A DNA stretch of 64,000 bases, taken from a virus. Lineage: Duplodnaviria > Caudoviricetes. The stretch lies in IMG/VR virus record IMGVR_UViG_3300021376_000006; one strand, given 5' to 3'. Each line of letters opens with the position of its first letter. The stretch's first letter is position 1. This document shows, in pieces, positions 1-64,000 of this stretch. A model generated the notes under the pieces. It ran no database searches and was not told the DNA's origin. It saw only the letters and a program-made list of their open reading frames with translations. The position numbers were made by a program, and so were the translations under genes.

Positions 1-120
1 GTATAAATTCTGTGCGTATATTTCCTTGCCTTGTACTTTTTCTACAAGCCACCATGTGGTACGCAAGTCACGCTCCATATTCCAGCTATGTCTTGGCATA
101 AAAATATTTATTAGGTCAAG

Positions 121-146
121 AAAAAAGGCAGCATTGCGCTGCCTTT
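121..146 (-). terminator. rho-independent terminator
   Basis: AAAGGCAGC-loop-GCTGCCTTT stem followed by a T-run on the minus strand, downstream of ORF 166..435. Confidence 0.7.
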
Positions 147-165
147 CTTACTGAGTCAACTAGAA

Positions 166-435
166 TTAGTCAACTAGACCCATTGCGATAGCTTTGTAAC
201 CAGCTGCAACAATCTTACGGCTAGCTTTACCATGACGGTATTCAGTTACACGAACGCCATTACCTGCTTTACGGGTATTAGCATACACAGGAAAACCTGC
301 GTAACGAATTTCGCTGATGGTAGCCGTTGGATTCTTGATTGAGAATCGCTTTGCAATTTGGCTAGCACTCAGTGTCTCACCGTCAATGACGAGAGCGCGG
401 AACAACTTACCTTGCTTTGTGTTTAAATTAAACAT
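166..435 (-). CDS. small helix-turn-helix DNA-binding protein
   Basis: LSASQIAKRFSIKNPTATISEIR resembles an HTH; GGAG RBS. Confidence 0.55.
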   Translation of the reverse strand: MFNLNTKQGKLFRALVIDGETLSASQIAKRFSIKNPTATISEIRYAGFPVYANTRKAGNGVRVTEYRHGKASRKIVAAGYKAIAMGLVD

Positions 436-479
436 CTAATATCTCCTAAATAAGATATGCTGTACTACAGCATTCAAGT

Positions 480-508
480 ATTATATGCGAATGTTTTGGA
501 AAATGCAA
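480..508 (-). promoter_or_regulatory. sigma70-type promoter
   Basis: TTGCAT-N17-TATAAT upstream of 435. Confidence 0.65.
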
Positions 509-511
509 CTG

Positions 512-937
512 TTATTTGTCTGTTTTTTCATCTTTTTTTACCAAACTCCACGATCCATTCTTGTTATCAATCCATTCAATGGTGTCACCTTCCTTCCAAC
601 CTGCTTCTTGTAATATTTCATCAGTAAAAGGAAGCATAAGATCGCCAGTCTCAGGATCTTCTTCTAAAGTCACAGTCCAGGATTTGATCATTGGAGTTAC
701 CTCCTGCACATTTGCTATTTTGAAACTTCGCCATTCATTTTTATCTGTACACCACACACTCAAGTTATTAATATTTGTTTTTCTTGTTTTGCCTTCTTGT
801 ATGTTTTGTGTATCAATAATAGGTAATAGTTCACTTTTAAGCGTACACGGCATTGTTCGTAGTTCTCCATTTACTTTAGTAAAAGTGACTTCGCAGATAC
901 CGGACTGCAACATTGTGATTATTTCATCTCTAGTCAT
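512..937 (-). CDS. WYL_2/SH3-like domain fused to AbrB/MazE-like domain
   Basis: CEVTFTKVNGELRTMPCTL...WRSFKIANV (phage WYL_2/Sm-like fold) then TLEEDPETGDLMLPF...GWKEGDTIEW (AbrB-like); start moved to MTRDE. Confidence 0.55.
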   Translation of the reverse strand: MTRDEIITMLQSGICEVTFTKVNGELRTMPCTLKSELLPIIDTQNIQEGKTRKTNINNLSVWCTDKNEWRSFKIANVQEVTPMIKSWTVTLEEDPETGDLMLPFTDEILQEAGWKEGDTIEWIDNKNGSWSLVKKDEKTDK

Positions 938-1548
938 TAAATACCTCTTCCCATAATTGTTCCATATACTGGTTGTTCTTCGGTTTGTAAAATTTTGTAT
1001 CCATTTGCTAACAAGTAAGGCACCACTGCACCACCTTTGCCTGAATAGTGACCCCACCATTTATTATACCAGGTATCGTCTAGGACCACAACACTTTGTT
1101 TGGCCATATACGGTAAAGCAGCTATCATTTGTTCAAGATGAGCACGTTGACTGTTTACATTGGTCATTTCAAAACCCAGTTTTCGATATCGAGCCTGCTG
1201 TTCAACAACAAATGATTCGGTATTTTCCGGATGCCAGTCCCAGTCAAAATTGTCAAGATAAAGAAAACTGATTTGACCAAGATGTGGGGACCATGTTTTG
1301 AAAAACAGTTCACCCGTGCCCAGCCAAGTTTTTAGATTGGGAATCTTTAATTTAGAAACAAAACCAAGATTCTCGCTATCAACATCCACAGTGTATAATT
1401 CGCGGCCGTAGTGTTGTGCCCATTCTGCAATAGTCCGTGTGCTGCCATCGTCACCATTACGGCTGGTGCCTATTTCCACAAACCATTCAATATTGGCAGG
1501 AGCAATTTGGTCTAGATACTGTTCGGCTCTACGAAATATCTGACCCAT
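937..1548 (-). CDS. class I SAM-dependent methyltransferase-like protein
   Basis: VEIGT motif I, YTVD, FLYLD, VLDD; start uncertain (alternative TTG at 1593). Confidence 0.6.
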   Translation of the reverse strand: MGQIFRRAEQYLDQIAPANIEWFVEIGTSRNGDDGSTRTIAEWAQHYGRELYTVDVDSENLGFVSKLKIPNLKTWLGTGELFFKTWSPHLGQISFLYLDNFDWDWHPENTESFVVEQQARYRKLGFEMTNVNSQRAHLEQMIAALPYMAKQSVVVLDDTWYNKWWGHYSGKGGAVVPYLLANGYKILQTEEQPVYGTIMGRGI

Positions 1549-1698
1549 GTACTCGTTCAAATTCTTTTTTGACAGTGCAATATTGATCAACAATATACAA
1601 TATACTAGATTTTATTATTTTGTAAGTGACAGCTACAAAAAAATACGCAACATATACAAAAGGAAAGATTACTGCAAATAAGAATTCAAAAAGCAGTT

Positions 1699-1932
1699 TC
1701 ATGATTTTAACTCCTTGAGTACCATTTCTTGGGCACGTTGATCTAGTTCTGCATTTTCCGCATCAGTTATATATGCAGCTATTTCATGCACCAACTCTTG
1801 TACTGCAATTTTGCCAGGTTCGATGAACGAGCTAAATTGTCGTCCGGTACTGCTTCGATGATAATAACGACTGTTATTCATTATTTCTTTGACACCGCCG
1901 TACATGAGTTCTTTGATTGCTTGTTTTTCAAT
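1699..1932 (-). CDS. hypothetical protein
   Basis: C-terminal part of track ORF 1699..2208; start uncertain (ATT at 1932 with AGGA RBS, or ATG at 1905). Confidence 0.5.
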   Translation of the reverse strand: MEKQAIKELMYGGVKEIMNNSRYYHRSSTGRQFSSFIEPGKIAVQELVHEIAAYITDAENAELDQRAQEMVLKELKS

Positions 1933-1942
1933 GACCAGTCCT

Positions 1943-3259
1943 TTACATTTTTTCGCCTGCTCTAAATCCTCTAAACCGTAGGAAACGCGGAAACCGTAAA
2001 GAGTAAGTGCCATCTTGGTTTTGAGTAACAGCATCGGCACGTACTTCGGCAATGGTGCCCATAATCGTTTCACGACCCAACCAATAATCATCACGATTGG
2101 CATCACTAAAACCAGAACCCACATGTACACGTATTCTACGACCATCGTCCTCACCCTCACATATAATAGCACCCAGCCTGCCGGCATTACGACCGGTTCC
2201 TTGTTCAAAATCCACTACAGTCAAACTGACTTCAATAAATGGTTTGAGTTTGAGCCAGGCAGTGCTACGCTTGCACTCGTAGGGAGCAGCTGGATCCTTG
2301 ATCATGATGCCTTCGTACCCGCCTGCAATGGCACGTTGATTGATCTCACGAAATTGATCTTGACCTACCGCAGTATCTAAATCAATTGCTTCATAACTCA
2401 GCACCGTGACATTAGGCAAGGCATCTTGTACGGTGGCATACCATTCTTGCAACATAACACTACGATGTTCTTGTTGTGCAGAACTTGCACCACCGTTATT
2501 GAATTGTTCTAGTGTAAGGTAATCAAACAAGTTTAGAATAGCATCACCAGCAGCCACATTGTCCTTGCGATGTACCTGCTTCATGAGATCCTGAAAACTG
2601 CTGCTCATAATCTCACCATCTAGCACCATAGGTTCATTGAACCCGTGTGCTACTGCTGCCAGCTGTTCTTTGACATGTTCAAAGTTTACCAGCTCTTTGC
2701 CATTCCGGCTAAATTGAAGAACACGACCATCTGGCCAAACAATAGTAATAACACGCACACCATCCAACTTGACTTCAACAAGTTTTTGTCCTTGAAGTTT
2801 TCCTTCATGATTAGCACTATCGTGAGCAAGCTGGCAAGCGAAAGTAGGTACAATGTAATCTGCATTAATTTTCTCCACTGCTTTGTTGATGGTTTTTTCG
2901 CTAACACCACAGCGAAGATCTTTGATTAGAATACGTCGACACCATGAGTTCCATTCCGCTGGTGTAGCCATAGCCATGGCTCTCTGAACCAAATCTCTGG
3001 CATTGTTGCCTGTCGCTATCCTGCTGTTCAGTTGTGTACACAGTTCAAGGAACAGTTCGCGGCCTAGACCATCGCCTGTTGTATCTTTCTTTTCTGGAAC
3101 TTGTTTAAGCCCAAAAGTAATCATTGGATCCAGTGCCAATCTACAGCCTTCAAAAAACTCGTCGTGGCCTTGTACTGCAACTATAGCGATTACGGTTTCT
3201 TTGGCCAAGCGGCTATTATCTCGTTCTAGTTCTTGAACGATTTCCCATGGTTTACGCAT
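1943..3259 (-). CDS. lig: ATP-dependent DNA ligase
   Basis: EVKLDGVR (KxDGxR), DGEI, EGIMIK, WLKLK, SLRFPRF; start MRKPW with GGAG RBS. Confidence 0.95.
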   Translation of the reverse strand: MRKPWEIVQELERDNSRLAKETVIAIVAVQGHDEFFEGCRLALDPMITFGLKQVPEKKDTTGDGLGRELFLELCTQLNSRIATGNNARDLVQRAMAMATPAEWNSWCRRILIKDLRCGVSEKTINKAVEKINADYIVPTFACQLAHDSANHEGKLQGQKLVEVKLDGVRVITIVWPDGRVLQFSRNGKELVNFEHVKEQLAAVAHGFNEPMVLDGEIMSSSFQDLMKQVHRKDNVAAGDAILNLFDYLTLEQFNNGGASSAQQEHRSVMLQEWYATVQDALPNVTVLSYEAIDLDTAVGQDQFREINQRAIAGGYEGIMIKDPAAPYECKRSTAWLKLKPFIEVSLTVVDFEQGTGRNAGRLGAIICEGEDDGRRIRVHVGSGFSDANRDDYWLGRETIMGTIAEVRADAVTQNQDGTYSLRFPRFLRFRGFRAGEKM

Positions 3260-3659
3260 CTTGTAACTCCTTGATGTGGCGGCACGATTTACGAAATTGG
3301 AATCCTGGGCAAGTGCAGGTCCATGTGTTCTTGTTACGAATAACATTGTATCGGGATCCACGACTTCCGTCAACTGTCCAAACTTGGGTATCATCTTTCA
3401 CCGCTTGTTGCCTAGCTGTACGACCATCTGCGTATTCTACATTAGTAACCCGAGATAACGGAATTTCCCTGATACGTACAGGGCTGTCAAAATCTGTTAC
3501 GATTCTAACAAAATCTGGAGGAGTAAATTTTGTTGCTTTTTCAACAATACCAGTGATTGTTGTTTTGTTAACTGTTGCACTTCCTATAACATAGCTAGGA
3601 AATTCAAAAGTAATAGCAATTGTGCAACCCGCATCTGGAATAGAGAATTGTGTATTCAT
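3252..3659 (-). CDS. SWIM zinc-finger protein
   Basis: C-terminal WTCTCPGFQFRKSCRHIK. Confidence 0.75.
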   Translation of the reverse strand: MNTQFSIPDAGCTIAITFEFPSYVIGSATVNKTTITGIVEKATKFTPPDFVRIVTDFDSPVRIREIPLSRVTNVEYADGRTARQQAVKDDTQVWTVDGSRGSRYNVIRNKNTWTCTCPGFQFRKSCRHIKELQDA

Positions 3660-3665
3660 GCTCTG

Positions 3666-3694
3666 ATTATAGCAAAGAGCTGAATTATGGTCAA
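3666..3694 (-). promoter_or_regulatory. sigma70-type promoter
   Basis: TTGACC-N17-TATAAT directly upstream of 3659. Confidence 0.75.
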
Positions 3695-3715
3695 GTTATC
3701 CTAATTGCAATATTG

Positions 3716-4039
3716 TTAATCTATTAACACTAAGCTGTCCCCGCCGGTTTCAGAATTGTATCTATCCAACCAGTAAATAAATTCGGGATATATGGTAGTA
3801 GTGGGCGCGAAAGTAATCTTTTCACCGACTTTAACCTCAATATTGCTTTCTAATAGAGTACTGTAACAGGTTTCGAGAATATCTTCTGAAGTATATAATT
3901 GTTGCTGTTCATAACTTTGCCATAGCTGAATATTTTTTTCATGTGCTGCGTTAAACTGCTGAAGTTCTTGAGCATTAAGAGTGTCATCTGCCCATTTTTG
4001 TATGTCTGTATTAGATAGTTTTCTAAGGTATGTAGTCAT
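3716..4039 (-). CDS. hypothetical protein (AT-rich)
   Basis: open frame with AGGA RBS; C-terminus similar to its neighbour (YWLD/YWLQ). Confidence 0.5.
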   Translation of the reverse strand: MTTYLRKLSNTDIQKWADDTLNAQELQQFNAAHEKNIQLWQSYEQQQLYTSEDILETCYSTLLESNIEVKVGEKITFAPTTTIYPEFIYWLDRYNSETGGDSLVLID

Positions 4040-4050
4040 TATTAATTCCT

Positions 4051-4407
4051 TTAACCAATTATTTCTCTAGGATAGTAAATTACATCTGGATCTTCAGACA
4101 GACATTGTAACCAATAATCAAATCTTGGATGATAAACAAAATCTTCCACAATTTGATACAAATAACCAACGTCAATTGTAACGGTAGTGCCATCTGACAT
4201 TGTAAATGTTTCTGTCAGATTTGGCATCTGTACTAAACGATTAAGTTGTACTTGTTCTTCTTGGTAAGCTTGAATATTTGTTAGATCTGACATAAATTCT
4301 TGAAATCGGTCAGGCGATAACCTAGTTTTTGCCCAAAAATCAAAATCAGCGCAATATTTTTTACCGTCTTTTATAAGTAGAGAATGAAGTAATCTAACAG
4401 TTATCAT
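4051..4407 (-). CDS. hypothetical protein (AT-rich)
   Basis: open frame, tandem with 3716..4039. Confidence 0.5.
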   Translation of the reverse strand: MITVRLLHSLLIKDGKKYCADFDFWAKTRLSPDRFQEFMSDLTNIQAYQEEQVQLNRLVQMPNLTETFTMSDGTTVTIDVGYLYQIVEDFVYHPRFDYWLQCLSEDPDVIYYPREIIG

Positions 4408-4454
4408 GTGTTTAATCCAATAATGATTATCACAGTATTTAGTTCAATTTTGAC

Positions 4455-4836
4455 ATCCAGCCACTTCTGTTACCGAGCAGGCTGGGTCCATCTCTGAGTC
4501 TTAGTTTAGCTTAGGCAGCTAAACGAACCTCAAACAGCTCATCATTGGCTGCATTTATGGTTTTGCTTCTTTTACGGAGATCGCCTACCGTGTTGTCCAT
4601 ATCCTTACTTATTGCCCTGTCGAAACCAAATTCAGGCCCATCAAAAAGCATTTTCAAGGTGTCCCTCTCCGATACAACGAGGAATCGCTAACCTTGTCTG
4701 CCTTCCCCACTCTTATCAGCTTCCTCATACTTACCGTGGTGGGTCGTTATATCATCGGGCAAAATGCTTTTTGGTGGACCTGCCCGGGGTCGAACCGGGG
4801 TCCAGAACACCTTTCATTCAACTTCATACAACAATT
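4455..4836 (-). ncRNA. ssrA: circularly permuted (two-piece) tmRNA; acceptor piece ~4836-4772, intervening segment 4771-4640, coding piece 4639-~4455
   Basis: T-arm CCCGG-TTCGACC-CCGGG then CAGGTCC-A-CCA ending at 4772 lies upstream of 5' end GGGCCTGAATTTGGTTTCGAC at 4639; acceptor stem has G3.U70; tag ORF 4552-4511 encodes AANDELFEVRLAA*; outer ends approximate. Confidence 0.9.
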
Positions 4837-4960
4837 TTAATCTTTATTTTCTTTGACCCATTTGTAATAGATCAGTACGCATGCTAGTGTTATGGAACCT
4901 ATTAATAATACGCCCAATAAAAAACCAACTATAAAGTAAAGCTGCTCGGTTCCAATTTAC

Positions 4961-5638
4961 TCACTTACGGTCTCCAAATAGTTGTAGGAGACTTAGAAAT
5001 ATATTTATAAAGTCAAGATACAGGGTTAAAGCACCACGAATTTCTGCTGTACCGTTATCAGTGTCGTAGCTGACTTCTTCACGGATTTTTTGAGTATCAT
5101 AAGCTGTTAAAACAGTAAAAATAATTATTGCCAGCGCACTTATTACCATTTGCATCACGCTGTTCTGAAGCCAAATATTAATTATACTGGCGATAATTAC
5201 AGTAATTAGACCAATCATGAAAAACTGTCCAATTGTGTCCAATGACCTTCGAGTAAAATATCCGTAAATGCTCATTACAGCGAACAGAATGCTTGCGCCA
5301 AAAAACGCTGAAGTGATACTACCTAGAGTGTAAACAACAAATATAGCACTAAAACTTAAACCCATTAATGCTGCAAATCCATGCAGCATAGCTATGGCCG
5401 CAGGTTTGGGTGGATTTTTAGCCAAAGCAAAACTGATTGCAAAAATTGCCGCCAAAGGTGCAAAAATTACCAACCATTTTACAGGTGTCCCGAACAAAAA
5501 TGTCATGGCAGCATGATTGTATCCAACCAATGCACTTACCATCATGCTTGTAATCACAGCCATGGCCATATGACCATACACAGCCAACATGGCATCATTA
5601 ATTTGAGTAGCACTACGAACAATTCTATTACTGTACAT
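4961..5638 (-). CDS. yccA: Bax inhibitor-1/YccA family membrane protein
   Basis: about 7 hydrophobic helices, AYDTQKI, ALTLYLDFINIFL signature. Confidence 0.9.
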   Translation of the reverse strand: MYSNRIVRSATQINDAMLAVYGHMAMAVITSMMVSALVGYNHAAMTFLFGTPVKWLVIFAPLAAIFAISFALAKNPPKPAAIAMLHGFAALMGLSFSAIFVVYTLGSITSAFFGASILFAVMSIYGYFTRRSLDTIGQFFMIGLITVIIASIINIWLQNSVMQMVISALAIIIFTVLTAYDTQKIREEVSYDTDNGTAEIRGALTLYLDFINIFLSLLQLFGDRK

Positions 5639-5687
5639 ATTTTTTCCTTGAATATATTTGCCTACTTATTTAAAACTTAATAGATGT

Positions 5688-5713
5688 AAAAAAAAGGACC
5701 CTAAGGTCCTTTT
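5688..5713 (-). terminator. rho-independent terminator
   Basis: AAAAGGACC-TTAG-GGTCCTTTTTTTT. Confidence 0.75.
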
Positions 5714-5731
5714 GGGCTTAGCCGTATGGTG

Positions 5732-6055
5732 TTAGGCTGGCTGCTTGTTGCTGGCGCGGGCCTTGATAGCATCCATGCTAGGCTTGGCGCCTTTAACCTT
5801 AACGGTGCCAACACTATTGTACTTGGCATCCGCTGCATCAATTGCAGCAGCAAACTCAGGATTTGTATACAGATCCGTAGTTTTAAGATGGGACACCAGC
5901 TCACCCTTGGTCATTGCACGAGGCAGTTCGACCAGGTTGATATCGGTATCAGTTTTGGCTAGAATCTTGACGCGAGTCATGTCACCGGCAAAGCGAACCT
6001 TGTACTGGCCCTTAGTTTTAGAAACACCACCTACCATAAAAGTTTTGTCAGTCAT
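5732..6055 (-). CDS. hypothetical phage protein
   Basis: GGAG RBS, preceded by promoter, followed by terminator. Confidence 0.65.
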   Translation of the reverse strand: MTDKTFMVGGVSKTKGQYKVRFAGDMTRVKILAKTDTDINLVELPRAMTKGELVSHLKTTDLYTNPEFAAAIDAADAKYNSVGTVKVKGAKPSMDAIKARASNKQPA

Positions 6056-6111
6056 TTGTTACTCTCCACAAGTAAAGTTGAAATTAGATTGCATGCTGCA
6101 ACCATACCACT

Positions 6112-6140
6112 ATTGTACTGCCTTTCGAATTAGAGGTCAA
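6112..6140 (-). promoter_or_regulatory. sigma70-type promoter
   Basis: TTGACC-N17-TACAAT. Confidence 0.65.
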
Positions 6141-6402
6141 CCTCTTTTTGGTCGGCAGTTTAACCAAAATCATCTGCTTAGTTCGGTTGCGGTTTCTTTG
6201 GTTTTGTCCACCGCTTTGTCCATGATACGAGCGATGCCCGTAAAGCCAATGGTAGCCACAACTATACCAAAAATGATACCGTACACAAAGGTTCTCATTT
6301 CGCTTTCTCCAATTTGATAGGATTAATCAAAACATTGAGTCGGTCCGTTGGCAGCTTCTAGCTGTTTGGATTATAATTCACCCGACAACGATTGCGGTTG
6401 CA

Positions 6403-6567
6403 TTAGTTATAACCAACCTCGTAGTCTTCGGGCTCTAACATGTCAGCTTCAAGTACAGCGTCATGATAGTCAGTGGCATTGAGCAAGATCACTTGTCCTT
6501 CAGCAAAGCAGGCCATATAACCGCCTGATACTGGATCAAGTTCCACACTGATTAGAAAATTACCCAT
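6403..6567 (-). CDS. small acidic hypothetical protein (54 aa)
   Basis: manual translation MGNFLISVELD...EVGYN; AAGGAG RBS. Confidence 0.55.
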   Translation of the reverse strand: MGNFLISVELDPVSGGYMACFAEGQVILLNATDYHDAVLEADMLEPEDYEVGYN

Positions 6568-6727
6568 GTTCGATCTCCTTGTCTTTATAAAAGAATGCTG
6601 CGCCCAATTGCGTTTCTAGTACATCGGCTCTGGTAGGATAATCCTCTACCAAGATTTGGGCCAGCTGCATCATGCTAGTGTTGCTCAGCATGGCCAATTC
6701 GTTAGCAAGAGTTTCTAGTCGGTTCAT
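6560..6727 (-). CDS. small hypothetical protein
   Basis: manual translation MNRLETLANE...; overlaps both neighbours. Confidence 0.5.
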   Translation of the reverse strand: MNRLETLANELAMLSNTSMMQLAQILVEDYPTRADVLETQLGAAFFYKDKEIEHG

Positions 6728-6900
6728 AGCTCGTCCAAGTTGATATCACTAAGTTCTTTGGGTTTGGCTTGCGGTCGTCCCCAGGCACCGGCACCTGCGT
6801 CGGGCGAACTCTTGCCAGCCGGTATCTGTTGAATTTCTCCACCATTTGCAAGAAATTCTGCAATGGCCTGTTCGTATTCTGCTTGAGCTTCTTTGTTCAA
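6724..6900 (-). CDS. small hypothetical protein
   Basis: TTG start, AIAEFLANGGEIQQIP; stop overlaps next start. Confidence 0.5.
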   Translation of the reverse strand: MNKEAQAEYEQAIAEFLANGGEIQQIPAGKSSPDAGAGAWGRPQAKPKELSDINLDEL

Positions 6901-7095
6901 TTATACACTCCCATAATGTTCTGCATCCAGATCGGCTGCAATGTCTGCGTAAGTATACATGTCATCGTCAATTTGGTCAAGTATGGTCGACACCTGCTGA
7001 ACATTAAGACCCACACGATCCGCTATCTCCGACAAAGGTACACCATCAAAATCCAGTTCACAAATTTCCATTTCCAGGCTTGTAAAGTAAGTCAT
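6901..7095 (-). CDS. small acidic hypothetical protein, possible HTH
   Basis: LSEIADRVGLNVQQV; GGAG RBS before MTYF. Confidence 0.5.
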   Translation of the reverse strand: MTYFTSLEMEICELDFDGVPLSEIADRVGLNVQQVSTILDQIDDDMYTYADIAADLDAEHYGSV

Positions 7096-7096
7096 A

Positions 7097-7348
7097 TCAA
7101 CTCCAGTTCTTTTTGTCACCGTATTCTTCGTTGTAGTCGTAGCCAGCGTCGTATTCTTCACGTTCGGCCTCGGTAAGATAAACTATCCTGGCTCCGATCC
7201 CGGTGCCATGTGGATACCAATGCGGACCACGTGGCCGATTATAATAACTGTCTGCACTACCGCGATCAAACAAGCTGCCGTGGCGAGCACGATCAAACTG
7301 CGGCAGTTCGGACAAAATCTTAAACACTTTTTCTTTTTCTGCTTGCAT
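7097..7348 (-). CDS. hypothetical phage protein
   Basis: HGSLFDRGSADSYY...P motif; AAGGAG RBS. Confidence 0.6.
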   Translation of the reverse strand: MQAEKEKVFKILSELPQFDRARHGSLFDRGSADSYYNRPRGPHWYPHGTGIGARIVYLTEAEREEYDAGYDYNEEYGDKKNWS

Positions 7349-7378
7349 CTTTTGCTCCTTATCAATTACTATATTCGT

Positions 7379-7407
7379 ATTATAACAAATAGGGTCTTTT
7401 TGGTCTA
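7379..7407 (-). promoter_or_regulatory. sigma70-type early promoter
   Basis: TAGACC-N17-TATAAT followed by ATAGTAATTGATAAGGAG leader. Confidence 0.7.
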
Positions 7408-7411
7408 CCAT

Positions 7412-7741
7412 TTATTTTTTAGGGATACGATAGATAATGCCCTGGGCAGTTGTTCTTTTAACAACACCGGCAGCAGCCCATTCAGTTTCCATCAGCGCAA
7501 GATTTTTGCGGTCCACTACAGCAGGACGATCCAACTTGATTGCAATAAAGCGATCGCGGAAGTTAACATGAAATGCTCTAGCCGAATACATCATTTCCAA
7601 CACCAGCTTCATGCGTTCGGCAGCAACCTTTTGTTTTTCGGTGTAGTGAGTGCTGGCAGCGTACGAGCGTTGAGCTGCATCACGAGCAGCGGCATAAGCA
7701 AAATAACCAGCGTTTTTGACATCCAATTCGCGCTCTTGCAT
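7412..7741 (-). CDS. hypothetical protein
   Basis: AAGGAG RBS, own promoter. Confidence 0.6.
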   Translation of the reverse strand: MQERELDVKNAGYFAYAAARDAAQRSYAASTHYTEKQKVAAERMKLVLEMMYSARAFHVNFRDRFIAIKLDRPAVVDRKNLALMETEWAAAGVVKRTTAQGIIYRIPKK

Positions 7742-7773
7742 GTTTGCTACTCCTTATTAGTTACTATACCAAT

Positions 7774-7802
7774 ATTATAGCAAAATGGTGAATTTGGGTC
7801 AA
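7774..7802 (-). promoter_or_regulatory. sigma70-type early promoter
   Basis: TTGACC-N17-TATAAT followed by ATAGTAACTAATAAGGAG leader. Confidence 0.8.
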
Positions 7803-7858
7803 CCAAAATACCAGTGTTGTAAAACAACAACAAAAGTTGCAGATCTTGTAACAGTTGC

Positions 7859-8260
7859 TTAGTTAGCAACCAGGCCTAGCTTGCGTAGTTCAACAGTAAA
7901 AGTGGGGCGGATCGTGGGATCTACTTCCAGTACTTCTGATCCGGCCATGTCCAATCGATCAGCAATATCTTTAGCTTCTTTGAGGCCGAGCCGTCTGCGA
8001 TCATAGGTACGAATACACTTGATCACAGCAAATTTGTCCCCCAGCTTGTTCACAAACGGATTCTTGACATTTATCTTGTCTCTGCGATAGTTGCCGGTCA
8101 ACATGGCCATAAATATCTCGCCTTTGAGATCCGGGTCAATGGTATCCGCAATCGTGGTCCACAATTCCATACCTTTATCAGCGCCATAGATATCAGCAAT
8201 GGTCTGCATGAATCCAATACCAGCGCCTACAAGATCTTCTCGGTGTTTTTCGGGTAGCAT
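7859..8260 (-). CDS. ribosomal protein bL12 (L7/L12) C-terminal-like domain protein
   Basis: KFAVIKCIRT...LGLKEAKDIAD resembles the bL12 CTD motif KI.VIK.VR...GLGLKEAKD.V. Confidence 0.6.
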   Translation of the reverse strand: MLPEKHREDLVGAGIGFMQTIADIYGADKGMELWTTIADTIDPDLKGEIFMAMLTGNYRRDKINVKNPFVNKLGDKFAVIKCIRTYDRRRLGLKEAKDIADRLDMAGSEVLEVDPTIRPTFTVELRKLGLVAN

Positions 8261-8532
8261 TACTTGGGTATATTATAATCTCTATCGTATTGCGAGGTTA
8301 TACTCCAGTGTGCTTCTGGTCCTGGATATTTTATATTACTCTCTACCGGTAAGCCAAACCGTTTTAGAATGTTTTTACGATCCGCTTGCGAACCACAGCA
8401 TTGAGCACATTCCTGCACGATCAATTCGCACAGGCGTATAACAGCTTCTTGATCATACTTGTCCATTTGATCCAAACAGCCTTGTGCTGTTATACCCGCT
8501 TCGTACATCAAATTGTCAAAATGTTCGTTCAT
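8260..8532 (-). CDS. hypothetical protein, (F)AELIVxEC family
   Basis: RLCELIVQEC...KRFGL. Confidence 0.6.
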   Translation of the reverse strand: MNEHFDNLMYEAGITAQGCLDQMDKYDQEAVIRLCELIVQECAQCCGSQADRKNILKRFGLPVESNIKYPGPEAHWSITSQYDRDYNIPK

Positions 8533-8693
8533 GATTTTTTCTTTACACAAAAGGTTTGAATTTCAGATTGCCGTTGTTGAACAAATTCAGCCTGCTTGAG
8601 GCAGGCTGCTTGACCTACAGTTTCTAAATAAGGATTATAAAGTATTCGATCGGGACCGAGAACTGTTATAACCACAAGGATCCAAATATCCAT
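8529..8693 (-). CDS. 54-aa Cys-x17-Cys mini-protein (not in ORF track)
   Basis: MDIWILVVITVLGPDRILYNPYLETVGQAACLKQAEFVQQRQSEIQTFCVKKKS; start and stop overlap both neighbours. Confidence 0.65.
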   Translation of the reverse strand: MDIWILVVITVLGPDRILYNPYLETVGQAACLKQAEFVQQRQSEIQTFCVKKKS

Positions 8694-9253
8694 TAGTTTT
8701 TGTAGTACAAATCAACGCGACGATTCTGCGCCCAGGCAGCTTCATTGGATCCTATTGCTCGAGGCTTTTCACTACCATACGAATAAGCTTCTACTTGATT
8801 TTGTCTGGCACCGTAAAATATCAATAACATTCGTACTGCATTGGCTCTTTTCTGTCCTAGCGCCAAATTATATTCTGCACCACCACGTTCGTCTGTGTGT
8901 CCTTCAACAAAAACCAATTGATCAGGATTTTTTAAAAGAAATTCCGCATGCTGTTTTATTACCGGTACAAAATTATCTTTCACGGTGTATTCGTCAAGAT
9001 CAAAATACACACTACTATTTTCAAACAAAGTGTTTGGATCTGTACTGTGTATTTTTATGCTAGTGATTTCAGCATTGGGATCAGCTACTTTGTCCACAAT
9101 TACTGTTGCAGTGCTATTGGTATTAGACTTGGGTGTGGTTCTATTACTTTTGTTTTCAACTGGGGGCGGATCTTTTGTGTTGACTGTGTCTTGCAAACTG
9201 GACATCGAACAGGCTGCAAGCGATAACACGATTGTATAAGCAAAAACTTTCAT
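8693..9253 (-). CDS. pal: peptidoglycan-associated lipoprotein (OmpA C-like domain)
   Basis: lipobox LAAC; VYFDLD, VEGHTDERGGAEYNLALGQKRA, NRRV. Confidence 0.9.
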   Translation of the reverse strand: MKVFAYTIVLSLAACSMSSLQDTVNTKDPPPVENKSNRTTPKSNTNSTATVIVDKVADPNAEITSIKIHSTDPNTLFENSSVYFDLDEYTVKDNFVPVIKQHAEFLLKNPDQLVFVEGHTDERGGAEYNLALGQKRANAVRMLLIFYGARQNQVEAYSYGSEKPRAIGSNEAAWAQNRRVDLYYKN

Positions 9254-9510
9254 TTTTCAACTCCAAAATGTTTCTTTACATCCTTTACCGCCAAGTCCGC
9301 CGGTCTGGTTTGCAGTTCAACAAACACCTCACAACATTCTTTTACAATCAACTCGGCGAACTTACGGCCAGTGCCGCGCCAAATATTACTATGATACACA
9401 TTGAAATTGGCTTCGGCGGCCAACTGTTCAAATCTGTCAGTGGGGTCTTTAATCAGCGCATTTTGATATGCTTGATCAAATTCCGGAAAGTTGCTAGCGA
9501 GTCGGGTCAT
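9250..9510 (-). CDS. hypothetical protein, FAELIVxEC family
   Basis: KFAELIVKEC...KKHFGVE. Confidence 0.6.
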   Translation of the reverse strand: MTRLASNFPEFDQAYQNALIKDPTDRFEQLAAEANFNVYHSNIWRGTGRKFAELIVKECCEVFVELQTRPADLAVKDVKKHFGVEK

Positions 9511-9692
9511 TGTGAGCCATACCCTATCAAGGCTATCGTGAAATAGATACCAAACGCAAAACAACCTGTGGCATTGGCATACAACTTCCACGAGCTAGGT
9601 TTGTGCTCGGCTCTATTTGTTAGTATGACACTGGTCAGCATGCCACTCATTAAGAAATGGAATGCCAAAAATATTATATATAATCCGGTCAT
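9507..9692 (-). CDS. small two-TM membrane protein
   Basis: two hydrophobic segments. Confidence 0.55.
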   Translation of the reverse strand: MTGLYIIFLAFHFLMSGMLTSVILTNRAEHKPSSWKLYANATGCFAFGIYFTIALIGYGSQ

Positions 9693-9895
9693 TATCTTGA
9701 TAGCATCCTTGCAAGAGTGGCATGCAGTTCAGCAACCTCGTCGTTGGGCACATAAAAATCGGTAGTAGGATCCCAATATTCTCCAGCTTTGCGATCATAG
9801 TATAACACACGACCCGTGGCAAAGTAAAACGGTCCTTCTAGACCCGGGCGTGGTTGCCAACGATTATTGCGTTCACATAGAATAGAGTATGGCAT
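9692..9895 (-). CDS. hypothetical phage protein
   Basis: GLEGPF...GRVLYYD..AGEYWDPTTD. Confidence 0.6.
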   Translation of the reverse strand: MPYSILCERNNRWQPRPGLEGPFYFATGRVLYYDRKAGEYWDPTTDFYVPNDEVAELHATLARMLSR

Positions 9896-9913
9896 TATTT
9901 GATATCAAAAATT

Positions 9914-10117
9914 TTAGCAACTATATGCACCGCACGGCTTGCTCTGATCCTCTATGTCGTCTGCGACTGCATCGCTGTAGAGTTCAGCCAAGGTTCGCCA
10001 GGTGGCATCCGTGACACCTGAGTGTTCGCGATGCCGGGTATAAGATTCTTTAAACCACAAGTCGTCCCCGCGGGACTCACAGTACTGTTCTGCACGTCTT
10101 AGAAAATCATAACTCAT
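9914..10117 (-). CDS. hypothetical protein
   Basis: ATGA overlap with upstream ORF. Confidence 0.55.
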   Translation of the reverse strand: MSYDFLRRAEQYCESRGDDLWFKESYTRHREHSGVTDATWRTLAELYSDAVADDIEDQSKPCGAYSC

Positions 10118-10344
10118 AAAGCAACTCCAAAATGTTGTTTAATTGCCAATTGGTGTTGGTCTACACCTTTTGAATACACGAAACCAGCTGGTATCCTTTC
10201 TTGTTCATGCATTATTTTAACACAATCATCAATTATCAATCTAGCGAAAATTTGGTTGTAATGTGCGATCCAGGCATCGGGCGGAATACCCTTTGGCACC
10301 ATTACTCGAGCTTGATCAGATAGTTGTTGAATTCTGGTTGTCAT
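10114..10344 (-). CDS. hypothetical protein, FAELIVxEC family
   Basis: MTTRIQQL...FARLIIDDC...KQHFGV; start moved to MTTR. Confidence 0.6.
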   Translation of the reverse strand: MTTRIQQLSDQARVMVPKGIPPDAWIAHYNQIFARLIIDDCVKIMHEQERIPAGFVYSKGVDQHQLAIKQHFGVAL

Positions 10345-10545
10345 AATATTATATAGTGCTTCCTCTCTGCGGCGGTAATTATAGTGCCTCCGGCTCTCGA
10401 TTGCCTTCACAGACACCTTCCACCCGCTCCTCGACCAGAGAGGATTCTCGTATAGCCAACGCTGTTTGCACCAAACAGTAAGGTCCTGGCCTACCATGGC
10501 CTTCTTATCCTCCGGACCAGAGTAGGGGGTGGCGCCCCCACGTCC
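10345..10545 (-). ncRNA. candidate structured RNA of unknown class
   Basis: GC-rich stretch with at least five nested inverted repeats and a GNRA-capped hairpin; no family recognised. Confidence 0.35.
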
Positions 10546-10548
10546 TAA

Positions 10549-10779
10549 TTATCCTTTAACTTCAAATCTGGCAGCGGCTTCGGCTGCTAATCGTTTAATA
10601 GCACGACCAGCAGCCTCTTTACTGTTAGTAAATGCATAATCGTCACTAAGACTATTAAAGCCGTGATACAGTTCCCAGTTACCGCCAACTTGCCATTCAA
10701 CCTTTATATCATAGGCAGTATCAAATGGTGAACCATCATGTACAATACGAACCAAGCCAAAATCATGTGCTACTCTCAT
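10549..10779 (-). CDS. hypothetical phage protein
   Basis: AAGGAG RBS. Confidence 0.6.
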   Translation of the reverse strand: MRVAHDFGLVRIVHDGSPFDTAYDIKVEWQVGGNWELYHGFNSLSDDYAFTNSKEAAGRAIKRLAAEAAARFEVKG

Positions 10780-10788
10780 ACGATCTCC

Positions 10789-11130
10789 TTAATCTAATCT
10801 GGACCCTGCGTAGGCAGTGAATCCATATTTTTCAAAGACCTTTGCGGCGGCTCGGGCACCTTCTTCCAGTGTATCAATGTTCTGCACAGGATAGCCTGCA
10901 GGATTCCATAACTGAAACGCTTTTGTATAGTCTTGACGCACACCCGCGGCCTTAAGCATTCGGCCTAACTTGGTATTGCCTTTAACCTTGTAGATATTTA
11001 CCCATGCAAACCCACAGGCGTATTGATCCACGCCGCCCAATTTAACACGGAAAAATTCATCCGCAGCAGCCCAACCAGCATCGCGGGCTTCGCGCACAAT
11101 GGCATTAACCTGTTCTTGAGTAAAGTTCAT
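10789..11130 (-). CDS. hypothetical phage protein
   Basis: CGFAWV...QNIDTLEEGARAAA motif; GGAGG RBS. Confidence 0.65.
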   Translation of the reverse strand: MNFTQEQVNAIVREARDAGWAAADEFFRVKLGGVDQYACGFAWVNIYKVKGNTKLGRMLKAAGVRQDYTKAFQLWNPAGYPVQNIDTLEEGARAAAKVFEKYGFTAYAGSRLD

Positions 11131-11396
11131 TACGCTGCCTCCCTTGCCACATAACCTTCAACAATACCAAACAAATTTTCACGCTGCCATGCCCATAAAT
11201 CAGTTATTTTATTAAACACAGGGCCGAACTGGTAACCGGTTTCAACTACACAGGTTTGCCAACCACCTGCTACATTTTTGCATTGAATTTTCATGTCATT
11301 GTCCTCAATCGGCCGGTTCGTATTTGGCAAATACTTCTTTAACTTCATCAAATCCAACTTGTAGTTCTGAGGCAACATAATCCACGGTGTCCTCAT
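11130..11396 (-). CDS. hypothetical protein
   Basis: open frame; true start may be MKIQCK. Confidence 0.45.
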   Translation of the reverse strand: MRTPWIMLPQNYKLDLMKLKKYLPNTNRPIEDNDMKIQCKNVAGGWQTCVVETGYQFGPVFNKITDLWAWQRENLFGIVEGYVAREAA

Positions 11397-11474
11397 AATA
11401 ACCCAGCGGGTCGCCTACGTTTTCGGCCAGTTTCAATACTTGTATACGAAAGTCTTTCATTTCTATCTCCTTAA

Positions 11475-11870
11475 TTACATACTGTGGTAAGTTTCACTGG
11501 ATGGCGAGCAGAAGTACGGAGTGTCATAACGCTCTTGGAACTCTTTACCCGTTACAAGATTCTTACGGGTTACAAAAGTTTCGTACACACGGACAACAAA
11601 ACCTTCGGTACGGAAACTTTCGGCCACATTCCAAACCTTGCTATAGTCAGTGTTTAAATCTACAACCTTGACAAAACGCAGGCCTTTTTTGTTACGGCCA
11701 AAACGCTCGTCTTTTCGGATACGCCGGTCTTCCTTGTAAACTTCTACGGTGTATGCAGTCTTAGTCATTTGGTACGCTCCTACTATACCCATATTATACA
11801 GAAATGGGTCATTATGGTCTACCATAATCGTTTGTTGCAAAAATTGCAACACCAGTTGCTTATTCAGCAA
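11475..11870 (-). CDS. hypothetical phage protein
   Basis: C-terminal TPYFCSPSSETYHSM; true start probably MTKTAY (GGAG RBS). Confidence 0.6.
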   Translation of the reverse strand: MLNKQLVLQFLQQTIMVDHNDPFLYNMGIVGAYQMTKTAYTVEVYKEDRRIRKDERFGRNKKGLRFVKVVDLNTDYSKVWNVAESFRTEGFVVRVYETFVTRKNLVTGKEFQERYDTPYFCSPSSETYHSM

Positions 11871-12147
11871 CAGTTAGCAAATTAGCAGGCACATTCCAGG
11901 TTGTAATGCCTTCGCGAACCTTGATGTTTTTTATGTTAATTTTAACAACATTTCCTTGGTGTGTGCGTCCGGTACGCGGATGTGTAAATTTAACAACATC
12001 GCCCAGCATCAATGCTCGTTTTGTTTCTTTAGTAAGTTGACTGCGACGGAATTTGACCGCAGCAAGAATGCTGTTTAGTTGCTCATTTGTAAACGAACCA
12101 AACATGATTTGGCTATTAACTTGTTCGATAGTAGTAAGTTGTTCCAT
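11860..12147 (-). CDS. hypothetical protein with SH3/KOW-like C-terminus
   Basis: GDVVKF...GNVVKINIKNIKV...WNVPANLL. Confidence 0.6.
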   Translation of the reverse strand: MEQLTTIEQVNSQIMFGSFTNEQLNSILAAVKFRRSQLTKETKRALMLGDVVKFTHPRTGRTHQGNVVKINIKNIKVREGITTWNVPANLLTVAE

Positions 12148-12178
12148 TGCCGACTCCTAATTAATTTACAGTTCTAAG

Positions 12179-12207
12179 AGTATAACAAAATGGTAAATTA
12201 AAGTCAA
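12179..12207 (-). promoter_or_regulatory. sigma70-type promoter
   Basis: TTGACT-N17-TATACT. Confidence 0.7.
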
Positions 12208-12214
12208 CAGTTGC

Positions 12215-13711
12215 TTAAATGCTAAGTTTTTTGTATTTGTATTGGTTCACTATTTGATATTTGAAATCTTGCGCCTGTTTTAATTGATCATGTGTAGTGG
12301 TATTCAGCAATGCATGATCTATAGTTCTTTTTGGAAAAATGTAATCGTCTAAAGTGAGATTACCAATGTTTGAGTTTGGCCAATTTTCATTTAATGAAGT
12401 GCAAATGTTTAAAGCATGTTGAAAGGAAAAATCTTTGTTTTCCCAGTTGACCCATTTGGATCCAAAATGATCAAATGTGCCCAAAGACCTATAATTGAAT
12501 TTTGTGAGATTTGATCCAATGATAGACATCTGATCGTTTATTCCGTTGACCAATGAATCTGAGCTTGGTATGTAAAGTGCGTTCCAAATGCAATGCTGAT
12601 CATGCCAATATTTTTTATGCCAATTAATGCTTTGCTGTACTGATTCCGGCGTTTCATAAGGAAGACCAACTATCATGGAGGTGGATCCTCGATAAATTTT
12701 TCTATTGTGTGTTTGGAAAAAATTTTTAATATCAACCAGGCCTTGTTTGAGTTTTTCTGAATACATTCCTTTCCCAATTGTTTTAGCAGTTTTGTCTTTA
12801 AAACTTTCAATTCCGTAATAGTGTCCTACAAAATTCATACGTAATAAATGCTGCCTGTCTTCTAGTCTGTTTATTAAAAGATCGGCACGTATAAAACCAG
12901 AAAAAAATGGAGTAAAAGACATTTTTTCAACTTGATCTGCATACTTGGATATTTTTGCTGTGCTATCATTGAATGTTTCATCAACCACATAGTAATTTGT
13001 TATTCCATATCTGTCAAAATTTTGTTGCAGATTAATTCTAAATGATTCTGCATCTTGTGTGTAATCTCCTTTGACTCCCAGAACTGGATATGAACAAAAT
13101 TTACATTTGAATATACAGCCGCGACTCAATTCAATATGACCCCATTCTTCTGGTAATAAAAAGTCTCGGTCTTCAAACAAGATTGACAACTTGTGCAATG
13201 GAAATGCCGGACAGGTTTTGTCTGCACTTATAACTTTTTTGTTAGTAAATCTTGAATCAAAAATTACCTTCTGTGCCAATGCGTTTCCTGAAATTACTTT
13301 TAACAAGTTTAGTACCGCAATTTCACCATAACCGGTAATATAGTAGTCTATTGCACTTGTTTGTTCAGGAATTATATATCCGCCGCCCCAAATCGTTACA
13401 ATATTAGGATAACGGTTTTTCAACCATGAGGCAAGTTTATCTATAACACTTGGCCACGATTGAAAAATACAGCTGAATGCAATAAATTTAGTTTTTGAAC
13501 TAATTCTACTTTGACACAATTCTTGCAATTCCTCAAGAGAAAACATCGCAGCAAAATCTACTACCTCAATATCCCAGTTGTGGTCACGTAAAAAATTTGC
13601 TATTCTATGTCCGCCAGCTCTGCGTCTATGGAATTTGTTGTCTTGATCTTTAACACTGTCGAGCCGTGTCTCATACACTTGAAAAACAAGTCCGTGATGT
13701 GTTTTTGTCAT
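12215..13711 (-). CDS. B12-binding-domain radical SAM protein
   Basis: ELSRGCIFKCKFC (CxxxCxxC), WGGG, GYGE, VVDETF, GIESF, IVGLPYET. Confidence 0.85.
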   Translation of the reverse strand: MTKTHHGLVFQVYETRLDSVKDQDNKFHRRRAGGHRIANFLRDHNWDIEVVDFAAMFSLEELQELCQSRISSKTKFIAFSCIFQSWPSVIDKLASWLKNRYPNIVTIWGGGYIIPEQTSAIDYYITGYGEIAVLNLLKVISGNALAQKVIFDSRFTNKKVISADKTCPAFPLHKLSILFEDRDFLLPEEWGHIELSRGCIFKCKFCSYPVLGVKGDYTQDAESFRINLQQNFDRYGITNYYVVDETFNDSTAKISKYADQVEKMSFTPFFSGFIRADLLINRLEDRQHLLRMNFVGHYYGIESFKDKTAKTIGKGMYSEKLKQGLVDIKNFFQTHNRKIYRGSTSMIVGLPYETPESVQQSINWHKKYWHDQHCIWNALYIPSSDSLVNGINDQMSIIGSNLTKFNYRSLGTFDHFGSKWVNWENKDFSFQHALNICTSLNENWPNSNIGNLTLDDYIFPKRTIDHALLNTTTHDQLKQAQDFKYQIVNQYKYKKLSI

Positions 13712-13717
13712 TGAATT

Positions 13718-14083
13718 TTAAATTGCTATACGTTGTTGTCCGGCACGCCGCATTTCGCCGCGCATGATTGTTTTCATTACCAATGTGTCATTTATTTTGG
13801 CAACAGGCACTGTGATATCTGTTTCTAAATCAACCACATGAATTGCTACACCTTCGGGTAAATCTTTTAAAAATTTATGCCTTTTCAACAACAGCTTGCT
13901 AAAAAAATCTGCAACCTCGGCAATGCCGATAGGTTCGGTGTTTCTGGGATCGTTAATACGATCAACAAAATGTGTGGTAATTTTTACCGGTATATTGTAT
14001 GGTACGTATCTGGTGTTTAACACCTGGGTATAGTGCTTGGCCAGTTCAGCGTTGTTTTCTGTGAGAAATTCTTGCAAACGCAT
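13718..14083 (-). CDS. hypothetical protein with MRLQEFLTE N-terminus
   Basis: shared N-terminal motif; HFVDRINDPRN. Confidence 0.6.
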   Translation of the reverse strand: MRLQEFLTENNAELAKHYTQVLNTRYVPYNIPVKITTHFVDRINDPRNTEPIGIAEVADFFSKLLLKRHKFLKDLPEGVAIHVVDLETDITVPVAKINDTLVMKTIMRGEMRRAGQQRIAI

Positions 14084-16200
14084 TATGTTTTAATAATGAA
14101 GTTGATAGCCAGGTACGGAGGTAAGTTTTGATTTGTGCCGCTGACACCTGCAGAGTTTATTGTTACGCCGGTGCTGGCATAATCAGTCCAATTATAAAAA
14201 CTAGCATCTGTACCGGCGTCTGGACCTTCCCCAATCCATGGTTCATTTGGTCTAGCTTGATTAGGGGTGTTGCTAAGAACGGTGGTACTAGTTGGATTGC
14301 GTTCCCATGCTGCCGGTACCTCTGGGTCACCAGCATTAAGATAATCATTTATACCATAAAACAGAGCCCCACTCACAGGATCTCTTAATTGATGACGATG
14401 TGTAGGATCAGTGGTATTGTGACTGTGACTTACCACTACTGCATCTTTTGTGCCACCTGTGTTACCTATAGCATACAATGTGCCTGCGCCAACTGGCATT
14501 CTATTTCTGTAATCGGGCAGGTTAAATGTATTAACTCCGTCTCCGTTGCCAAAGGTGCTGCCAAGTATGGCAAACAATGCAGCATAGGTGGTTCTTGACA
14601 CTGCAAGGCCATTGCATAACAAGAATCCTGTAGGTGCAGACACTGTGGGCCACATCATCAAGCTGCCAGTAGGTACACTGTTGTTTTGTACAAAAGCAGT
14701 TGTAGCAACTGCGGTGTTAGATGTTCCCGGAGGCATAGTAGGAGTAAATATTTGTCCTCCTACGTGTAAATTTCCACCAAGACCTATACCTCCAGTAACA
14801 ACCAATGCACCGGTTGATGTTGATATAGCTGCTCTCGACGAACCTACAACTAGGTTGCCAGTCACTGCTAAATTTGCCGCGACCGAAGAATTGCCCGATA
14901 CAGTTAAATTGCCGCCCACTGAAGCAGTTAAACCAACATCCAATCTACCAGTTAAAGATACTGAATTGGCATGCATGGTATTCAACCGCATTCCTTGACT
15001 ACCAACATTTGAACTGATATTGGCGGTTGGGATCAAATCAGCACCCAAGTATATTGTTGCCACATTACTAACAGTAACAAAAGTATTTGCAGCATTTACA
15101 TTGCCTACTAAAATACTTTCTGAAAAAATGTTTTTAAAACGGTTAGTTGTATTTCCTAAGGTAAAAGTTACGTTTGCACTTGGGATAATATGGCCAAAGA
15201 AATTAGCAGTACCATTAACTAAACCCGACAGAATATCTACGTAATTTTTTGTAGCAAAAGTCAAAGCCGGAGATGAATTTGTTGGTTGTGCATATGCTTC
15301 GGCTAATCCTGTTTGATAATTGCCTCGTAAAAACGGTGTTTGCGTTCCGCCTGTTTTGAGACTTAATATAAAGTCGCGATTGTTAGTTTGATTGTGCAGC
15401 GTGACTGTGCCGCTAGTGACATTTGCAACAAAATCACTGGCTGCACCAAAAGTCAGGCCACCATCGTTTGTCAATGATAAAGATCCGTTAATAGATCCTG
15501 ACATGTTATTTCTTACGAATGTGTTACCAAACACAGCAACGTTGTTTACATATATAGATTGGGCAACTTCACTGTTACCCCAGAAAGTGTGTCCCAGTGT
15601 GCTGTTGAGATTGAGTCCCTTTTTTATAGTAGCAAAACCAGCTGTATCAGATGCAAAAGGACCGTCTTTGCTCCAGATACCCACTAATATATTGTCGATA
15701 AAAAATTTAATTACAACATAGGTAGTTGACGGTGGGGCATCTGTTACTGTGTCCGGGATAGCCCCTGAATTACCAGTGGCAAGTCTTGACAGAGGTCCTA
15801 CCAAGCGCCATTCAGTACCTGTATATATTTTAAGCTGTCCATTTGTAGTATCATACCACTGTTCACCAGTGTATGAGTTGGTCGGAGTTGATGCACTCAG
15901 AGTCATACCAGCCAAGGTTTTCCAAATGGCGTTGCCCGAGCCTTTAGTAGCAGCAACGTTAACACTTAAAAGTTTTGTAGTGCTGTTAAACCATAACTGT
16001 CCAGGAATAGGTGCAGACGGTTCTGTGGTTTTGGCAAAGTTTTCCATGAGTCTTACAAAGTTTTGATTTAAGAATAAACCATAACCTTTGTAATTTTTTC
16101 CTAATAGAACCAAGCTGGTATTGGCACTATCTGCGGTATTATCCAGCAAACCGCCCGCAATTAGATCTTCTCCGTTACTTAATGTAATATTATATGGCAT
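14083..16200 (-). CDS. tail fibre / baseplate fibre protein with tail-collar domain
   Basis: VLLGKNYKGYG...ENFA and GQLWFN/GEQWYD repeats, beta-rich repeats, collar VPTGSLMMW...GFLLCNG...TFNLPDYR, NLPPYLAINFIIK end. Confidence 0.85.
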   Translation of the reverse strand: MPYNITLSNGEDLIAGGLLDNTADSANTSLVLLGKNYKGYGLFLNQNFVRLMENFAKTTEPSAPIPGQLWFNSTTKLLSVNVAATKGSGNAIWKTLAGMTLSASTPTNSYTGEQWYDTTNGQLKIYTGTEWRLVGPLSRLATGNSGAIPDTVTDAPPSTTYVVIKFFIDNILVGIWSKDGPFASDTAGFATIKKGLNLNSTLGHTFWGNSEVAQSIYVNNVAVFGNTFVRNNMSGSINGSLSLTNDGGLTFGAASDFVANVTSGTVTLHNQTNNRDFILSLKTGGTQTPFLRGNYQTGLAEAYAQPTNSSPALTFATKNYVDILSGLVNGTANFFGHIIPSANVTFTLGNTTNRFKNIFSESILVGNVNAANTFVTVSNVATIYLGADLIPTANISSNVGSQGMRLNTMHANSVSLTGRLDVGLTASVGGNLTVSGNSSVAANLAVTGNLVVGSSRAAISTSTGALVVTGGIGLGGNLHVGGQIFTPTMPPGTSNTAVATTAFVQNNSVPTGSLMMWPTVSAPTGFLLCNGLAVSRTTYAALFAILGSTFGNGDGVNTFNLPDYRNRMPVGAGTLYAIGNTGGTKDAVVVSHSHNTTDPTHRHQLRDPVSGALFYGINDYLNAGDPEVPAAWERNPTSTTVLSNTPNQARPNEPWIGEGPDAGTDASFYNWTDYASTGVTINSAGVSGTNQNLPPYLAINFIIKT

Positions 16201-16219
16201 TTTTTGTTCTCACACCCTT

Positions 16220-16227
16220 TATTTATG
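16220..16227 (-). promoter_or_regulatory. T4-late-like promoter box
   Basis: CATAAATA about 20 nt upstream of the fibre gene start. Confidence 0.55.
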
Positions 16228-16251
16228 CTATTTTTACTGGGTATCAAGCAG

Positions 16252-18360
16252 TTACTTTTTACGCCCACTTTTCATATTTGCACACCAGTGGTACATTCGA
16301 CCACGCTCACCACCGGATTTTTTAGCTTTTTGACGCAAACTGGTCACTGATCCTGAACAACTAGCACCGGCACGTTTGACTCTACCCGGACGACTTTGGC
16401 CCTTGACTTTGCCATCGGCAAAGTTTTCATCTATTTGTTGGTTTAAAAACTGTTGTACAGCTTGCAAATGATCGCTGCCAGCTACGTATACACCTTGTTT
16501 TCTTGAGGCCAAAAACTTATCACGCAGGTCGTTAACAGACTTAGCCACACGACCCGCCCGGTTAGGATATTCTGCCCAGTTGTTGGGCCACATCAGTCGT
16601 TCGCCTAGCTCAAAAAACTGTCGCACATTGCGTTCTGTGGCTGGTGCTTGACTCATTCTAACAAAGTCATATTCACCTTCACTCACAGCCTGTAAAAACT
16701 TTGTCAGCGTTTCAGCATCAAACTTTCTGTCAGGGAAATAGTTGGTGCTGGGTTGTGTGCCGAGTATGCGATTAAAAATAGACACACTGGGGTCCGACCC
16801 AATCTTACCTTTTACAGTATCATTTTCTTTTATGTTAGAGAACAGAACATATAAGAATGCGGCCGGATAACCTTTGATTTTGTGCGATAGCAAATCATCA
16901 TCCCAACTACCTTGATAGCTATCAATGATTCCCGCAGTAAGTTTGCGATCCATACCGTTGCCCTCGTACCAGGCGCCGTGCTGTTTGGCAATTGCCTTTA
17001 CTCGTTCGGTATCAGAATCTGATAACTGTAACCGCTTGCCGTGTTCTTGTCCGACAATAGCAGTATCATTGCCTATGAAAAGCACCCGGCTGGTTTTGGC
17101 TTCTGTAACAGATTCTCCGCCGCCTCCATCACCTCCACTATCACCAGATTCCGAACCGTGAGCACCACTGCCGTAATAACCATAGCCAGGATACCAATAA
17201 CCGCCAAAATACCTGTTGCGGCGTCGACGCTTTTTGCCTTCCGCCATGTCTTGTTTGTTTTTGATATGACTGTATACCCGGCGTAGTTGTTCTGCGTCAA
17301 GATCGTCAAGATGCTTGTGCCCAGTGAGTTTTTCTGTCATACGCAAGAAACTGGGTTCATTGTCCCAGGCTATGCCACGACGGTTAGCAAGATCGTGTAT
17401 CATCTTCTTGGTTATTTTGCCTTCCGTCACACCCGGCTTCAATCGTGTCAGTTCATACACCACTTGATCGCCATGGTCTTCACTGTAGTCATCATAGCCC
17501 CATGCGGCCGCATATCTTTGAACCAACCTGTCATATAATTTTGCTCTACTCTCACTGTTTTGTCCCGGATCAACATCTTTTTTGGCTGAAAAAATCAAAC
17601 GCCATGGTTCGTGTTCTTTGACGAATTTTTGTATGGCATTTAAAACCGTGGCAAATATTCTTTGTGCATCACCTTCACCAGTAATTTCTTGACTGTTGTT
17701 TCTATAAAACTCAACTTGCCATTCGTTGTTCCCTTCGTGATTGAACATGATGCTTAGGTACTTACCATCCGGCAATCGTACTAATGTGTCGTAATCGCCA
17801 AACTCACTTTTCTGCTCGATTTCATGTGGGTAGGGCTGATTAAACGCTTCGTCTAGATCATCCTGGTATTCAGGATTACGAGCAAGTTTAACCGCTCTCT
17901 TATTACCTAACACCCCAGGATTGAACCATACTGTACTTTCAACATCCCAAGCTCGCATTATGGTGTCTTGCCAATTATTCTCTGCAGTATAATGTACAGC
18001 ATCATAGTCCTGGCCAATTGCTGCCCAAGGCATTTTGGTCAGCAACTCTATAGGATTCTTAAATTGTGCCCCGTATTGTTGTGCAACAGCAACAGCATCA
18101 CGGTCTGACCTGATAGTTAGTATCTTTGCCGCGGGAGCGACATCAAACAAAAATCCTGTATCTCCAATCCATTCGGGCATTTCTGCATCACACCAACGCA
18201 CCCATTCGCTGGTTATTCCTTCAGGAGTTTTGATAGCGGTGCTGGTCCATACTTTGACTTGTGGCTTTAATCCTAAGGACTCATTGACAGTGTTAGGATG
18301 CGGTGCATATAGCTGTGTGCCTAATCCTGCTGCCTCGGTTATAAACTCGTAAGCTCTCAT
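16252..18360 (-). CDS. multidomain protein with [10 protein letters not shown]-terminus (putative internal head polyprotein)
   Basis: modules separated by hydrophobic-X-E motifs; basic Cys-containing C-terminal module. Confidence 0.7.
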
Positions 18361-19277
18361 TTTTTATTTTTATGTTTTTCTGCATAAGCCAGTACACCCT
18401 CACGCACCCAAGCACCATCTATATGTGCCTGTGCCCTGGTGTGCAGTCTTTGTTTATTCAATGGACCATCACCATTCACATTCTGCCAAAACTCTGTCCA
18501 ATCTATCTCACCAAAGTCATAGTGACCACGATCATCATTCCACTTGAGATCAGGATCTGGTAACTGGACACCAAGGTATTCAGCCTGCGGCACAGTGGCA
18601 TCCACGAACTTCTGACGCAGTTCATCATTGGTGTGACGCTTGATGCCCCAGGCCATGGTCTTTTCTGTGTTAACACTCTCAGCGTCAGGTGGGCCAAACA
18701 TGGCTAGAGTTTTCCACCACCAGCGATCCACAGCCGCCTGCACCATGTCTCGTTGCTCATCAGTACCCTTCATCATGACCATAAGCTGATCATAGCCCTG
18801 GCGCTGATGAAAACTTTCTTCTTTACAGATGCGTATCATGGCACGGGCATATGGACCATAACTGCAACGACACAGGGGAATCTGATTCATGATGGCCGCA
18901 CCATCTACCAACCAACCTATCACTGCTTGATCAGCCCAGGTCACGGCAGGATAATTAAATATGCTGCTGTATTTGGCTTGTCCTGTGTGCAGTTCCGCTA
19001 ACATTTCTTCACGACTGATTCCCAAAGTCTCTGCGGCGCTATACAAATATATACCATGCCCGCCTTCATCCTGTACTTTGGCCAGTAGAATGGCCTTGCG
19101 TTTCAGTGTTGGTGCTCGAGTGATCCAACCGCCTTCTGGCAGCATGCCTACGATTTCACTGTGAGCATGTTGACTAATTTGTCTTATAAGAGTCTTGCGA
19201 TAGGCATCAGGCATCCAGTCCTGAGGTTCTATTTTAATTTCATTGGCAATCTTATAATCAAATTTTTCTTGGCTCAT
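18357..19277 (-). CDS. paaA: 1,2-phenylacetyl-CoA epoxidase catalytic subunit A
   Basis: [50 protein letters not shown] diiron motifs. Confidence 0.95.
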
Positions 19278-19435
19278 TTTACTATCTTAAATCGTGTACA
19301 TTTTGACTGAAATGGATACTCATTGTAAAATTCTGCCCAATTTCTACAATCTTCTAATGTATTATACTGTTTTTTTACAAATAACACAGGAGGGTCACTT
19401 GATAAAATATACACAGTTAAGATATACACAAACAT
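19274..19435 (-). CDS. 53-aa Cys-x15-Cys mini-protein (not in ORF track)
   Basis: [53 protein letters not shown]; AAGGAG upstream; ATGA overlap with paaA. Confidence 0.65.
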
Positions 19436-19453
19436 CTCAAATGTGCTCCTTGT

Positions 19454-19645
19454 TCAAGTGGTAGGTGGGGGTTCATAATTTTCTACCCATGTACACCTTA
19501 ACGTGGCCACTTTAGGCTGTTCAAGCAAATGGGTGGCTTCCGCCCAGCATTCCTGCATGGTAGGAAAACCACCCATTTCAACTGATTCGAGTCCAGGTGT
19601 GCCTGTGTTCAGCGTGATAAAAAAGTAGACATATAGTACATACAT
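19454..19645 (-). CDS. Cys-x17-Cys mini-protein
   Basis: hydrophobic N-terminus, GFPTMQEC-x17-C; paralog of 25960..26145. Confidence 0.65.
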   Translation of the reverse strand: MYVLYVYFFITLNTGTPGLESVEMGGFPTMQECWAEATHLLEQPKVATLRCTWVENYEPPPTT

Positions 19646-19800
19646 GCCTATATTTATCAGAAATAGCGTTTGTAATTAGTTCAAACCAATCACTCCTTTA
19701 CCCCAGTGCATCTGGTACTAATTTTTGTGTAAAATATATGTAAAACATATGGCCATACCCAGCACTAAAAATATCATGGCTTTTTTTAATTCACTCATTG

Positions 19801-19983
19801 TTATTCCTTTGTTTCAAAACATATCATGTATTGTGTGCCGCAGTATGGACAACTGGCCATACCGTTTTCGTTAAAATCTAAAAATACCTTGGGATGCGCG
19901 GACCAAAATTCCATAGCAGGGTTTGGACAAAACGCAGGAAGTTTTTTTTGGTTTATTTGGACAGGCTTGGCAGGCGGTTTCAT
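19801..19983 (-). CDS. zinc-finger (CHCC-type) protein
   Basis: CP...HPKVFL...CPYCG. Confidence 0.8.
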   Translation of the reverse strand: MKPPAKPVQINQKKLPAFCPNPAMEFWSAHPKVFLDFNENGMASCPYCGTQYMICFETKE

Positions 19984-20399
19984 TAAGTATCATCTGTTTT
20001 GTCATGGCTGGGATAGTTATGGCTGGCGTATCTTATCAAGACCACACTGAAAGTGATTACAAGTGTAGATCCCGCGACTGCAATCATTTGCCAAATGTCA
20101 ATGGCAGCGTGACTCATGATATCTACCATGTGGCGAGTGAGTGCTGTAATTGCTATGTATAATAAAAATCTTACGGGCATATGATTGGTATTAAAATAAA
20201 TTCCAACCATAGCTCCAATTTCCAAGTATATAAACAATAAAAGCAAATCACTTACACCAGCATGATGTTTAGAAAACAGTTCAAAAAAAGTCCACGATGC
20301 TGCCCACACTGTGGCAGCACCAATTCCAAACAGTGCCAGCTTATGGAAAGTTGCTACCAGTGTGTTGGCAACATGATTGATTTTTTCACTGTCAACCAT
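19983..20399 (-). CDS. phosphate-starvation-inducible PsiE-family membrane protein
   Basis: LLLFIYLEIGAMVGIYF...PVRFLLYIAITALTR. Confidence 0.8.
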   Translation of the reverse strand: MVDSEKINHVANTLVATFHKLALFGIGAATVWAASWTFFELFSKHHAGVSDLLLLFIYLEIGAMVGIYFNTNHMPVRFLLYIAITALTRHMVDIMSHAAIDIWQMIAVAGSTLVITFSVVLIRYASHNYPSHDKTDDT

Positions 20400-20408
20400 A
20401 CGTGCTTA

Positions 20409-20882
20409 TCACCACATGTCACGAATTTGTTTTTTCTTGCGCTCGGCCACTACCCAGTTTCCACGCAGAGCAAAATACAAACCGCCAACCCAGAGAGAGA
20501 AATGTAAATAATCCGTCAGCATAAAAGTTATCAAACTCTCGGGTTTCAACACAACCCAAATTACACCAGTGGCCACACAACACATCACAATGCCGCTGAA
20601 TCTGGTCAGTGCATCACCGAACTCTGCAGCATAGGGCCAGTCACGGATTTTGTACAATGTGGCTGCACCACCCACTAGCAGTCCCACTCCTGCCAGTACT
20701 TCACCATAAGCAACAAACCACCACACCAAGGGACCAAGTCCAAATGCTGCTCCGCCTGCGGGATCAAAGGGCAGTTTGCTCAAGCCCTGTGTGATAAAGA
20801 TCAAGGCCAGAGGAATCCTTAACAACAGATTGCTCCAAGCAAAGTCAGGAAGCATGTGCCAATAATTTTTTACCGATATCAT
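20409..20882 (-). CDS. DoxX-family membrane protein
   Basis: LLLRIPLALIFITQGLSK...GEVLAGVGLLVG. Confidence 0.7.
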   Translation of the reverse strand: MISVKNYWHMLPDFAWSNLLLRIPLALIFITQGLSKLPFDPAGGAAFGLGPLVWWFVAYGEVLAGVGLLVGGAATLYKIRDWPYAAEFGDALTRFSGIVMCCVATGVIWVVLKPESLITFMLTDYLHFSLWVGGLYFALRGNWVVAERKKKQIRDMW

Positions 20883-20893
20883 ATATTACTCCA

Positions 20894-21064
20894 TTAGTTT
20901 TGTGTAAAAGCTGAATTTGTTACTAGTGTGCAACGAACTGATTTTACTCTTGGATCCTTCAATGCCTCAACTTTAACTGCTTCACACTGTTCCTGTAGCG
21001 CATAGGCAGCTACCCTGTGATCATTGCCTGGATTGAACAGCCACGCAATGTACATTATCCACAT
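20894..21064 (-). CDS. 56-aa Cys-x17-Cys mini-protein (not in ORF track)
   Basis: MWIMYIAWLFNPGNDHRVAAYALQEQCEAVKVEALKDPRVKSVRCTLVTNSAFTQN. Confidence 0.6.
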   Translation of the reverse strand: MWIMYIAWLFNPGNDHRVAAYALQEQCEAVKVEALKDPRVKSVRCTLVTNSAFTQN

Positions 21065-21364
21065 TTATTTCACAGTCATTATGTATTGTGCCAGCAGTTT
21101 TGCATCTGCCTCTGACACATGGGGTTGCTTGGGCATGGCCATGGCGCCCCAGACTCCACCGCCACCATTTCGAATTTTTCCAGCGAGATACTCTACTGCA
21201 TCTTTTCTATCTTTGTATTTGGCTGCTACTTCTTTCAAAGATGGACCTACTACCCTGTTCTGTGCCTGATGACAACCAATACAACCAGACTTTCTAAACA
21301 ATGCGTCATCTGCCTGAACAGGCATTGATAATATAAATAATACTGTAAACATTACATTTTTCAT
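21065..21364 (-). CDS. class I cytochrome c (c551/c552-like)
   Basis: signal peptide, CIGCH heme motif, VGPS, WG...MP axial Met. Confidence 0.9.
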   Translation of the reverse strand: MKNVMFTVLFILSMPVQADDALFRKSGCIGCHQAQNRVVGPSLKEVAAKYKDRKDAVEYLAGKIRNGGGGVWGAMAMPKQPHVSEADAKLLAQYIMTVK

Positions 21365-21393
21365 GAACTTCCTTTCACATTAAAAATTTAAAC

Positions 21394-21576
21394 ATGCGTT
21401 TTTTATATCTAATTTTATCACTGTTACCTGCTCCATTATTTTTACTACTTGGTATCTTCAACCTCTTTCATTCACCCTCTCATTGTGGTTCATTTCAATA
21501 TGAAATGACTACGATGTGGTTTGTCATGTTTTTTGCACATCTTTTACCTTGGTTAAAAAAAATCAAAACTTCATAG
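21394..21576 (+). CDS. small membrane protein
   Basis: two hydrophobic segments; only plus-strand ORF in the cassette. Confidence 0.5.
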   Translation: MRFLYLILSLLPAPLFLLLGIFNLFHSPSHCGSFQYEMTTMWFVMFFAHLLPWLKKIKTS

Positions 21577-22096
21577 CAATTTTTACAGCCGCTTTTGATC
21601 CAGCGTGAACCAATTTACACCATAATTTTAATGCACGACCTGGTACAACTATAACATCGCCCAAAGCATCTTGTCTATGACGGATTTCATCAAAACGCAG
21701 TTTTTTCAAAATATCAATCAACTGCTGCTGATTGTTAACTGTGATACCAGCGAGGTCCGCATCATACACGGATAAAAATTCTATCTGCTCCAAATAATGC
21801 TGATCAACAAAAGTTTCTACTGTGGCAATGGTGTGTTTAATCCAGTTAGGTCCCATGACAGCAGGAATGAATCCAGTTATGAAACCAGCAACTGCCCACA
21901 GTGGCACAAGCAGGCTGTGCTTGGATCTAGGCAAAATGGCATTGACCTCAGCCAGATGCTGTGATTCTTGAGCTAAATGTTCTTGCATAAGATCGGCCGT
22001 TGCTGAATCATGGCGGAACAATTGCATGGCTCGATAGATCCAGACTGCACCTGTCTCTCCAGCCTGATCAGATCTAAGTGCTTGTACTAGATCCAT
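21563..22096 (-). CDS. COQ7-like demethoxyubiquinone hydroxylase (ferritin-like diiron)
   Basis: LRSDQAGETGAVWIY, ESQH, VETFVDQHY, DEIRH. Confidence 0.8.
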   Translation of the reverse strand: MDLVQALRSDQAGETGAVWIYRAMQLFRHDSATADLMQEHLAQESQHLAEVNAILPRSKHSLLVPLWAVAGFITGFIPAVMGPNWIKHTIATVETFVDQHYLEQIEFLSVYDADLAGITVNNQQQLIDILKKLRFDEIRHRQDALGDVIVVPGRALKLWCKLVHAGSKAAVKIAMKF

Positions 22097-22745
22097 TGCT
22101 TATTTTTTCTTTGTGATAGTCACAGAGGTCTGTAAACATGCATTCATTGCATCTAGGACCCCGTGCTCGACAAACATACTTACCATACTCTATAAGCCAT
22201 TCATGTGCGCCCCAACGATATTGATCTGGAGTTCGTTGCTCAAGAACTTCTGCTGTTTTGTGTTCTGCCTTGGTCTTGGCAATGCCTAGCCTATTAACAA
22301 TGCGATGCACATGGGTATCCACTGCAATCGCAGGTTCATTGAATACAAAACGCATCATAATGTCTGTGCTTTTGCGTCCTACCCCTGCCAACTGCATCAA
22401 CTGTTTTCTATCGTTGGGCACAATGCCGGCGTGACGCTCTAACAATTGTTGGCTCATTAATTTGAGATTCTTGGCCTTGTTGTTGTACATGCCTGCAGGC
22501 CGAATCAATAGTTTTAGTTCATCTATGTCTAGAGCCAAAATCTCCTCAGCAGTTCTAGCTCGGGCAAACAGATTACGGCAGGCTTCTGCGGTTCTTTCGT
22601 CTTTGGTCTGAGCAGACAATGTCACACCAACCAGGCTCTTGAATGCGTTATTGTATATCTTTTCTTTGGGCGGTCTATTAGGTTTAGGATTACGAGCATG
22701 AAACCTTTCATAAACAGTGATCAGTTTTGTTTTAACCATTGTCAA
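22074..22745 (-). CDS. nth: endonuclease III (HhH-GPD, 4Fe-4S)
   Basis: LSAQT, GVGRKST, AVDTHV, C-x6-C-x2-C-x5-C. Confidence 0.92.
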   Translation of the reverse strand: MTMVKTKLITVYERFHARNPKPNRPPKEKIYNNAFKSLVGVTLSAQTKDERTAEACRNLFARARTAEEILALDIDELKLLIRPAGMYNNKAKNLKLMSQQLLERHAGIVPNDRKQLMQLAGVGRKSTDIMMRFVFNEPAIAVDTHVHRIVNRLGIAKTKAEHKTAEVLEQRTPDQYRWGAHEWLIEYGKYVCRARGPRCNECMFTDLCDYHKEKISNGSSTST

Positions 22746-23905
22746 ACCACCACACTAGACGGTGTGGTGTATCCAATCAAGATATCGTTGCCCACATCGT
22801 TAATGTCTCTGTGTCCGGTCAATGCCATAGTAGTATCTAGTTCACTATGGATAATTTCCAAACATTTTGTAACTCCTTGTTCGCCCATAGCACCAAGGCC
22901 ATGTAAAAATGCTCGGCCTATCATAGTGCCACGAGCACCTAATGCCCATGCTTTCAAAACATCTTGCCCGGATCTAATACCACTGTCCAACCATACTTCA
23001 CAATCTTTGCCCACCGCCGCTACAACACTTGGCAATGCCATGATAGTGGACACAGCACCATCCAACTGTCTGCCACCGTGATTGGACACTACTATAGCAT
23101 CTGCTCCTGTATCTCTAGCCAATTTTGCATCATCTCTGTGTAGTATGCCTTTCAGCACCAGTGGCCCGCCCCAGCGTTTTTTGATCCATTCTATGTCATG
23201 CCAGGTCATGGTGGTATCAAATTGTTCTGCGGTCCACGCAGCCAAGGATCCCATGTCTGTGACTGATTCTGTATGACCAATAATATTACCAAAGTTACGG
23301 CGTTTGGTACGCAGCATGTTCCAACACCATTTGGGTTTGGTCATCATGTTAAAAACATTTTTGGCAGTGAGTTTGGGTGGAGCACTCAGTCCATTATGGA
23401 TGTCTTTGTGACGCTGCCCCATGACTTGTAGGTCCAGTGTAAGCACAAGAGCACTGCATCCTGCCACTTTGGCTCTATCAATCAGTCTTCCAATAAAGGT
23501 TCGATCCTTCATCACATACAGTTGAAACCAAAAAGGTTTAGTGGTATGTGCAGCAACATCTTCTATAGAACAAATACTCATGGTAGACAGGCAGAAAGGC
23601 ACTCCAAATTTTTCTGCTGCTCTGGCAGCTAATATTTCACCGTCAGCGTGTTGCATGCCTGCAAACCCTGTGGGTGAAAGTGCCACAGGCATTGTGACCT
23701 TGCGGCCCAGCATGGCAGTGATCAATTTTCTATCACTGACATTTTTGGCCACACGCTGATGCAGTTTTATCTTGTCAAAATCCGTTGTGTTGGCTCTATA
23801 GGTAGACTCTGTCCAAGACCCACTGTCGCAGTAGTCATAGAACATGCGAGGTGTGCGTGATTCATGCAAACGCCGTAGATCTTCAATGCAGGTTACCACT
23901 GTCAT
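22742..23905 (-). CDS. lldD: FMN-dependent alpha-hydroxy acid dehydrogenase (L-lactate dehydrogenase-like)
   Basis: SPTG, WFQLY, LKGI, SNHGGRQLD, DSGIRSGQD, GRAF. Confidence 0.92.
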   Translation of the reverse strand: MTVVTCIEDLRRLHESRTPRMFYDYCDSGSWTESTYRANTTDFDKIKLHQRVAKNVSDRKLITAMLGRKVTMPVALSPTGFAGMQHADGEILAARAAEKFGVPFCLSTMSICSIEDVAAHTTKPFWFQLYVMKDRTFIGRLIDRAKVAGCSALVLTLDLQVMGQRHKDIHNGLSAPPKLTAKNVFNMMTKPKWCWNMLRTKRRNFGNIIGHTESVTDMGSLAAWTAEQFDTTMTWHDIEWIKKRWGGPLVLKGILHRDDAKLARDTGADAIVVSNHGGRQLDGAVSTIMALPSVVAAVGKDCEVWLDSGIRSGQDVLKAWALGARGTMIGRAFLHGLGAMGEQGVTKCLEIIHSELDTTMALTGHRDINDVGNDILIGYTTPSSVVV

Positions 23906-23906
23906 G

Positions 23907-24284
23907 CTATTTTATTCCTTTTGGCCAGGGCCATTTTTCGTCGTCGCTGAGTTCTTGATCACGTGGACTGCGATCAGGTTGTCTAAACTGTTCGTCAGTG
24001 GGACGATCAGGATATTCTTTTTGCACTGTACGCACCACTAACCATGTGACAAAAGCCATGCTGACAATAGCCAAATGACCAAACACATTATAGCCAAGGT
24101 ACATTATTTCGCCAGTGTATAAACTAAATGCCAACGCCCAAAAACAGGCCAGCCACACACTGATAATATATTTCATCTGTGCAGGTGCGTTTTTTAGTCC
24201 GTTTTTATTAGGATCTAGAAGATGATAAAAATTCCTAGCCAGGAAGAATAAAAATTTGAATAAGCTGTACATAGGGCCTTTCAA
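23907..24284 (-). CDS. membrane protein
   Basis: two TM segments; DPN.NGLKNAP. Confidence 0.55.
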   Translation of the reverse strand: MKGPMYSLFKFLFFLARNFYHLLDPNKNGLKNAPAQMKYIISVWLACFWALAFSLYTGEIMYLGYNVFGHLAIVSMAFVTWLVVRTVQKEYPDRPTDEQFRQPDRSPRDQELSDDEKWPWPKGIK

Positions 24285-24320
24285 AAAAAAATTTTAAAAT
24301 GATTTTTACAACACCAATAA

Positions 24321-24349
24321 ATTGTACGATAATAATTGAATTAGGTCAA
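24321..24349 (-). promoter_or_regulatory. sigma70-type promoter for the 24284-lldD-nth-coq7 run
   Basis: TTGACC-N17-TACAAT. Confidence 0.7.
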
Positions 24350-24369
24350 GCAATCTGGCTGTTCTTTGA

Positions 24370-25113
24370 TTATTCTATCATATAATGGTTGAAACTAAAC
24401 CATCCTTGCCATTCTGATCCCATGATAGAATATGATTGTTCGGCAACCTCTGAAGAAATTCGTTGTTTCATTCGATTGTGTGACGCCGATTCAATCATAA
24501 GTTGAACTTGACAGCTTCTTTCCATAGTTATGAACCACCAAGCAGCAGCATCTACTGTGCTACCAACAGTAAGTAAACCATGATTTTGCAGTATCGCTGC
24601 TTTGTTATTGCCCAATGCTTTGGCTATCCTTTGTCCCTCTTCCAGTTCAACTGCAACTCCACCAAAATCATGATACACAGAATGGTCATTGAAAAAAGCA
24701 CAAGCATCCTGTGTGACTATATCTAAACGTCGACCAAACACGCTCCAAGCGCGACCATAAATGCTGTGTGTATGTGCTGCTGCCATCACATCAGGTCTGG
24801 CATGGTGAACTGCATTGTGAATAGAAAATCCTGCCAGATTAATCTGTCCATTGCCATTGATAACTGAACCAGTTTCGTCAACCTGTATGAGATTACTCAC
24901 ACACACTTGACTGAAGTGACAGCCAAAAGGATTCATCCAAAATGTATTTGGAAATTCAGGATCTCGAGCAGTTATATGACCAGCCACGCCTTCATCAAAT
25001 CCAAACTTACTAAAAAGTCTAAATGCTGCGGCCAAACGCTGTTTTATATGCGATCGATGTTGATCAACATCAGAAAATACTGGTGGATTAGGCAAGTTCA
25101 TAAGATTGCTCAT
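24370..25113 (-). CDS. class II aldolase/adducin family protein
   Basis: GHITARDP, HTHS, LQNHGLLTVG metal-binding motifs. Confidence 0.9.
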   Translation of the reverse strand: MSNLMNLPNPPVFSDVDQHRSHIKQRLAAAFRLFSKFGFDEGVAGHITARDPEFPNTFWMNPFGCHFSQVCVSNLIQVDETGSVINGNGQINLAGFSIHNAVHHARPDVMAAAHTHSIYGRAWSVFGRRLDIVTQDACAFFNDHSVYHDFGGVAVELEEGQRIAKALGNNKAAILQNHGLLTVGSTVDAAAWWFITMERSCQVQLMIESASHNRMKQRISSEVAEQSYSIMGSEWQGWFSFNHYMIE

Positions 25114-25149
25114 GGATTTAAACCTTTACAATTTTTTTTTACATAAAAC

Positions 25150-25365
25150 TTAACTTTGACCAAATATTCGTCTTATTACATAATTTGTATGACGATTGTC
25201 TTGGTCAAGATAACAGATTTCACACAATGCTAATTTCGGCCCATTATGCCCATCAAGAAATTTATGACAGGCAGCACAGTGAATAAACTTTTCGACAATT
25301 TGCCAGGCTTCTGTGTGCTGTGGTACTAGTTGCCAATCTTTATTCTCATGCAGCCAATAGCTCAT
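25150..25365 (-). CDS. small CxxC...CxxC zinc-finger-like protein
   Basis: CAAC and CEIC; no signal peptide. Confidence 0.45.
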   Translation of the reverse strand: MSYWLHENKDWQLVPQHTEAWQIVEKFIHCAACHKFLDGHNGPKLALCEICYLDQDNRHTNYVIRRIFGQS

Positions 25366-25628
25366 GCACCGCCCCATTCATTTTTAGCCACCTCACTTGC
25401 TTTAGGTGTGTCTAATCTAGAATTTGAATTTGGTCTAATTTTTTTAAGATTTTTTTGAAATTGTTTTTTACGCCTGCGTTTTTCTAATGTGTCTATTACA
25501 AATCCGGGTAACACATGCAACACTATGTACACTCCAAACAGTATGCCCAGCACTGGTCCCCAAAATGCCATGAACGCCCATTTCAGTTTATCTATCAAAA
25601 AATATGTCTCCAACAAAAGGTATGACAA
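25362..25628 (-). CDS. small membrane protein with basic tail
   Basis: hydrophobic segment followed by KRRRKK. Confidence 0.45.
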   Translation of the reverse strand: MSYLLLETYFLIDKLKWAFMAFWGPVLGILFGVYIVLHVLPGFVIDTLEKRRRKKQFQKNLKKIRPNSNSRLDTPKASEVAKNEWGGA

Positions 25629-25683
25629 TCATTAGGCCAATGACAGTGCCAAAAAAACCAAGTATTTCAATCATAAGTTAATC

Positions 25684-25944
25684 TCAATATGTTTCAGCAT
25701 TCGGATTATACCCACGCATGTTCCATTGATACAGCTTTTGTTCGTGCCAATAAGTCTTAAAAGCTTCTTTTGTTTTAAACTTTTTCTGAAACTCCTCTGT
25801 CACAGATAAACAACTCCACAAGTCTTGACCACCCATTTCACCTTTCATGAACAAAGTGTCACAGTCCCAATAGTATTTTTCAAGTTGTTTATATGGCAAC
25901 TTAGCAGCATTCAAAGCAAGAGCAAGAGTTATTGATAGTAACAT
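25684..25944 (-). CDS. small exported protein with two Cys
   Basis: signal peptide; YWDCD...SCLSV. Confidence 0.55.
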   Translation of the reverse strand: MLLSITLALALNAAKLPYKQLEKYYWDCDTLFMKGEMGGQDLWSCLSVTEEFQKKFKTKEAFKTYWHEQKLYQWNMRGYNPNAETY

Positions 25945-25959
25945 ATAACTTATTTTCTG

Positions 25960-26145
25960 TCAAGTTTTATTTTGATATCCGTCTTTCCAAGTGCATAGAA
26001 TATCCGAAACATTAGGATTTTTCATTTGTATTCGAGATTCTGCCAAGCATTCTGACGTGGTAGGATATCCTGCAATGGTCACAGGTTTCAACCCTACCAA
26101 ACCAGAATTAGTGGTGATCAACATATACACGATCAACACATACAT
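25960..26145 (-). CDS. Cys-x17-Cys mini-protein
   Basis: start moved to MYVLIVY; GYPTTSEC-x17-C; paralog of 19454..19645. Confidence 0.65.
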   Translation of the reverse strand: MYVLIVYMLITTNSGLVGLKPVTIAGYPTTSECLAESRIQMKNPNVSDILCTWKDGYQNKT

Positions 26146-26149
26146 GACC

Positions 26150-27349
26150 TTATCTCTTGAACTTGGCCGCTTCTTCTGACCCGCCTGTGGCATTGCCCTT
26201 GCTGTAGCTATGAGCACCCACACCTGCCAGTTGACCATTCTGCACCACCAGATATTCATTGCGTATTGGGCGACCTTCAAAATGGCATTCTAACACTTCA
26301 CGCACACCTGCGGCATAGCGTGTTTGTGCTGACAAACTGGTGCCAGAAATATGCGGTGTCATGCCATGCCAGGGCATTGAACGCCAGGGATGATCCTGTG
26401 GTGCGGGCTGCGGGAACCATACATCGCCAGCATAACCTGCTAGATGTCCACTTTCCAATGCACGGGCCACAGCATCACGATCGCATACCTTGCCACGTGC
26501 AGTGTTCACAATATAGCTGCCACGCTTCATCTTGGCAATCATGGCATCATTAAACAAGTGTTCTGTTTCTGGATGAAGTGGGCAGTTGATGGTCACAACA
26601 TCCACCACACGAACCATGCTTTCTACGCTGTCATGCCAGGTAAGGTTTAGTTCTTGTTCAACATGTGCAGGCAAACGATGACGATCAAAATAGTGTAGAT
26701 GCACATCAAATGGTTTGAGTAATCTCAATGCTCGTAATCCAATACGACCTGCTGCCACTGTGCCTACATGCATGCCTTCGATATCATAACTGCGACTTAC
26801 ACAGTCAGCAATGTTCCAGCCACCATCTACAACCTGTTTGTAACTGGGAATGTAATTGCGTACCAGACTCAACATCTGCATCACAATGTGTTCTGCCACA
26901 CTATTACTATTACAGTATGTGATTTCTGCTACAGTAATGCCACGATCCATGGCTGCTTGTAAGTCCACATGATCTGAACCAATGCCTGCTGTGAGTGCCA
27001 GTTTAAGTTTTGGTGCTCGGGCAATTCTTTCTGCTGTAAGATAAGCTGGCCAGAACGGCTGACTGATAATCACTTCAGCATCATGTAGATTGTTCTCCAA
27101 TCTACTGTTGGGTCCATCTTTGTCTGAAGTCACAACAAATTCATGACCTAAATTTTCTAAAAATTTTCTTAGACCTAAACCACCTGTAACACTGCCCAGT
27201 AGTTCACCTGGAGAGAAATCCACAGCATGTGGACTTGGAACGGTCTGTCCATCTGGGTAGTGCGTGATTGTGGGAATGCTGTCTCTTGCGTAACTTGTTG
27301 GATGACCATTTACCGGATCATCATATAAAACACATAGAACTTTAGCCAT
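26150..27349 (-). CDS. fdh: NAD-dependent formate dehydrogenase (metal-independent)
   Basis: MAKVLCVLYDDP, GIGSDHVDL, NSVAEH, AAGRIG, YFDRH, NTARG, GDVWFPQP, TPHISG. Confidence 0.96.
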   Translation of the reverse strand: MAKVLCVLYDDPVNGHPTSYARDSIPTITHYPDGQTVPSPHAVDFSPGELLGSVTGGLGLRKFLENLGHEFVVTSDKDGPNSRLENNLHDAEVIISQPFWPAYLTAERIARAPKLKLALTAGIGSDHVDLQAAMDRGITVAEITYCNSNSVAEHIVMQMLSLVRNYIPSYKQVVDGGWNIADCVSRSYDIEGMHVGTVAAGRIGLRALRLLKPFDVHLHYFDRHRLPAHVEQELNLTWHDSVESMVRVVDVVTINCPLHPETEHLFNDAMIAKMKRGSYIVNTARGKVCDRDAVARALESGHLAGYAGDVWFPQPAPQDHPWRSMPWHGMTPHISGTSLSAQTRYAAGVREVLECHFEGRPIRNEYLVVQNGQLAGVGAHSYSKGNATGGSEEAAKFKR

Positions 27350-27361
27350 TGAGCCTCCTTG

Positions 27362-27390
27362 AATAGATTTATTATACTATTTAATCTATT
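27362..27390. promoter_or_regulatory. 8-bp inverted repeat upstream of fdh, overlapping a TTAAATA box
   Basis: AATAGATT-N13-AATCTATT. Confidence 0.4.
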
Positions 27391-27397
27391 ATATGAT

Positions 27398-28078
27398 CTA
27401 CAAATTTCTTTCCCAGATCACAAAAGGATCATTGACCACAATAGTGCCGTCGGGTCTGGCCATGTAATTGCCACTATGTAGATCCACTGAAAAATTGTGT
27501 TTGCGAGCAAATCTTGAAACTTCGTATACTGTCTTTAGTAGGCCATCTGCTCGTTCGGGCCCACCCAATAGGTCAATGACTTCTTGTACATCTTCAAAAT
27601 ACTTGGGATTGTAACCTGGTGAGTAATAATCTTCGGCACTGGCAAACTCAGCATAACTTTTTATTTTGTTATACGCTGCTTGTAAATTGCCTCGGCCTAT
27701 CTGTTTGGTCACTTGATCAATCTGTGCTACTAAATCTCTAACAGTGTTGGGTAATTCTTCTAGTGTTTCCATTCTGGCCTGAATATATCTTTTACCTTGA
27801 AATTCAAAACTTTCAAATCCTGAGAATCTGGGCAAGTGCGGATTGTTGCGATGCTTGTTGCAATAGTTAATCCAATCGACAAACATTCGTTGATCGGGAC
27901 TGAAATCTTGTACACCTTTACGATAACCAAACACAATATACACTTGACCGTTGGGTTCTAAATATGCATGTTTGTCTATACCACCGCCTAAATAAGTATA
28001 ACCTTTATCTGCTAATACATTTGAGATGCCTCTATGTATTGATCCGGCCATTTCTGTGGTGAAGTCCGCTGCTCTCAT
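27398..28078 (-). CDS. protein kinase-like domain protein with MRAADFTTE N-terminus
   Basis: LGGG glycine loop, DLHSGNYM catalytic loop, NDP metal site. Confidence 0.75.
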   Translation of the reverse strand: MRAADFTTEMAGSIHRGISNVLADKGYTYLGGGIDKHAYLEPNGQVYIVFGYRKGVQDFSPDQRMFVDWINYCNKHRNNPHLPRFSGFESFEFQGKRYIQARMETLEELPNTVRDLVAQIDQVTKQIGRGNLQAAYNKIKSYAEFASAEDYYSPGYNPKYFEDVQEVIDLLGGPERADGLLKTVYEVSRFARKHNFSVDLHSGNYMARPDGTIVVNDPFVIWERNL

Positions 28079-30597
28079 CTTGCCGGCACCACCATAAATT
28101 CTCCACTGCCTAATAGGCCGTTCTGTCTCAACCAATTGGCTGCATACTGATTGGCTTCGCCTTGATTGCTACGACCAACGAAACTGTAAACTTCACGGTC
28201 GTTACGATCTAATACCAACCAGCGTGTATTACCTGGTGGTAGGCTTTCTGTGCCTTGTACCTGTTGTCTTGCCTGCATTCTTGGTCTGACATAGATAGGA
28301 TCATCAAATCCAGTTTGCTGTTGCCATCTGGCTGCATGTCTTTCAGCATCTGCTACCGCATTACCAATACCACTAACCACACCGACAACCTCGCCGGTGT
28401 TTCTACTGACGAATTCCCAAACTCCGGTAAACTCTTGATCACGGCTGGGTGTGGATCCTATATCCACAGTCTCTGGTGGATCTGGCAGTCTTGACCTTGC
28501 TACAGGTTCGGCTTCAATTCTATAAACCGTATATCCGGCCCGTTGTAAATTAGTTCTCATTACATCCACGGCAGCATCTGCATTACGGGCTGGAACAGTA
28601 ACAGCGTCATTTCTAACTTCGCCGTCGTAGGTCGCTGTGTAAGACACTCTAAAATTCTGTACTTGCGTCTGACCAGGTGGTTCTCTCCCTACAGGTTCAG
28701 GTTCGCCTAGTCTTGCTCTCACCGTAGAGGGCATTGTTTCTCTGCCGGTGTAGTCAGGATCAAGAGCCACGTTGATATCTTCGCTGGCCGCGTTGGCAAA
28801 TATGTCAGGGTGTCTTCGCATGGCCACTTGTTTGGCTTGAAACTCACTCATGGCTTTTACATATACATATACACCTTGCGAATTTCCTTCAACATACACA
28901 CGATAAAACTTATCACTTAACTCGTTCATATCTGCCGTAGTAGCAGCTCGTAAGGGCTGTGCCCGCCAACCATGTTCTTGTGCCCATTCTTCTATGCTAT
29001 AACTACCAATGCTCAATTGCCATTTTTTAATGGCTTCTACAAATGCATCCAACTGAGTCTTGCCTATCACTTCCGTGCCTTGACTTTGATATGGACTCGA
29101 AGCACTGCCGGTAACTTTCCAGACCAATAATATATCTTTGGCACCTTTGGTAAGTTTTTCAACACCACGCTTGCCCTGTATCTGTCTAACAAATGCTTTT
29201 AATGCGCTTTGTGGCAATTCGCCTGCTGCATATTTTGCAAAGTATTGAATAGTATCGTTGTCTTGGCCTTGTGATAGTGTTTTGTATAACTTTTTGTAGT
29301 ATTCTTGTTTGAATTCCTCGGGCTTGGTGGCCACATCTAAGGCCACTACTGCACGCAACATAGTGTTCTTTACATCGTCAAGATTGTCTCGTCCCAACCA
29401 GTCGCCGCCGGGACTACGGAATTCAACCCAATCACCTCTGTTGTTGATACTCGAATATTTTTGTGTTTCGCCGGTGTGCAAGATCTTGCTGGCAATATCA
29501 CTTAGTCCATTTTGAAACTGACGCATCATTTCAGACACACGCTCAGGCTCATTACGGCCTTTTTGTATGATATTTTTCAATATGCTTTTGCAGTAGGTGT
29601 TGCCTTCACGGCCAAATTGTTCTAGAATGTAGTTGTCTCCTAAGAACATGGCCAATTTAACAAAGTCTAATTTGTCTTGGTTAGGCACACTCACATTCAT
29701 ATGCAGTCCGGTACTGCTGTTGGTATATGCACCTGTGCGTTCGGCCCATTGAGCCACAGAATCAATGTCATCTAACATTTCTGATATAGTTAATGGAGGG
29801 CTAACAAATTCTAATCCGCCATCACCGGGTTCGTCGCCGTGTAGGCTTGAATCAGGTTCCACTACATAATGTCCTGGTCGTCTAGTGGCACCGTGATAAC
29901 TAGAGCTGGCATTCACAGGACGACCAATGGCATTGCTAAAATCGCCGGCAACATCGTCGATACTGACACTGCCCCTTCTACCACCGTAATCTGGTTCAGT
30001 CCAGTATGGCCATTCTAAATTATATTCATTGCCAAAGTCAGACATTGAATTGATACCTTGCCGATCTAACCATTCTTCAAACTTTGAGTCAAGGTCTTCG
30101 TTGTATTCGTCAATTATTTGATCGCGTATGCTATCTTGGTTTTCATCAAGATAATCTTCCAAAGCTTTTCTTAGTTCCTCAGGAGAATCGTAATCATCTT
30201 GATTGATATTATCAAGAGCTATTTCTCGTGCTCTTGCTACTCCGTCGGCCGAGTTTATAAAATTACCTTGATCTTCGTCGACCCAGGTGTAAAAATCATC
30301 ATTCAAGTTATCAATGGCTCTTTGTATTTCTCTTGTGCTGCTGCCCATTTCGCCGCCACGGAAGAAATCCATGATATCTCTTGTCCAACCTTGCCCGGTA
30401 GGAAACCTTTCGTCGGCATCGTAGTCAGGTTCTGATTCAAATTCATCTTCGTCATCTGTATCTGCGTTGGGTACAATCAATTCAAATTCCATGCCCACTC
30501 TGGCATCAATATTCTTGGACATCTTGGCCAGATTGCCTGGGCTCATATTGAGCTCAAACAATTCATCTTCGGTCAGTTCAAATTCTCTGGCTCTCAT
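28075..30597 (-). CDS. putative amidoligase (COOH-NH2 ligase type 2) with C-terminal extensions
   Basis: GMEFE, EPDSS, GLEFVSP, TGLHMNVS, KYSSIN, VEFRSPG; MRAREFELTE N-terminus. Confidence 0.8.
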   Translation of the reverse strand: MRAREFELTEDELFELNMSPGNLAKMSKNIDARVGMEFELIVPNADTDDEDEFESEPDYDADERFPTGQGWTRDIMDFFRGGEMGSSTREIQRAIDNLNDDFYTWVDEDQGNFINSADGVARAREIALDNINQDDYDSPEELRKALEDYLDENQDSIRDQIIDEYNEDLDSKFEEWLDRQGINSMSDFGNEYNLEWPYWTEPDYGGRRGSVSIDDVAGDFSNAIGRPVNASSSYHGATRRPGHYVVEPDSSLHGDEPGDGGLEFVSPPLTISEMLDDIDSVAQWAERTGAYTNSSTGLHMNVSVPNQDKLDFVKLAMFLGDNYILEQFGREGNTYCKSILKNIIQKGRNEPERVSEMMRQFQNGLSDIASKILHTGETQKYSSINNRGDWVEFRSPGGDWLGRDNLDDVKNTMLRAVVALDVATKPEEFKQEYYKKLYKTLSQGQDNDTIQYFAKYAAGELPQSALKAFVRQIQGKRGVEKLTKGAKDILLVWKVTGSASSPYQSQGTEVIGKTQLDAFVEAIKKWQLSIGSYSIEEWAQEHGWRAQPLRAATTADMNELSDKFYRVYVEGNSQGVYVYVKAMSEFQAKQVAMRRHPDIFANAASEDINVALDPDYTGRETMPSTVRARLGEPEPVGREPPGQTQVQNFRVSYTATYDGEVRNDAVTVPARNADAAVDVMRTNLQRAGYTVYRIEAEPVARSRLPDPPETVDIGSTPSRDQEFTGVWEFVSRNTGEVVGVVSGIGNAVADAERHAARWQQQTGFDDPIYVRPRMQARQQVQGTESLPPGNTRWLVLDRNDREVYSFVGRSNQGEANQYAANWLRQNGLLGSGEFMVVPAR

Positions 30598-31838
30598 TCA
30601 ATGATCTCCGGATTGTCTTTGCCATACAATTTCATAAGGTAGCCGGCCACTGCATCTGCTTCCTGTTCAATGGGAGATCCTGGATATGCTTGATCACCGT
30701 GTACTCTATTGTCTTCGTGTTGTTTTCTATGCACCAATTCATGTGCCACAGTACGCATGATATCAATCAAATTCCTATTACCAGTGTATACCCACATGAT
30801 GTCATCATTGTCGTCGTAGTATCCGGTTCTGTGTTGATCTGGACCTTCTTTGGCATCTTGGAATCTAATTCGTGGTAATTCTTGTTCAATGTTCAATTTA
30901 CGCACACACCATTGGATAAAATCACGCAGTTGATCTTCGTGTTCTTGATAGGTGCTTTCATTTAATGACAATAAATTATAATCCTGTTCAATTTTAGTCA
31001 AGCAAAATATTGCATCATCCACAGTGGCACCTACTCTATACATAAAATCTGGACCTGTATCAAAATAGGGACGACCATCTTCAATGCTGCCTTGTTTGAC
31101 TAGAACATCGCTATTAGTAATTGGAACGAACATAATCGCATCTAGTGTATTTTCATCTCTTTTTCTGGTGCATCCAAAACCGCCTTTTAGATTTGGAAGT
31201 GGTTTAGTCTTGAATCCTAACTTTGCTAGTTCAGTGGTTATGATTTTCCGAAACTTAAAAAAATCACCTGATGGTGTTGATTCTGACCCATCGTCATCAC
31301 CAGCCGGGCCTACAAATTCTTTTAAAGATTTATCGCCATCACCAGTTACTGATTTTTTTTGTATCAAGTGACTGCGGTGTAGATCATTGTTGGCTCCTAA
31401 TTTTTGAGCAATGTGTTGCCAGGCTCCGCCGCTGGCATCATCTTGTACAGTCAATGTTCTTACCGTGGGTTGATCTCTAAATTGATCTTCGAGCCTTTTA
31501 TAAATTTCATCGAGCATCTTGGTTACGATGCCAGAAAATTTGCCTGCATGAGCATCCAATACATTGATTACTAGTTCGGGTAAATCATATCCAACACTGA
31601 CTTGTAAGTAGAAGTGACCCTTGGGATCTGCTAGGCCATCATAATATTCTTGATTCTTGACATACTGACGCTTGGTGCTGGCAAACACAGGATTGTATCC
31701 ATAACTGTCGCCGGTGTACAATCTTGCCTTTGGATAGGCCGAGGACCATACATTCTCAATTATCCGTTTAACTATACCTGTGCTGTATTCTCCAGCAGTT
31801 TGTTCGGTATTTTCAGTTATAAAATCTCTAGCTCGCAT
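30594..31838 (-). CDS. multidomain protein with C-terminal HExxH metallopeptidase-like domain
   Basis: TVAHELVH and E.EAD; MRARDFITE N-terminus. Confidence 0.75.
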   Translation of the reverse strand: MRARDFITENTEQTAGEYSTGIVKRIIENVWSSAYPKARLYTGDSYGYNPVFASTKRQYVKNQEYYDGLADPKGHFYLQVSVGYDLPELVINVLDAHAGKFSGIVTKMLDEIYKRLEDQFRDQPTVRTLTVQDDASGGAWQHIAQKLGANNDLHRSHLIQKKSVTGDGDKSLKEFVGPAGDDDGSESTPSGDFFKFRKIITTELAKLGFKTKPLPNLKGGFGCTRKRDENTLDAIMFVPITNSDVLVKQGSIEDGRPYFDTGPDFMYRVGATVDDAIFCLTKIEQDYNLLSLNESTYQEHEDQLRDFIQWCVRKLNIEQELPRIRFQDAKEGPDQHRTGYYDDNDDIMWVYTGNRNLIDIMRTVAHELVHRKQHEDNRVHGDQAYPGSPIEQEADAVAGYLMKLYGKDNPEIIE

Positions 31839-32481
31839 CTTTGTTGTCCTGTGGTCCGGCAATCATTCGACCACGGTCCCGGCTCTGTATGTTTTGTGGC
31901 GTATGCTCACGCCGACCTTTGACAATTTCAAAAGCTCTACGCAATCCCTTCGCAACCACGTCTAAGCTATCTTCATCGGCTTGATACTTGATACCAATTC
32001 CGCCCGACTGTTCCCATTCTGTTAGCACACTATTACGATCATCAACCAGGATATTGGGTGTACCATCTGCTTGTTTTGCATACTTGCCCTTGCGTCCAGT
32101 GATGCGGATCACTCTAGGCTGCGGATCCAAGTTTTCTGCGATCCAGGCTCGCTTCATGGCTTCTGAGTTTTGATTGTCGCCGCGTAGTGGGCTGGAGCAG
32201 ATGTTGTAGTAGCCAAACACTTGAACTACCATAGCTACCAATCTATCTGCACTAGGGAATTTGGGCAGTCTTTGAAAGAAATCAGTGCCGCGCATCTGTG
32301 CAATTACAGGTTCTCGCAGTTCTGGGGGAATGTTTCTGTAGTCTGCTCGCCCGCTTTTGACATCAGCGGGAACGCCAGCAAGTTTGGCATATTCTGAAAA
32401 AAAGTCTGCTAGCACGCCGTCCATGTCCAGGAATATTTCTGGCCGGCCGTGAGGTTGTTGTTCTAGTTCATAAAGTCGCAT
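31828..32481 (-). CDS. 5'(3')-deoxyribonucleotidase (HAD/NT5C family)
   Basis: FLDMDGVLADF, CSSP, ILVDD; CATAAATA upstream. Confidence 0.85.
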   Translation of the reverse strand: MRLYELEQQPHGRPEIFLDMDGVLADFFSEYAKLAGVPADVKSGRADYRNIPPELREPVIAQMRGTDFFQRLPKFPSADRLVAMVVQVFGYYNICSSPLRGDNQNSEAMKRAWIAENLDPQPRVIRITGRKGKYAKQADGTPNILVDDRNSVLTEWEQSGGIGIKYQADEDSLDVVAKGLRRAFEIVKGRREHTPQNIQSRDRGRMIAGPQDNKDAS

Positions 32482-32488
32482 TTTGTAT

Positions 32489-33586
32489 TTATGGATTAAT
32501 TGATTTTGCTAATTCTGGAAAAATCTGGGAGAAACTTTGATTTCTTAGACTATCAAGTTCTTGGACCCAGTCTGTAAAATTTTCTATAGGTTGATCTGCT
32601 GGTTGATTCATAAAATTTATCACGGGCTCAAATTGTTTTGGAGCTAGCAGCTTTTCTACAGTTTTTTTAGTCAAATTTGGCAAGTTTTTGATATTATATT
32701 GCGACGGACTTTCCACCATGCCCAAATAAGGCCTGGGCAATTTTTCTTTATAACACCATAATAAGAAATCGTTTAGGTATAACACATTAAAAATGCTAAC
32801 AGTGTGACTAATACTCAACTTGAAATTGTCTGCTTGTTTTGATTGATATTTTTTGATATTATCATAAACTTCTGCCCATACCGCTGGAAATCTAATGTAT
32901 TCGTATTTTTTGCCAAATTGATCAATGCTGAGGGAAATTTCAATGTGTTCAAAATGTTTCCATTTATCCCATAATTTATTTTCAGGAAAAGTTGTACAGT
33001 TGGTTATATAAGTCAACGAAATTTTATTGCTTCTTCCGGTTTCGATCAAATAGTCCAAATAAAATAAATGTTCATCAATTCCAGTTATAAATGGTTCGCC
33101 ACCTGGAAAAGTAATATGACTAACATCTGTTGTTATTTTTTTAATGTGTTCAAGGAAATCGTGATCTTTATAAAACTTTTTATGATCATGCAATTTGATC
33201 AAGGGAAATTTTTTTACAAGTTTTTTTTCGTCAGCTAACCATTTACTAGAAGAGTAACTGCTGCATGTCCTACAAGCTAAGTTACACGTATTACCAAAAG
33301 GAAGACTTAGTACTTTGATTGTGTTTGGAGCAGAATCCTTAAAAATATACTGATTGTCTAAAATTCTTTTAGAAGGCAATCCGGCAGACTCATCGTCCCA
33401 ACACCTTTTGCACCCTTCGGGGTTTTTGTTGTGCAAGATATCATCTTTTAATTTTTTTAAATGCTCACTGTTAGCATATTCTTTTAAATTCTTACCTACC
33501 GTAACAGCATATTTGCAACACGGTTTGATATCACCTTGGGGAGAAATATCAAGTCCAGCCCAGGGATGAGCACAAAAATTATTCAT
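32489..33586 (-). CDS. radical SAM protein with N-terminal Cys-rich (SPASM/twitch-like) domain
   Basis: KPCC, CKRC, CNLACRTC, GGEPF. Confidence 0.85.
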   Translation of the reverse strand: MNNFCAHPWAGLDISPQGDIKPCCKYAVTVGKNLKEYANSEHLKKLKDDILHNKNPEGCKRCWDDESAGLPSKRILDNQYIFKDSAPNTIKVLSLPFGNTCNLACRTCSSYSSSKWLADEKKLVKKFPLIKLHDHKKFYKDHDFLEHIKKITTDVSHITFPGGEPFITGIDEHLFYLDYLIETGRSNKISLTYITNCTTFPENKLWDKWKHFEHIEISLSIDQFGKKYEYIRFPAVWAEVYDNIKKYQSKQADNFKLSISHTVSIFNVLYLNDFLLWCYKEKLPRPYLGMVESPSQYNIKNLPNLTKKTVEKLLAPKQFEPVINFMNQPADQPIENFTDWVQELDSLRNQSFSQIFPELAKSINP

Positions 33587-33607
33587 TTAGTTTCTTAAAA
33601 AGTCAGC

Positions 33608-33647
33608 AAAAAGCCCTACTGCAAATATTTAACATCTGCAGTAGGGC
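33608..33647 (-). terminator. terminator hairpin with TTAAATA in its loop
   Basis: GCCCTACTGCA / TGCAGTAGGGC 11-bp stem then TTTTT. Confidence 0.65.
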
Positions 33648-33667
33648 CGGCAATGATTAGTGTATGT

Positions 33668-34225
33668 CTATTGTTTATTTAGATCTTCAAAAGCTCGGTC
33701 CGAGCGTTCAACTGCATTTTTGTTAGCACGTAGCTGGTCGTTGCGTCGTTGGATAGCATTGGCTTCTCCTGTGGGCAATGCCACTAGCACATAGCTGCGG
33801 AATCTACCGTTTTCTGCGATTCTCACAGTCTCTACAACTTCGGCACCACTGACATCAACTCGGCGACACATGCTACGTATCGCTACCTCTGAATTTTCAG
33901 CACCGGCCAATTCAGTATCATTCATATAAATCTTGCTGGATTTGTCAACTTCGCCGCCGGCTGCCATACAAATTGAACTGAATGCAATGTTTTTGGCCTT
34001 CATATCAGCCATAGCAAAATCTCTGCTGACTGCTGAACCATTTGCATATATGGCATTTTGACTTTCAGGCAATTTGCTCATCCATTTTGGTGCCTGGTCA
34101 ATAGAACGTGCAACCGCTCGTTCCTGACGCTCACGCTCAAGATCAGCACGTTTGTCATACACATTGGTTGTACCGCAGGCAGAAACAAATACTACGGTAC
34201 CAATAGCAATTATACTTTTTTTCAT
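33668..34225 (-). CDS. LPP20-like lipoprotein
   Basis: lipobox VSAC; PKWM, YANGSAVSRDFAMA. Confidence 0.7.
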   Translation of the reverse strand: MKKSIIAIGTVVFVSACGTTNVYDKRADLERERQERAVARSIDQAPKWMSKLPESQNAIYANGSAVSRDFAMADMKAKNIAFSSICMAAGGEVDKSSKIYMNDTELAGAENSEVAIRSMCRRVDVSGAEVVETVRIAENGRFRSYVLVALPTGEANAIQRRNDQLRANKNAVERSDRAFEDLNKQ

Positions 34226-34233
34226 GTTACACC

Positions 34234-34356
34234 TCATTTAGATTGAATCCATTCACCGGCACGACTTAGGTCCCGGCCTGCACCGGAAATCGTGCCACCA
34301 ATTGTGCCACAAGCTGACATGCTCAAGACGCATACAAAACAAACAAAAGTTTTCAT
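34234..34356 (-). CDS. entericidin-like small lipoprotein (40 aa, not in ORF track)
   Basis: MKTFVCFVCVLSMSAC-GTIGGTISGAGRDLSRAGEWIQSK. Confidence 0.65.
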   Translation of the reverse strand: MKTFVCFVCVLSMSACGTIGGTISGAGRDLSRAGEWIQSK

Positions 34357-34377
34357 AATAGTATTATATAATCTAAG

Positions 34378-34923
34378 TTAAAATTTGTCAACCACTGTCC
34401 ATTCGTTTCTGATCACACACCCAACTATTTCCCATTGTTTGAGTGCATTGGTTTTTGGATCAATATCAGATTCTAAAAAATATCTACACACAGTACCTTT
34501 GTGTTCAAACGGGCCAGGTGCGTTTGGATGTGGCTTGAGTTCGCTCAGTTTAAATGTGTCGTTTTTGACTAATCCTTTCCGCAATTGTGGAATTTGAAAA
34601 TCGTTACAATACAAGGTCTGACTTGATTGTATAGCAGCACCTTGTATGCGTTCTAGGATTTTGATCCTGCCAACCTGAATGGCCTGACTGCATATTTGAT
34701 CCGTACTGTCAGTTAGTAGCCCGCGACTTTCGCCTCTCGCATCATGCCATTTGTTGCCAATTCGGGCACGAAACAATATAGAACATGTCTGCGTGTCACC
34801 AATGGTTTTGACAAATTTTTGAAAATCAGCAATTTCGCGAATTTCAGCAGTTGATTGATTAGCTGTCACTGACTCTTGGTAACATTCAGCCAATACCAGT
34901 CCAGGAAAAGCCAAAACAATCAT
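34378..34923 (-). CDS. exported Cys-containing protein
   Basis: signal-like N-terminus (start approximate). Confidence 0.55.
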   Translation of the reverse strand: MIVLAFPGLVLAECYQESVTANQSTAEIREIADFQKFVKTIGDTQTCSILFRARIGNKWHDARGESRGLLTDSTDQICSQAIQVGRIKILERIQGAAIQSSQTLYCNDFQIPQLRKGLVKNDTFKLSELKPHPNAPGPFEHKGTVCRYFLESDIDPKTNALKQWEIVGCVIRNEWTVVDKF

Positions 34924-34931
34924 TAGCGTTT

Positions 34932-35294
34932 TTAACGCTCTTCTGATTCTTGTTTGATTTGTTGTTCTCTGTCCCATATTGCACAATTTTGTATCAATTG
35001 ATTTTGTGAAAATCTTATTAAGGCCTCGTGTTTGCCTGCCATACCTTCGCCACTGTCCTGGTCAGTGCCATGATAGGCATTGGCTACCATGCCAGCAATA
35101 CTAGTCATTTGAAATGCCAACTTCAATCTGTCTAAATGACTGTATTTCTGACTTTCCAAAAATTGATATTGTTGTTGTCTATTTTTACAATCAATTTTAT
35201 AGTGATTGAGTTCTTGATAGCTCATTCTTTCGGGGGTAGCACAAGCCACTTGAAAAAGACAGGCAGCAATCACTAGAGTTTTTTTCATTTGCAT
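34932..35294 (-). CDS. lipoprotein
   Basis: MKKTLVIAACLFQVAC lipobox. Confidence 0.65.
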   Translation of the reverse strand: MQMKKTLVIAACLFQVACATPERMSYQELNHYKIDCKNRQQQYQFLESQKYSHLDRLKLAFQMTSIAGMVANAYHGTDQDSGEGMAGKHEALIRFSQNQLIQNCAIWDREQQIKQESEER

Positions 35295-35497
35295 TCCTTT
35301 TGTAACTGCCAGTACATTCTTCGTAAACTTTTACGAGCTTCGTAATCATCGTCGCTTAGCCGAGTCTCGGCACGAGCAATGAAAGCTTCTTGGCGCTGTT
35401 TATTGTAACAATCAGCAAACCATGTAGTGGTATCTGGCACGTGTCTGGTGGCACAGGATGTTAAAAACATCAAACCAAACAGGCAAAAATATTTCAT
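35285..35497 (-). CDS. small lipoprotein
   Basis: LTSC lipobox. Confidence 0.65.
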   Translation of the reverse strand: MKYFCLFGLMFLTSCATRHVPDTTTWFADCYNKQRQEAFIARAETRLSDDDYEARKSLRRMYWQLQKECK

Positions 35498-35658
35498 CGT
35501 TGTTTGCGTGGAGTTACTGCAGATTTAAACACCATTATTGCAGTGGTCTCATCACAACCAGCGTTTCGTTGAATATATTTGACTGCATCCCGAGTGTTAA
35601 GTTGTAGAACGTAAACAGCTTCGTCGGCAAATCGTTGTGCTTGAGTCATTGTTTCTCC

Positions 35659-36027
35659 TTACCAAGATGAATTGTAAAAAACTTTAAGTCCAGTAAAAAG
35701 CTCTGCGCGAGCTTTGCGTATAAATTCTAAATCTTGTTCGCGATAATAATCATCGCTATCACTACCAAAGAAAAAACCAGAAGTAGATGGGAGCTTGACA
35801 TTTTTAACATCCTCCTCTAAACGTTCTAGATCTTCCCATGAGAGTTCTAATTCTATACCGTTGAACATAGGATCTGCGCTAGGTTCAGTATTTCTACTGC
35901 GCCATAACTGCTCCATCCAACCATGCAGATTGGGATGTTTACGCCAGTAGGCAATTTCTCGTTGTGCTCCTGTACCCCACTCTTCGTTAGCTTTAGCAGC
36001 AGCGTAAGCGTACATATCTAAACCCAT
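35659..36027 (-). CDS. hypothetical phage protein
   Basis: MGLDMY...YWRKHPNLHGWM...YNSSW. Confidence 0.7.
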   Translation of the reverse strand: MGLDMYAYAAAKANEEWGTGAQREIAYWRKHPNLHGWMEQLWRSRNTEPSADPMFNGIELELSWEDLERLEEDVKNVKLPSTSGFFFGSDSDDYYREQDLEFIRKARAELFTGLKVFYNSSW

Positions 36028-36078
36028 TTACGTCTCCAAAAATTACAAAGTTAAGTTATTATACCCAATAATGGTATT

Positions 36079-36366
36079 TTAGTCAACTCGTTCTCGTGAT
36101 TTGAGTTTGACCACAGTTAATTTAGTATTTTTACCAACCGGCGGTGGATCGTTTAGTTTATCACCAAATTCGCGTCCAACATAGTATTCGCACAAACGAT
36201 GACGGCACATGGTAGGCACATCTTCGAATCCTGGATCTAGTAAAAATTGATAGGGACTACGACCCCAAGTTGAATTTTTGAGAAAGTTAAAATATGCTCT
36301 GCGATGATCCTTGTTAGACGGATCAAATACTGTGGCGGGTCTACAATTTAACAATAATTTGTTCAC
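36079..36366 (-). CDS. hypothetical phage protein
   Basis: VFDPSNKDHRRAY...WGRSP. Confidence 0.6.
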   Translation of the reverse strand: MNKLLLNCRPATVFDPSNKDHRRAYFNFLKNSTWGRSPYQFLLDPGFEDVPTMCRHRLCEYYVGREFGDKLNDPPPVGKNTKLTVVKLKSRERVD

Positions 36367-36398
36367 TGTATATCCTAGAAAAAGTTAATAAGGTGTTT

Positions 36399-36437
36399 AT
36401 AGTAACACATAAAAAAAGCCCTGTCAACCAGGGCTTT
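36399..36437 (-). terminator. terminator whose loop overlaps the -35 of a sigma70 promoter
   Basis: AAAGCCCTG-GTTGA-CAGGGCTTTTTTT; TTGACA-N17-TACTAT. Confidence 0.7.
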
Positions 36438-36464
36438 GAATCTTGCTATTTGAGCAACTAGTGT

Positions 36465-36683
36465 TTACTTTTTAGCAACAGTTTGCTTGGGTATAAAGCT
36501 GGTTGCTGATTCAGCAACAGTTTTGGTAATATCAGTTGTCACTGCTACTACAGTTTTGGTCCATGTGGCCTGAGCATCTACCAAAGTTTCAAACCCGGAA
36601 CGAATTTCTTCGTTTGGAATATGAGAAAAAACAGCTTTGGTTTGTTTGGCCGCATTGTCTACTAGAGTTTCAACATTGTACAT
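36465..36683 (-). CDS. small helical phasin-like protein
   Basis: amphipathic Ala/Thr/Lys-rich helices; family call tentative. Confidence 0.4.
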   Translation of the reverse strand: MYNVETLVDNAAKQTKAVFSHIPNEEIRSGFETLVDAQATWTKTVVAVTTDITKTVAESATSFIPKQTVAKK

Positions 36684-36816
36684 TACTATCTCCTATAATT
36701 AATGTATGGTTACTATACTATAATTTATGCGGTGGTGCAACATAAAATATGCTCATTTAATGATTTTGTTTCACCTTTTTGTAAACTAAATATTTTTAAT
36801 TTTCAAGGAGATCCAA

Positions 36817-37200
36817 ATGGAATTAATTATTCTATCAGTAGTAGTAATTGGTGTTTTAGGTTTGTTTTTATGGCGGGATCGTAAATTTGAAGAAAATGGC
36901 TCACATCCATTGGACGGTGCCACAAAATCAAACGAACCGTGGCCGTTTCCAACAGCTCGTCCGACCGAGCTAACAACAAAACCAGATGGAATCGGACACG
37001 AAAGCGATCCTACATCAACCAACATTCTTGATGTAAACAAGGATGGAAAAGTTGATATCAAGGATGCAGTAGCAGCAGCTGAGATTGTGGTTGAAAAAAC
37101 CAAAAAAACAGCAGCTAAAACCAAAGCGGTGGCAAAAGCCACTGCGACCAAAGTAAAGACTGCTGCTAAAAAAACAGCCGCAAAAAAACCTAAAAAGTAA
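36817..37200 (+). CDS. membrane-anchored protein with EF-hand-like loop and Lys/Ala-rich tail
   Basis: N-terminal TM, DVNKDGKVDIKD, KKTAAK repeats. Confidence 0.7.
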   Translation: MELIILSVVVIGVLGLFLWRDRKFEENGSHPLDGATKSNEPWPFPTARPTELTTKPDGIGHESDPTSTNILDVNKDGKVDIKDAVAAAEIVVEKTKKTAAKTKAVAKATATKVKTAAKKTAAKKPKK

Positions 37201-37202
37201 TA

Positions 37203-38288
37203 ATGCTTTACTCAAGCGTCGGAGTCTATTACGACTCCGACTCTGTTCGATACCATTTTTCTCAATTTAAACAATTGAAACCATTGCAGGATTGTGTAAG
37301 TTATAACAATCTCGACGAATTTCTATGTTCTCAGTGTACAATCAAAATAGCCGGTTTGCATGTTCCTTATCCTTTTCATAAAAATTTCGAGACTCAAGTT
37401 GAAAAATTAAGTGCTGAATCCGATCACGTCTTTATAATTGCAACTGAGTTGCACCCTGAAATTGCTGCATTTATTCAAACAACTGACCACAAAAATATAA
37501 CCTATTATATCTGCGGATTTTTAAATTTTGAGTTGCATCATGCACAAGTTAAACAGTTTATGGATTGGTTCGAGACCAGCACATACTTTTATAAGCACTG
37601 GTTACCAGAGATTTTATCAAGACTGCACCCATACCAGTTCAAATATAGAGCCTTTGATATTTTACTAGGACGTAAAAAACTACATAGAGACGAACTGTTT
37701 AGGCATTACCAACTACGACCCAGCATTGGAATAGTTACTTACTTTAATGATCACAATACTCAATTGGGGGACAATCCAGATCAATGGATTTGGGAACATA
37801 CTGGAGTAAAAATTGATCAAAAACCTGAATGGACAGTTGATCCTGTAAACTATTACGGTCATCAAATGGGTTTAAGTCAAATTATTCCTATAAATGTTTA
37901 TAATCAAACTGCATATAGTGTAGTAGCAGAAACATGCTTTCATGACAACTTTGCTTTTTTTACAGAAAAAACCAGCAAACCTATAATAGGTCGAAGATTA
38001 TTTGTTATGTTTGCAGGAAGAAATTATATGGCTAACCTACGCCGCTTAGGGTTTAAAACATTTGATAGTGTCATTGACGAAAGCTACGATCAAGAATATG
38101 ATGCCTTGGTTAGATGGAGAATGGCTTGGGAACAAATGGTATGGCTTGCTGATCAACCACAAGATCAAATACTAGAACAAATACGCCCAATTGTGGAACA
38201 TAATTTTCAACATTTAATGACTACAAATTGGGCAGACAATTTTAGACAGGAGTTAGAGCAAGACTTTGCTCGTGTAACTGCTGGCTAG
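37203..38288 (+). CDS. glycosyltransferase-like jumbo-phage protein
   Basis: SVVAET...FFTEKTSKPI...LGFKTFD..IDESYD; fold assignment tentative. Confidence 0.55.
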   Translation: MLYSSVGVYYDSDSVRYHFSQFKQLKPLQDCVSYNNLDEFLCSQCTIKIAGLHVPYPFHKNFETQVEKLSAESDHVFIIATELHPEIAAFIQTTDHKNITYYICGFLNFELHHAQVKQFMDWFETSTYFYKHWLPEILSRLHPYQFKYRAFDILLGRKKLHRDELFRHYQLRPSIGIVTYFNDHNTQLGDNPDQWIWEHTGVKIDQKPEWTVDPVNYYGHQMGLSQIIPINVYNQTAYSVVAETCFHDNFAFFTEKTSKPIIGRRLFVMFAGRNYMANLRRLGFKTFDSVIDESYDQEYDALVRWRMAWEQMVWLADQPQDQILEQIRPIVEHNFQHLMTTNWADNFRQELEQDFARVTAG

Positions 38289-39267
38289 CCAGATTTTTAC
38301 CTTTGGCCTCAACCATGATATCAGCCCAATCGCTGTGCTCTAATGCCCACTTGTTGCATGCTTGGTTCCAAGCAAAATCACTGTGCGCTCGCAGTTTTTG
38401 TTTCTTGTACCCTGCTGCTAAGAGAGCGGCAAGATCAGGGCGTACATGTGGGTCATGATCCACCAACACATCTTCCCGGCTAATACTGTAATGAACAACA
38501 GGGCGAATACCACGCCAGCTGTCGCAAATCCTCTTGATACGATCGTCTCTATGGTCAATGTATTCTCCGGTGGCAATCCAATGATGGTGTAGGTCTAACA
38601 CCAAAGCGACGTCTGCAGCCAATTCGAGGCTGGCTTCAAGCCCCCAGGACATTTCATCGTTTTCGATTGTGATGCAGTTTCTTGCTTCGGGACTGAGTCT
38701 GCTGAGCGCCGCACGGATTCCGGCTGGACCGCGTTTACCCGAGATGTGGACATTGATCTTAAAGTCCTGGAACGAAGCGCCATAGCCCATCCATCTTGCC
38801 ATATCTGCATGATATTCAAACTCCTCTATACTTCTCGTTACAATGTTGTCGTTTTCGCTGGCCAACACACAGAATTGTCCAGGATGGAAACTGAGCCTTA
38901 CATCTAATCGGCGTGCAGTTTTGCCAATTGGCGCGAATATCTTTTCTAAATGTAGTTGTACATCTGCCTGTTGCCACCAAGCTTTCCAATCTTTTTCTGT
39001 ATAACCTTGCAACATTTCACTACCTAATCGAACCATTCTACGCTCGGCAGGTAGAGTGGCCACACGTTCAATCATTTTAACCGCAGCAGCAGCATTGTGA
39101 TTCATAATGTCCCATTGGCGCTGCTCGGCCTCGCCAGGATGTTCACGCAACCAACGCATGGTAGTGCTACGCCCGTTGAGATCTCGGTCCTTGGCATTTA
39201 CCTTCATGCCGCCACACTCGCTGGGGTCATTCAACCATTTGCAGGCAAAGCCAATACGTTTGATCAT
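38242..39267 (-). CDS. uvsE: UV damage endonuclease
   Basis: RIGFAC, RLSFHPGQF, INVH, ITIENDE, LDLHHH, AHSD, DIMVEAKGKN. Confidence 0.92.
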   Translation of the reverse strand: MIKRIGFACKWLNDPSECGGMKVNAKDRDLNGRSTTMRWLREHPGEAEQRQWDIMNHNAAAAVKMIERVATLPAERRMVRLGSEMLQGYTEKDWKAWWQQADVQLHLEKIFAPIGKTARRLDVRLSFHPGQFCVLASENDNIVTRSIEEFEYHADMARWMGYGASFQDFKINVHISGKRGPAGIRAALSRLSPEARNCITIENDEMSWGLEASLELAADVALVLDLHHHWIATGEYIDHRDDRIKRICDSWRGIRPVVHYSISREDVLVDHDPHVRPDLAALLAAGYKKQKLRAHSDFAWNQACNKWALEHSDWADIMVEAKGKNLASQQLHEQSLALTPV

Positions 39268-39524
39268 GAATTCCTTATTACATACATGGTTAGTCCTGCG
39301 TCTCTATCTACTATAACACAATCGTTAGGATATTTACGATATATTTCTTTTAATTCACTGGTGTATTTGTTTTTTGCTTTTTTGATCACTGATTCAATCA
39401 CTACCATTTTGTTTGCCAATTTGGTCACGCGACCCAGCATAAGTTTGTTTGACTGTGGATAAGCAACATAATCATTGATAGTTATTTCTTTCCCAAGAGC
39501 GTCATTATGCATATCAATTTCCAA
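39264..39524 (-). CDS. small SH3-like hypothetical protein
   Basis: DALGKEITINDYVAY...GRVTKL. Confidence 0.55.
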   Translation of the reverse strand: MEIDMHNDALGKEITINDYVAYPQSNKLMLGRVTKLANKMVVIESVIKKAKNKYTSELKEIYRKYPNDCVIVDRDAGLTMYVIRNS

Positions 39525-39702
39525 TTTTATTATAACATTCTAAACAAACAGCATTTTGCGGTCCGCCCATTCCGCGAATCATTCGTCTACACTCTTGACA
39601 ACAAATTACAGCCGCAGAATAGATGTATCCCTTTTTGCATTCATATAAGGGTTCCCATGCGCCATCGGGTGTTTGATTGTATCCCAAGATTTCTTCATTC
39701 AT
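39514..39702 (-). CDS. small CxxC...CxxC protein
   Basis: CQEC, CLEC. Confidence 0.5.
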   Translation of the reverse strand: MNEEILGYNQTPDGAWEPLYECKKGYIYSAAVICCQECRRMIRGMGGPQNAVCLECYNKIGN

Positions 39703-39732
39703 GGTATAATAATAGCAGTTATTGAATTAAAG

Positions 39733-40050
39733 TCAATTACACATCATGGCAATATGTGTTGCAAACACCGCATGTTTCTCTCGAATCCGAATGGTCAATC
39801 GATTGTCTCTGACATCGGTGTTACCCATATACCATGCCCAATCCCAACCTTGACGTCCAATCCATTCTTCCATAAACGGACGATAATGATCATTTGGATC
39901 AGCACTCTCTATTTGGATCCATGTGGCTCCAACGTCGTACCACCTAGCATCACTGTATCCAACTGCCACATTGCCCTTGGGCCACTTGACACTTATTTCC
40001 ACGTAAGGTATAAAATGCCACCAAATTTTTTCAATTAAAGGAACAATCAT
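39733..40050 (-). CDS. hypothetical protein related to the F-x-L-R-W family
   Basis: W.EEWIGRQGWDWAW; ATGA coupling. Confidence 0.55.
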   Translation of the reverse strand: MIVPLIEKIWWHFIPYVEISVKWPKGNVAVGYSDARWYDVGATWIQIESADPNDHYRPFMEEWIGRQGWDWAWYMGNTDVRDNRLTIRIREKHAVFATHIAMMCN

Positions 40051-40322
40051 GCGAACCTTAAGGCAAATTCAGTAGCAATCTTTTCGTCTTTGAAAATAAA
40101 CAGAGTATCCTGGTCCTCTAGCTGGTCACTGTCCCCCAAACTGTAACAGTTGTAATATAACCAGTCGTCGCCGTTAAGCCAATGATTGATCTCTCCGTCC
40201 TTGCCTCCATATCGTACAGATCCTGTACCGGCATTAGCTTTAAGCCAAGTTTCTATTTCATCATGCTGCTTGCTCATTTTTTTGTATGGTACTTTTACTT
40301 TACTTGGCATTATCCGCCCCAC
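40047..40322 (-). CDS. F-x-L-R-W family protein
   Basis: FIFKDEKIATEFALRF. Confidence 0.6.
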   Translation of the reverse strand: MGRIMPSKVKVPYKKMSKQHDEIETWLKANAGTGSVRYGGKDGEINHWLNGDDWLYYNCYSLGDSDQLEDQDTLFIFKDEKIATEFALRFA

Positions 40323-40531
40323 CTTAACAAAAACAGCGTTGCATCTTGTTCTCGTTTAAAAACAAAATATAGTCCATTGTTCCTCCAAGAACCTCGTTCA
40401 AAGTTGTCAATACAATAGGCTTCAAGACGACAGGCTTGTTCCCAGGCATCCGGTTCAGGCAACATTCTGAATTGATGCGGCCAATGGCGTTTGTTATAGG
40501 TTGCATGATAATTCATCATAGTATCCTTCAA
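40310..40531 (-). CDS. F-x-L-R-W family protein
   Basis: FVFKREQDATLFLLRW. Confidence 0.6.
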   Translation of the reverse strand: MKDTMMNYHATYNKRHWPHQFRMLPEPDAWEQACRLEAYCIDNFERGSWRNNGLYFVFKREQDATLFLLRWGG

Positions 40532-40886
40532 CTACCACCCATCCTAGCTTTTTAAAATCTTCATGAATTTCATCAGTTATGTAACTTTCGTTTACGAATC
40601 CATTAAATTTACTTTCCTCATCAGGAAGCCCTCTGATACCCGAACAGTACCAATCCATGTAATTACCTTCACAACGAAGGTCCGCTACTAATCCGCCGGC
40701 ACTACGCCAGGAGCAGGACCATGTTTCATCTTTGAGGACAGGCATGAGTTCCAGTTTTTTAAATGCATTGTTACATAGTGCAGCATAGACATTTTGTGCA
40801 TAAGATTCCGACGCTCTTACTTTGTCAACGAACCATCTCGCATCTTTCATGTCGCGTTCTAAATTGTGCTCCATTAGGCGTCCCAT
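40494..40886 (-). CDS. hypothetical phage protein
   Basis: YAQNVYAALCNN...WSCSWRSAGG...YMDWYCSG. Confidence 0.65.
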   Translation of the reverse strand: MGRLMEHNLERDMKDARWFVDKVRASESYAQNVYAALCNNAFKKLELMPVLKDETWSCSWRSAGGLVADLRCEGNYMDWYCSGIRGLPDEESKFNGFVNESYITDEIHEDFKKLGWVVVEGYYDELSCNL

Positions 40887-41113
40887 CTCAACAAGAAATT
40901 ACTAGCGTCTGCTACGTCGTCAATGACTACCACCATGCCTTGCTGATGCGTTCTGCCCTTGGGTAAACATTCGTCCATCCAGGCATAAATTTCTTTTTGG
41001 TTATCAGTCCACCAACGGTAATCTGCAATAATGATATAATGATGCGGCATGTCATCATCAAACGGCCCTGTTGCAATAAATCTACCTTTGTCAGAAGGAA
41101 AAACTACGCTCAC
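40874..41113 (-). CDS. F-x-L-R-W family protein
   Basis: DASNFLLRW. Confidence 0.6.
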   Translation of the reverse strand: MSVVFPSDKGRFIATGPFDDDMPHHYIIIADYRWWTDNQKEIYAWMDECLPKGRTHQQGMVVVIDDVADASNFLLRWDA

Positions 41114-41295
41114 GGTTTTTTAATTTTTAACAAACAAAATGATTTGAATTTTTTCTCTGCCCAAATTTCACGGTTTTTCATACATTCTTCATAAGTGGCA
41201 TATTCTTTGGTGTATACAAATTTTATCTTTTCTTCAGGCTCAAGCCATAACTGAACGCTTAGTAGCCAAACCGTAATAATTTCCATTTTAGTCAC
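41110..41295 (-). CDS. Cys-x15-Cys mini-protein
   Basis: WLLSV hydrophobic start, YATYEEC-x15-C. Confidence 0.6.
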   Translation of the reverse strand: MTKMEIITVWLLSVQLWLEPEEKIKFVYTKEYATYEECMKNREIWAEKKFKSFCLLKIKKP

Positions 41296-41545
41296 TCCTT
41301 AATATTTCAAAAGTCCATTCAGGACCGGTAAAATCAACATCAAACCATAAATGATTGTCTTGATCTAGCCAAACTGTAAAACCTTTCATGGAAAAAAAGT
41401 CAACTGCCAGTTGTTTAAATTTAATTTCATTAAAGTCAGGGATAAGTGTTTTTTGCTTTTTCTGTATTTTGTGAAGTTCGTTAATATAATTTTCCATTAC
41501 ATGATCACTGAACCATACGGGTCCATCTCTAAAACGAAATTTCAT
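41288..41545 (-). CDS. hypothetical protein
   Basis: coupled ORF ending WTFEILR. Confidence 0.5.
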   Translation of the reverse strand: MKFRFRDGPVWFSDHVMENYINELHKIQKKQKTLIPDFNEIKFKQLAVDFFSMKGFTVWLDQDNHLWFDVDFTGPEWTFEILRSD

Positions 41546-41546
41546 A

Positions 41547-41768
41547 TTAACCCCACCGCAACAAAAACATTGTTAATTCTGCTTCATTTCTAAATCTAAA
41601 CTGATCGAAACTTCTACGAGCACCGCATCTGTTATTCATACACCATTCTTGTATGGGGTCAAGATCCGACTCTCTGAGACCTGTTTGAGTGATTGGTCCG
41701 TGATCGTACGATAGCCTAGCATATATTATCAACGAGTGTTTGGTATCTCTTTCCCATACTATTTTCAT
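41547..41768 (-). CDS. F-x-L-R-W family protein
   Basis: FRFRNEAELTMFLLRW. Confidence 0.6.
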   Translation of the reverse strand: MKIVWERDTKHSLIIYARLSYDHGPITQTGLRESDLDPIQEWCMNNRCGARRSFDQFRFRNEAELTMFLLRWG

Positions 41769-41775
41769 GTGATCA

Positions 41776-42114
41776 CTACACGATTTTTTTTGCTCTATCG
41801 CTGTACAATGTTACACCACGACCTCTAACCAGTTCTGCTGCTTTCTGCGGACAACTTTTAAACAACAATTCTAGAGCTTCTTTTGTAATATCTGCTTCGC
41901 AATCAACTGCATACAGTTCATAATGTCGTTGCTGATTGAATCTGGCTCTCAGCAACATATTCTGTATGATTTGATTTACAGGATTGCGAGCAGGTTCTTG
42001 GTTGTTTAGAATCCTGAAGGTGTTCTCAACATCCCACTGTTCGTATTCGGTAATAGGGACCACGCTCTCGAGTCCTTCTTCACACCAATAAACTAGATAT
42101 GCATTAGTAGTCAT
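41776..42114 (-). CDS. hypothetical phage protein
   Basis: YWCEEGLE...LRARFNQQRHYELY. Confidence 0.65.
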   Translation of the reverse strand: MTTNAYLVYWCEEGLESVVPITEYEQWDVENTFRILNNQEPARNPVNQIIQNMLLRARFNQQRHYELYAVDCEADITKEALELLFKSCPQKAAELVRGRGVTLYSDRAKKIV

Positions 42115-42288
42115 AGAAATTTCATTCTGAAAAATGTTTGCCTATGCTTCGGTATCAAAATCTAGCCTAGTGTCATTGACCTATTTATTAATCCTGGTGT
42201 CAAATCCAGAATACTTACGAGCACGAAATCCGTAATTTTCTCTTAACCGCCAATGCATACCAGCCGACAGTCTGTGTTCTACACGAAT
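42115..42288 (-). pseudogene. possible decayed F-x-L-R-W-family ORF
   Basis: IRVEHRLSAGMHWRLRENYGF...NK*VNDTRLDFDTEA*ANIF with two in-frame TAG. Confidence 0.3.
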
Positions 42289-42367
42289 TTAAGTAAGTAT
42301 TTTGTTCTATTCAGAATTGGATAGTACTAGAGTCATACTGCATTATAACAGCATATTTAGATTTGTG

Positions 42368-42823
42368 TCAAGGTTCGTATAACCAACCCAAATTCTCCAA
42401 ACGGTGTATCCAGGTGAATATGGGCGTAGTAAACGGCAACTCCCAACGTCCGTTCCAACCCAGATATGTTGCTGATTCTATAACAGGCTTTTTGTCTGGG
42501 TAATCTCTGGGATATTTTGGACGGTAATTTCCGGTCCATTTGAATCTATCCAAACTTAAATTTTCAAATTTTACTTCATGAATTTCTATAGCCATATCTA
42601 GATTTTTTTCTAGAACGCAATCATTATAATCTTTATTATCAAATTCTATCCAAAAAACATGTGAACCGTTTTTTAAATTTTGATTAACTTTTATAACTAA
42701 GATATCCGTCAGTTCTACTGTGTCAATTGTTTGTGAATCTACTCCGTAGGTGATAACAGGTTTAGTTCGCCACCAACGCGGAACTACAGTTATTTCTACG
42801 TCAAGATTGAATTGTGTATCCAT
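42368..42823 (-). CDS. hypothetical protein coupled to the radical SAM gene
   Basis: YLGWNG.W.L.F.TPIFTWIH; overlaps the rSAM stop. Confidence 0.65.
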   Translation of the reverse strand: MDTQFNLDVEITVVPRWWRTKPVITYGVDSQTIDTVELTDILVIKVNQNLKNGSHVFWIEFDNKDYNDCVLEKNLDMAIEIHEVKFENLSLDRFKWTGNYRPKYPRDYPDKKPVIESATYLGWNGRWELPFTTPIFTWIHRLENLGWLYEP

Positions 42824-44093
42824 GTTGTAAAAAAAGTTCTTGATACTCAGGATAAATTTCTAAGGCGTTTAAATTATGTACTGTATCCCACCGCGTCATC
42901 CATGCTACTAATTCTCTTAATTTATTTGTATCAGTTTGAGCTTGATTGTCAATGAAATTAATCATGGTATCGCATTCCCTAATTAATTGTAAGCTTAGTC
43001 TTGAAGTATCTCTACCAACACTCAACGTGTTAAAATCTACAGAACTGTTTTGTTGAATAAATTCTTTTAATGTTACAAAATTTTGTCTGAATTTCTGACG
43101 CACTTCATATGGAAGCACGTCAATCGCTAGATACGATGGTTGCCGTAACGGATTGCTTTGAATACTGATGTTGAAATCAAACGCACGTTTTATAAGTTTA
43201 TGATAGGTGTTTATACTTAACAATTGCGGGACACTTCTTAAAACTAGTGAAAAGTTTTCATTTTGTAAACTGTTAAGATATTCTATATTCTTCCAGACCT
43301 GTTCTGTGTCACTACCTTGTCTGATATAGTGATTGTTAGATTCTGTCGACTCCACGCTGACTTCTATGTCAACTCTTTTAAATTTTTGTAAGTTATCTAA
43401 CAAATCGTGATTTATAACTGTGGCATTGGTTACAAAACTGAGGCTTAAATGAGTCAGTTTGTTTTTAACCAACCAATCAATAAATTCTATAAATCTTTTA
43501 TTAATAGTCGGTTCGCCGCCCATTACATGTATTCTATGCAATTTAGAGACTGATTGCACGTTTTCAAGGAATTGTTGATAACACTGGTTGTCGTTAGTCC
43601 AATTTGCTTTGTGCTGAAACGGAATTTTCCATTTGGTATAATGCGAAGCAATTTTGCTACTTGCATCGGGACCGCACATTTTGCATGCTAGATTACATTC
43701 ATTACCAAAATCAATATGCCAATCAATTGGTAACTTATCACTGTCAGATTTGAAATTTTTTTTCCATGGACTCTGGTCAAAACTTTTTTCAAATGCATGT
43801 TCTGTGAATATAGCTACTTTATAATTTTCTTTTATTCTACGACTTTGATGTCCGTATAATTCTTCATGATAACATCCAATACACTCAGGTAATGGTTCGT
43901 TACCTAGAATTCGTTCTCTAAAGTTTTGCATGGTATTGCTGTTATACCATGTGATAAGATTAGTATTTTGAATATTGTATTTTGTGCCTTGTGCTTTTTG
44001 GGATTCTGAACAACAAACACCGTAAGTGCCGTCCCAATACAAATGAGTGTTATGCCATGGCACTGCACAAAAAATTTTTTGATTGGCCATCAA
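42801..44093 (-). CDS. radical SAM protein with N-terminal SPASM/twitch-like domain
   Basis: GVCC, ECIGC, CNLACKMC, MGGEP, FVTN. Confidence 0.85.
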   Translation of the reverse strand: MMANQKIFCAVPWHNTHLYWDGTYGVCCSESQKAQGTKYNIQNTNLITWYNSNTMQNFRERILGNEPLPECIGCYHEELYGHQSRRIKENYKVAIFTEHAFEKSFDQSPWKKNFKSDSDKLPIDWHIDFGNECNLACKMCGPDASSKIASHYTKWKIPFQHKANWTNDNQCYQQFLENVQSVSKLHRIHVMGGEPTINKRFIEFIDWLVKNKLTHLSLSFVTNATVINHDLLDNLQKFKRVDIEVSVESTESNNHYIRQGSDTEQVWKNIEYLNSLQNENFSLVLRSVPQLLSINTYHKLIKRAFDFNISIQSNPLRQPSYLAIDVLPYEVRQKFRQNFVTLKEFIQQNSSVDFNTLSVGRDTSRLSLQLIRECDTMINFIDNQAQTDTNKLRELVAWMTRWDTVHNLNALEIYPEYQELFLQHGYTIQS

Positions 44094-45355
44094 TCAATTA
44101 TGCCAAAATTAGCCCAGTTGGCTCCGCCAAGACAAATCCAGCCTAGTGGTCCACCTGGATTGGGATTGGTGTTCCAGACCACATGACAGCGTTCACTGAC
44201 AAAATTTGGCGGAGTATTTGAAGTGGTGAATTGCATTTGACCTATTTTGAGATTGTCAATTTGCACCGATCCATCTTCACATAAAACTATATTATCTTTG
44301 CTATTGGCAGTCAGTACAAGTTTTTGCTGTCTTGTTGTACCAAGAATCCCTGTGTCTCGAGATTTTTTCTTGGCAACTATTTCAATTTCGTCATCCCAAA
44401 TGCTAAGTGCTGCCGAAGGTTCAATAGTGTTTATTCCAACACGCTTGGGTGTAACATAAAATGTTTGTGCAAGTAGGCTTTCTCCACTTACTTTGAGTTC
44501 TAGTAATTCACCTAATGTTTGTAAATTTGAATTAACGATACTGGATCCCAACATATTATTTTTGGCTATTTCTGTACCATTTAAAGTTATTTTTTCTAAA
44601 TCAAGGCCATCCTGCTTGATTTTATCAAAAATTAAATTACTGTATCCATTAAACAATGTATAATCTAGATTGGTCAAAGTGTTAGAACTTACACTGGACA
44701 CTAGACGTTTAAAAAACTCAGTGTTTTCAGGCACGTCGCCATTTACAATAAATGAACCATTTATTGTCATTGATCCTTGAACTGTGAGATCCTTGGTCAA
44801 CAAATTGTTTTCTATTACGGTACTGTCATCTAGTATTGTTAATGCAACTTGGCTGGCTCGATCATCGATACCAGTGCTACTAAAATTTTCAATAATGCCA
44901 CCGTTGATATTATCGCCGGTAATTTTTAAATTTGATAGTTTGATAGCTTTAGGATCTATACTAGATTCTGGAAAAACAAATTCGGTCATCCTGTCAGCTA
45001 CTAAAGTGCTCACATTATCAGTTATTGCACGTTGAAAGTCAATAGTGGTCAATCTTTGTTGCACTTGTGTTTCTACAAGTTCTCTAGTTTGATTTTGTGC
45101 AGCATCAATAGTTTCATTTATTTTACTGACTATTCTATTTTCTAATCGCTTTGGATCTACTGTGTATTCACTTATTCTTCTCTCAAATGCGCTATTTGCT
45201 GCTTCTTGAATATGTGAAGAGTAGTCGTATGCTGCCAATCTGTTGTTTATGGCCGCGCCAATAGCAGAATCAACCTTAACCAATACATTGGCGGTTATAT
45301 CTGCTACAAGTCCTTCAACAATTTTTGCTAAATGTGTGTTAAGATCCATTATCAA
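44090..45355 (-). CDS. helical N-terminal plus beta-rich C-terminal protein (possible virion/fibre-related)
   Basis: RVGINT..P...LSI, GWICLGG..W..FG. Confidence 0.55.
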   Translation of the reverse strand: MIMDLNTHLAKIVEGLVADITANVLVKVDSAIGAAINNRLAAYDYSSHIQEAANSAFERRISEYTVDPKRLENRIVSKINETIDAAQNQTRELVETQVQQRLTTIDFQRAITDNVSTLVADRMTEFVFPESSIDPKAIKLSNLKITGDNINGGIIENFSSTGIDDRASQVALTILDDSTVIENNLLTKDLTVQGSMTINGSFIVNGDVPENTEFFKRLVSSVSSNTLTNLDYTLFNGYSNLIFDKIKQDGLDLEKITLNGTEIAKNNMLGSSIVNSNLQTLGELLELKVSGESLLAQTFYVTPKRVGINTIEPSAALSIWDDEIEIVAKKKSRDTGILGTTRQQKLVLTANSKDNIVLCEDGSVQIDNLKIGQMQFTTSNTPPNFVSERCHVVWNTNPNPGGPLGWICLGGANWANFGIID

Positions 45356-46076
45356 ATTGAATACTAATTACGTGTTCGTAATTTTTCTTGATTAAACTTT
45401 TGTACATTAAATTTTTATGTACATTAAAACCTACTGCGCCGGCATCATGACTAAATTTTGCCAACTGTTTAAAAAACATTGCTCGTCTAGCAAATGGCAT
45501 AGATGCTATTAACGATTGATTACTAATCTGATACACATGAGTTTTCCAGCTATTTCTATCGGTACTGTCATGGTCATGGAACTCTAAAAAAATATCTGTT
45601 GATTGAGCATTTCTTATCAACGCCGGAATACTGAATTCTCTGTCTTTAAATTCTTGATTTTTGTAATCCTTACATGTAGTTATCACATATTCTCGAGCAA
45701 GATTACAAATTTCTTGTACTCGTGCTCGTTGTTCATTATCGTCTTTGGCAAAGGTGAAATATTCATCCAAAACCATAACACAATCAAAGTGCTTGTGATA
45801 TGATCCCAATTTGTCAGCTGGTATATAATCAAACGAAACATTATTTTGCTTAAAGAACTCACAAGCATCGTTAGATGCCTGCGTTAAAAAAATATTTTTA
45901 GCTGATTCAACTAGCATAGCAGGATTAAAACCCACATACAAAACTCTTGTGGAATTGAAGTTGTGAAATTCAGCAATTACCTCAAGTATTTCTTTTTTGC
46001 GTTTTAATATTTCAGTTGGTTTGGTATGTGCTTTGTACGCTCGTAAAAGACAATCAGTGTAACTTCCAAAACTCAT
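45339..46076 (-). CDS. methyltransferase-fold-like protein
   Basis: VLYVGFNP, FDCVMVLDEY; degenerate Rossmann motifs. Confidence 0.45.
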   Translation of the reverse strand: MSFGSYTDCLLRAYKAHTKPTEILKRKKEILEVIAEFHNFNSTRVLYVGFNPAMLVESAKNIFLTQASNDACEFFKQNNVSFDYIPADKLGSYHKHFDCVMVLDEYFTFAKDDNEQRARVQEICNLAREYVITTCKDYKNQEFKDREFSIPALIRNAQSTDIFLEFHDHDSTDRNSWKTHVYQISNQSLIASMPFARRAMFFKQLAKFSHDAGAVGFNVHKNLMYKSLIKKNYEHVISIQFDNGS

Positions 46077-46101
46077 GATACCCTTTGTTATTATTAGTTT
46101 A

Positions 46102-47022
46102 TTATTTATTGGGTTGGCGAATTAAATCAAGTGTTACACAATGAAAACCACCGCCTAGTGTTCTCGAATGCCTTAGTTCCAATGGGATTACCGTAAAATT
46201 TTGTATTTCTAATATCTTTATTAATTTATTCTGCTGTTTATCAACAATAACTGTGTTGGGATCCAAAACCAGCATATTTAAAGCTATCCATTTACTAGCA
46301 TACGGATACTGATAAAATGCCTGTTCTACTACATCATCTATCCAAATAACTTCCCAATTGTCAAAAACATTGGGTAAGTTATCCATATTGACCCTGCTGG
46401 CATTTACCATCACCAATCCTTCTCTCAAAGGAACTATGGTGCTGTCAATATGTGCTCCTGAGTAAAACTTACATATTTCAATTTTGACATAAGGAAATTT
46501 TCCCATCAACCAATGTGCTGCTTGATAATTACCACTTACGCTTTCAAGAAACAGCATCTGGTCATTTAATCGTAAAACGTTTGCAGCATCCATAACATAT
46601 TGGCCGTTGCGTGGCATACGATGTACAGTATCGGAACGATACACAACGTCGTCTAGTGCTTCTATTTCCATGTCTCTACAAGGATACATCATGGCAGGAT
46701 CAACAATTGTGCTTCCATGGATCAATAATCGATCTCTTGGACAATAATTGTACATACCGCCGCGCTCTTGAAAATTGATGGCTTTGGGTCGGTGTACGGC
46801 AGCACCGTATTGCTCTAGGGTTTGTACTAGAACATCAAGATCTTCATTGGTTTCATCAATGATCCAATCCGGAACAGGCCCGCTAGGTACTGGTGTTTCT
46901 CGCCAAGTGGTTTTTTCACTTTCTTGCGCGAATACAGGATCATCACTAGGCCAATTAGAAAAATCAGCACGGCCCACAACAACTTCTCGTAATGGATCCC
47001 ATTCATTGAATGAGTGTATCAT
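46102..47022 (-). CDS. amidinotransferase (glycine/inosamine-phosphate amidinotransferase family)
   Basis: NEWDPLREVVVG, YCPRD, HIDST, LNML, GGGFHCVTLD. Confidence 0.9.
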   Translation of the reverse strand: MIHSFNEWDPLREVVVGRADFSNWPSDDPVFAQESEKTTWRETPVPSGPVPDWIIDETNEDLDVLVQTLEQYGAAVHRPKAINFQERGGMYNYCPRDRLLIHGSTIVDPAMMYPCRDMEIEALDDVVYRSDTVHRMPRNGQYVMDAANVLRLNDQMLFLESVSGNYQAAHWLMGKFPYVKIEICKFYSGAHIDSTIVPLREGLVMVNASRVNMDNLPNVFDNWEVIWIDDVVEQAFYQYPYASKWIALNMLVLDPNTVIVDKQQNKLIKILEIQNFTVIPLELRHSRTLGGGFHCVTLDLIRQPNK

Positions 47023-47534
47023 ATGTGTCCGGTTATTTGTAATGTATATCTAGGTTGGAATCCCATGTTAAATGCACTGTGTGGTGCATCCCATGGCCAT
47101 ATCAAAGTAAATCCTGCAATCCAATCAGCATACCCAGTGCTTTCACATTCTGCAAAATGTCCGGGTTTACGATCTTGTAAAAATACCACTGCTCGACGTA
47201 TCCGGTATTCCTGACCTTGTAAATTGAATAATTCAATGTAGCGACGATAGGTATCAATGTGATTGGGTAAACTGCTACCTGGATCCATTCTGTAATAACA
47301 TGTGCCTATGTTCTTCCATTTGCCATAAGTTTCAAAGAAGTCAATAAATTTTTGATTCCAACTGGGCTGAGCACTACGCATGTCGCACATCCAACCACCA
47401 AATGGACCGCGGAATCCCGCATCTTCCCACTCTATTTGTGTAGCAGGATCATTGAATTTTTCTTTTATGTAATCTAATTTTGTATATTCATCATCCCAAA
47501 ATTTTGCAATGTTAAACTGTTCGTGTGTTACCAT
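47019..47534 (-). CDS. 2OG-Fe(II) oxygenase-like protein
   Basis: PNHID (HxD), distal PHSA.N, RYTLQITG. Confidence 0.75.
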   Translation of the reverse strand: MVTHEQFNIAKFWDDEYTKLDYIKEKFNDPATQIEWEDAGFRGPFGGWMCDMRSAQPSWNQKFIDFFETYGKWKNIGTCYYRMDPGSSLPNHIDTYRRYIELFNLQGQEYRIRRAVVFLQDRKPGHFAECESTGYADWIAGFTLIWPWDAPHSAFNMGFQPRYTLQITGHI

Positions 47535-48738
47535 AATAAATTACCTTGTAATCTTTACTGGTTTTATATTTGCGCCAAGGATCAACAATTACACTGCCAG
47601 GTTCTAAGTCAACATATAGTTCTTGTTCTCGTTGTTCTCCTGTATATCCGTATGTGACATTTCTGTTGTGAGCTAAAAATGCTATTACCGGCATACCATT
47701 GAATGGAGGATCGTCGCCGGTTAAAGGATCTACATAATAAAATTTGGCTTGAATAGATTGCAAATAATGACCTATCAATAAGCTATAACTGCCATCAACG
47801 AAATCAACGTCTGGTTTATATGCTTTGCCCATAATGAATATAGGCAAGTTGTATTGCCTTTGTATTTTGGCAAGATATCTTGCAATGTTGCGTGCCTGTT
47901 TTTCTCTTGCATGCATTATGGTATTAAAAATATCATAACCAAGATTTAAATTTTCTGCCAACCAACGTAGTGCAATATTGTCTCTTGGGTGGCATGGACC
48001 TGCATCGCCCATTCCTGCTCGCATGTATTTTGGACTCATTATACGTATGGTGCTATTGGCCAATGCCTCAGTAACAACATCAACATTTATATTACCATTT
48101 GCCATAGCAACATCTTGAATCATGTTTACTAATCCAATTTTGGTACTAATAAATGTGTTATAAAATATTTTGATTGATTCTGCTTCATCCCAGGTACCGA
48201 CTATGTATCTAGGATTGTTTTGCATGATAGACTTATAAAATTCAATCAATGTCTTGGCGTCTCCTGTTTCACTTCCATCCTTGGTTCCAATAATAACCAT
48301 TTCAGGATTTATCATGTCCCACTCAACACTGCCCATGGCAATCAAGTAAGGATTATAAACAAAGCGAGCATTGGTAATACATGAGCGTAGTTCTTTTCTA
48401 ACTGTACCAGGTAATACTGTGCTAATTAACACAACTAACTGATCTGGGCTGGCCCATGCATTGATATTGTTAAGCACTTGTTTAACTGTAGTATAATCAA
48501 AATCTTTATTAGGCAAATGTGTAATTGGTTGGCTGCCATCATAGGCAGGATCATGCGGAGTTTGTACTGCCACAAATACCAAATCTTTTCCTACCACTGC
48601 ACCTCGTATAGAGTCAGATATTTTAATTTTGTTGCTGGTTTTTGGACACACATCATAACCAACTACATCGTGAACTTGTGCCATTGTTTCAGCACAAGGC
48701 ATGCCCAACTTACCAAGACCGATAAAGCCTATGTGCAT
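47512..48738 (-). CDS. UDP-glucose/GDP-mannose dehydrogenase family protein
   Basis: IGLGKLG, VAVQTP, ISTVLPG, YNP, KIFYN, GPCHPRD, YKPD. Confidence 0.9.
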   Translation of the reverse strand: MHIGFIGLGKLGMPCAETMAQVHDVVGYDVCPKTSNKIKISDSIRGAVVGKDLVFVAVQTPHDPAYDGSQPITHLPNKDFDYTTVKQVLNNINAWASPDQLVVLISTVLPGTVRKELRSCITNARFVYNPYLIAMGSVEWDMINPEMVIIGTKDGSETGDAKTLIEFYKSIMQNNPRYIVGTWDEAESIKIFYNTFISTKIGLVNMIQDVAMANGNINVDVVTEALANSTIRIMSPKYMRAGMGDAGPCHPRDNIALRWLAENLNLGYDIFNTIMHAREKQARNIARYLAKIQRQYNLPIFIMGKAYKPDVDFVDGSYSLLIGHYLQSIQAKFYYVDPLTGDDPPFNGMPVIAFLAHNRNVTYGYTGEQREQELYVDLEPGSVIVDPWRKYKTSKDYKVIYYGNTRTV

Positions 48739-48796
48739 TAGTTTTCCTTTTGAAATTTTAACGTGTAGAAAATCAAATTTACGAGTATTGTTTTAT

Positions 48797-49561
48797 TTAT
48801 TGTACGCTGGTTGCATTGATAGTATTCAAAATTAATTGTTCCATGTCATGTATACGTGTTCTGGTTGTGTTACTATTTAATACCACAAACAAGCGTTTTT
48901 GGTTGCGAATGTACACACTCATTACTAAACATCCGCCGCTGGCTCTTACATATCCAGTCTTACTTACAATTACGTTATACTTGTTAACCAAAGGATTTGT
49001 GTTATTATATTTAAATTTAATGAATTTTTTCTTTTTCTTCTTTACAAGTTCGCCTACTGCTTGATTGCTTGCATACACAATTTCTTTATATCGTTCAGCT
49101 GCCATCAACAACTTAATCAAATCTCGAGGTGTACTTACATTTCTGTTATCTAGGCCACTGCTGTCCGCGAATCTTGTATCGGTCATTCCTAGTATTTGAG
49201 CTTTATGATTCATATCAGATATACAATTATTGTATCCTCTACGATAAACTTCGCATAGCATTTTAGCCGCATAGTTATCTGAACGTATAACCGCCAAATT
49301 AATTAATTGTTCTCTATTAACAATTAGGCCGCGAAATCTCCTGTCAAGAGGTTGTTGTAAATTATCGTTAGAATCAAGAACTACCATGGCTGTCATTAAC
49401 TTGGTTATACTTGCAATAGGCTGCTGTATTTCAATATTTTCCGATTCTAATACGGTACCATTACCGTCGGCTATAAGCCAAGACTTAGCCGATATATTAG
49501 TAGAAAAAACAGGGTAGCTCACAATCATAAAGATCGCGTAAGCAAGAAAAAATCTAAACAT
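48797..49561 (-). CDS. D-Ala-D-Ala carboxy/endopeptidase (peptidase S11, PBP7-like)
   Basis: SITK (SxxK), SDN, KTG motifs; signal peptide. Confidence 0.9.
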   Translation of the reverse strand: MFRFFLAYAIFMIVSYPVFSTNISAKSWLIADGNGTVLESENIEIQQPIASITKLMTAMVVLDSNDNLQQPLDRRFRGLIVNREQLINLAVIRSDNYAAKMLCEVYRRGYNNCISDMNHKAQILGMTDTRFADSSGLDNRNVSTPRDLIKLLMAAERYKEIVYASNQAVGELVKKKKKKFIKFKYNNTNPLVNKYNVIVSKTGYVRASGGCLVMSVYIRNQKRLFVVLNSNTTRTRIHDMEQLILNTINATSVQ

Positions 49562-49708
49562 TATGTAGGGTACTTTTCTAGATCTTCAATGAAATATTCC
49601 ATGATTAGGAATATTGTAGCACACATTGCCATAGCAAACAAGCTGCCTTGTCTGATAGCCATGGTCATTGCTGCCCAAAAGAACAATCTCAGTCCCCACT
49701 TTACTAAG

Positions 49709-49840
49709 TCAATGGTATACATTAATTATATTTACTACTTCTTCTATGTGCAAGTTTAAAGTTTTTGCAATTGCCACATGACTGTATCCTTGCCGATGCA
49801 GGTCCAATACAGCTTTAATAACGCCAGGATTTTGTGCCAT
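49709..49840 (-). CDS. small HTH-like protein (43 aa)
   Basis: GYSHVAIAKTLNLHIEEV. Confidence 0.45.
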   Translation of the reverse strand: MAQNPGVIKAVLDLHRQGYSHVAIAKTLNLHIEEVVNIINVYH

Positions 49841-49991
49841 GTTGTAGTTGGTGTCTTTCAATAATCAGTTTTACCGCTTGTTCTGGGTATCTTAGCCGCA
49901 TACATATTTCTTCCACCGTGTAACCATGATCCTGATACATGCGTTCAATCAAATCAATTCTGGGTTTGACGATAAATTGATATTTATTCAT
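49815..49991 (-). CDS. small HTH-like protein (58 aa)
   Basis: GYTVEEICMRLRYPEQAV. Confidence 0.45.
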   Translation of the reverse strand: MNKYQFIVKPRIDLIERMYQDHGYTVEEICMRLRYPEQAVKLIIERHQLQHGTKSWRY

Positions 49992-50761
49992 TGCTTTATT
50001 TCACAATCTATCCACTTTAAATTGTTGTACCAATCATATACCACACTGCCTTTGGGAATCAGGCATCTACCCAGTTCGGGGTCAACTTCTATTCGAATCT
50101 GTACCACGGCCCAGATCAACCATATCAAATATAACGATGTGACAGCGCCTATGCCATACTTCCAGGCATTGCATTTGATATGTTCAATTCTTTTACGTTT
50201 TGTGTCTGCGGCTCGACGATCATCCACACGTTTCTTGGCCCAGGCGATTGCCTGTTGCCGCTTCATCTTTTCCATCATGGCCTGCACTCTGGTGTACAAG
50301 TCACCCAGCTCGGTTGGACAATTGTATACCATGAGTTCTCTCAGTTCGGCCTCCATGGCAACCAATCTACTTTGCATGAGCACTCGCTGAAGTGCTCGCT
50401 TGCCTAAACTGGTTTCGCCTGTGTACACTTCATTGTCATGTCTTTCTTCTTCTTCGAAGATGGCCGAACACTTGGCATAGTTTTCAAAATACACACCCAG
50501 TTCTTCGCCAATTTGAGTATACACATCGTTGGGCTGTTTTTTGCTTAATTCAATTATCCGATTTTTTTCTTGGATAAATTGATTCTTTTCTGCAACCGTA
50601 GGTGCTCGATGTTTGAATTTCTCACCAAACTGTGCATCTAAATCCGACAGTATTCCCTTGACATCACCGGCTGCACTGGCTATTTCTTTGTATAATTCGC
50701 AGCCTTTTTTTACAGCCTGTACGGCACCATTTGCAAGGGCAAAGAGGGTTAGCGGATCCAT
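49988..50761 (-). CDS. coiled-coil protein with C-terminal TM
   Basis: MDPLTLFALA N-terminus; TM near C-terminus. Confidence 0.65.
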   Translation of the reverse strand: MDPLTLFALANGAVQAVKKGCELYKEIASAAGDVKGILSDLDAQFGEKFKHRAPTVAEKNQFIQEKNRIIELSKKQPNDVYTQIGEELGVYFENYAKCSAIFEEEERHDNEVYTGETSLGKRALQRVLMQSRLVAMEAELRELMVYNCPTELGDLYTRVQAMMEKMKRQQAIAWAKKRVDDRRAADTKRKRIEHIKCNAWKYGIGAVTSLYLIWLIWAVVQIRIEVDPELGRCLIPKGSVVYDWYNNLKWIDCEIKQ

Positions 50762-50886
50762 TTCCTCCGCTCCTGAATTGAACTTAAAATAACCCTATAA
50801 ATTGGGTCACACATAGTTGATCCTTTATAATTAATTTTTGACGGACCAATAGTTATCGAACTTAGTTATACTTATTTGGTCAAAAC

Positions 50887-50911
50887 AAAAAAGCCCCTTG
50901 CGGGGCTTTTT
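50887..50911 (-). terminator. rho-independent terminator (bidirectional-like)
   Basis: AAAAAGCCCC-GCAA-GGGGCTTTTTT. Confidence 0.8.
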
Positions 50912-50928
50912 GTCAACTTAAAGTACGC

Positions 50929-52938
50929 TTAAAACCCTATTCTTAACACAAAGTTGCCGGCTACACTTTGTATGTCACGGTGTTGTAGTTGAACTGCCCC
51001 CACTGCCAATGAAAGTCTATTTGTAAGGTCTTTTCTAATACCCAACCTTGCAATTTTGACTGCGTCGTCAGTTTGTGAATATTCACCAAACACCGCAACT
51101 GATCCAAATGATCTATCAAAACGCACACCAAGTTCGCTGCGTTTTGCAGTTGAGTCTACCGCTGCATATGACATGGCAGTCAAAGCACTACCCAGTTCGG
51201 TCACAGCATCTCGCGTATTTTGTTCCACTCGGTATCCAACAAATGGACGTAGCCCTTTTAAATCCGGAGTATAAAGTCTCAGTCCCAACCATCTATCACT
51301 ACCGACAGTTCTTGAACTGTTGCTGTAACCCAATTCAGGCAAACTGTGTGTTGTGGTCATTTCGTTATTGGCATATCCCAACTCGGAGGCAAACAACCAA
51401 TTTCTCAAATTTGAGATAGAATACAAGTTTACAATATCTTTGTTCAATCCACCTGTGGCATTGTTGCCGGACATGGCAGATTCTGAACGACTGACACTGA
51501 AACCAATAACGGTTCTTGGAGATAATAACTTATCAATACCAAAACCAAATTTCTTGCTGCTAATGGTATATCCGTCTACGGTGTACTCACCGGTTCGTTC
51601 TCCCATAGAGTAAAAACTTACAGTGCCTTCTTTGCCTACATTGCCACGGAACGCGATTTCGCCATCAACTATGCTTTGTCTGGCCAATACATCATTTCGT
51701 GATAGCAAATTAACATAAGAGTTAGTGTCAGCTAGCACTGTGTATTGATCAATTCTTGTTGCATAATCTTGACTAGTGCCAGTTGTGACCACTTGATCAA
51801 ATGTGGTTGTAGTTGTTACTGTTTGATTGACGGTACTAGTTGTAGTAACCGGGGTACCATTTGTTGTGACAGTGGATCCATCGCTGTATGTGGTTACAGT
51901 GGTAGGAGTTGTCACAGTGGTTGTAGTCACTGGAGTTGTATCTGTTGTCACCCGTGTAACTGGTGTGGTAGCCACAATGGTGATATTTCTTGTCACAGTC
52001 AAAGATTTTGCTGTACCGGCTCCTCTAGTGTCAGTAACAGTTTCTACTACAGTAGTGGCACCTGGTGTATCAACAACTGTAGTTGTAGTGGCGCCTGTGG
52101 ATGAACTAGTATACACTATAGGTGTACCAGGTGCTGTTGATACCACAGTGGGCGAGCCACCTCCGCTACTACCACTAAAGTTGGCTGTGGTAAGTGTACC
52201 GCTATAACCTCCTGGAGTGGCTGCTGTGGTGCCACCATTGGCATCATAGCCTCCGCCGCTCATGTTGGCAGTTACACCTGTGGCTGTGGTTGTACACATT
52301 ACACTTCCGCTGGTCGTACCGCAAGCACCCCAGCTGGTAGAACTGGTCCAACCTTGTGCAAAGACGCCGCCGGGATCTAGACCAAATTCTGGATTGTAAA
52401 GTATATTATTGCCTGCTGTACCACCTGTGGGTGTAAATGTAACAGTCGGTACACGCCATTGTGGACCATAGTTACCTGCCCACCAACTAGTGTCAGTACC
52501 AATCATGACTACTTTTACATAAGCAACACTACTACAACTGCCTGCTGATCCACAGTTGGTAGATGTTAAACTTAGTGTGGTCCATGGTTCACTGTTATCG
52601 CCCGGTACCGAACTCCATGCATTCATTTGTAACAAGTTACCTGTGGCATAACTTGTTTGACTTGATCCTAATAGTGTATTACTAGAATTGTAAAACTCTA
52701 ATTTAAGTTGACCAGTATCGTGTTGTAATGGTCTTCCTCCGCCAGCATGCGCCTCAACGGTAAATGTTAAAGTTCCTCCATTTTGCATTGTTGAATCGAA
52801 AACTACTATTTGACTGATAGTGCTGTTTGCCATATACGACATGTTTGCACTATTGTAATCTGTGCCTGACTCGAAAGCATTTACTGAATTGAAACACATG
52901 GCGGCCATGATCGCAATGATCTTGCCCCAATATTTCAT
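50929..52938 (-). CDS. autotransporter-like outer membrane protein
   Basis: signal peptide, beta-rich passenger, Thr/Val-rich stalk, alternating-pattern barrel ending in F. Confidence 0.7.
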   Translation of the reverse strand: MKYWGKIIAIMAAMCFNSVNAFESGTDYNSANMSYMANSTISQIVVFDSTMQNGGTLTFTVEAHAGGGRPLQHDTGQLKLEFYNSSNTLLGSSQTSYATGNLLQMNAWSSVPGDNSEPWTTLSLTSTNCGSAGSCSSVAYVKVVMIGTDTSWWAGNYGPQWRVPTVTFTPTGGTAGNNILYNPEFGLDPGGVFAQGWTSSTSWGACGTTSGSVMCTTTATGVTANMSGGGYDANGGTTAATPGGYSGTLTTANFSGSSGGGSPTVVSTAPGTPIVYTSSSTGATTTTVVDTPGATTVVETVTDTRGAGTAKSLTVTRNITIVATTPVTRVTTDTTPVTTTTVTTPTTVTTYSDGSTVTTNGTPVTTTSTVNQTVTTTTTFDQVVTTGTSQDYATRIDQYTVLADTNSYVNLLSRNDVLARQSIVDGEIAFRGNVGKEGTVSFYSMGERTGEYTVDGYTISSKKFGFGIDKLLSPRTVIGFSVSRSESAMSGNNATGGLNKDIVNLYSISNLRNWLFASELGYANNEMTTTHSLPELGYSNSSRTVGSDRWLGLRLYTPDLKGLRPFVGYRVEQNTRDAVTELGSALTAMSYAAVDSTAKRSELGVRFDRSFGSVAVFGEYSQTDDAVKIARLGIRKDLTNRLSLAVGAVQLQHRDIQSVAGNFVLRIGF

Positions 52939-53143
52939 TTTTTTTAGCTCCTTTAGTAGACTTGTTGTTTTTGTTTGTGTCTACCAAGTATTTACAACAA
53001 AAAACCTAATGATTATGTGGCACTACATTCTATGCGGTGGAGTGACAGGTGCAGGTTGTGGAGGATTTTTGACAGGACGATGTGCAAACCAACTCATAGT
53101 TGTCTCCTTTTTATGACACAAAAAAACCTGGAAATTTTCCAGG

Positions 53144-53530
53144 TTATTTGTAATTAATTTTGGTTCCTAATCCAGTTCCTTGTTTAAGTGGACTAGTATC
53201 TGGTATATGTATTCGTTTACCAACTCCCATCATGCAATATTCATTGGTATTCAAATCATGAATAAACCAGCTGGTGGTTTCCGTTTCAAAATTAGCGTAT
53301 ACCAAATTTACTGTCTGTTCATTGGGTGCTTGAGTAGCCATGATTAGTTTTTCACCATATCGTTCCATGGTAATTTCAACATCTTCAAAGCTGCCACACA
53401 TCAATTGAATTTTTCTAAACCTAGGTTCTGCTGTAGCTGCTGTGGCTGCTGTGGCTGCTGTGGCTAGAGTGACCAGTAAGATGACTGCTAAAATTTTGTT
53501 CATACAGTATATATCATAACACCGTGGCAT
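53144..53530 (-). CDS. exported hypothetical protein
   Basis: signal peptide with (TAA)n expansion; two Cys. Confidence 0.6.
   Translation of the reverse strand: MPRCYDIYCMNKILAVILLVTLATAATAATAATAEPRFRKIQLMCGSFEDVEITMERYGEKLIMATQAPNEQTVNLVYANFETETTSWFIHDLNTNEYCMMGVGKRIHIPDTSPLKQGTGLGTKINYK
53430..53465. repeat. 9-bp tandem repeat x4 (GCTGT[A/G]GCT)
   Basis: encodes Thr-Ala-Ala repeats in the signal region of 53144..53530. Confidence 0.8.
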
Positions 53531-53545
53531 GATAAAATACCAATA

Positions 53546-53860
53546 TTATGTTTCTTGATGATCAAATCTGCCGCAAACTATGTCATAAAATTCGTCTAGT
53601 TCGCCGCCCCACTTGCCTTTGAGATATGGACGTAAGTCGTAGCACAGTTTTGCGTTTTTGTCTTTGTTGGCCTGTACAAATGTATTGTGTAGCTTTTTCC
53701 AGTGATCCAGTTTAACAACTTCTTCTAACGGAATTTGATCTCCGGGCACTACACAAAATGTTTCTAATATTTGTCCTTCTACATCGTGTGGTTCTAGTTC
53801 AAGAACAGTGTATCTTTCACTTAATTCTTCTGCTATTTGTCTATTAAAAATAATATCCAT
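53546..53860 (-). CDS. hypothetical phage protein
   Basis: YTVLELE...L.GKWGGELDEFY. Confidence 0.65.
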   Translation of the reverse strand: MDIIFNRQIAEELSERYTVLELEPHDVEGQILETFCVVPGDQIPLEEVVKLDHWKKLHNTFVQANKDKNAKLCYDLRPYLKGKWGGELDEFYDIVCGRFDHQET

Positions 53861-54396
53861 TATCGTTTTTTTACTCCTACTATTTTGTATATATGCTGTA
53901 CAGCTCTAGCCTGATAATAACAATCAATCAATGCATTGTGAGCACCGTGTCTGTTTTTTTCTCTTGGATCACCATGAACACTAAACAATGTACGGCTGTC
54001 TCTTATCTGCCAAAATTGCCACGGAGTCGGACGACCAACTTGTCTATATAGATCTTCTAGTATAACAATGTCAAAAGCAGGTCCTTGACACCAAATATTA
54101 TCTGCACCAACCAAAAAGCGATTGAGCTGATCCAACATATCATTTACACTTATGCGACCATCCATGCCCATAGCTTCTTCTCTTACTTCTTCAGTTTGTG
54201 TTCCCCACCAGGCAACTGTTTCGTCTTGAACGTGTCGGTCCATAGATAGTTGTTCGTCAACATCTGGTTTTAAGTATAGGCCTTGACCTTGATCAACATC
54301 CGACTCCCAGGGGCTAAACTTGACTGCGCCGAAAGTTAAAATAACTGACCATGGTCTTGTGCTCAGCGTTTCAAGATCCAGCATTACATCCATCAT
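53860..54396 (-). CDS. DEDDh 3'-5' exonuclease
   Basis: LDLETL, FDIVIL, HNALIDC. Confidence 0.85.
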   Translation of the reverse strand: MMDVMLDLETLSTRPWSVILTFGAVKFSPWESDVDQGQGLYLKPDVDEQLSMDRHVQDETVAWWGTQTEEVREEAMGMDGRISVNDMLDQLNRFLVGADNIWCQGPAFDIVILEDLYRQVGRPTPWQFWQIRDSRTLFSVHGDPREKNRHGAHNALIDCYYQARAVQHIYKIVGVKKR

Positions 54397-54869
54397 TGAC
54401 TCCTGAGGGCTCTATCAGCTTCGGCTGCTGCTACACGTCTACGCAGACTACTGGAACTGAACGAATGATCGCGTTGGTTAAACACCAATTCAATTCGACG
54501 ATTGTAACATTCTTGTGCACCAGTAAAATCTTTTTCTGCGTATTCTATACCCAGTATACGCACATCAATAGGCAGGGTCAAAAGAATGTCAACTAAATCT
54601 TGCTCAGTCTGATATACAACCACTTCATCCACATAGCGACATGCCGCCAATTGAATCTGTCGCTCCACGACACTCTGTACGGGTGGATTTTTTATATCCG
54701 GACGGTCAATTGTGGGGTCGGTTTGCAGCCCGGCGATAAGATAATCGCAGTGATTCTTAGCCTCTGCCAACATTGCAATATGACCGGCGTGGCATAAATC
54801 AAAAGTCGAAAAAGTAATCCCAATCTTAAGTCCCTTATCCTTAAGTTCTCGTATTTTATTGAATATCAT
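54393..54869 (-). CDS. cytidylyltransferase (TagD-like)
   Basis: TFDLCHAGH (HxGH), RDHSFSSS. Confidence 0.88.
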   Translation of the reverse strand: MIFNKIRELKDKGLKIGITFSTFDLCHAGHIAMLAEAKNHCDYLIAGLQTDPTIDRPDIKNPPVQSVVERQIQLAACRYVDEVVVYQTEQDLVDILLTLPIDVRILGIEYAEKDFTGAQECYNRRIELVFNQRDHSFSSSSLRRRVAAAEADRALRSQ

Positions 54870-55181
54870 TCAATTAGCTGGTTCTAATTTTACGTTGAGA
54901 GGAAAGCCGTTGTTACGAGCAAGAAGAGTTGCTTCTACACCTTTTTGTTCAGCTATTTCATAAGGTAAAGTACTAACCACGCTAGATCCTTCTTGATGAA
55001 TTTTCAAAGTTATTTCATGTGCAGTTTGCTCTGAATGATGGAAAATTGTTTTGAGAGATTCTACAACAAATTCCATAGTTGTTACATTATCGTTTAGATA
55101 TATTACATTAAACAAACTGGGTGGCTGGATGTTTGTTTTGATTTGAATCCTAGGTTTGACTACAATATCTGTTTTGCTCAT
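54870..55181 (-). CDS. clpS: ATP-dependent Clp protease adaptor ClpS
   Basis: VIYLND..T.MEFVV, IHQEG, EIAEQK. Confidence 0.9.
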   Translation of the reverse strand: MSKTDIVVKPRIQIKTNIQPPSLFNVIYLNDNVTTMEFVVESLKTIFHHSEQTAHEITLKIHQEGSSVVSTLPYEIAEQKGVEATLLARNNGFPLNVKLEPAN

Positions 55182-55197
55182 GGTCTTGTAGGTTTAA

Positions 55198-55219
55198 GTA
55201 GGGGGATGTATCCCCCTAC
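55198..55219 (-). terminator. hairpin after hsp20
   Basis: GTAGGGGGA-TACA-TCCCCCTAC; weak U-tract. Confidence 0.5.
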
Positions 55220-55229
55220 TGTTATTATA

Positions 55230-55667
55230 CTACTTAGCGAATGTAATTGCAATCTTCTTGGGCTTTTGTTCTTCGGGAACAATATGCTCCAAACTAACTG
55301 CCAAAATACCATTAATTACTGTAGCGCCTTTAACTTCCACATTGTCAGCTAAAGTAAAATGACGAGTGAAAGTTCTTGCACTGATGCCACGGTGCAAGTA
55401 TTCGTATTCATCTTTTTGCTTTTGTTCGCCTCGAATCGTTAGAACATTTTCTTTGTATTCAATATCAAGTTCATCTTCACTGAAGCCAGCAACCGCTAGT
55501 TGGATGGCATAGTGATTTTCGTCAATTCGAACAATGTTGTGAGGCGGATAGTTGTCGGCTTTACTATTGGCAAAAGTGCGTCCTAGTTCGTTGAACAATC
55601 TATCAAAGCCTACAGCATGGCGATGAAGTGTTGGTAAATCAAAAGTGCTAATTGTATAAGTTGTCAT
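55230..55667 (-). CDS. small heat-shock protein Hsp20 (IbpA-like)
   Basis: GFDRLF, YPPHNI, LAVAGF, YLHRGIS.R.F, NGIL. Confidence 0.92.
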   Translation of the reverse strand: MTTYTISTFDLPTLHRHAVGFDRLFNELGRTFANSKADNYPPHNIVRIDENHYAIQLAVAGFSEDELDIEYKENVLTIRGEQKQKDEYEYLHRGISARTFTRHFTLADNVEVKGATVINGILAVSLEHIVPEEQKPKKIAITFAK

Positions 55668-55740
55668 AATACGTTCTCCTTTCTATAAGCAAGTTATGAC
55701 ATATGAGTGTAGACCCCACCCGGGCATCTACACCGCATAT
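55668..55740 (-). promoter_or_regulatory. ROSE-like RNA thermometer leader of hsp20
   Basis: upstream GTGTAGA/TCTACAC hairpin; CTTGCTT able to pair with AAGGAG leaving a bulged G. Confidence 0.6.
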
Positions 55741-55743
55741 TCT

Positions 55744-57630
55744 TTACGGCTTTTCTGTAAACTCAGCATCTACTACATTGTCATCTGCAGTGGGCTTTAC
55801 AGATTGCTCTGTAGTTGACGGCTGTTTTGCTTCGTTGATTGCATTTGAGGCAACAAACAATTCAGTCAATTTTGTTGTAATTGCTTCTCGGTCTGTGCCT
55901 GCAATGGCTTGTTCTAGTTCACTTATTTTATCGTTTATTGTCTTCGTCTGATCTTCTGCGAGTTTGCCCCCAACTTCTTTCAGATCAGTTCTTACTTGGT
56001 GGATCACTGAATCCGCTTGGTTACGAGTTTCAATGAGCTCTAGTTGCTTTCGATCCGCAGCGGCATTTGTTTCAGCATCGCGAATCATCGCCTCAATCTG
56101 TTCTTGACTTAGACCACTATCAGATTTAATGGTAATCCGATTTTCTTTGCCAGTTTTTTTGTCTCGAGCACTTACTTTAAGAATGCCATTTGCATCTACA
56201 TCTAGAACAACTTCAATTTGGGGCATACCTCTAGGTGCAGGATCGATACCTTCTAAATTAAATTCGCCTAGCAGTTTGTTGTGCTGTACTAGTTCACGTT
56301 CACCTTGATAGACTTTGATAGTAACTGCAGGCTGATTGTCTTCAGCTGTGCTGAACACTTGACTATGCTTGGTAGGAATAGTTGTATTCTTTGGTATTAG
56401 TTTGGTCATCACTCCGCCCATGGTTTCAATACCTAGGCTCAGTGGGGTAACATCAAGTAATAGCACATCTTTACGATCACCACCTAGTACAGCACCTTGT
56501 ACTGCTGCTCCGGCTGCTACTGCTTCATCTGGATTAACATCACGACGTGGTGCTCGTCCGAATAACTGTTCAACCGCTTCTTGCACTTTGGGCATACGTG
56601 TTTGGCCACCAACTAAAATAATCTCATCTATATCGCCGGCAGTTACTCCAGCATCTTGCATTGCTGTACGGCATGGTTCGATGGTACGCTGAATTAGATC
56701 ATCAACTAGACTTTCTAATTTGGCTCGAGTAATTTTAATGTTAAGATGTTTTGGACCAGTGGCATCAGCAGTGATGTAAGGTAAGTTTACATCTGTTTGT
56801 GTGTTGTTGGACAACTCAATCTTGGTACGCTCGGCAGCTTCTTTTAGTCGCTGTAGCGCCATTACGTCTCGGCCGAGATTAACTCCAGATTCCTTCTTAA
56901 ATTCAGTAATAAGGTAATCCATAATGCGTTGATCAAAATCTTCGCCTCCTAGGAATGTATCCCCATTGGTGCTAAGTACTTCGAATTGTTTATCACCATC
57001 CACATCAGCGATGTCGATAATAGATATATCAAAGGTACCGCCACCAAGATCATACACAGCAATTTTACGGTCTTTTTTGTCACTCTTGTCTGCTCCATAT
57101 GCCAGGGCTGCTGCCGTTGGCTCGTTGATTATACGTAATACCTCAAGTCCAGCAATAGCACCCGCATCTTTGGTGGCCTGACGCTGGCTATCATTGAAAT
57201 ATGCAGGGACTGTAATTACTGCTCGTGTTACTTCGTGCCCAAGATAGTCTTCAGCGGTCTTTTTCATCTTGCGTAGCACTTCAGCTGAGATTTGCGGAGG
57301 CGCCAGTTCTTGGCCGTTGGCCTGTACCCAAGCATCACCGTTCTTGCTCTCCATGATTTCATAGGGCATGAGATTGATGTCTTTTTGTACAGCCTGCTCC
57401 ATGAACTTGCGTCCGATCAGTCGCTTGGCAGCATAGATAGTGTTCTTGGGATTGGTTACAGCCTGACGTTTGGCGCCAGCGCCTACCAGAACTTCGTCTG
57501 AGGTATAGGCCACAATGCTGGGCGTAGTACGTGCGCCTTCTGAATTTTCAATTATTTTAGGGATTCCGTTTTCGACAACTGCTACGCAGCTATTGGTGGT
57601 ACCAAGATCAATACCAATGATAGTACTCAT
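55744..57630 (-). CDS. dnaK: chaperone DnaK (Hsp70)
   Basis: [45 protein letters not shown] near end. Confidence 0.98.
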
Positions 57631-57686
57631 TTATTTTTCTCCTTAATTAAGCAAGTATTTTGTGGGCCCGAAGCACCCTACACAAT
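57631..57686 (-). promoter_or_regulatory. ROSE-like RNA thermometer leader of dnaK
   Basis: TTCG-capped GC hairpin, then CTTGCTTAATTAAGGAG. Confidence 0.55.
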
Positions 57687-57694
57687 TATTTATA
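57687..57694 (-). promoter_or_regulatory. T4-late-type promoter
   Basis: exact TATAAATA upstream of the dnaK leader. Confidence 0.6.
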
Positions 57695-57728
57695 CATCAA
57701 TTATACTAAATTTCACAGTGTGCTACAA

Positions 57729-58022
57729 TTATTTTGGGTTGATTAGAACAAAATTATTACTGACTGTATATCTAGGATTCCATGTAAGTGCAAATTGTGT
57801 GTAATCTTTGTTGTTGTCAAAACTTAACCGATATGTATACTTGTGTATTTTGGTTCTATAAGCAGCAATCTGGTACCTGGTTGCCCATGTATCTAGGTCT
57901 TTTCTAATTTGAGCAAGTGCCGCGCCTGCTGCTGCTCCGCCGGCACCCATTGGCAAGCGAAACTCTATGTACATCAGTACAGTTTTTTGGGTAATTGCTC
58001 GTCGGCCAATCTCTTTTGCCAA
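57729..58022 (-). CDS. F-x-L-x-W family-related protein
   Basis: LSFDNNKDYTQFALTW; true start probably MYIEF. Confidence 0.55.
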   Translation of the reverse strand: MAKEIGRRAITQKTVLMYIEFRLPMGAGGAAAGAALAQIRKDLDTWATRYQIAAYRTKIHKYTYRLSFDNNKDYTQFALTWNPRYTVSNNFVLINPK

Positions 58023-58210
58023 CGTCGGCGTGCTGCTGCTTTTGCTTTCTTGCGACGAGTAGTTGGTTTTTCATAGGTTTCGCGTTCACGTAAATTCTGC
58101 AAAAGGCCACTTTCGGCCACTTTTTTCTTGAATTTGCGTAAAGCCTTTTCTACATTGTCGTGTGTAACTACCACCAAATTACCTATTACTTTGTTTGATT
58201 TTTCATACAT
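57974..58210 (-). CDS. rpsU: 30S ribosomal protein bS21
   Basis: NVEKALRKFKKKV...RERETYEKPTTRRKKAKAAARRR. Confidence 0.92.
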   Translation of the reverse strand: MYEKSNKVIGNLVVVTHDNVEKALRKFKKKVAESGLLQNLRERETYEKPTTRRKKAKAAARRRWQKRLADEQLPKKLY

Positions 58211-58214
58211 AAGA

Positions 58215-58565
58215 TTATTTATTTTCGTGGGCTTGTGCTGCAAAAAAGTGTACAGGATCAGTTATGCGTCGAGGATTTTCTATGTAAAACTTATCGCCAT
58301 AATAGTATGTTTTATCAAGTAGACACAATGATTTGAACTGGTCCAGTCTAGAATTCACAATAATAGTATCGCATGCTTCCACTGCTTGTTGTAACCAATG
58401 ATTGTTATTCATGTTAGGAGTATACGCATACACGTTATAAGCATCTGCAGAATATTGGCAAAATCTTATAACTGCATCCAAATCAATTTGGTCTAGGTCA
58501 ACTAATAACACTGAATACAACCCGTTGTGTATAATGTCGGGCGGGGTAACTAAATTACTATCCAC
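58215..58565 (-). CDS. hypothetical phage protein
   Basis: LVTPPD N-terminus. Confidence 0.6.
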   Translation of the reverse strand: MDSNLVTPPDIIHNGLYSVLLVDLDQIDLDAVIRFCQYSADAYNVYAYTPNMNNNHWLQQAVEACDTIIVNSRLDQFKSLCLLDKTYYYGDKFYIENPRRITDPVHFFAAQAHENK

Positions 58566-60189
58566 GCTTGCCTTTCAATATTTCTTCGATCTGTTGTTCA
58601 ACTTGAGCTTGTTCGGCGTCGCTGAGGTCTTCAATTTCATATTCGCCGGCTTCAAGCTTTTCAATCAGATGCTGAATGTAAGCCTGATTGTAAGTGTAAC
58701 TGTCAGTGGAGTTTTTATCTACTTCGATCCATTTTTGACCATTCCATTTAAACAGTCGGTCAGGAAGATAATCTGTTCTAATAAACATATCACCCTTCAT
58801 GGGCGTATCTGGGAATCGTTCTCCAAAACCGCACTGACTGGCTGCTTGCAATTTGTCATTGTCGGCCTGTATGGACATGCCCGGATACAGTTTGTTAAAT
58901 GCATCTAGGTTGTACACTTTGCCTTTGTAACGCACAGCATAGTCTGCACCGCGTCTGACGGGCGTATTAAATTCATCTACAGGTGGTGGCAACTCTTCCG
59001 TGGGTTCCTCTGTTGCGGTAGCTGCTGGAACCGTTTGTTCTTCCTCTATAAATGATCGAATCTGAGCAATTTGATTGTCAGTCAAAGCACCATCGTCGGC
59101 TGGATATTTTGGCTGTTCGTCGATCACTCGTTGTGCCCACATTTCTTCATTTTCGAGAACGGGTATATTTAAATCTTCGTCCTGTTTAATTTGGTCTGCC
59201 TCGGTATTTGCTTGTTCAGCACGATGTTGCTCATCTAACATATCTGCTGCTTGTGCTGCTAGGTGCGCTCGTTCAAAAAATTCATCTGCCTCCCGATCGG
59301 GATTTATTTTTTCATCCAACCGATTCAACGCAGCAATCTCTGCCTCAGTCCAAGGTCGTTGTTCTACGCCTGGCGGATTGGGATTGGTAGCCATAGCGGC
59401 GGCATCGTCGTCATGAATCCAACCACCACGACCCTGTCTTGCCCATTCAAATTGTTTGTTGGCAGCGAGGATAAGTGTTAGTGCTAGCGGATCAAATACA
59501 ATAACAATAAGTATAATAACCCAACGTACAGCCCGCTCAAGAATATTTTGATCGGGATTGTCGCCGTATATAAGAGCAGCAATATATTTGATAGGTCCAA
59601 CTTCTGCCTCTACCTTTCTAGCCTCTGCGGCCAATGGGGCTCGCTCGGCTTGTAATTGTTGAATTGTTTTTTGACTTCGTGTGATTTCTGATTGTAATGC
59701 GGCTCGTTCTTTGGCCTGTTGCTTACGAATAATAACTGCTTTATCGGTGCCTCGTTCTGAATCTGTTCTTCCTAGCATTTGATCTACTTGGGCATTCATT
59801 TGCTCAATGGCCTTTTTGGCCTGTGCTATGTTTTCTCTTTCTGTGTTAATTTTTTCATCATATATAGCAACCTTACTGGTAGCATCGCCGGAAACCAAAC
59901 TTTGATCACTGTGTGCTTTGCTTAAGAAACCAAAGATACCCATACTGGTTAGTAGCATTAGGAATACGATAGCAGGAACAAGATAGGCCTTGAATACCCA
60001 TCCGGCTCGTTGCCAGTTGTTGTGTAACCAAACTGTGGCAACCAATTTGCCGGCTTCAAGTGCGCCGCCCATAATGATAACAGGTATGACTGCGGCACTG
60101 AATATAGCAGTGAGACCTTCGACCGAATACCATGCAGCGATTGCCGAAATGGTCACAGCCACTAACATGATTAGTGATCCAAATAACAT
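58558..60189 (-). CDS. multi-TM coiled-coil protein with acidic linker
   Basis: N-terminal TMs, TSMGIFGFLSKAH, coiled coil, FPDTP.KGD.F.R. Confidence 0.7.
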   Translation of the reverse strand: MLFGSLIMLVAVTISAIAAWYSVEGLTAIFSAAVIPVIIMGGALEAGKLVATVWLHNNWQRAGWVFKAYLVPAIVFLMLLTSMGIFGFLSKAHSDQSLVSGDATSKVAIYDEKINTERENIAQAKKAIEQMNAQVDQMLGRTDSERGTDKAVIIRKQQAKERAALQSEITRSQKTIQQLQAERAPLAAEARKVEAEVGPIKYIAALIYGDNPDQNILERAVRWVIILIVIVFDPLALTLILAANKQFEWARQGRGGWIHDDDAAAMATNPNPPGVEQRPWTEAEIAALNRLDEKINPDREADEFFERAHLAAQAADMLDEQHRAEQANTEADQIKQDEDLNIPVLENEEMWAQRVIDEQPKYPADDGALTDNQIAQIRSFIEEEQTVPAATATEEPTEELPPPVDEFNTPVRRGADYAVRYKGKVYNLDAFNKLYPGMSIQADNDKLQAASQCGFGERFPDTPMKGDMFIRTDYLPDRLFKWNGQKWIEVDKNSTDSYTYNQAYIQHLIEKLEAGEYEIEDLSDAEQAQVEQQIEEILKGKRG

Positions 60190-60195
60190 AGCGTG

Positions 60196-60203
60196 TATTT
60201 ATA
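60196..60203 (-). promoter_or_regulatory. T4-late-type promoter
   Basis: exact TATAAATA 6 nt upstream of the ATG at 60189. Confidence 0.6.
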
Positions 60204-60261
60204 GAATTGTATGGCTAGTATATTATACTAACGGAATGACGTCAACTAATTAATATGTCAT

Positions 60262-60513
60262 TTATGACGCCCAGGGCCTGCCTTTTTTAAGGCCACCGGT
60301 GTTCGGATTATCCACCAATGAACCGGTGTTACTTGACGCATTGTAGCGTGTAGGCAATTGTGTAGCATCGGCTGAAGTATCTGCGTATCTACCGGGTTGA
60401 ACTAAATTACGGTCAGCCCTGTCTGTTCCTGCAAGGGTTAATTTCTGATCTTGCCTGTCTCTTTTTAGAGCTAATTGTGCTATTCCATTGGCTGACATAT
60501 AATTATTTATCAA
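60262..60513 (-). CDS. hypothetical phage protein
   Basis: LPTRY...NPN..GL..GRPW; GATAAATA upstream; start probably MSANG. Confidence 0.6.
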   Translation of the reverse strand: MINNYMSANGIAQLALKRDRQDQKLTLAGTDRADRNLVQPGRYADTSADATQLPTRYNASSNTGSLVDNPNTGGLKKGRPWAS

Positions 60514-60515
60514 CC

Positions 60516-60540
60516 CAAAAAGAAACCCGCCGAAGCGGGT
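60516..60540 (-). terminator. rho-independent terminator
   Basis: ACCCGC-TTCG-GCGGGT-TTCTTTTT. Confidence 0.8.
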
Positions 60541-60576
60541 CTAAATTACTGCCTTTTTTATGGATATATTACATCG

Positions 60577-60861
60577 CTACTGCACTACCGGATTTTCCAA
60601 TTCAAAATAAGTGTTGCCACGAGCAATACTAGCCTCAATGGTATCATCCCAATCACCTGCTGCCTCATTGCCAAATCTGTTCTCAGCTGCTATTTCAATT
60701 GCGTTTACTAGTACTAGTAAGGCCTCACGACACTCATCGTTGTCTATTGTGCTGATACTTTCACGCATGTAGTCTACCAGTGCTTCCATTTGTTGCATGT
60801 CCAGTTCTTTAATTGCCACACGATCAGCGAGAATATCATCTACTAAATTTTCTACATTCAT
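60577..60861 (-). CDS. acidic hypothetical protein
   Basis: ATGA coupling to upstream ORF. Confidence 0.55.
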   Translation of the reverse strand: MNVENLVDDILADRVAIKELDMQQMEALVDYMRESISTIDNDECREALLVLVNAIEIAAENRFGNEAAGDWDDTIEASIARGNTYFELENPVVQ

Positions 60862-61055
60862 GCCAGACCTCGAACATGGTTGATAACCTGGGCAGCTTCA
60901 GGAAAGCCTTCATGCTCTTTTATTTGTACAGCCGCTTCTATCATGCTCATGTGCATGGCATGCAGTTCTTCGAGATGTGCGTTGATGATTTGCCGCTTGC
61001 GGTTAAGGCTGTACTTGATCGGGCCATATGAACTGTTGCTGTAATTGGGATTCAT
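60858..61055 (-). CDS. hypothetical protein
   Basis: AAGGA RBS. Confidence 0.5.
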   Translation of the reverse strand: MNPNYSNSSYGPIKYSLNRKRQIINAHLEELHAMHMSMIEAAVQIKEHEGFPEAAQVINHVRGLA

Positions 61056-61064
61056 GTGTTTTCC

Positions 61065-61268
61065 TTAGTCGGGTGCTACACCTGGGTCAACAGTTCGACC
61101 TTCATAGTGTGCTCGTGTTACACAAACTGTTTCCAGTCGAAAACGCTTGAGTCCATCAAACCTAGCTGCTTGGCACTGCTGTTTACTAGCATATGGTCCC
61201 ACTGCAACTTTTTCTACAAACTGTCCACTGGTGGTGTAAATCATTACTACAAGAATCCAGCTGGTCAT
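61065..61268 (-). CDS. Cys-x16-Cys mini-protein
   Basis: WILVVMI, GPYASKQQC-x16-C. Confidence 0.65.
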   Translation of the reverse strand: MTSWILVVMIYTTSGQFVEKVAVGPYASKQQCQAARFDGLKRFRLETVCVTRAHYEGRTVDPGVAPD

Positions 61269-61411
61269 AGATCCTCCTGTTTACGATGTTTAAGCTGTCG
61301 CTTGAACTGCCGTTTGTTTTCCACTGTACGAGTTCGGAATGGCGAGCCAGCCTCAAACAACACACAATGTGCTCGGGTTTGTTGGTACGGTACTTTCACT
61401 ATCTTTTTCAT
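61265..61411 (-). CDS. ArfA-like basic peptide (48 aa, not in ORF track)
   Basis: LFEAGSPFRTRTVENKRQFKRQLKH resembles the ArfA pattern L.DPLFRQRV..NKK...Y.RK.KH. Confidence 0.45.
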   Translation of the reverse strand: MKKIVKVPYQQTRAHCVLFEAGSPFRTRTVENKRQFKRQLKHRKQEDL

Positions 61412-61413
61412 GA

Positions 61414-61806
61414 TTATATATTTACTGCTTCTCTATGTACAATAAAACGGTACAGGGCATTGCACTCCATGATAAACTGTGGACCCACATCCATGCTCAC
61501 ATAGTTATCGCCCTGCATGCCTTGTTCACTGTAGCTGACATCGAGAACGGCGTCCGGACTTAAACCAAAATGATTTTCCATACAAGTCAGAAACGAATGT
61601 TTCCACAGCATGTCGGTATAGATCAAGCCATCGTCGTCAACATCCCATTCTGAACGATCAAAGTAAGCTCTAAGCTCTCCAAAATCACCGGTGTCTTGAT
61701 CTATGTAAGCCAGGCACACACGATTGATCCGTACAGTTTTGACCTCAGTACTCCAATGGCCTCGACCGTCGGTACGTGTAACAAAATTTACAGAATGATC
61801 GAACAT
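61414..61806 (-). CDS. hypothetical phage protein
   Basis: GLIYTD...YSEQGMQGDNYVSMDV. Confidence 0.65.
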   Translation of the reverse strand: MFDHSVNFVTRTDGRGHWSTEVKTVRINRVCLAYIDQDTGDFGELRAYFDRSEWDVDDDGLIYTDMLWKHSFLTCMENHFGLSPDAVLDVSYSEQGMQGDNYVSMDVGPQFIMECNALYRFIVHREAVNI

Positions 61807-62000
61807 TATTCTACTCCAAAATGTTTTAATATTTTTTTATACTCGTCCATACCGTTGATCCAAGCAGCATAGGCACATTCCCGCACAATCAATTCGGCGA
61901 ACTTTTCAACAAAGTATTCATGCTCTTCGCTGGCGTAAGGCCTCTGTTGGTCTACCCAGTCTTGGGCTTGTTCAGCAAGTTCTTGGATTCTATCGTTCAT
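61806..62000 (-). CDS. hypothetical protein, FAELIVxEC family
   Basis: MNDRIQELAEQA...EKFAELIVREC...KHFGVE. Confidence 0.65.
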   Translation of the reverse strand: MNDRIQELAEQAQDWVDQQRPYASEEHEYFVEKFAELIVRECAYAAWINGMDEYKKILKHFGVE

Positions 62001-62170
62001 TCTGCCTCCAATTCTTGGATTTGTTTGTAAAGTGCCCAACGCTGTTTATCAATGGCAGCATTAGTGTCCTCGTCAAAGCAACCTGCCTGCTCATCCAAGT
62101 GTACCAATTCTTCGTATAACACATCTATAAGTTTCTGGTCACCCATGATATTACCCTTTCATAGCAGCGA

Positions 62171-62452
62171 CTAACTATCGTCGCGATCCATAATGTAAGT
62201 AAACAAAACCCACTTGGCACGGTTCAACTGCTGGCGTGCGTCTTCGGCTCGCATAAAGTCAACTTCGCCGTATTCAGTATTGACCATTTCTTGTGCATCC
62301 GACATCATGCTGGCAACAATCATGGCCGGGCCGCTAAACTTCATTGTAATGCTCGATTCGACTGCTTCACGCATCTGGGCTTCGGTGCAGCCATACATAC
62401 GGACTTCACGCTTTTGTTGTTCTGTAAGTGCTTGGTAAGTTGCTGTAGTCAT
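62171..62452 (-). CDS. hypothetical phage protein
   Basis: start MTTATY with AAGGAG RBS and own promoter. Confidence 0.6.
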   Translation of the reverse strand: MTTATYQALTEQQKREVRMYGCTEAQMREAVESSITMKFSGPAMIVASMMSDAQEMVNTEYGEVDFMRAEDARQQLNRAKWVLFTYIMDRDDS

Positions 62453-62482
62453 TTTGGGCTCCTTGTTAATTACTATACAGTG

Positions 62483-62511
62483 ATTATAGCAAAATGGGCC
62501 ATTATGGTCTA
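62483..62511 (-). promoter_or_regulatory. sigma70-type early promoter
   Basis: TAGACC-N17-TATAAT followed by ATAGTAATTAACAAGGAG leader. Confidence 0.75.
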
Positions 62512-62604
62512 CCAAAATTGTGTTGCTATTTTAGCAATGATCGTTGTCGTTGTTATGGGCCAAATAAGCCCATACAGCAATTAACAAAACAATAACAAAC
62601 CATA

Positions 62605-62832
62605 TCATAGCAATTTAATAACAAGTCCCGCTGTATAGATCAGCAACAGTGTTGCATTTATAACAATAAGACTCCACTCGCGCCACTTTACGGCTACAAT
62701 CAGCCACAAAAATGCCCCTACATTTAGTAGGCCTGGTCCAAGTGGATAAATGTTAATAGAAGTGCAAATAGCCCCAACGATTGTTACAAAAGTTGCAAGC
62801 CACTTGAAATAAAATGTCGTGTCCTTTTTCAT
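62605..62832 (-). CDS. small three-TM membrane protein
   Basis: KWLAT...YPL...W.EWSLI..N. Confidence 0.65.
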   Translation of the reverse strand: MKKDTTFYFKWLATFVTIVGAICTSINIYPLGPGLLNVGAFLWLIVAVKWREWSLIVINATLLLIYTAGLVIKLL

Positions 62833-62838
62833 ACTGGT

Positions 62839-62867
62839 ATTATAGCAAAAAGGATCATTATGCTGAA
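62839..62867 (-). promoter_or_regulatory. sigma70-type promoter (weak -35)
   Basis: TTCAGC-N17-TATAAT. Confidence 0.5.
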
Positions 62868-62879
62868 GTTAACAAAATA

Positions 62880-63104
62880 TTAATGAATTGTTAAGTCTTC
62901 GTTGAACTGGGAAAGATCAATAACGCCCAACAGCTTCATAATTTTTTGTATATTTTTGGGTGGTTTATCAGGCGGAAATTCTGGTATAAATGCGTACTTT
63001 AAATTTCCCTCTGCGTCAAAGATAAAACCATAATCTTCAGCCCCAATTTCATCGTCGTATTCTTGAACAGCATCTTCGACTGTTAATTCCAGGCGTTTGC
63101 TCAC
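62880..63104 (-). CDS. hypothetical protein
   Basis: DYGFIFDAEGNLK; GGAGG RBS; TATAAATA at 63124-63131. Confidence 0.6.
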   Translation of the reverse strand: MSKRLELTVEDAVQEYDDEIGAEDYGFIFDAEGNLKYAFIPEFPPDKPPKNIQKIMKLLGVIDLSQFNEDLTIH

Positions 63105-63133
63105 GGCTGCCTCCTATTTTTAGTATTTATAGC

Positions 63134-63511
63134 TTACTTGAATAGGATAAGTGCCATGAGAACAGCTTGAATCACAAAGCCCAAGCCTATTGTTACAATA
63201 TTAAGCAAGTCCTTTAAGATAACAGCACGACCAAACAACAGCACGAGTCCCAACCACATAAACAGCACAACATCCACGCTGGGTGTTGAATCTGTCAATC
63301 CAGTCAAGAGAGCCAGTAAAGTGGGAACGGTGGCAGCATGAAGTGCAATAGCTGCCAACCATCCCATGGTCTCTGCCGATATTTTGCTAAAGTGCGAAGA
63401 AAAAAAATCAATCACACTTGACTTGATGCGGTCAAAATCAATTTTTCTTGAATCAGTTTTGTTTGAAGTGTCCATTAGTTTAGATTTTGGTGTTGAATAC
63501 AAAATTGGCAT
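63134..63511 (-). CDS. three-TM membrane protein
   Basis: three hydrophobic segments. Confidence 0.6.
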   Translation of the reverse strand: MPILYSTPKSKLMDTSNKTDSRKIDFDRIKSSVIDFFSSHFSKISAETMGWLAAIALHAATVPTLLALLTGLTDSTPSVDVVLFMWLGLVLLFGRAVILKDLLNIVTIGLGFVIQAVLMALILFK

Positions 63512-63526
63512 TATTAATTATCACGC

Positions 63527-64000
63527 TCAACTATTATAGAAAATATGGCGGCCAATCTTGGCAATGGGCTTTTTACCCCATCCTGGTCGAACATAGTCTG
63601 CATGATAATACATGGCATTTTTGAGACTGGGTAATCTAAAGTTTTCTAGCAATACTTTTTTAGCAACTTCTGCACTTTCATTGTACAAGGGTTGATAAAC
63701 AGGACGTACTCTATGAGTTCCTTCACAGTACCACGAAAACTGGCAAACCACTCGAGAATAGATTACATTTTTTTGATACACGACTGCACAGATGTCATTG
63801 GGAAACTGGCTACTATTAGTGCGATTGATTGTTACTTGAGCCACAGCTACTTTACCTTCAAATGGTTCGCTGGCGGCTTCCCAATAAATGTTCTGCGTCA
63901 GGCATCGTAGCTGGCGAGATCTTTCTTCTCCAGTAACAGGATGCACAGCAGCCATTTCGGCCTTCTCGGCCTTGAGTAATTCAAATTTGTTTTTGGTGAC
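63527..64000 (-). CDS. SleB-like cell wall hydrolase (Hydrolase_2), 5' truncated by window edge
   Basis: NIYWEA..E...G..AVAQV..NR, CQFSW, YYHADYV.P.W, IGRHIFY; frame open to 64000. Confidence 0.9.
   Translation of the reverse strand, partial: VTKNKFELLKAEKAEMAAVHPVTGEERSRQLRCLTQNIYWEAASEPFEGKVAVAQVTINRTNSSQFPNDICAVVYQKNVIYSRVVCQFSWYCEGTHRVRPVYQPLYNESAEVAKKVLLENFRLPSLKNAMYYHADYVRPGWGKKPIAKIGRHIFYNS

Follow-up and report, generated by a model that had tools for sequence, protein, structure and literature searches.

The occurrence of what looks like a gene for formate dehydrogenase (FDH) on a stretch of phage DNA raises the question of whether it codes for a complete enzyme, whether it belongs to the phage or to a host, and what role it could play during infection. 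The stretch that was analysed, hereafter called the window, is 64,000 nucleotides long.

The fdh gene and its predicted product

The gene and the elements found directly before it are the following.

26150-27349, minus strand: fdh, predicted NAD+-dependent, metal-independent formate dehydrogenase (EC 1.17.1.9) of 399 aa (NF005750, Pfam, PDB, residues, dN/dS)
27354-27360, minus strand: Shine-Dalgarno sequence AAGGAGG, 4 nt before the fdh ATG (direct read)
27362-27390, no strand assigned: perfect 8-bp inverted repeat, AATAGATT / AATCTATT, with a 13-nt loop (sequence; not significant)
27371-27379, minus strand: TAGTATAAT, putative -10-like (TATAAT-type) promoter box 22 nt from the ATG, contained in the loop of the repeat (word enrichment)

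Read directly from the minus strand, the fdh open reading frame runs from an ATG start to a TAA stop over 399 codons. Its product scores 697.5 bits against the NCBIfam equivalog NF005750 (NAD-dependent formate dehydrogenase, cut-off 329) and covers profile positions 1-385 of 386. The next-best NCBIfam family, PGDH, reaches 158 bits against a cut-off of 454, and with the phosphoglycerate, lactate and glyoxylate dehydrogenase models the scores are far under each model's own cut-off. The two-domain D-2-hydroxyacid dehydrogenase fold expected of an NAD+ FDH is represented by both of the corresponding Pfam matches, which are to PF02826 (2-Hacid_dh_C) at residues 156-335 (E = 1.3e-48) and to PF00389 (2-Hacid_dh) at residues 63-364 (E = 8e-18). 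The alignment with the Moraxella FDH (PDB 2gsd) is gapless over residues 1-398 (E = 3.4e-224), and so is the one with the FDH of Pseudomonas sp. 101 (2nac/2nad, E = 3.9e-211).

For the Pseudomonas sp. 101 enzyme, we take the substrate-binding and catalytic set to be Pro97, Phe98, Ile122, Asn146, Arg284, Gln313 and His332, while Asp221, the acidic residue after the second Rossmann strand, presumably accounts for the preference for NAD+ over NADP+. Counted from Met1, the phage product contains P98, F99, I123, N147, D222, R223, R285, Q314 and H333; the substrate and catalytic residues match those of 2gsd and 2nac column for column, with an offset of +1 owing to Met1. I123 is conserved in at least 90% of the sequences, and the other eight residues are invariant among 20 relatives. 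A first-pass annotation of this DNA had proposed a complete metal-independent, NAD-dependent FDH in a phage, and the NF005750 match, the gapless PDB alignments and the residue set all point the same way. The catalytic Arg (in TARG), Gln (in PQP) and His (in TPH) are those that it had named; the catalytic Asn is N147, in C-N-S, and not N149, which opens the NSVAEH motif to which it had been assigned. The Asp of YFDRH, put forward as a marker of NAD+ use, is also in place as Asp222-Arg223, and as this pair is invariant in the clade it suggests an NAD+-type cofactor preference for the phage enzyme. Every sequence test places the phage FDH in the metal-independent family, as an intact and ordinary member.

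Linkage of fdh to phage DNA

Out of the 114 open reading frames of the window, 96 are on one strand, and most have no family match. The genes that place fdh in its surroundings are listed here.

14083-16200, minus strand: tail fibre / collar protein of 705 aa, a virion gene marking the window as phage DNA (15 PHROG tail-fibre/collar families, best E = 8.3e-22)
18357-25113, minus strand: redox/metabolic block downstream of fdh and co-oriented with it (Pfam and NCBIfam matches)
18357-19277, minus strand: PaaA (Pfam/NCBIfam)
22742-23905, minus strand: LldD-type FMN dehydrogenase (Pfam/NCBIfam)
24370-25113, minus strand: class II aldolase (Pfam/NCBIfam)
27398-28078, minus strand: gene upstream of fdh, probable start MRAADFTTE, weakly similar to a T7 gp0.7-type protein kinase (phrog_15752, E = 6.7e-8)

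The Collar family (PF07484) was found on the matching JGI contig. The redox block further holds an HhH-GPD glycosylase, a COQ7-like protein, a cytochrome c, DoxX and PsiE, and other genes of the window include an ATP-dependent DNA ligase, DnaK and a permuted tmRNA. Just past the end of the window there is an isocitrate lyase, identified by a Pfam match on a matching contig. The gene order of the redox block is repeated on contigs L093, L094 and L096. On the other side, the stop codon of the upstream gene lies 48 nt before the fdh ATG, and this gene also precedes fdh on the independent contigs L093, L095, L096 and L097.

The exact FDH protein was found on 8 contigs, including one whose size falls in the 0.2-1 Mb class. 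Each of the five listed exact-FDH contigs is from a separate JGI lake sample, and on all five the FDH is surrounded by the phage genes seen in the window; the reproducible phage flanks on both sides that are to be expected of an auxiliary gene are therefore found in five contigs from five samples. At the DNA level, contig L010 is 99.5-99.99% identical to the window locus, its FDH being a variant with a 7-residue duplication. A stretch spanning both fdh junctions has at least half of its sampled words in 21 lake-water metagenome runs and is partly present in runs of a second study; none of the runs listed for the locus is an RNA run. The downstream junction is bridged by a 403-nt run contig with zero differences, and also by a run contig from a strain of about 95% identity in the second study. 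Since the same junctions occur in independent contigs and in run contigs, a chimeric assembly or a host contaminant is very unlikely. Read mapping had been named in the first-pass annotation as the check for a host origin, and the identical FDH-phage junctions across many independent assemblies speak for the phage.

No T4-type major capsid, portal or replication genes were found in the 64-kb window, and such genes were seen solely on related FDH-bearing contigs. A megablast search of positions 24000-30600 against GenBank phages gave no match. Searching the same collection with the FDH by tblastn gave only matches of at most 45%, the best of which are unannotated "Staphylococcus phage" records resembling host contigs, so no isolated phage in the GenBank collection appears to have this FDH. 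A scan for terminators around fdh returned none.

Viral relatives and selection on fdh

The metagenomic relatives of the FDH, obtained by sequence search, form a tight group with 85-98% identity, and at least nine IMG/VR viral contigs carry an FDH that is 85-88% identical. On one IMG/VR contig of 98 kb (estimated to be 28% complete), the FDH lies about 0.9 kb from a T4 gp23 capsid gene (324 bits) and about 5 kb from a T4-type portal gene (gp20, 343 bits). The neighbours are RNaseH, PhoH and dCMP deaminase in one member of the clade, gp32, gp59, RNaseH and PhoH in another, and DnaK, Hsp20, ClpS and ribosomal protein S21 in one more. Pfam models for gp32 and the sheath gave no match on five fragmentary IMG/VR records, whose completeness is estimated at 4-28%. 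Because the flanking genes differ between phages, fdh seems to travel as a one-gene module, in agreement with the first-pass annotation, which had noted that a single-gene route to NADH is easy for a phage to carry.

Selection was assessed on a set in which the window was joined by six phage loci and the cellular locus L013. The dN/dS values range from 0.02 to 0.08, with dS above 1 in nearly all pairs and synonymous sites saturated in most of them. The third-position GC content (GC3) of fdh is 0.36; the medians are 0.33 over the genes of the window and 0.79 over L014-L092, which are cellular FDH loci. The gene is long resident in phages; among the phage and cell copies compared it is under strong purifying selection, and in the window it has the codon composition of phage genes. 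An auxiliary gene is distinguished from a transient passenger by being kept by selection, and both dN/dS and codon composition place fdh among the genes that are kept.

A clade shared by phage and cellular sequences

The viral or cellular context was checked for 14 members of the clade. Contig L106 is a bacterial chromosome, with an FDH 85% identical to that of the window without gaps and a Rho protein 98% identical to that of Candidatus Methylopumilus. L108 and L013 (FDH 89% identical) represent an actinobacterial origin region with the gene order dnaA-dnaN-recF-gyrB-gyrA-FDH-tRNA-Ile-tRNA-Ala-ppi-crgA-pknB, and in third-position GC the FDH ranks last of 13 genes at the actinobacterial locus. 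L110 is a cellular contig with 64% GC. An assignment of the whole 61-row FDH clade to viruses is wrong, L106, L108 and L110 being cellular. It was also considered that L013 ("Actinomycetota MAG") could be a mis-binned phage, on account of an 831-aa neighbour matching a phage topoisomerase II family; this was rejected because the matching 54-kb contig shows the usual layout of an actinobacterial origin region.

The freshwater FDH clade as a whole is supported at 100/99 in a careful maximum-likelihood tree, and the Methylopumilus group branches first, the split that sets this branch outside the remaining clade having a support of 84/63. The phage sequences are paraphyletic, and the actinobacterial group falls within a clade of 13 rows (99/97) in which every other verified member is a phage. 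By identity, which counts against Methylopumilus as the host, the closest verified cellular FDH to that of the window is actinobacterial (89%), ahead of that of Methylopumilus (85%). The AU test rejects a topology that separates all verified phage rows, as a single clade, from the cellular ones (p = 0.0007), for a group that was named after seeing the tree. The FDH of a named Methylophilaceae genome (P0052) belongs to a different clade and a different locus, and is therefore uninformative on the direction of transfer.

The simplest history would be a capture of the gene from a Methylopumilus-like host, followed by diversification in phages and by later transfers that would have gone from phages to other plankton. 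That the capture was followed by diversification in huge T4-like freshwater phages and then by a hand-back to unrelated plankton, including acI-type Actinomycetota (between gyrA and tRNA-Ile/Ala), is a possibility that we put forward tentatively and with some doubt.

Probable host and proposed role

The window contains an RNA gene that bears on the host.

4420-4864, minus strand: permuted two-piece tmRNA of betaproteobacterial type, phage-encoded (ARAGORN, tag AANDELFEVRLAA)

This tmRNA scores 98.2 bits against the Rfam family RF01850 (beta_tmRNA, gathering score 84) and 130 bits against RF04321, and the tmRNAs of two other FDH phages also match beta_tmRNA above the gathering score. T4-like viruses from Lake Baikal have been assigned to Methylophilaceae by Coutinho et al. 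2020 (PMC7678222), and these carry genes for methanol dehydrogenase, pqqA, radical SAM proteins, class II aldolase and cytidylyltransferase, the last three kinds of which are also present in the window. The basal Methylopumilus branch, the beta-type tmRNA and the precedent of the Lake Baikal viruses point to a host of the Methylophilaceae type, and we infer that it is likely a betaproteobacterial methylotroph of this family, either Candidatus Methylopumilus or a relative.

Such methylotrophs oxidise methanol and C1 compounds by way of formate as the last intermediate, and the conversion of formate by FDH is an essentially irreversible step that yields NADH, which is the reason for reading fdh as an energy-harvesting auxiliary gene. 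As related phages carry fdh too, it is probably a means of energy supply for an infected methanol-eating host. In the proposed scheme, fdh would be transcribed from a sigma-70-like promoter of its own, at the TAGTATAAT box, and the single-subunit, cofactor-free enzyme would oxidise the formate pool of the host during infection (formate + NAD+ -> CO2 + NADH). The NADH would feed respiration and ATP production during the synthesis of phage DNA and protein, and C1 carbon in the methylotroph host would be driven all the way to CO2 for energy. No role in this scheme is assigned to the inverted repeat that precedes the gene. The FDH may also work alongside the adjacent respiratory genes, namely those of the LldD-like dehydrogenase, the Coq7-like protein and the cytochrome c. 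Taken with DoxX and PaaA, the presence of these genes after fdh suggests a wider investment in host respiration. This neighbourhood is not common to the other FDH phages, and since the neighbours of fdh differ between phages, its link with the redox genes in this one may be accidental.

An auxiliary fdh, a methylotroph host and the harvest of C1 energy make up the overall reading, which we consider likely. As a part of it, fdh is probably a functional auxiliary metabolic gene of a very large, presumably T4-related freshwater phage.

The upstream region and alternative explanations

A GGAG-type site precedes the start codon in all the other phage FDH copies, as it does in the window. The TAGTATAAT word has 5 copies in the window against 0.81 expected, a number reached by none of 100 shuffles. 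Four of these copies are on the coding strand and lie 30-78 nt before gene starts, which are those of fdh, the gene at 54870-55181, dnaK and the gene at 58558-60189. The same 9-mer also precedes the FDH on viral contig L005. The T4 late-promoter word TATAAATA is not enriched in the window, with 5 copies against 4.6 expected. The distribution of TAGTATAAT would best suit a sigma-70-type promoter giving fdh its own transcript, which is likelier than a regulator site.

The 8-bp inverted repeat reported in the first-pass annotation is present exactly as described, with its arms AATAGATT at 27383-27390 and AATCTATT at 27362-27369; the suggestion that a regulator binds to it fares less well. An operator for a (possibly formate-responsive) regulator controlling fdh would be in keeping with a perfect palindrome placed around the -10-like box, with its end 2 nt short of the ribosome-binding site. 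No shuffle reproduced the exact pattern, of which the window has a single copy, and an inverted repeat of at least 8 bp arises in just 4% of the shuffles of the 60-nt stretch upstream of fdh. However, repeats of this length are found in 8 of the 113 gene-upstream stretches of the window, there is no second copy of the site in the window and no regulator gene adjacent to fdh, and the repeat as an RNA hairpin (-6.5 kcal/mol, z = -0.57) is no better than shuffles. It is retained solely in the near-identical copy L010 and is absent before all the other phage FDHs compared; no exact match to the leader pattern of fdh was obtained in IMG/VR or in the JGI metagenome contigs. The repeat is at chance level and is not conserved, and the TATAAT-type box that forms its loop stands before three other genes as well. 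We thus find nothing in support of the inverted repeat as a regulatory site and regard an operator at 27362-27390 as highly improbable, the simpler reading being a promoter that chances to fall in a short AT-rich palindrome.

The remaining alternatives concern the gene itself. An active FDH could clear the formate produced by the phage's own programme, through peptide deformylase and through GTP cyclohydrolase I in 7-deazaguanine/folate synthesis, in which case NADH would be a by-product, the C1 energy metabolism of the host would be left untapped and a methylotroph host would be unnecessary. It is established that one formate is given off in every turnover of GTP cyclohydrolase I and likewise of deformylase, and a general role of this kind would fit both the quite different neighbours of fdh among phages and the related copies in unrelated phyla. 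Nevertheless, fdh is not located beside folE or que genes in the window, its basal cellular relatives are from a methylotroph, and the formate coming from deformylase and cyclohydrolase is small compared with the C1 flux of a methylotroph. We hold formate clearance to be unlikely and retain energy harvest as the preferred reading. It could also be supposed that the FDH is host DNA, through a chimeric assembly or a mis-binned contig, or else a recent non-functional passenger, given the metagenomic origin of the sequence, the close cellular homologues (85-89% identity) and the host contamination of some so-called phage records matching the FDH family. Such an origin is hard to reconcile with junctions that recur on the five listed contigs from five samples and on run contigs, including that of the strain of about 95% identity from a different study, or with another viral contig on which T4 gp23 is about 0.9 kb away from the FDH. 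The phage-like codon composition, the saturated synonymous sites between phage copies and the dN/dS of at most 0.08 argue against both host DNA and a passenger, and we give these two hardly any credence.

Significance

Phage auxiliary genes for the oxidation of methane and methanol are already known, in the form of pmoC, methanol dehydrogenase and pqqA. We regard fdh as an auxiliary metabolic gene of large freshwater phages, and its possible carriage across phyla is the newer part. No description of a metal-independent, NAD-type FDH in phages was found in the full-text literature searched, which is mostly outside the subscription journals. Considering that at least nine IMG/VR contigs carry one, phage fdh is widespread yet apparently undescribed.

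If the phage-borne step from formate to CO2 and NADH is real, viruses in lakes would be able to intervene in C1 oxidation at its end as well as at its start, and the proportions of C1 carbon respired and assimilated within infected methylotrophs would shift. If the hand-back to plankton is real as well, lytic giant phages would be cross-phylum vectors of a working energy-metabolism gene, and the mixed phage and cell tree of FDH provides a concrete case for the question of whether large lytic phages move metabolic genes between phyla. The phage FDH is easy to test directly because it needs no metal, cofactor or partner, and the phage FDHs are natural variants, already diversified, of an enzyme that is in wide use for regenerating NADH.

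Comparison with known systems

The closest parallels in terms of the enzyme are the bacterial NAD+ FDHs of Moraxella sp. C-1 (2gsd/3fn4) and Pseudomonas sp. 101 (2nac/2nad), which have the same length as the phage product, align with it without gaps over 398 residues and share its catalytic set and its Asp-Arg pair. The window gene differs from these in being phage-encoded and in having a phage codon composition (GC3 of 0.36, against the median of 0.79 for the cellular loci L014-L092). It also has a short promoter-like leader of its own instead of a host regulatory region, whereas the FDH of a Methylophilaceae genome is preceded by a LysR gene. The FDH of Candidatus Methylopumilus, from the freshwater LD28 methylotrophs (L106), is 85% identical without gaps, has the same YFDRHRL motif and belongs to the same clade (100/99). 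Unlike the window gene, it is chromosomal, lies between molybdenum-cofactor genes and rho/rpmE and has a composition that matches its own neighbours, while the phage copies form separate, diversified branches.

With regard to the virus, the Methylophilaceae viruses of Lake Baikal (PMC7678222) are large T4-type freshwater phages of low GC content, a type to which the phage of the window would probably belong; they have helper genes for C1 oxidation, for which the same logic of host energy has been proposed. The first step, from methanol to formaldehyde, and a deformylase are reported for them, but no formate dehydrogenase, whereas the phage studied here carries the last, NADH-yielding step. Genes related to formate oxidation have been described in other phages or phage-like elements, including Gp48 of Citromicrobium phage RXM, which resembles the beta subunit of Fdn-N (PMC8953757), an FDH on a Methanoregula phage-like element (PMC13323075), fwdH on a virus from an anaerobic digester (PMC13394424) and an FDH in a deep pelagimyophage, for which the enzyme type is unstated (PMC7029224). 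All four are, like fdh, read as auxiliary metabolism. The first three are subunits of, or tied to, metal- and cofactor-dependent multi-subunit enzymes and need partners from the host; the FDH of the window, in contrast, would be a complete catalyst in one polypeptide.

Metabolic gene content and a candidate promoter word

Besides fdh, which codes for the metal-independent formate dehydrogenase (FDH), the phage carries a gene for PaaA (1,2-phenylacetyl-CoA epoxidase subunit A) and, downstream of fdh, intact genes for an LldD-type FMN dehydrogenase and a class II aldolase. Further genes are found near dnaK in the same phage, past the window end, on contig L098.

Window 18357-19277: PaaA, equivalog match, 516 bits
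Window 22742-23905: LldD-type FMN dehydrogenase
Window 24370-25113: class II aldolase
L098:1-624, 9421-9657 and 11964-12761: isocitrate lyase, ribosomal protein S21, Hsp20, ClpS
Window 27371-27379, 55224-55232, 57700-57708 and 60222-60230, minus strand: copies of TAGTATAAT

No PaaB-E genes were found near the PaaA gene, whose product is a predicted orphan di-iron oxygenase subunit carried by the phage. The word TAGTATAAT is present in 5 copies in the window, against 0.81 expected, and precedes fdh, the gene at 54870-55181, dnaK and a 543-aa gene. It is a candidate for a promoter class of this phage.

Possible strain differences within the window phage

Two loci differ on L010, a contig of the same phage from a different sample.

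Window ~26680-26700: duplication site of the L010 fdh
Window 28075-30597: 840-aa amidoligase-domain gene (counterpart L010:6583-9275)

The L010 fdh (10001-11221) codes for 406 residues, following a 21-nt tandem duplication which adds a second FDRHRLP right at the NAD-specificity loop (YFDRHRLPFDRHRLP). The 406-aa form is seen on L010 alone, and the remaining contigs of this phage have the 399-aa one. The duplication is either natural variation at the cofactor site or an artefact of assembly. The amidoligase-domain gene, a single 840-aa frame in the window and four other contigs, is broken into 339 and 541 aa on L010. The two versions differ in length by 166 nt at 29567-29733, which reflects either strain variation or a difference in assembly.

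FDH genes in other genomes

Logan contigs from three lake metagenome runs (X1, X2 and X22) match the FDH coding sequence and switch to a different leader exactly at the start codon (window 27349), which means that further FDH-carrying genomes, phage or cell, co-occur in the same lakes. A phage-like FDH is also encoded in a freshwater Actinomycetota genome, in the origin region, between gyrA and a tRNA-Ile/tRNA-Ala pair. This gene looks acquired, because its third-position GC is the lowest among 13 local genes.

L013:3001-4606 and L108:5312-10119: phage-like FDH of the Actinomycetota genome
L002:8981-9364, L004:11176-11559 and L007:8175-8660: FDH-overlapping permuted tmRNA on viral contigs
G003 (the IMG/VR record holding L009) 29374-37094: FDH, T4-type major capsid gp23, T4-type portal gp20

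On three other viral contigs (L002, L004 and L007), the beginning of a permuted tmRNA gene of betaproteobacterial type shares bases with the stop codon of the FDH gene. The window tmRNA (4420-4864) lies 21 kb from fdh. The L004 locus is preceded by a 13-tRNA array and followed by dnaK. In G003, FDH, gp23 and gp20 are all located inside 8 kb, and this metabolic gene is placed within the head-gene module.
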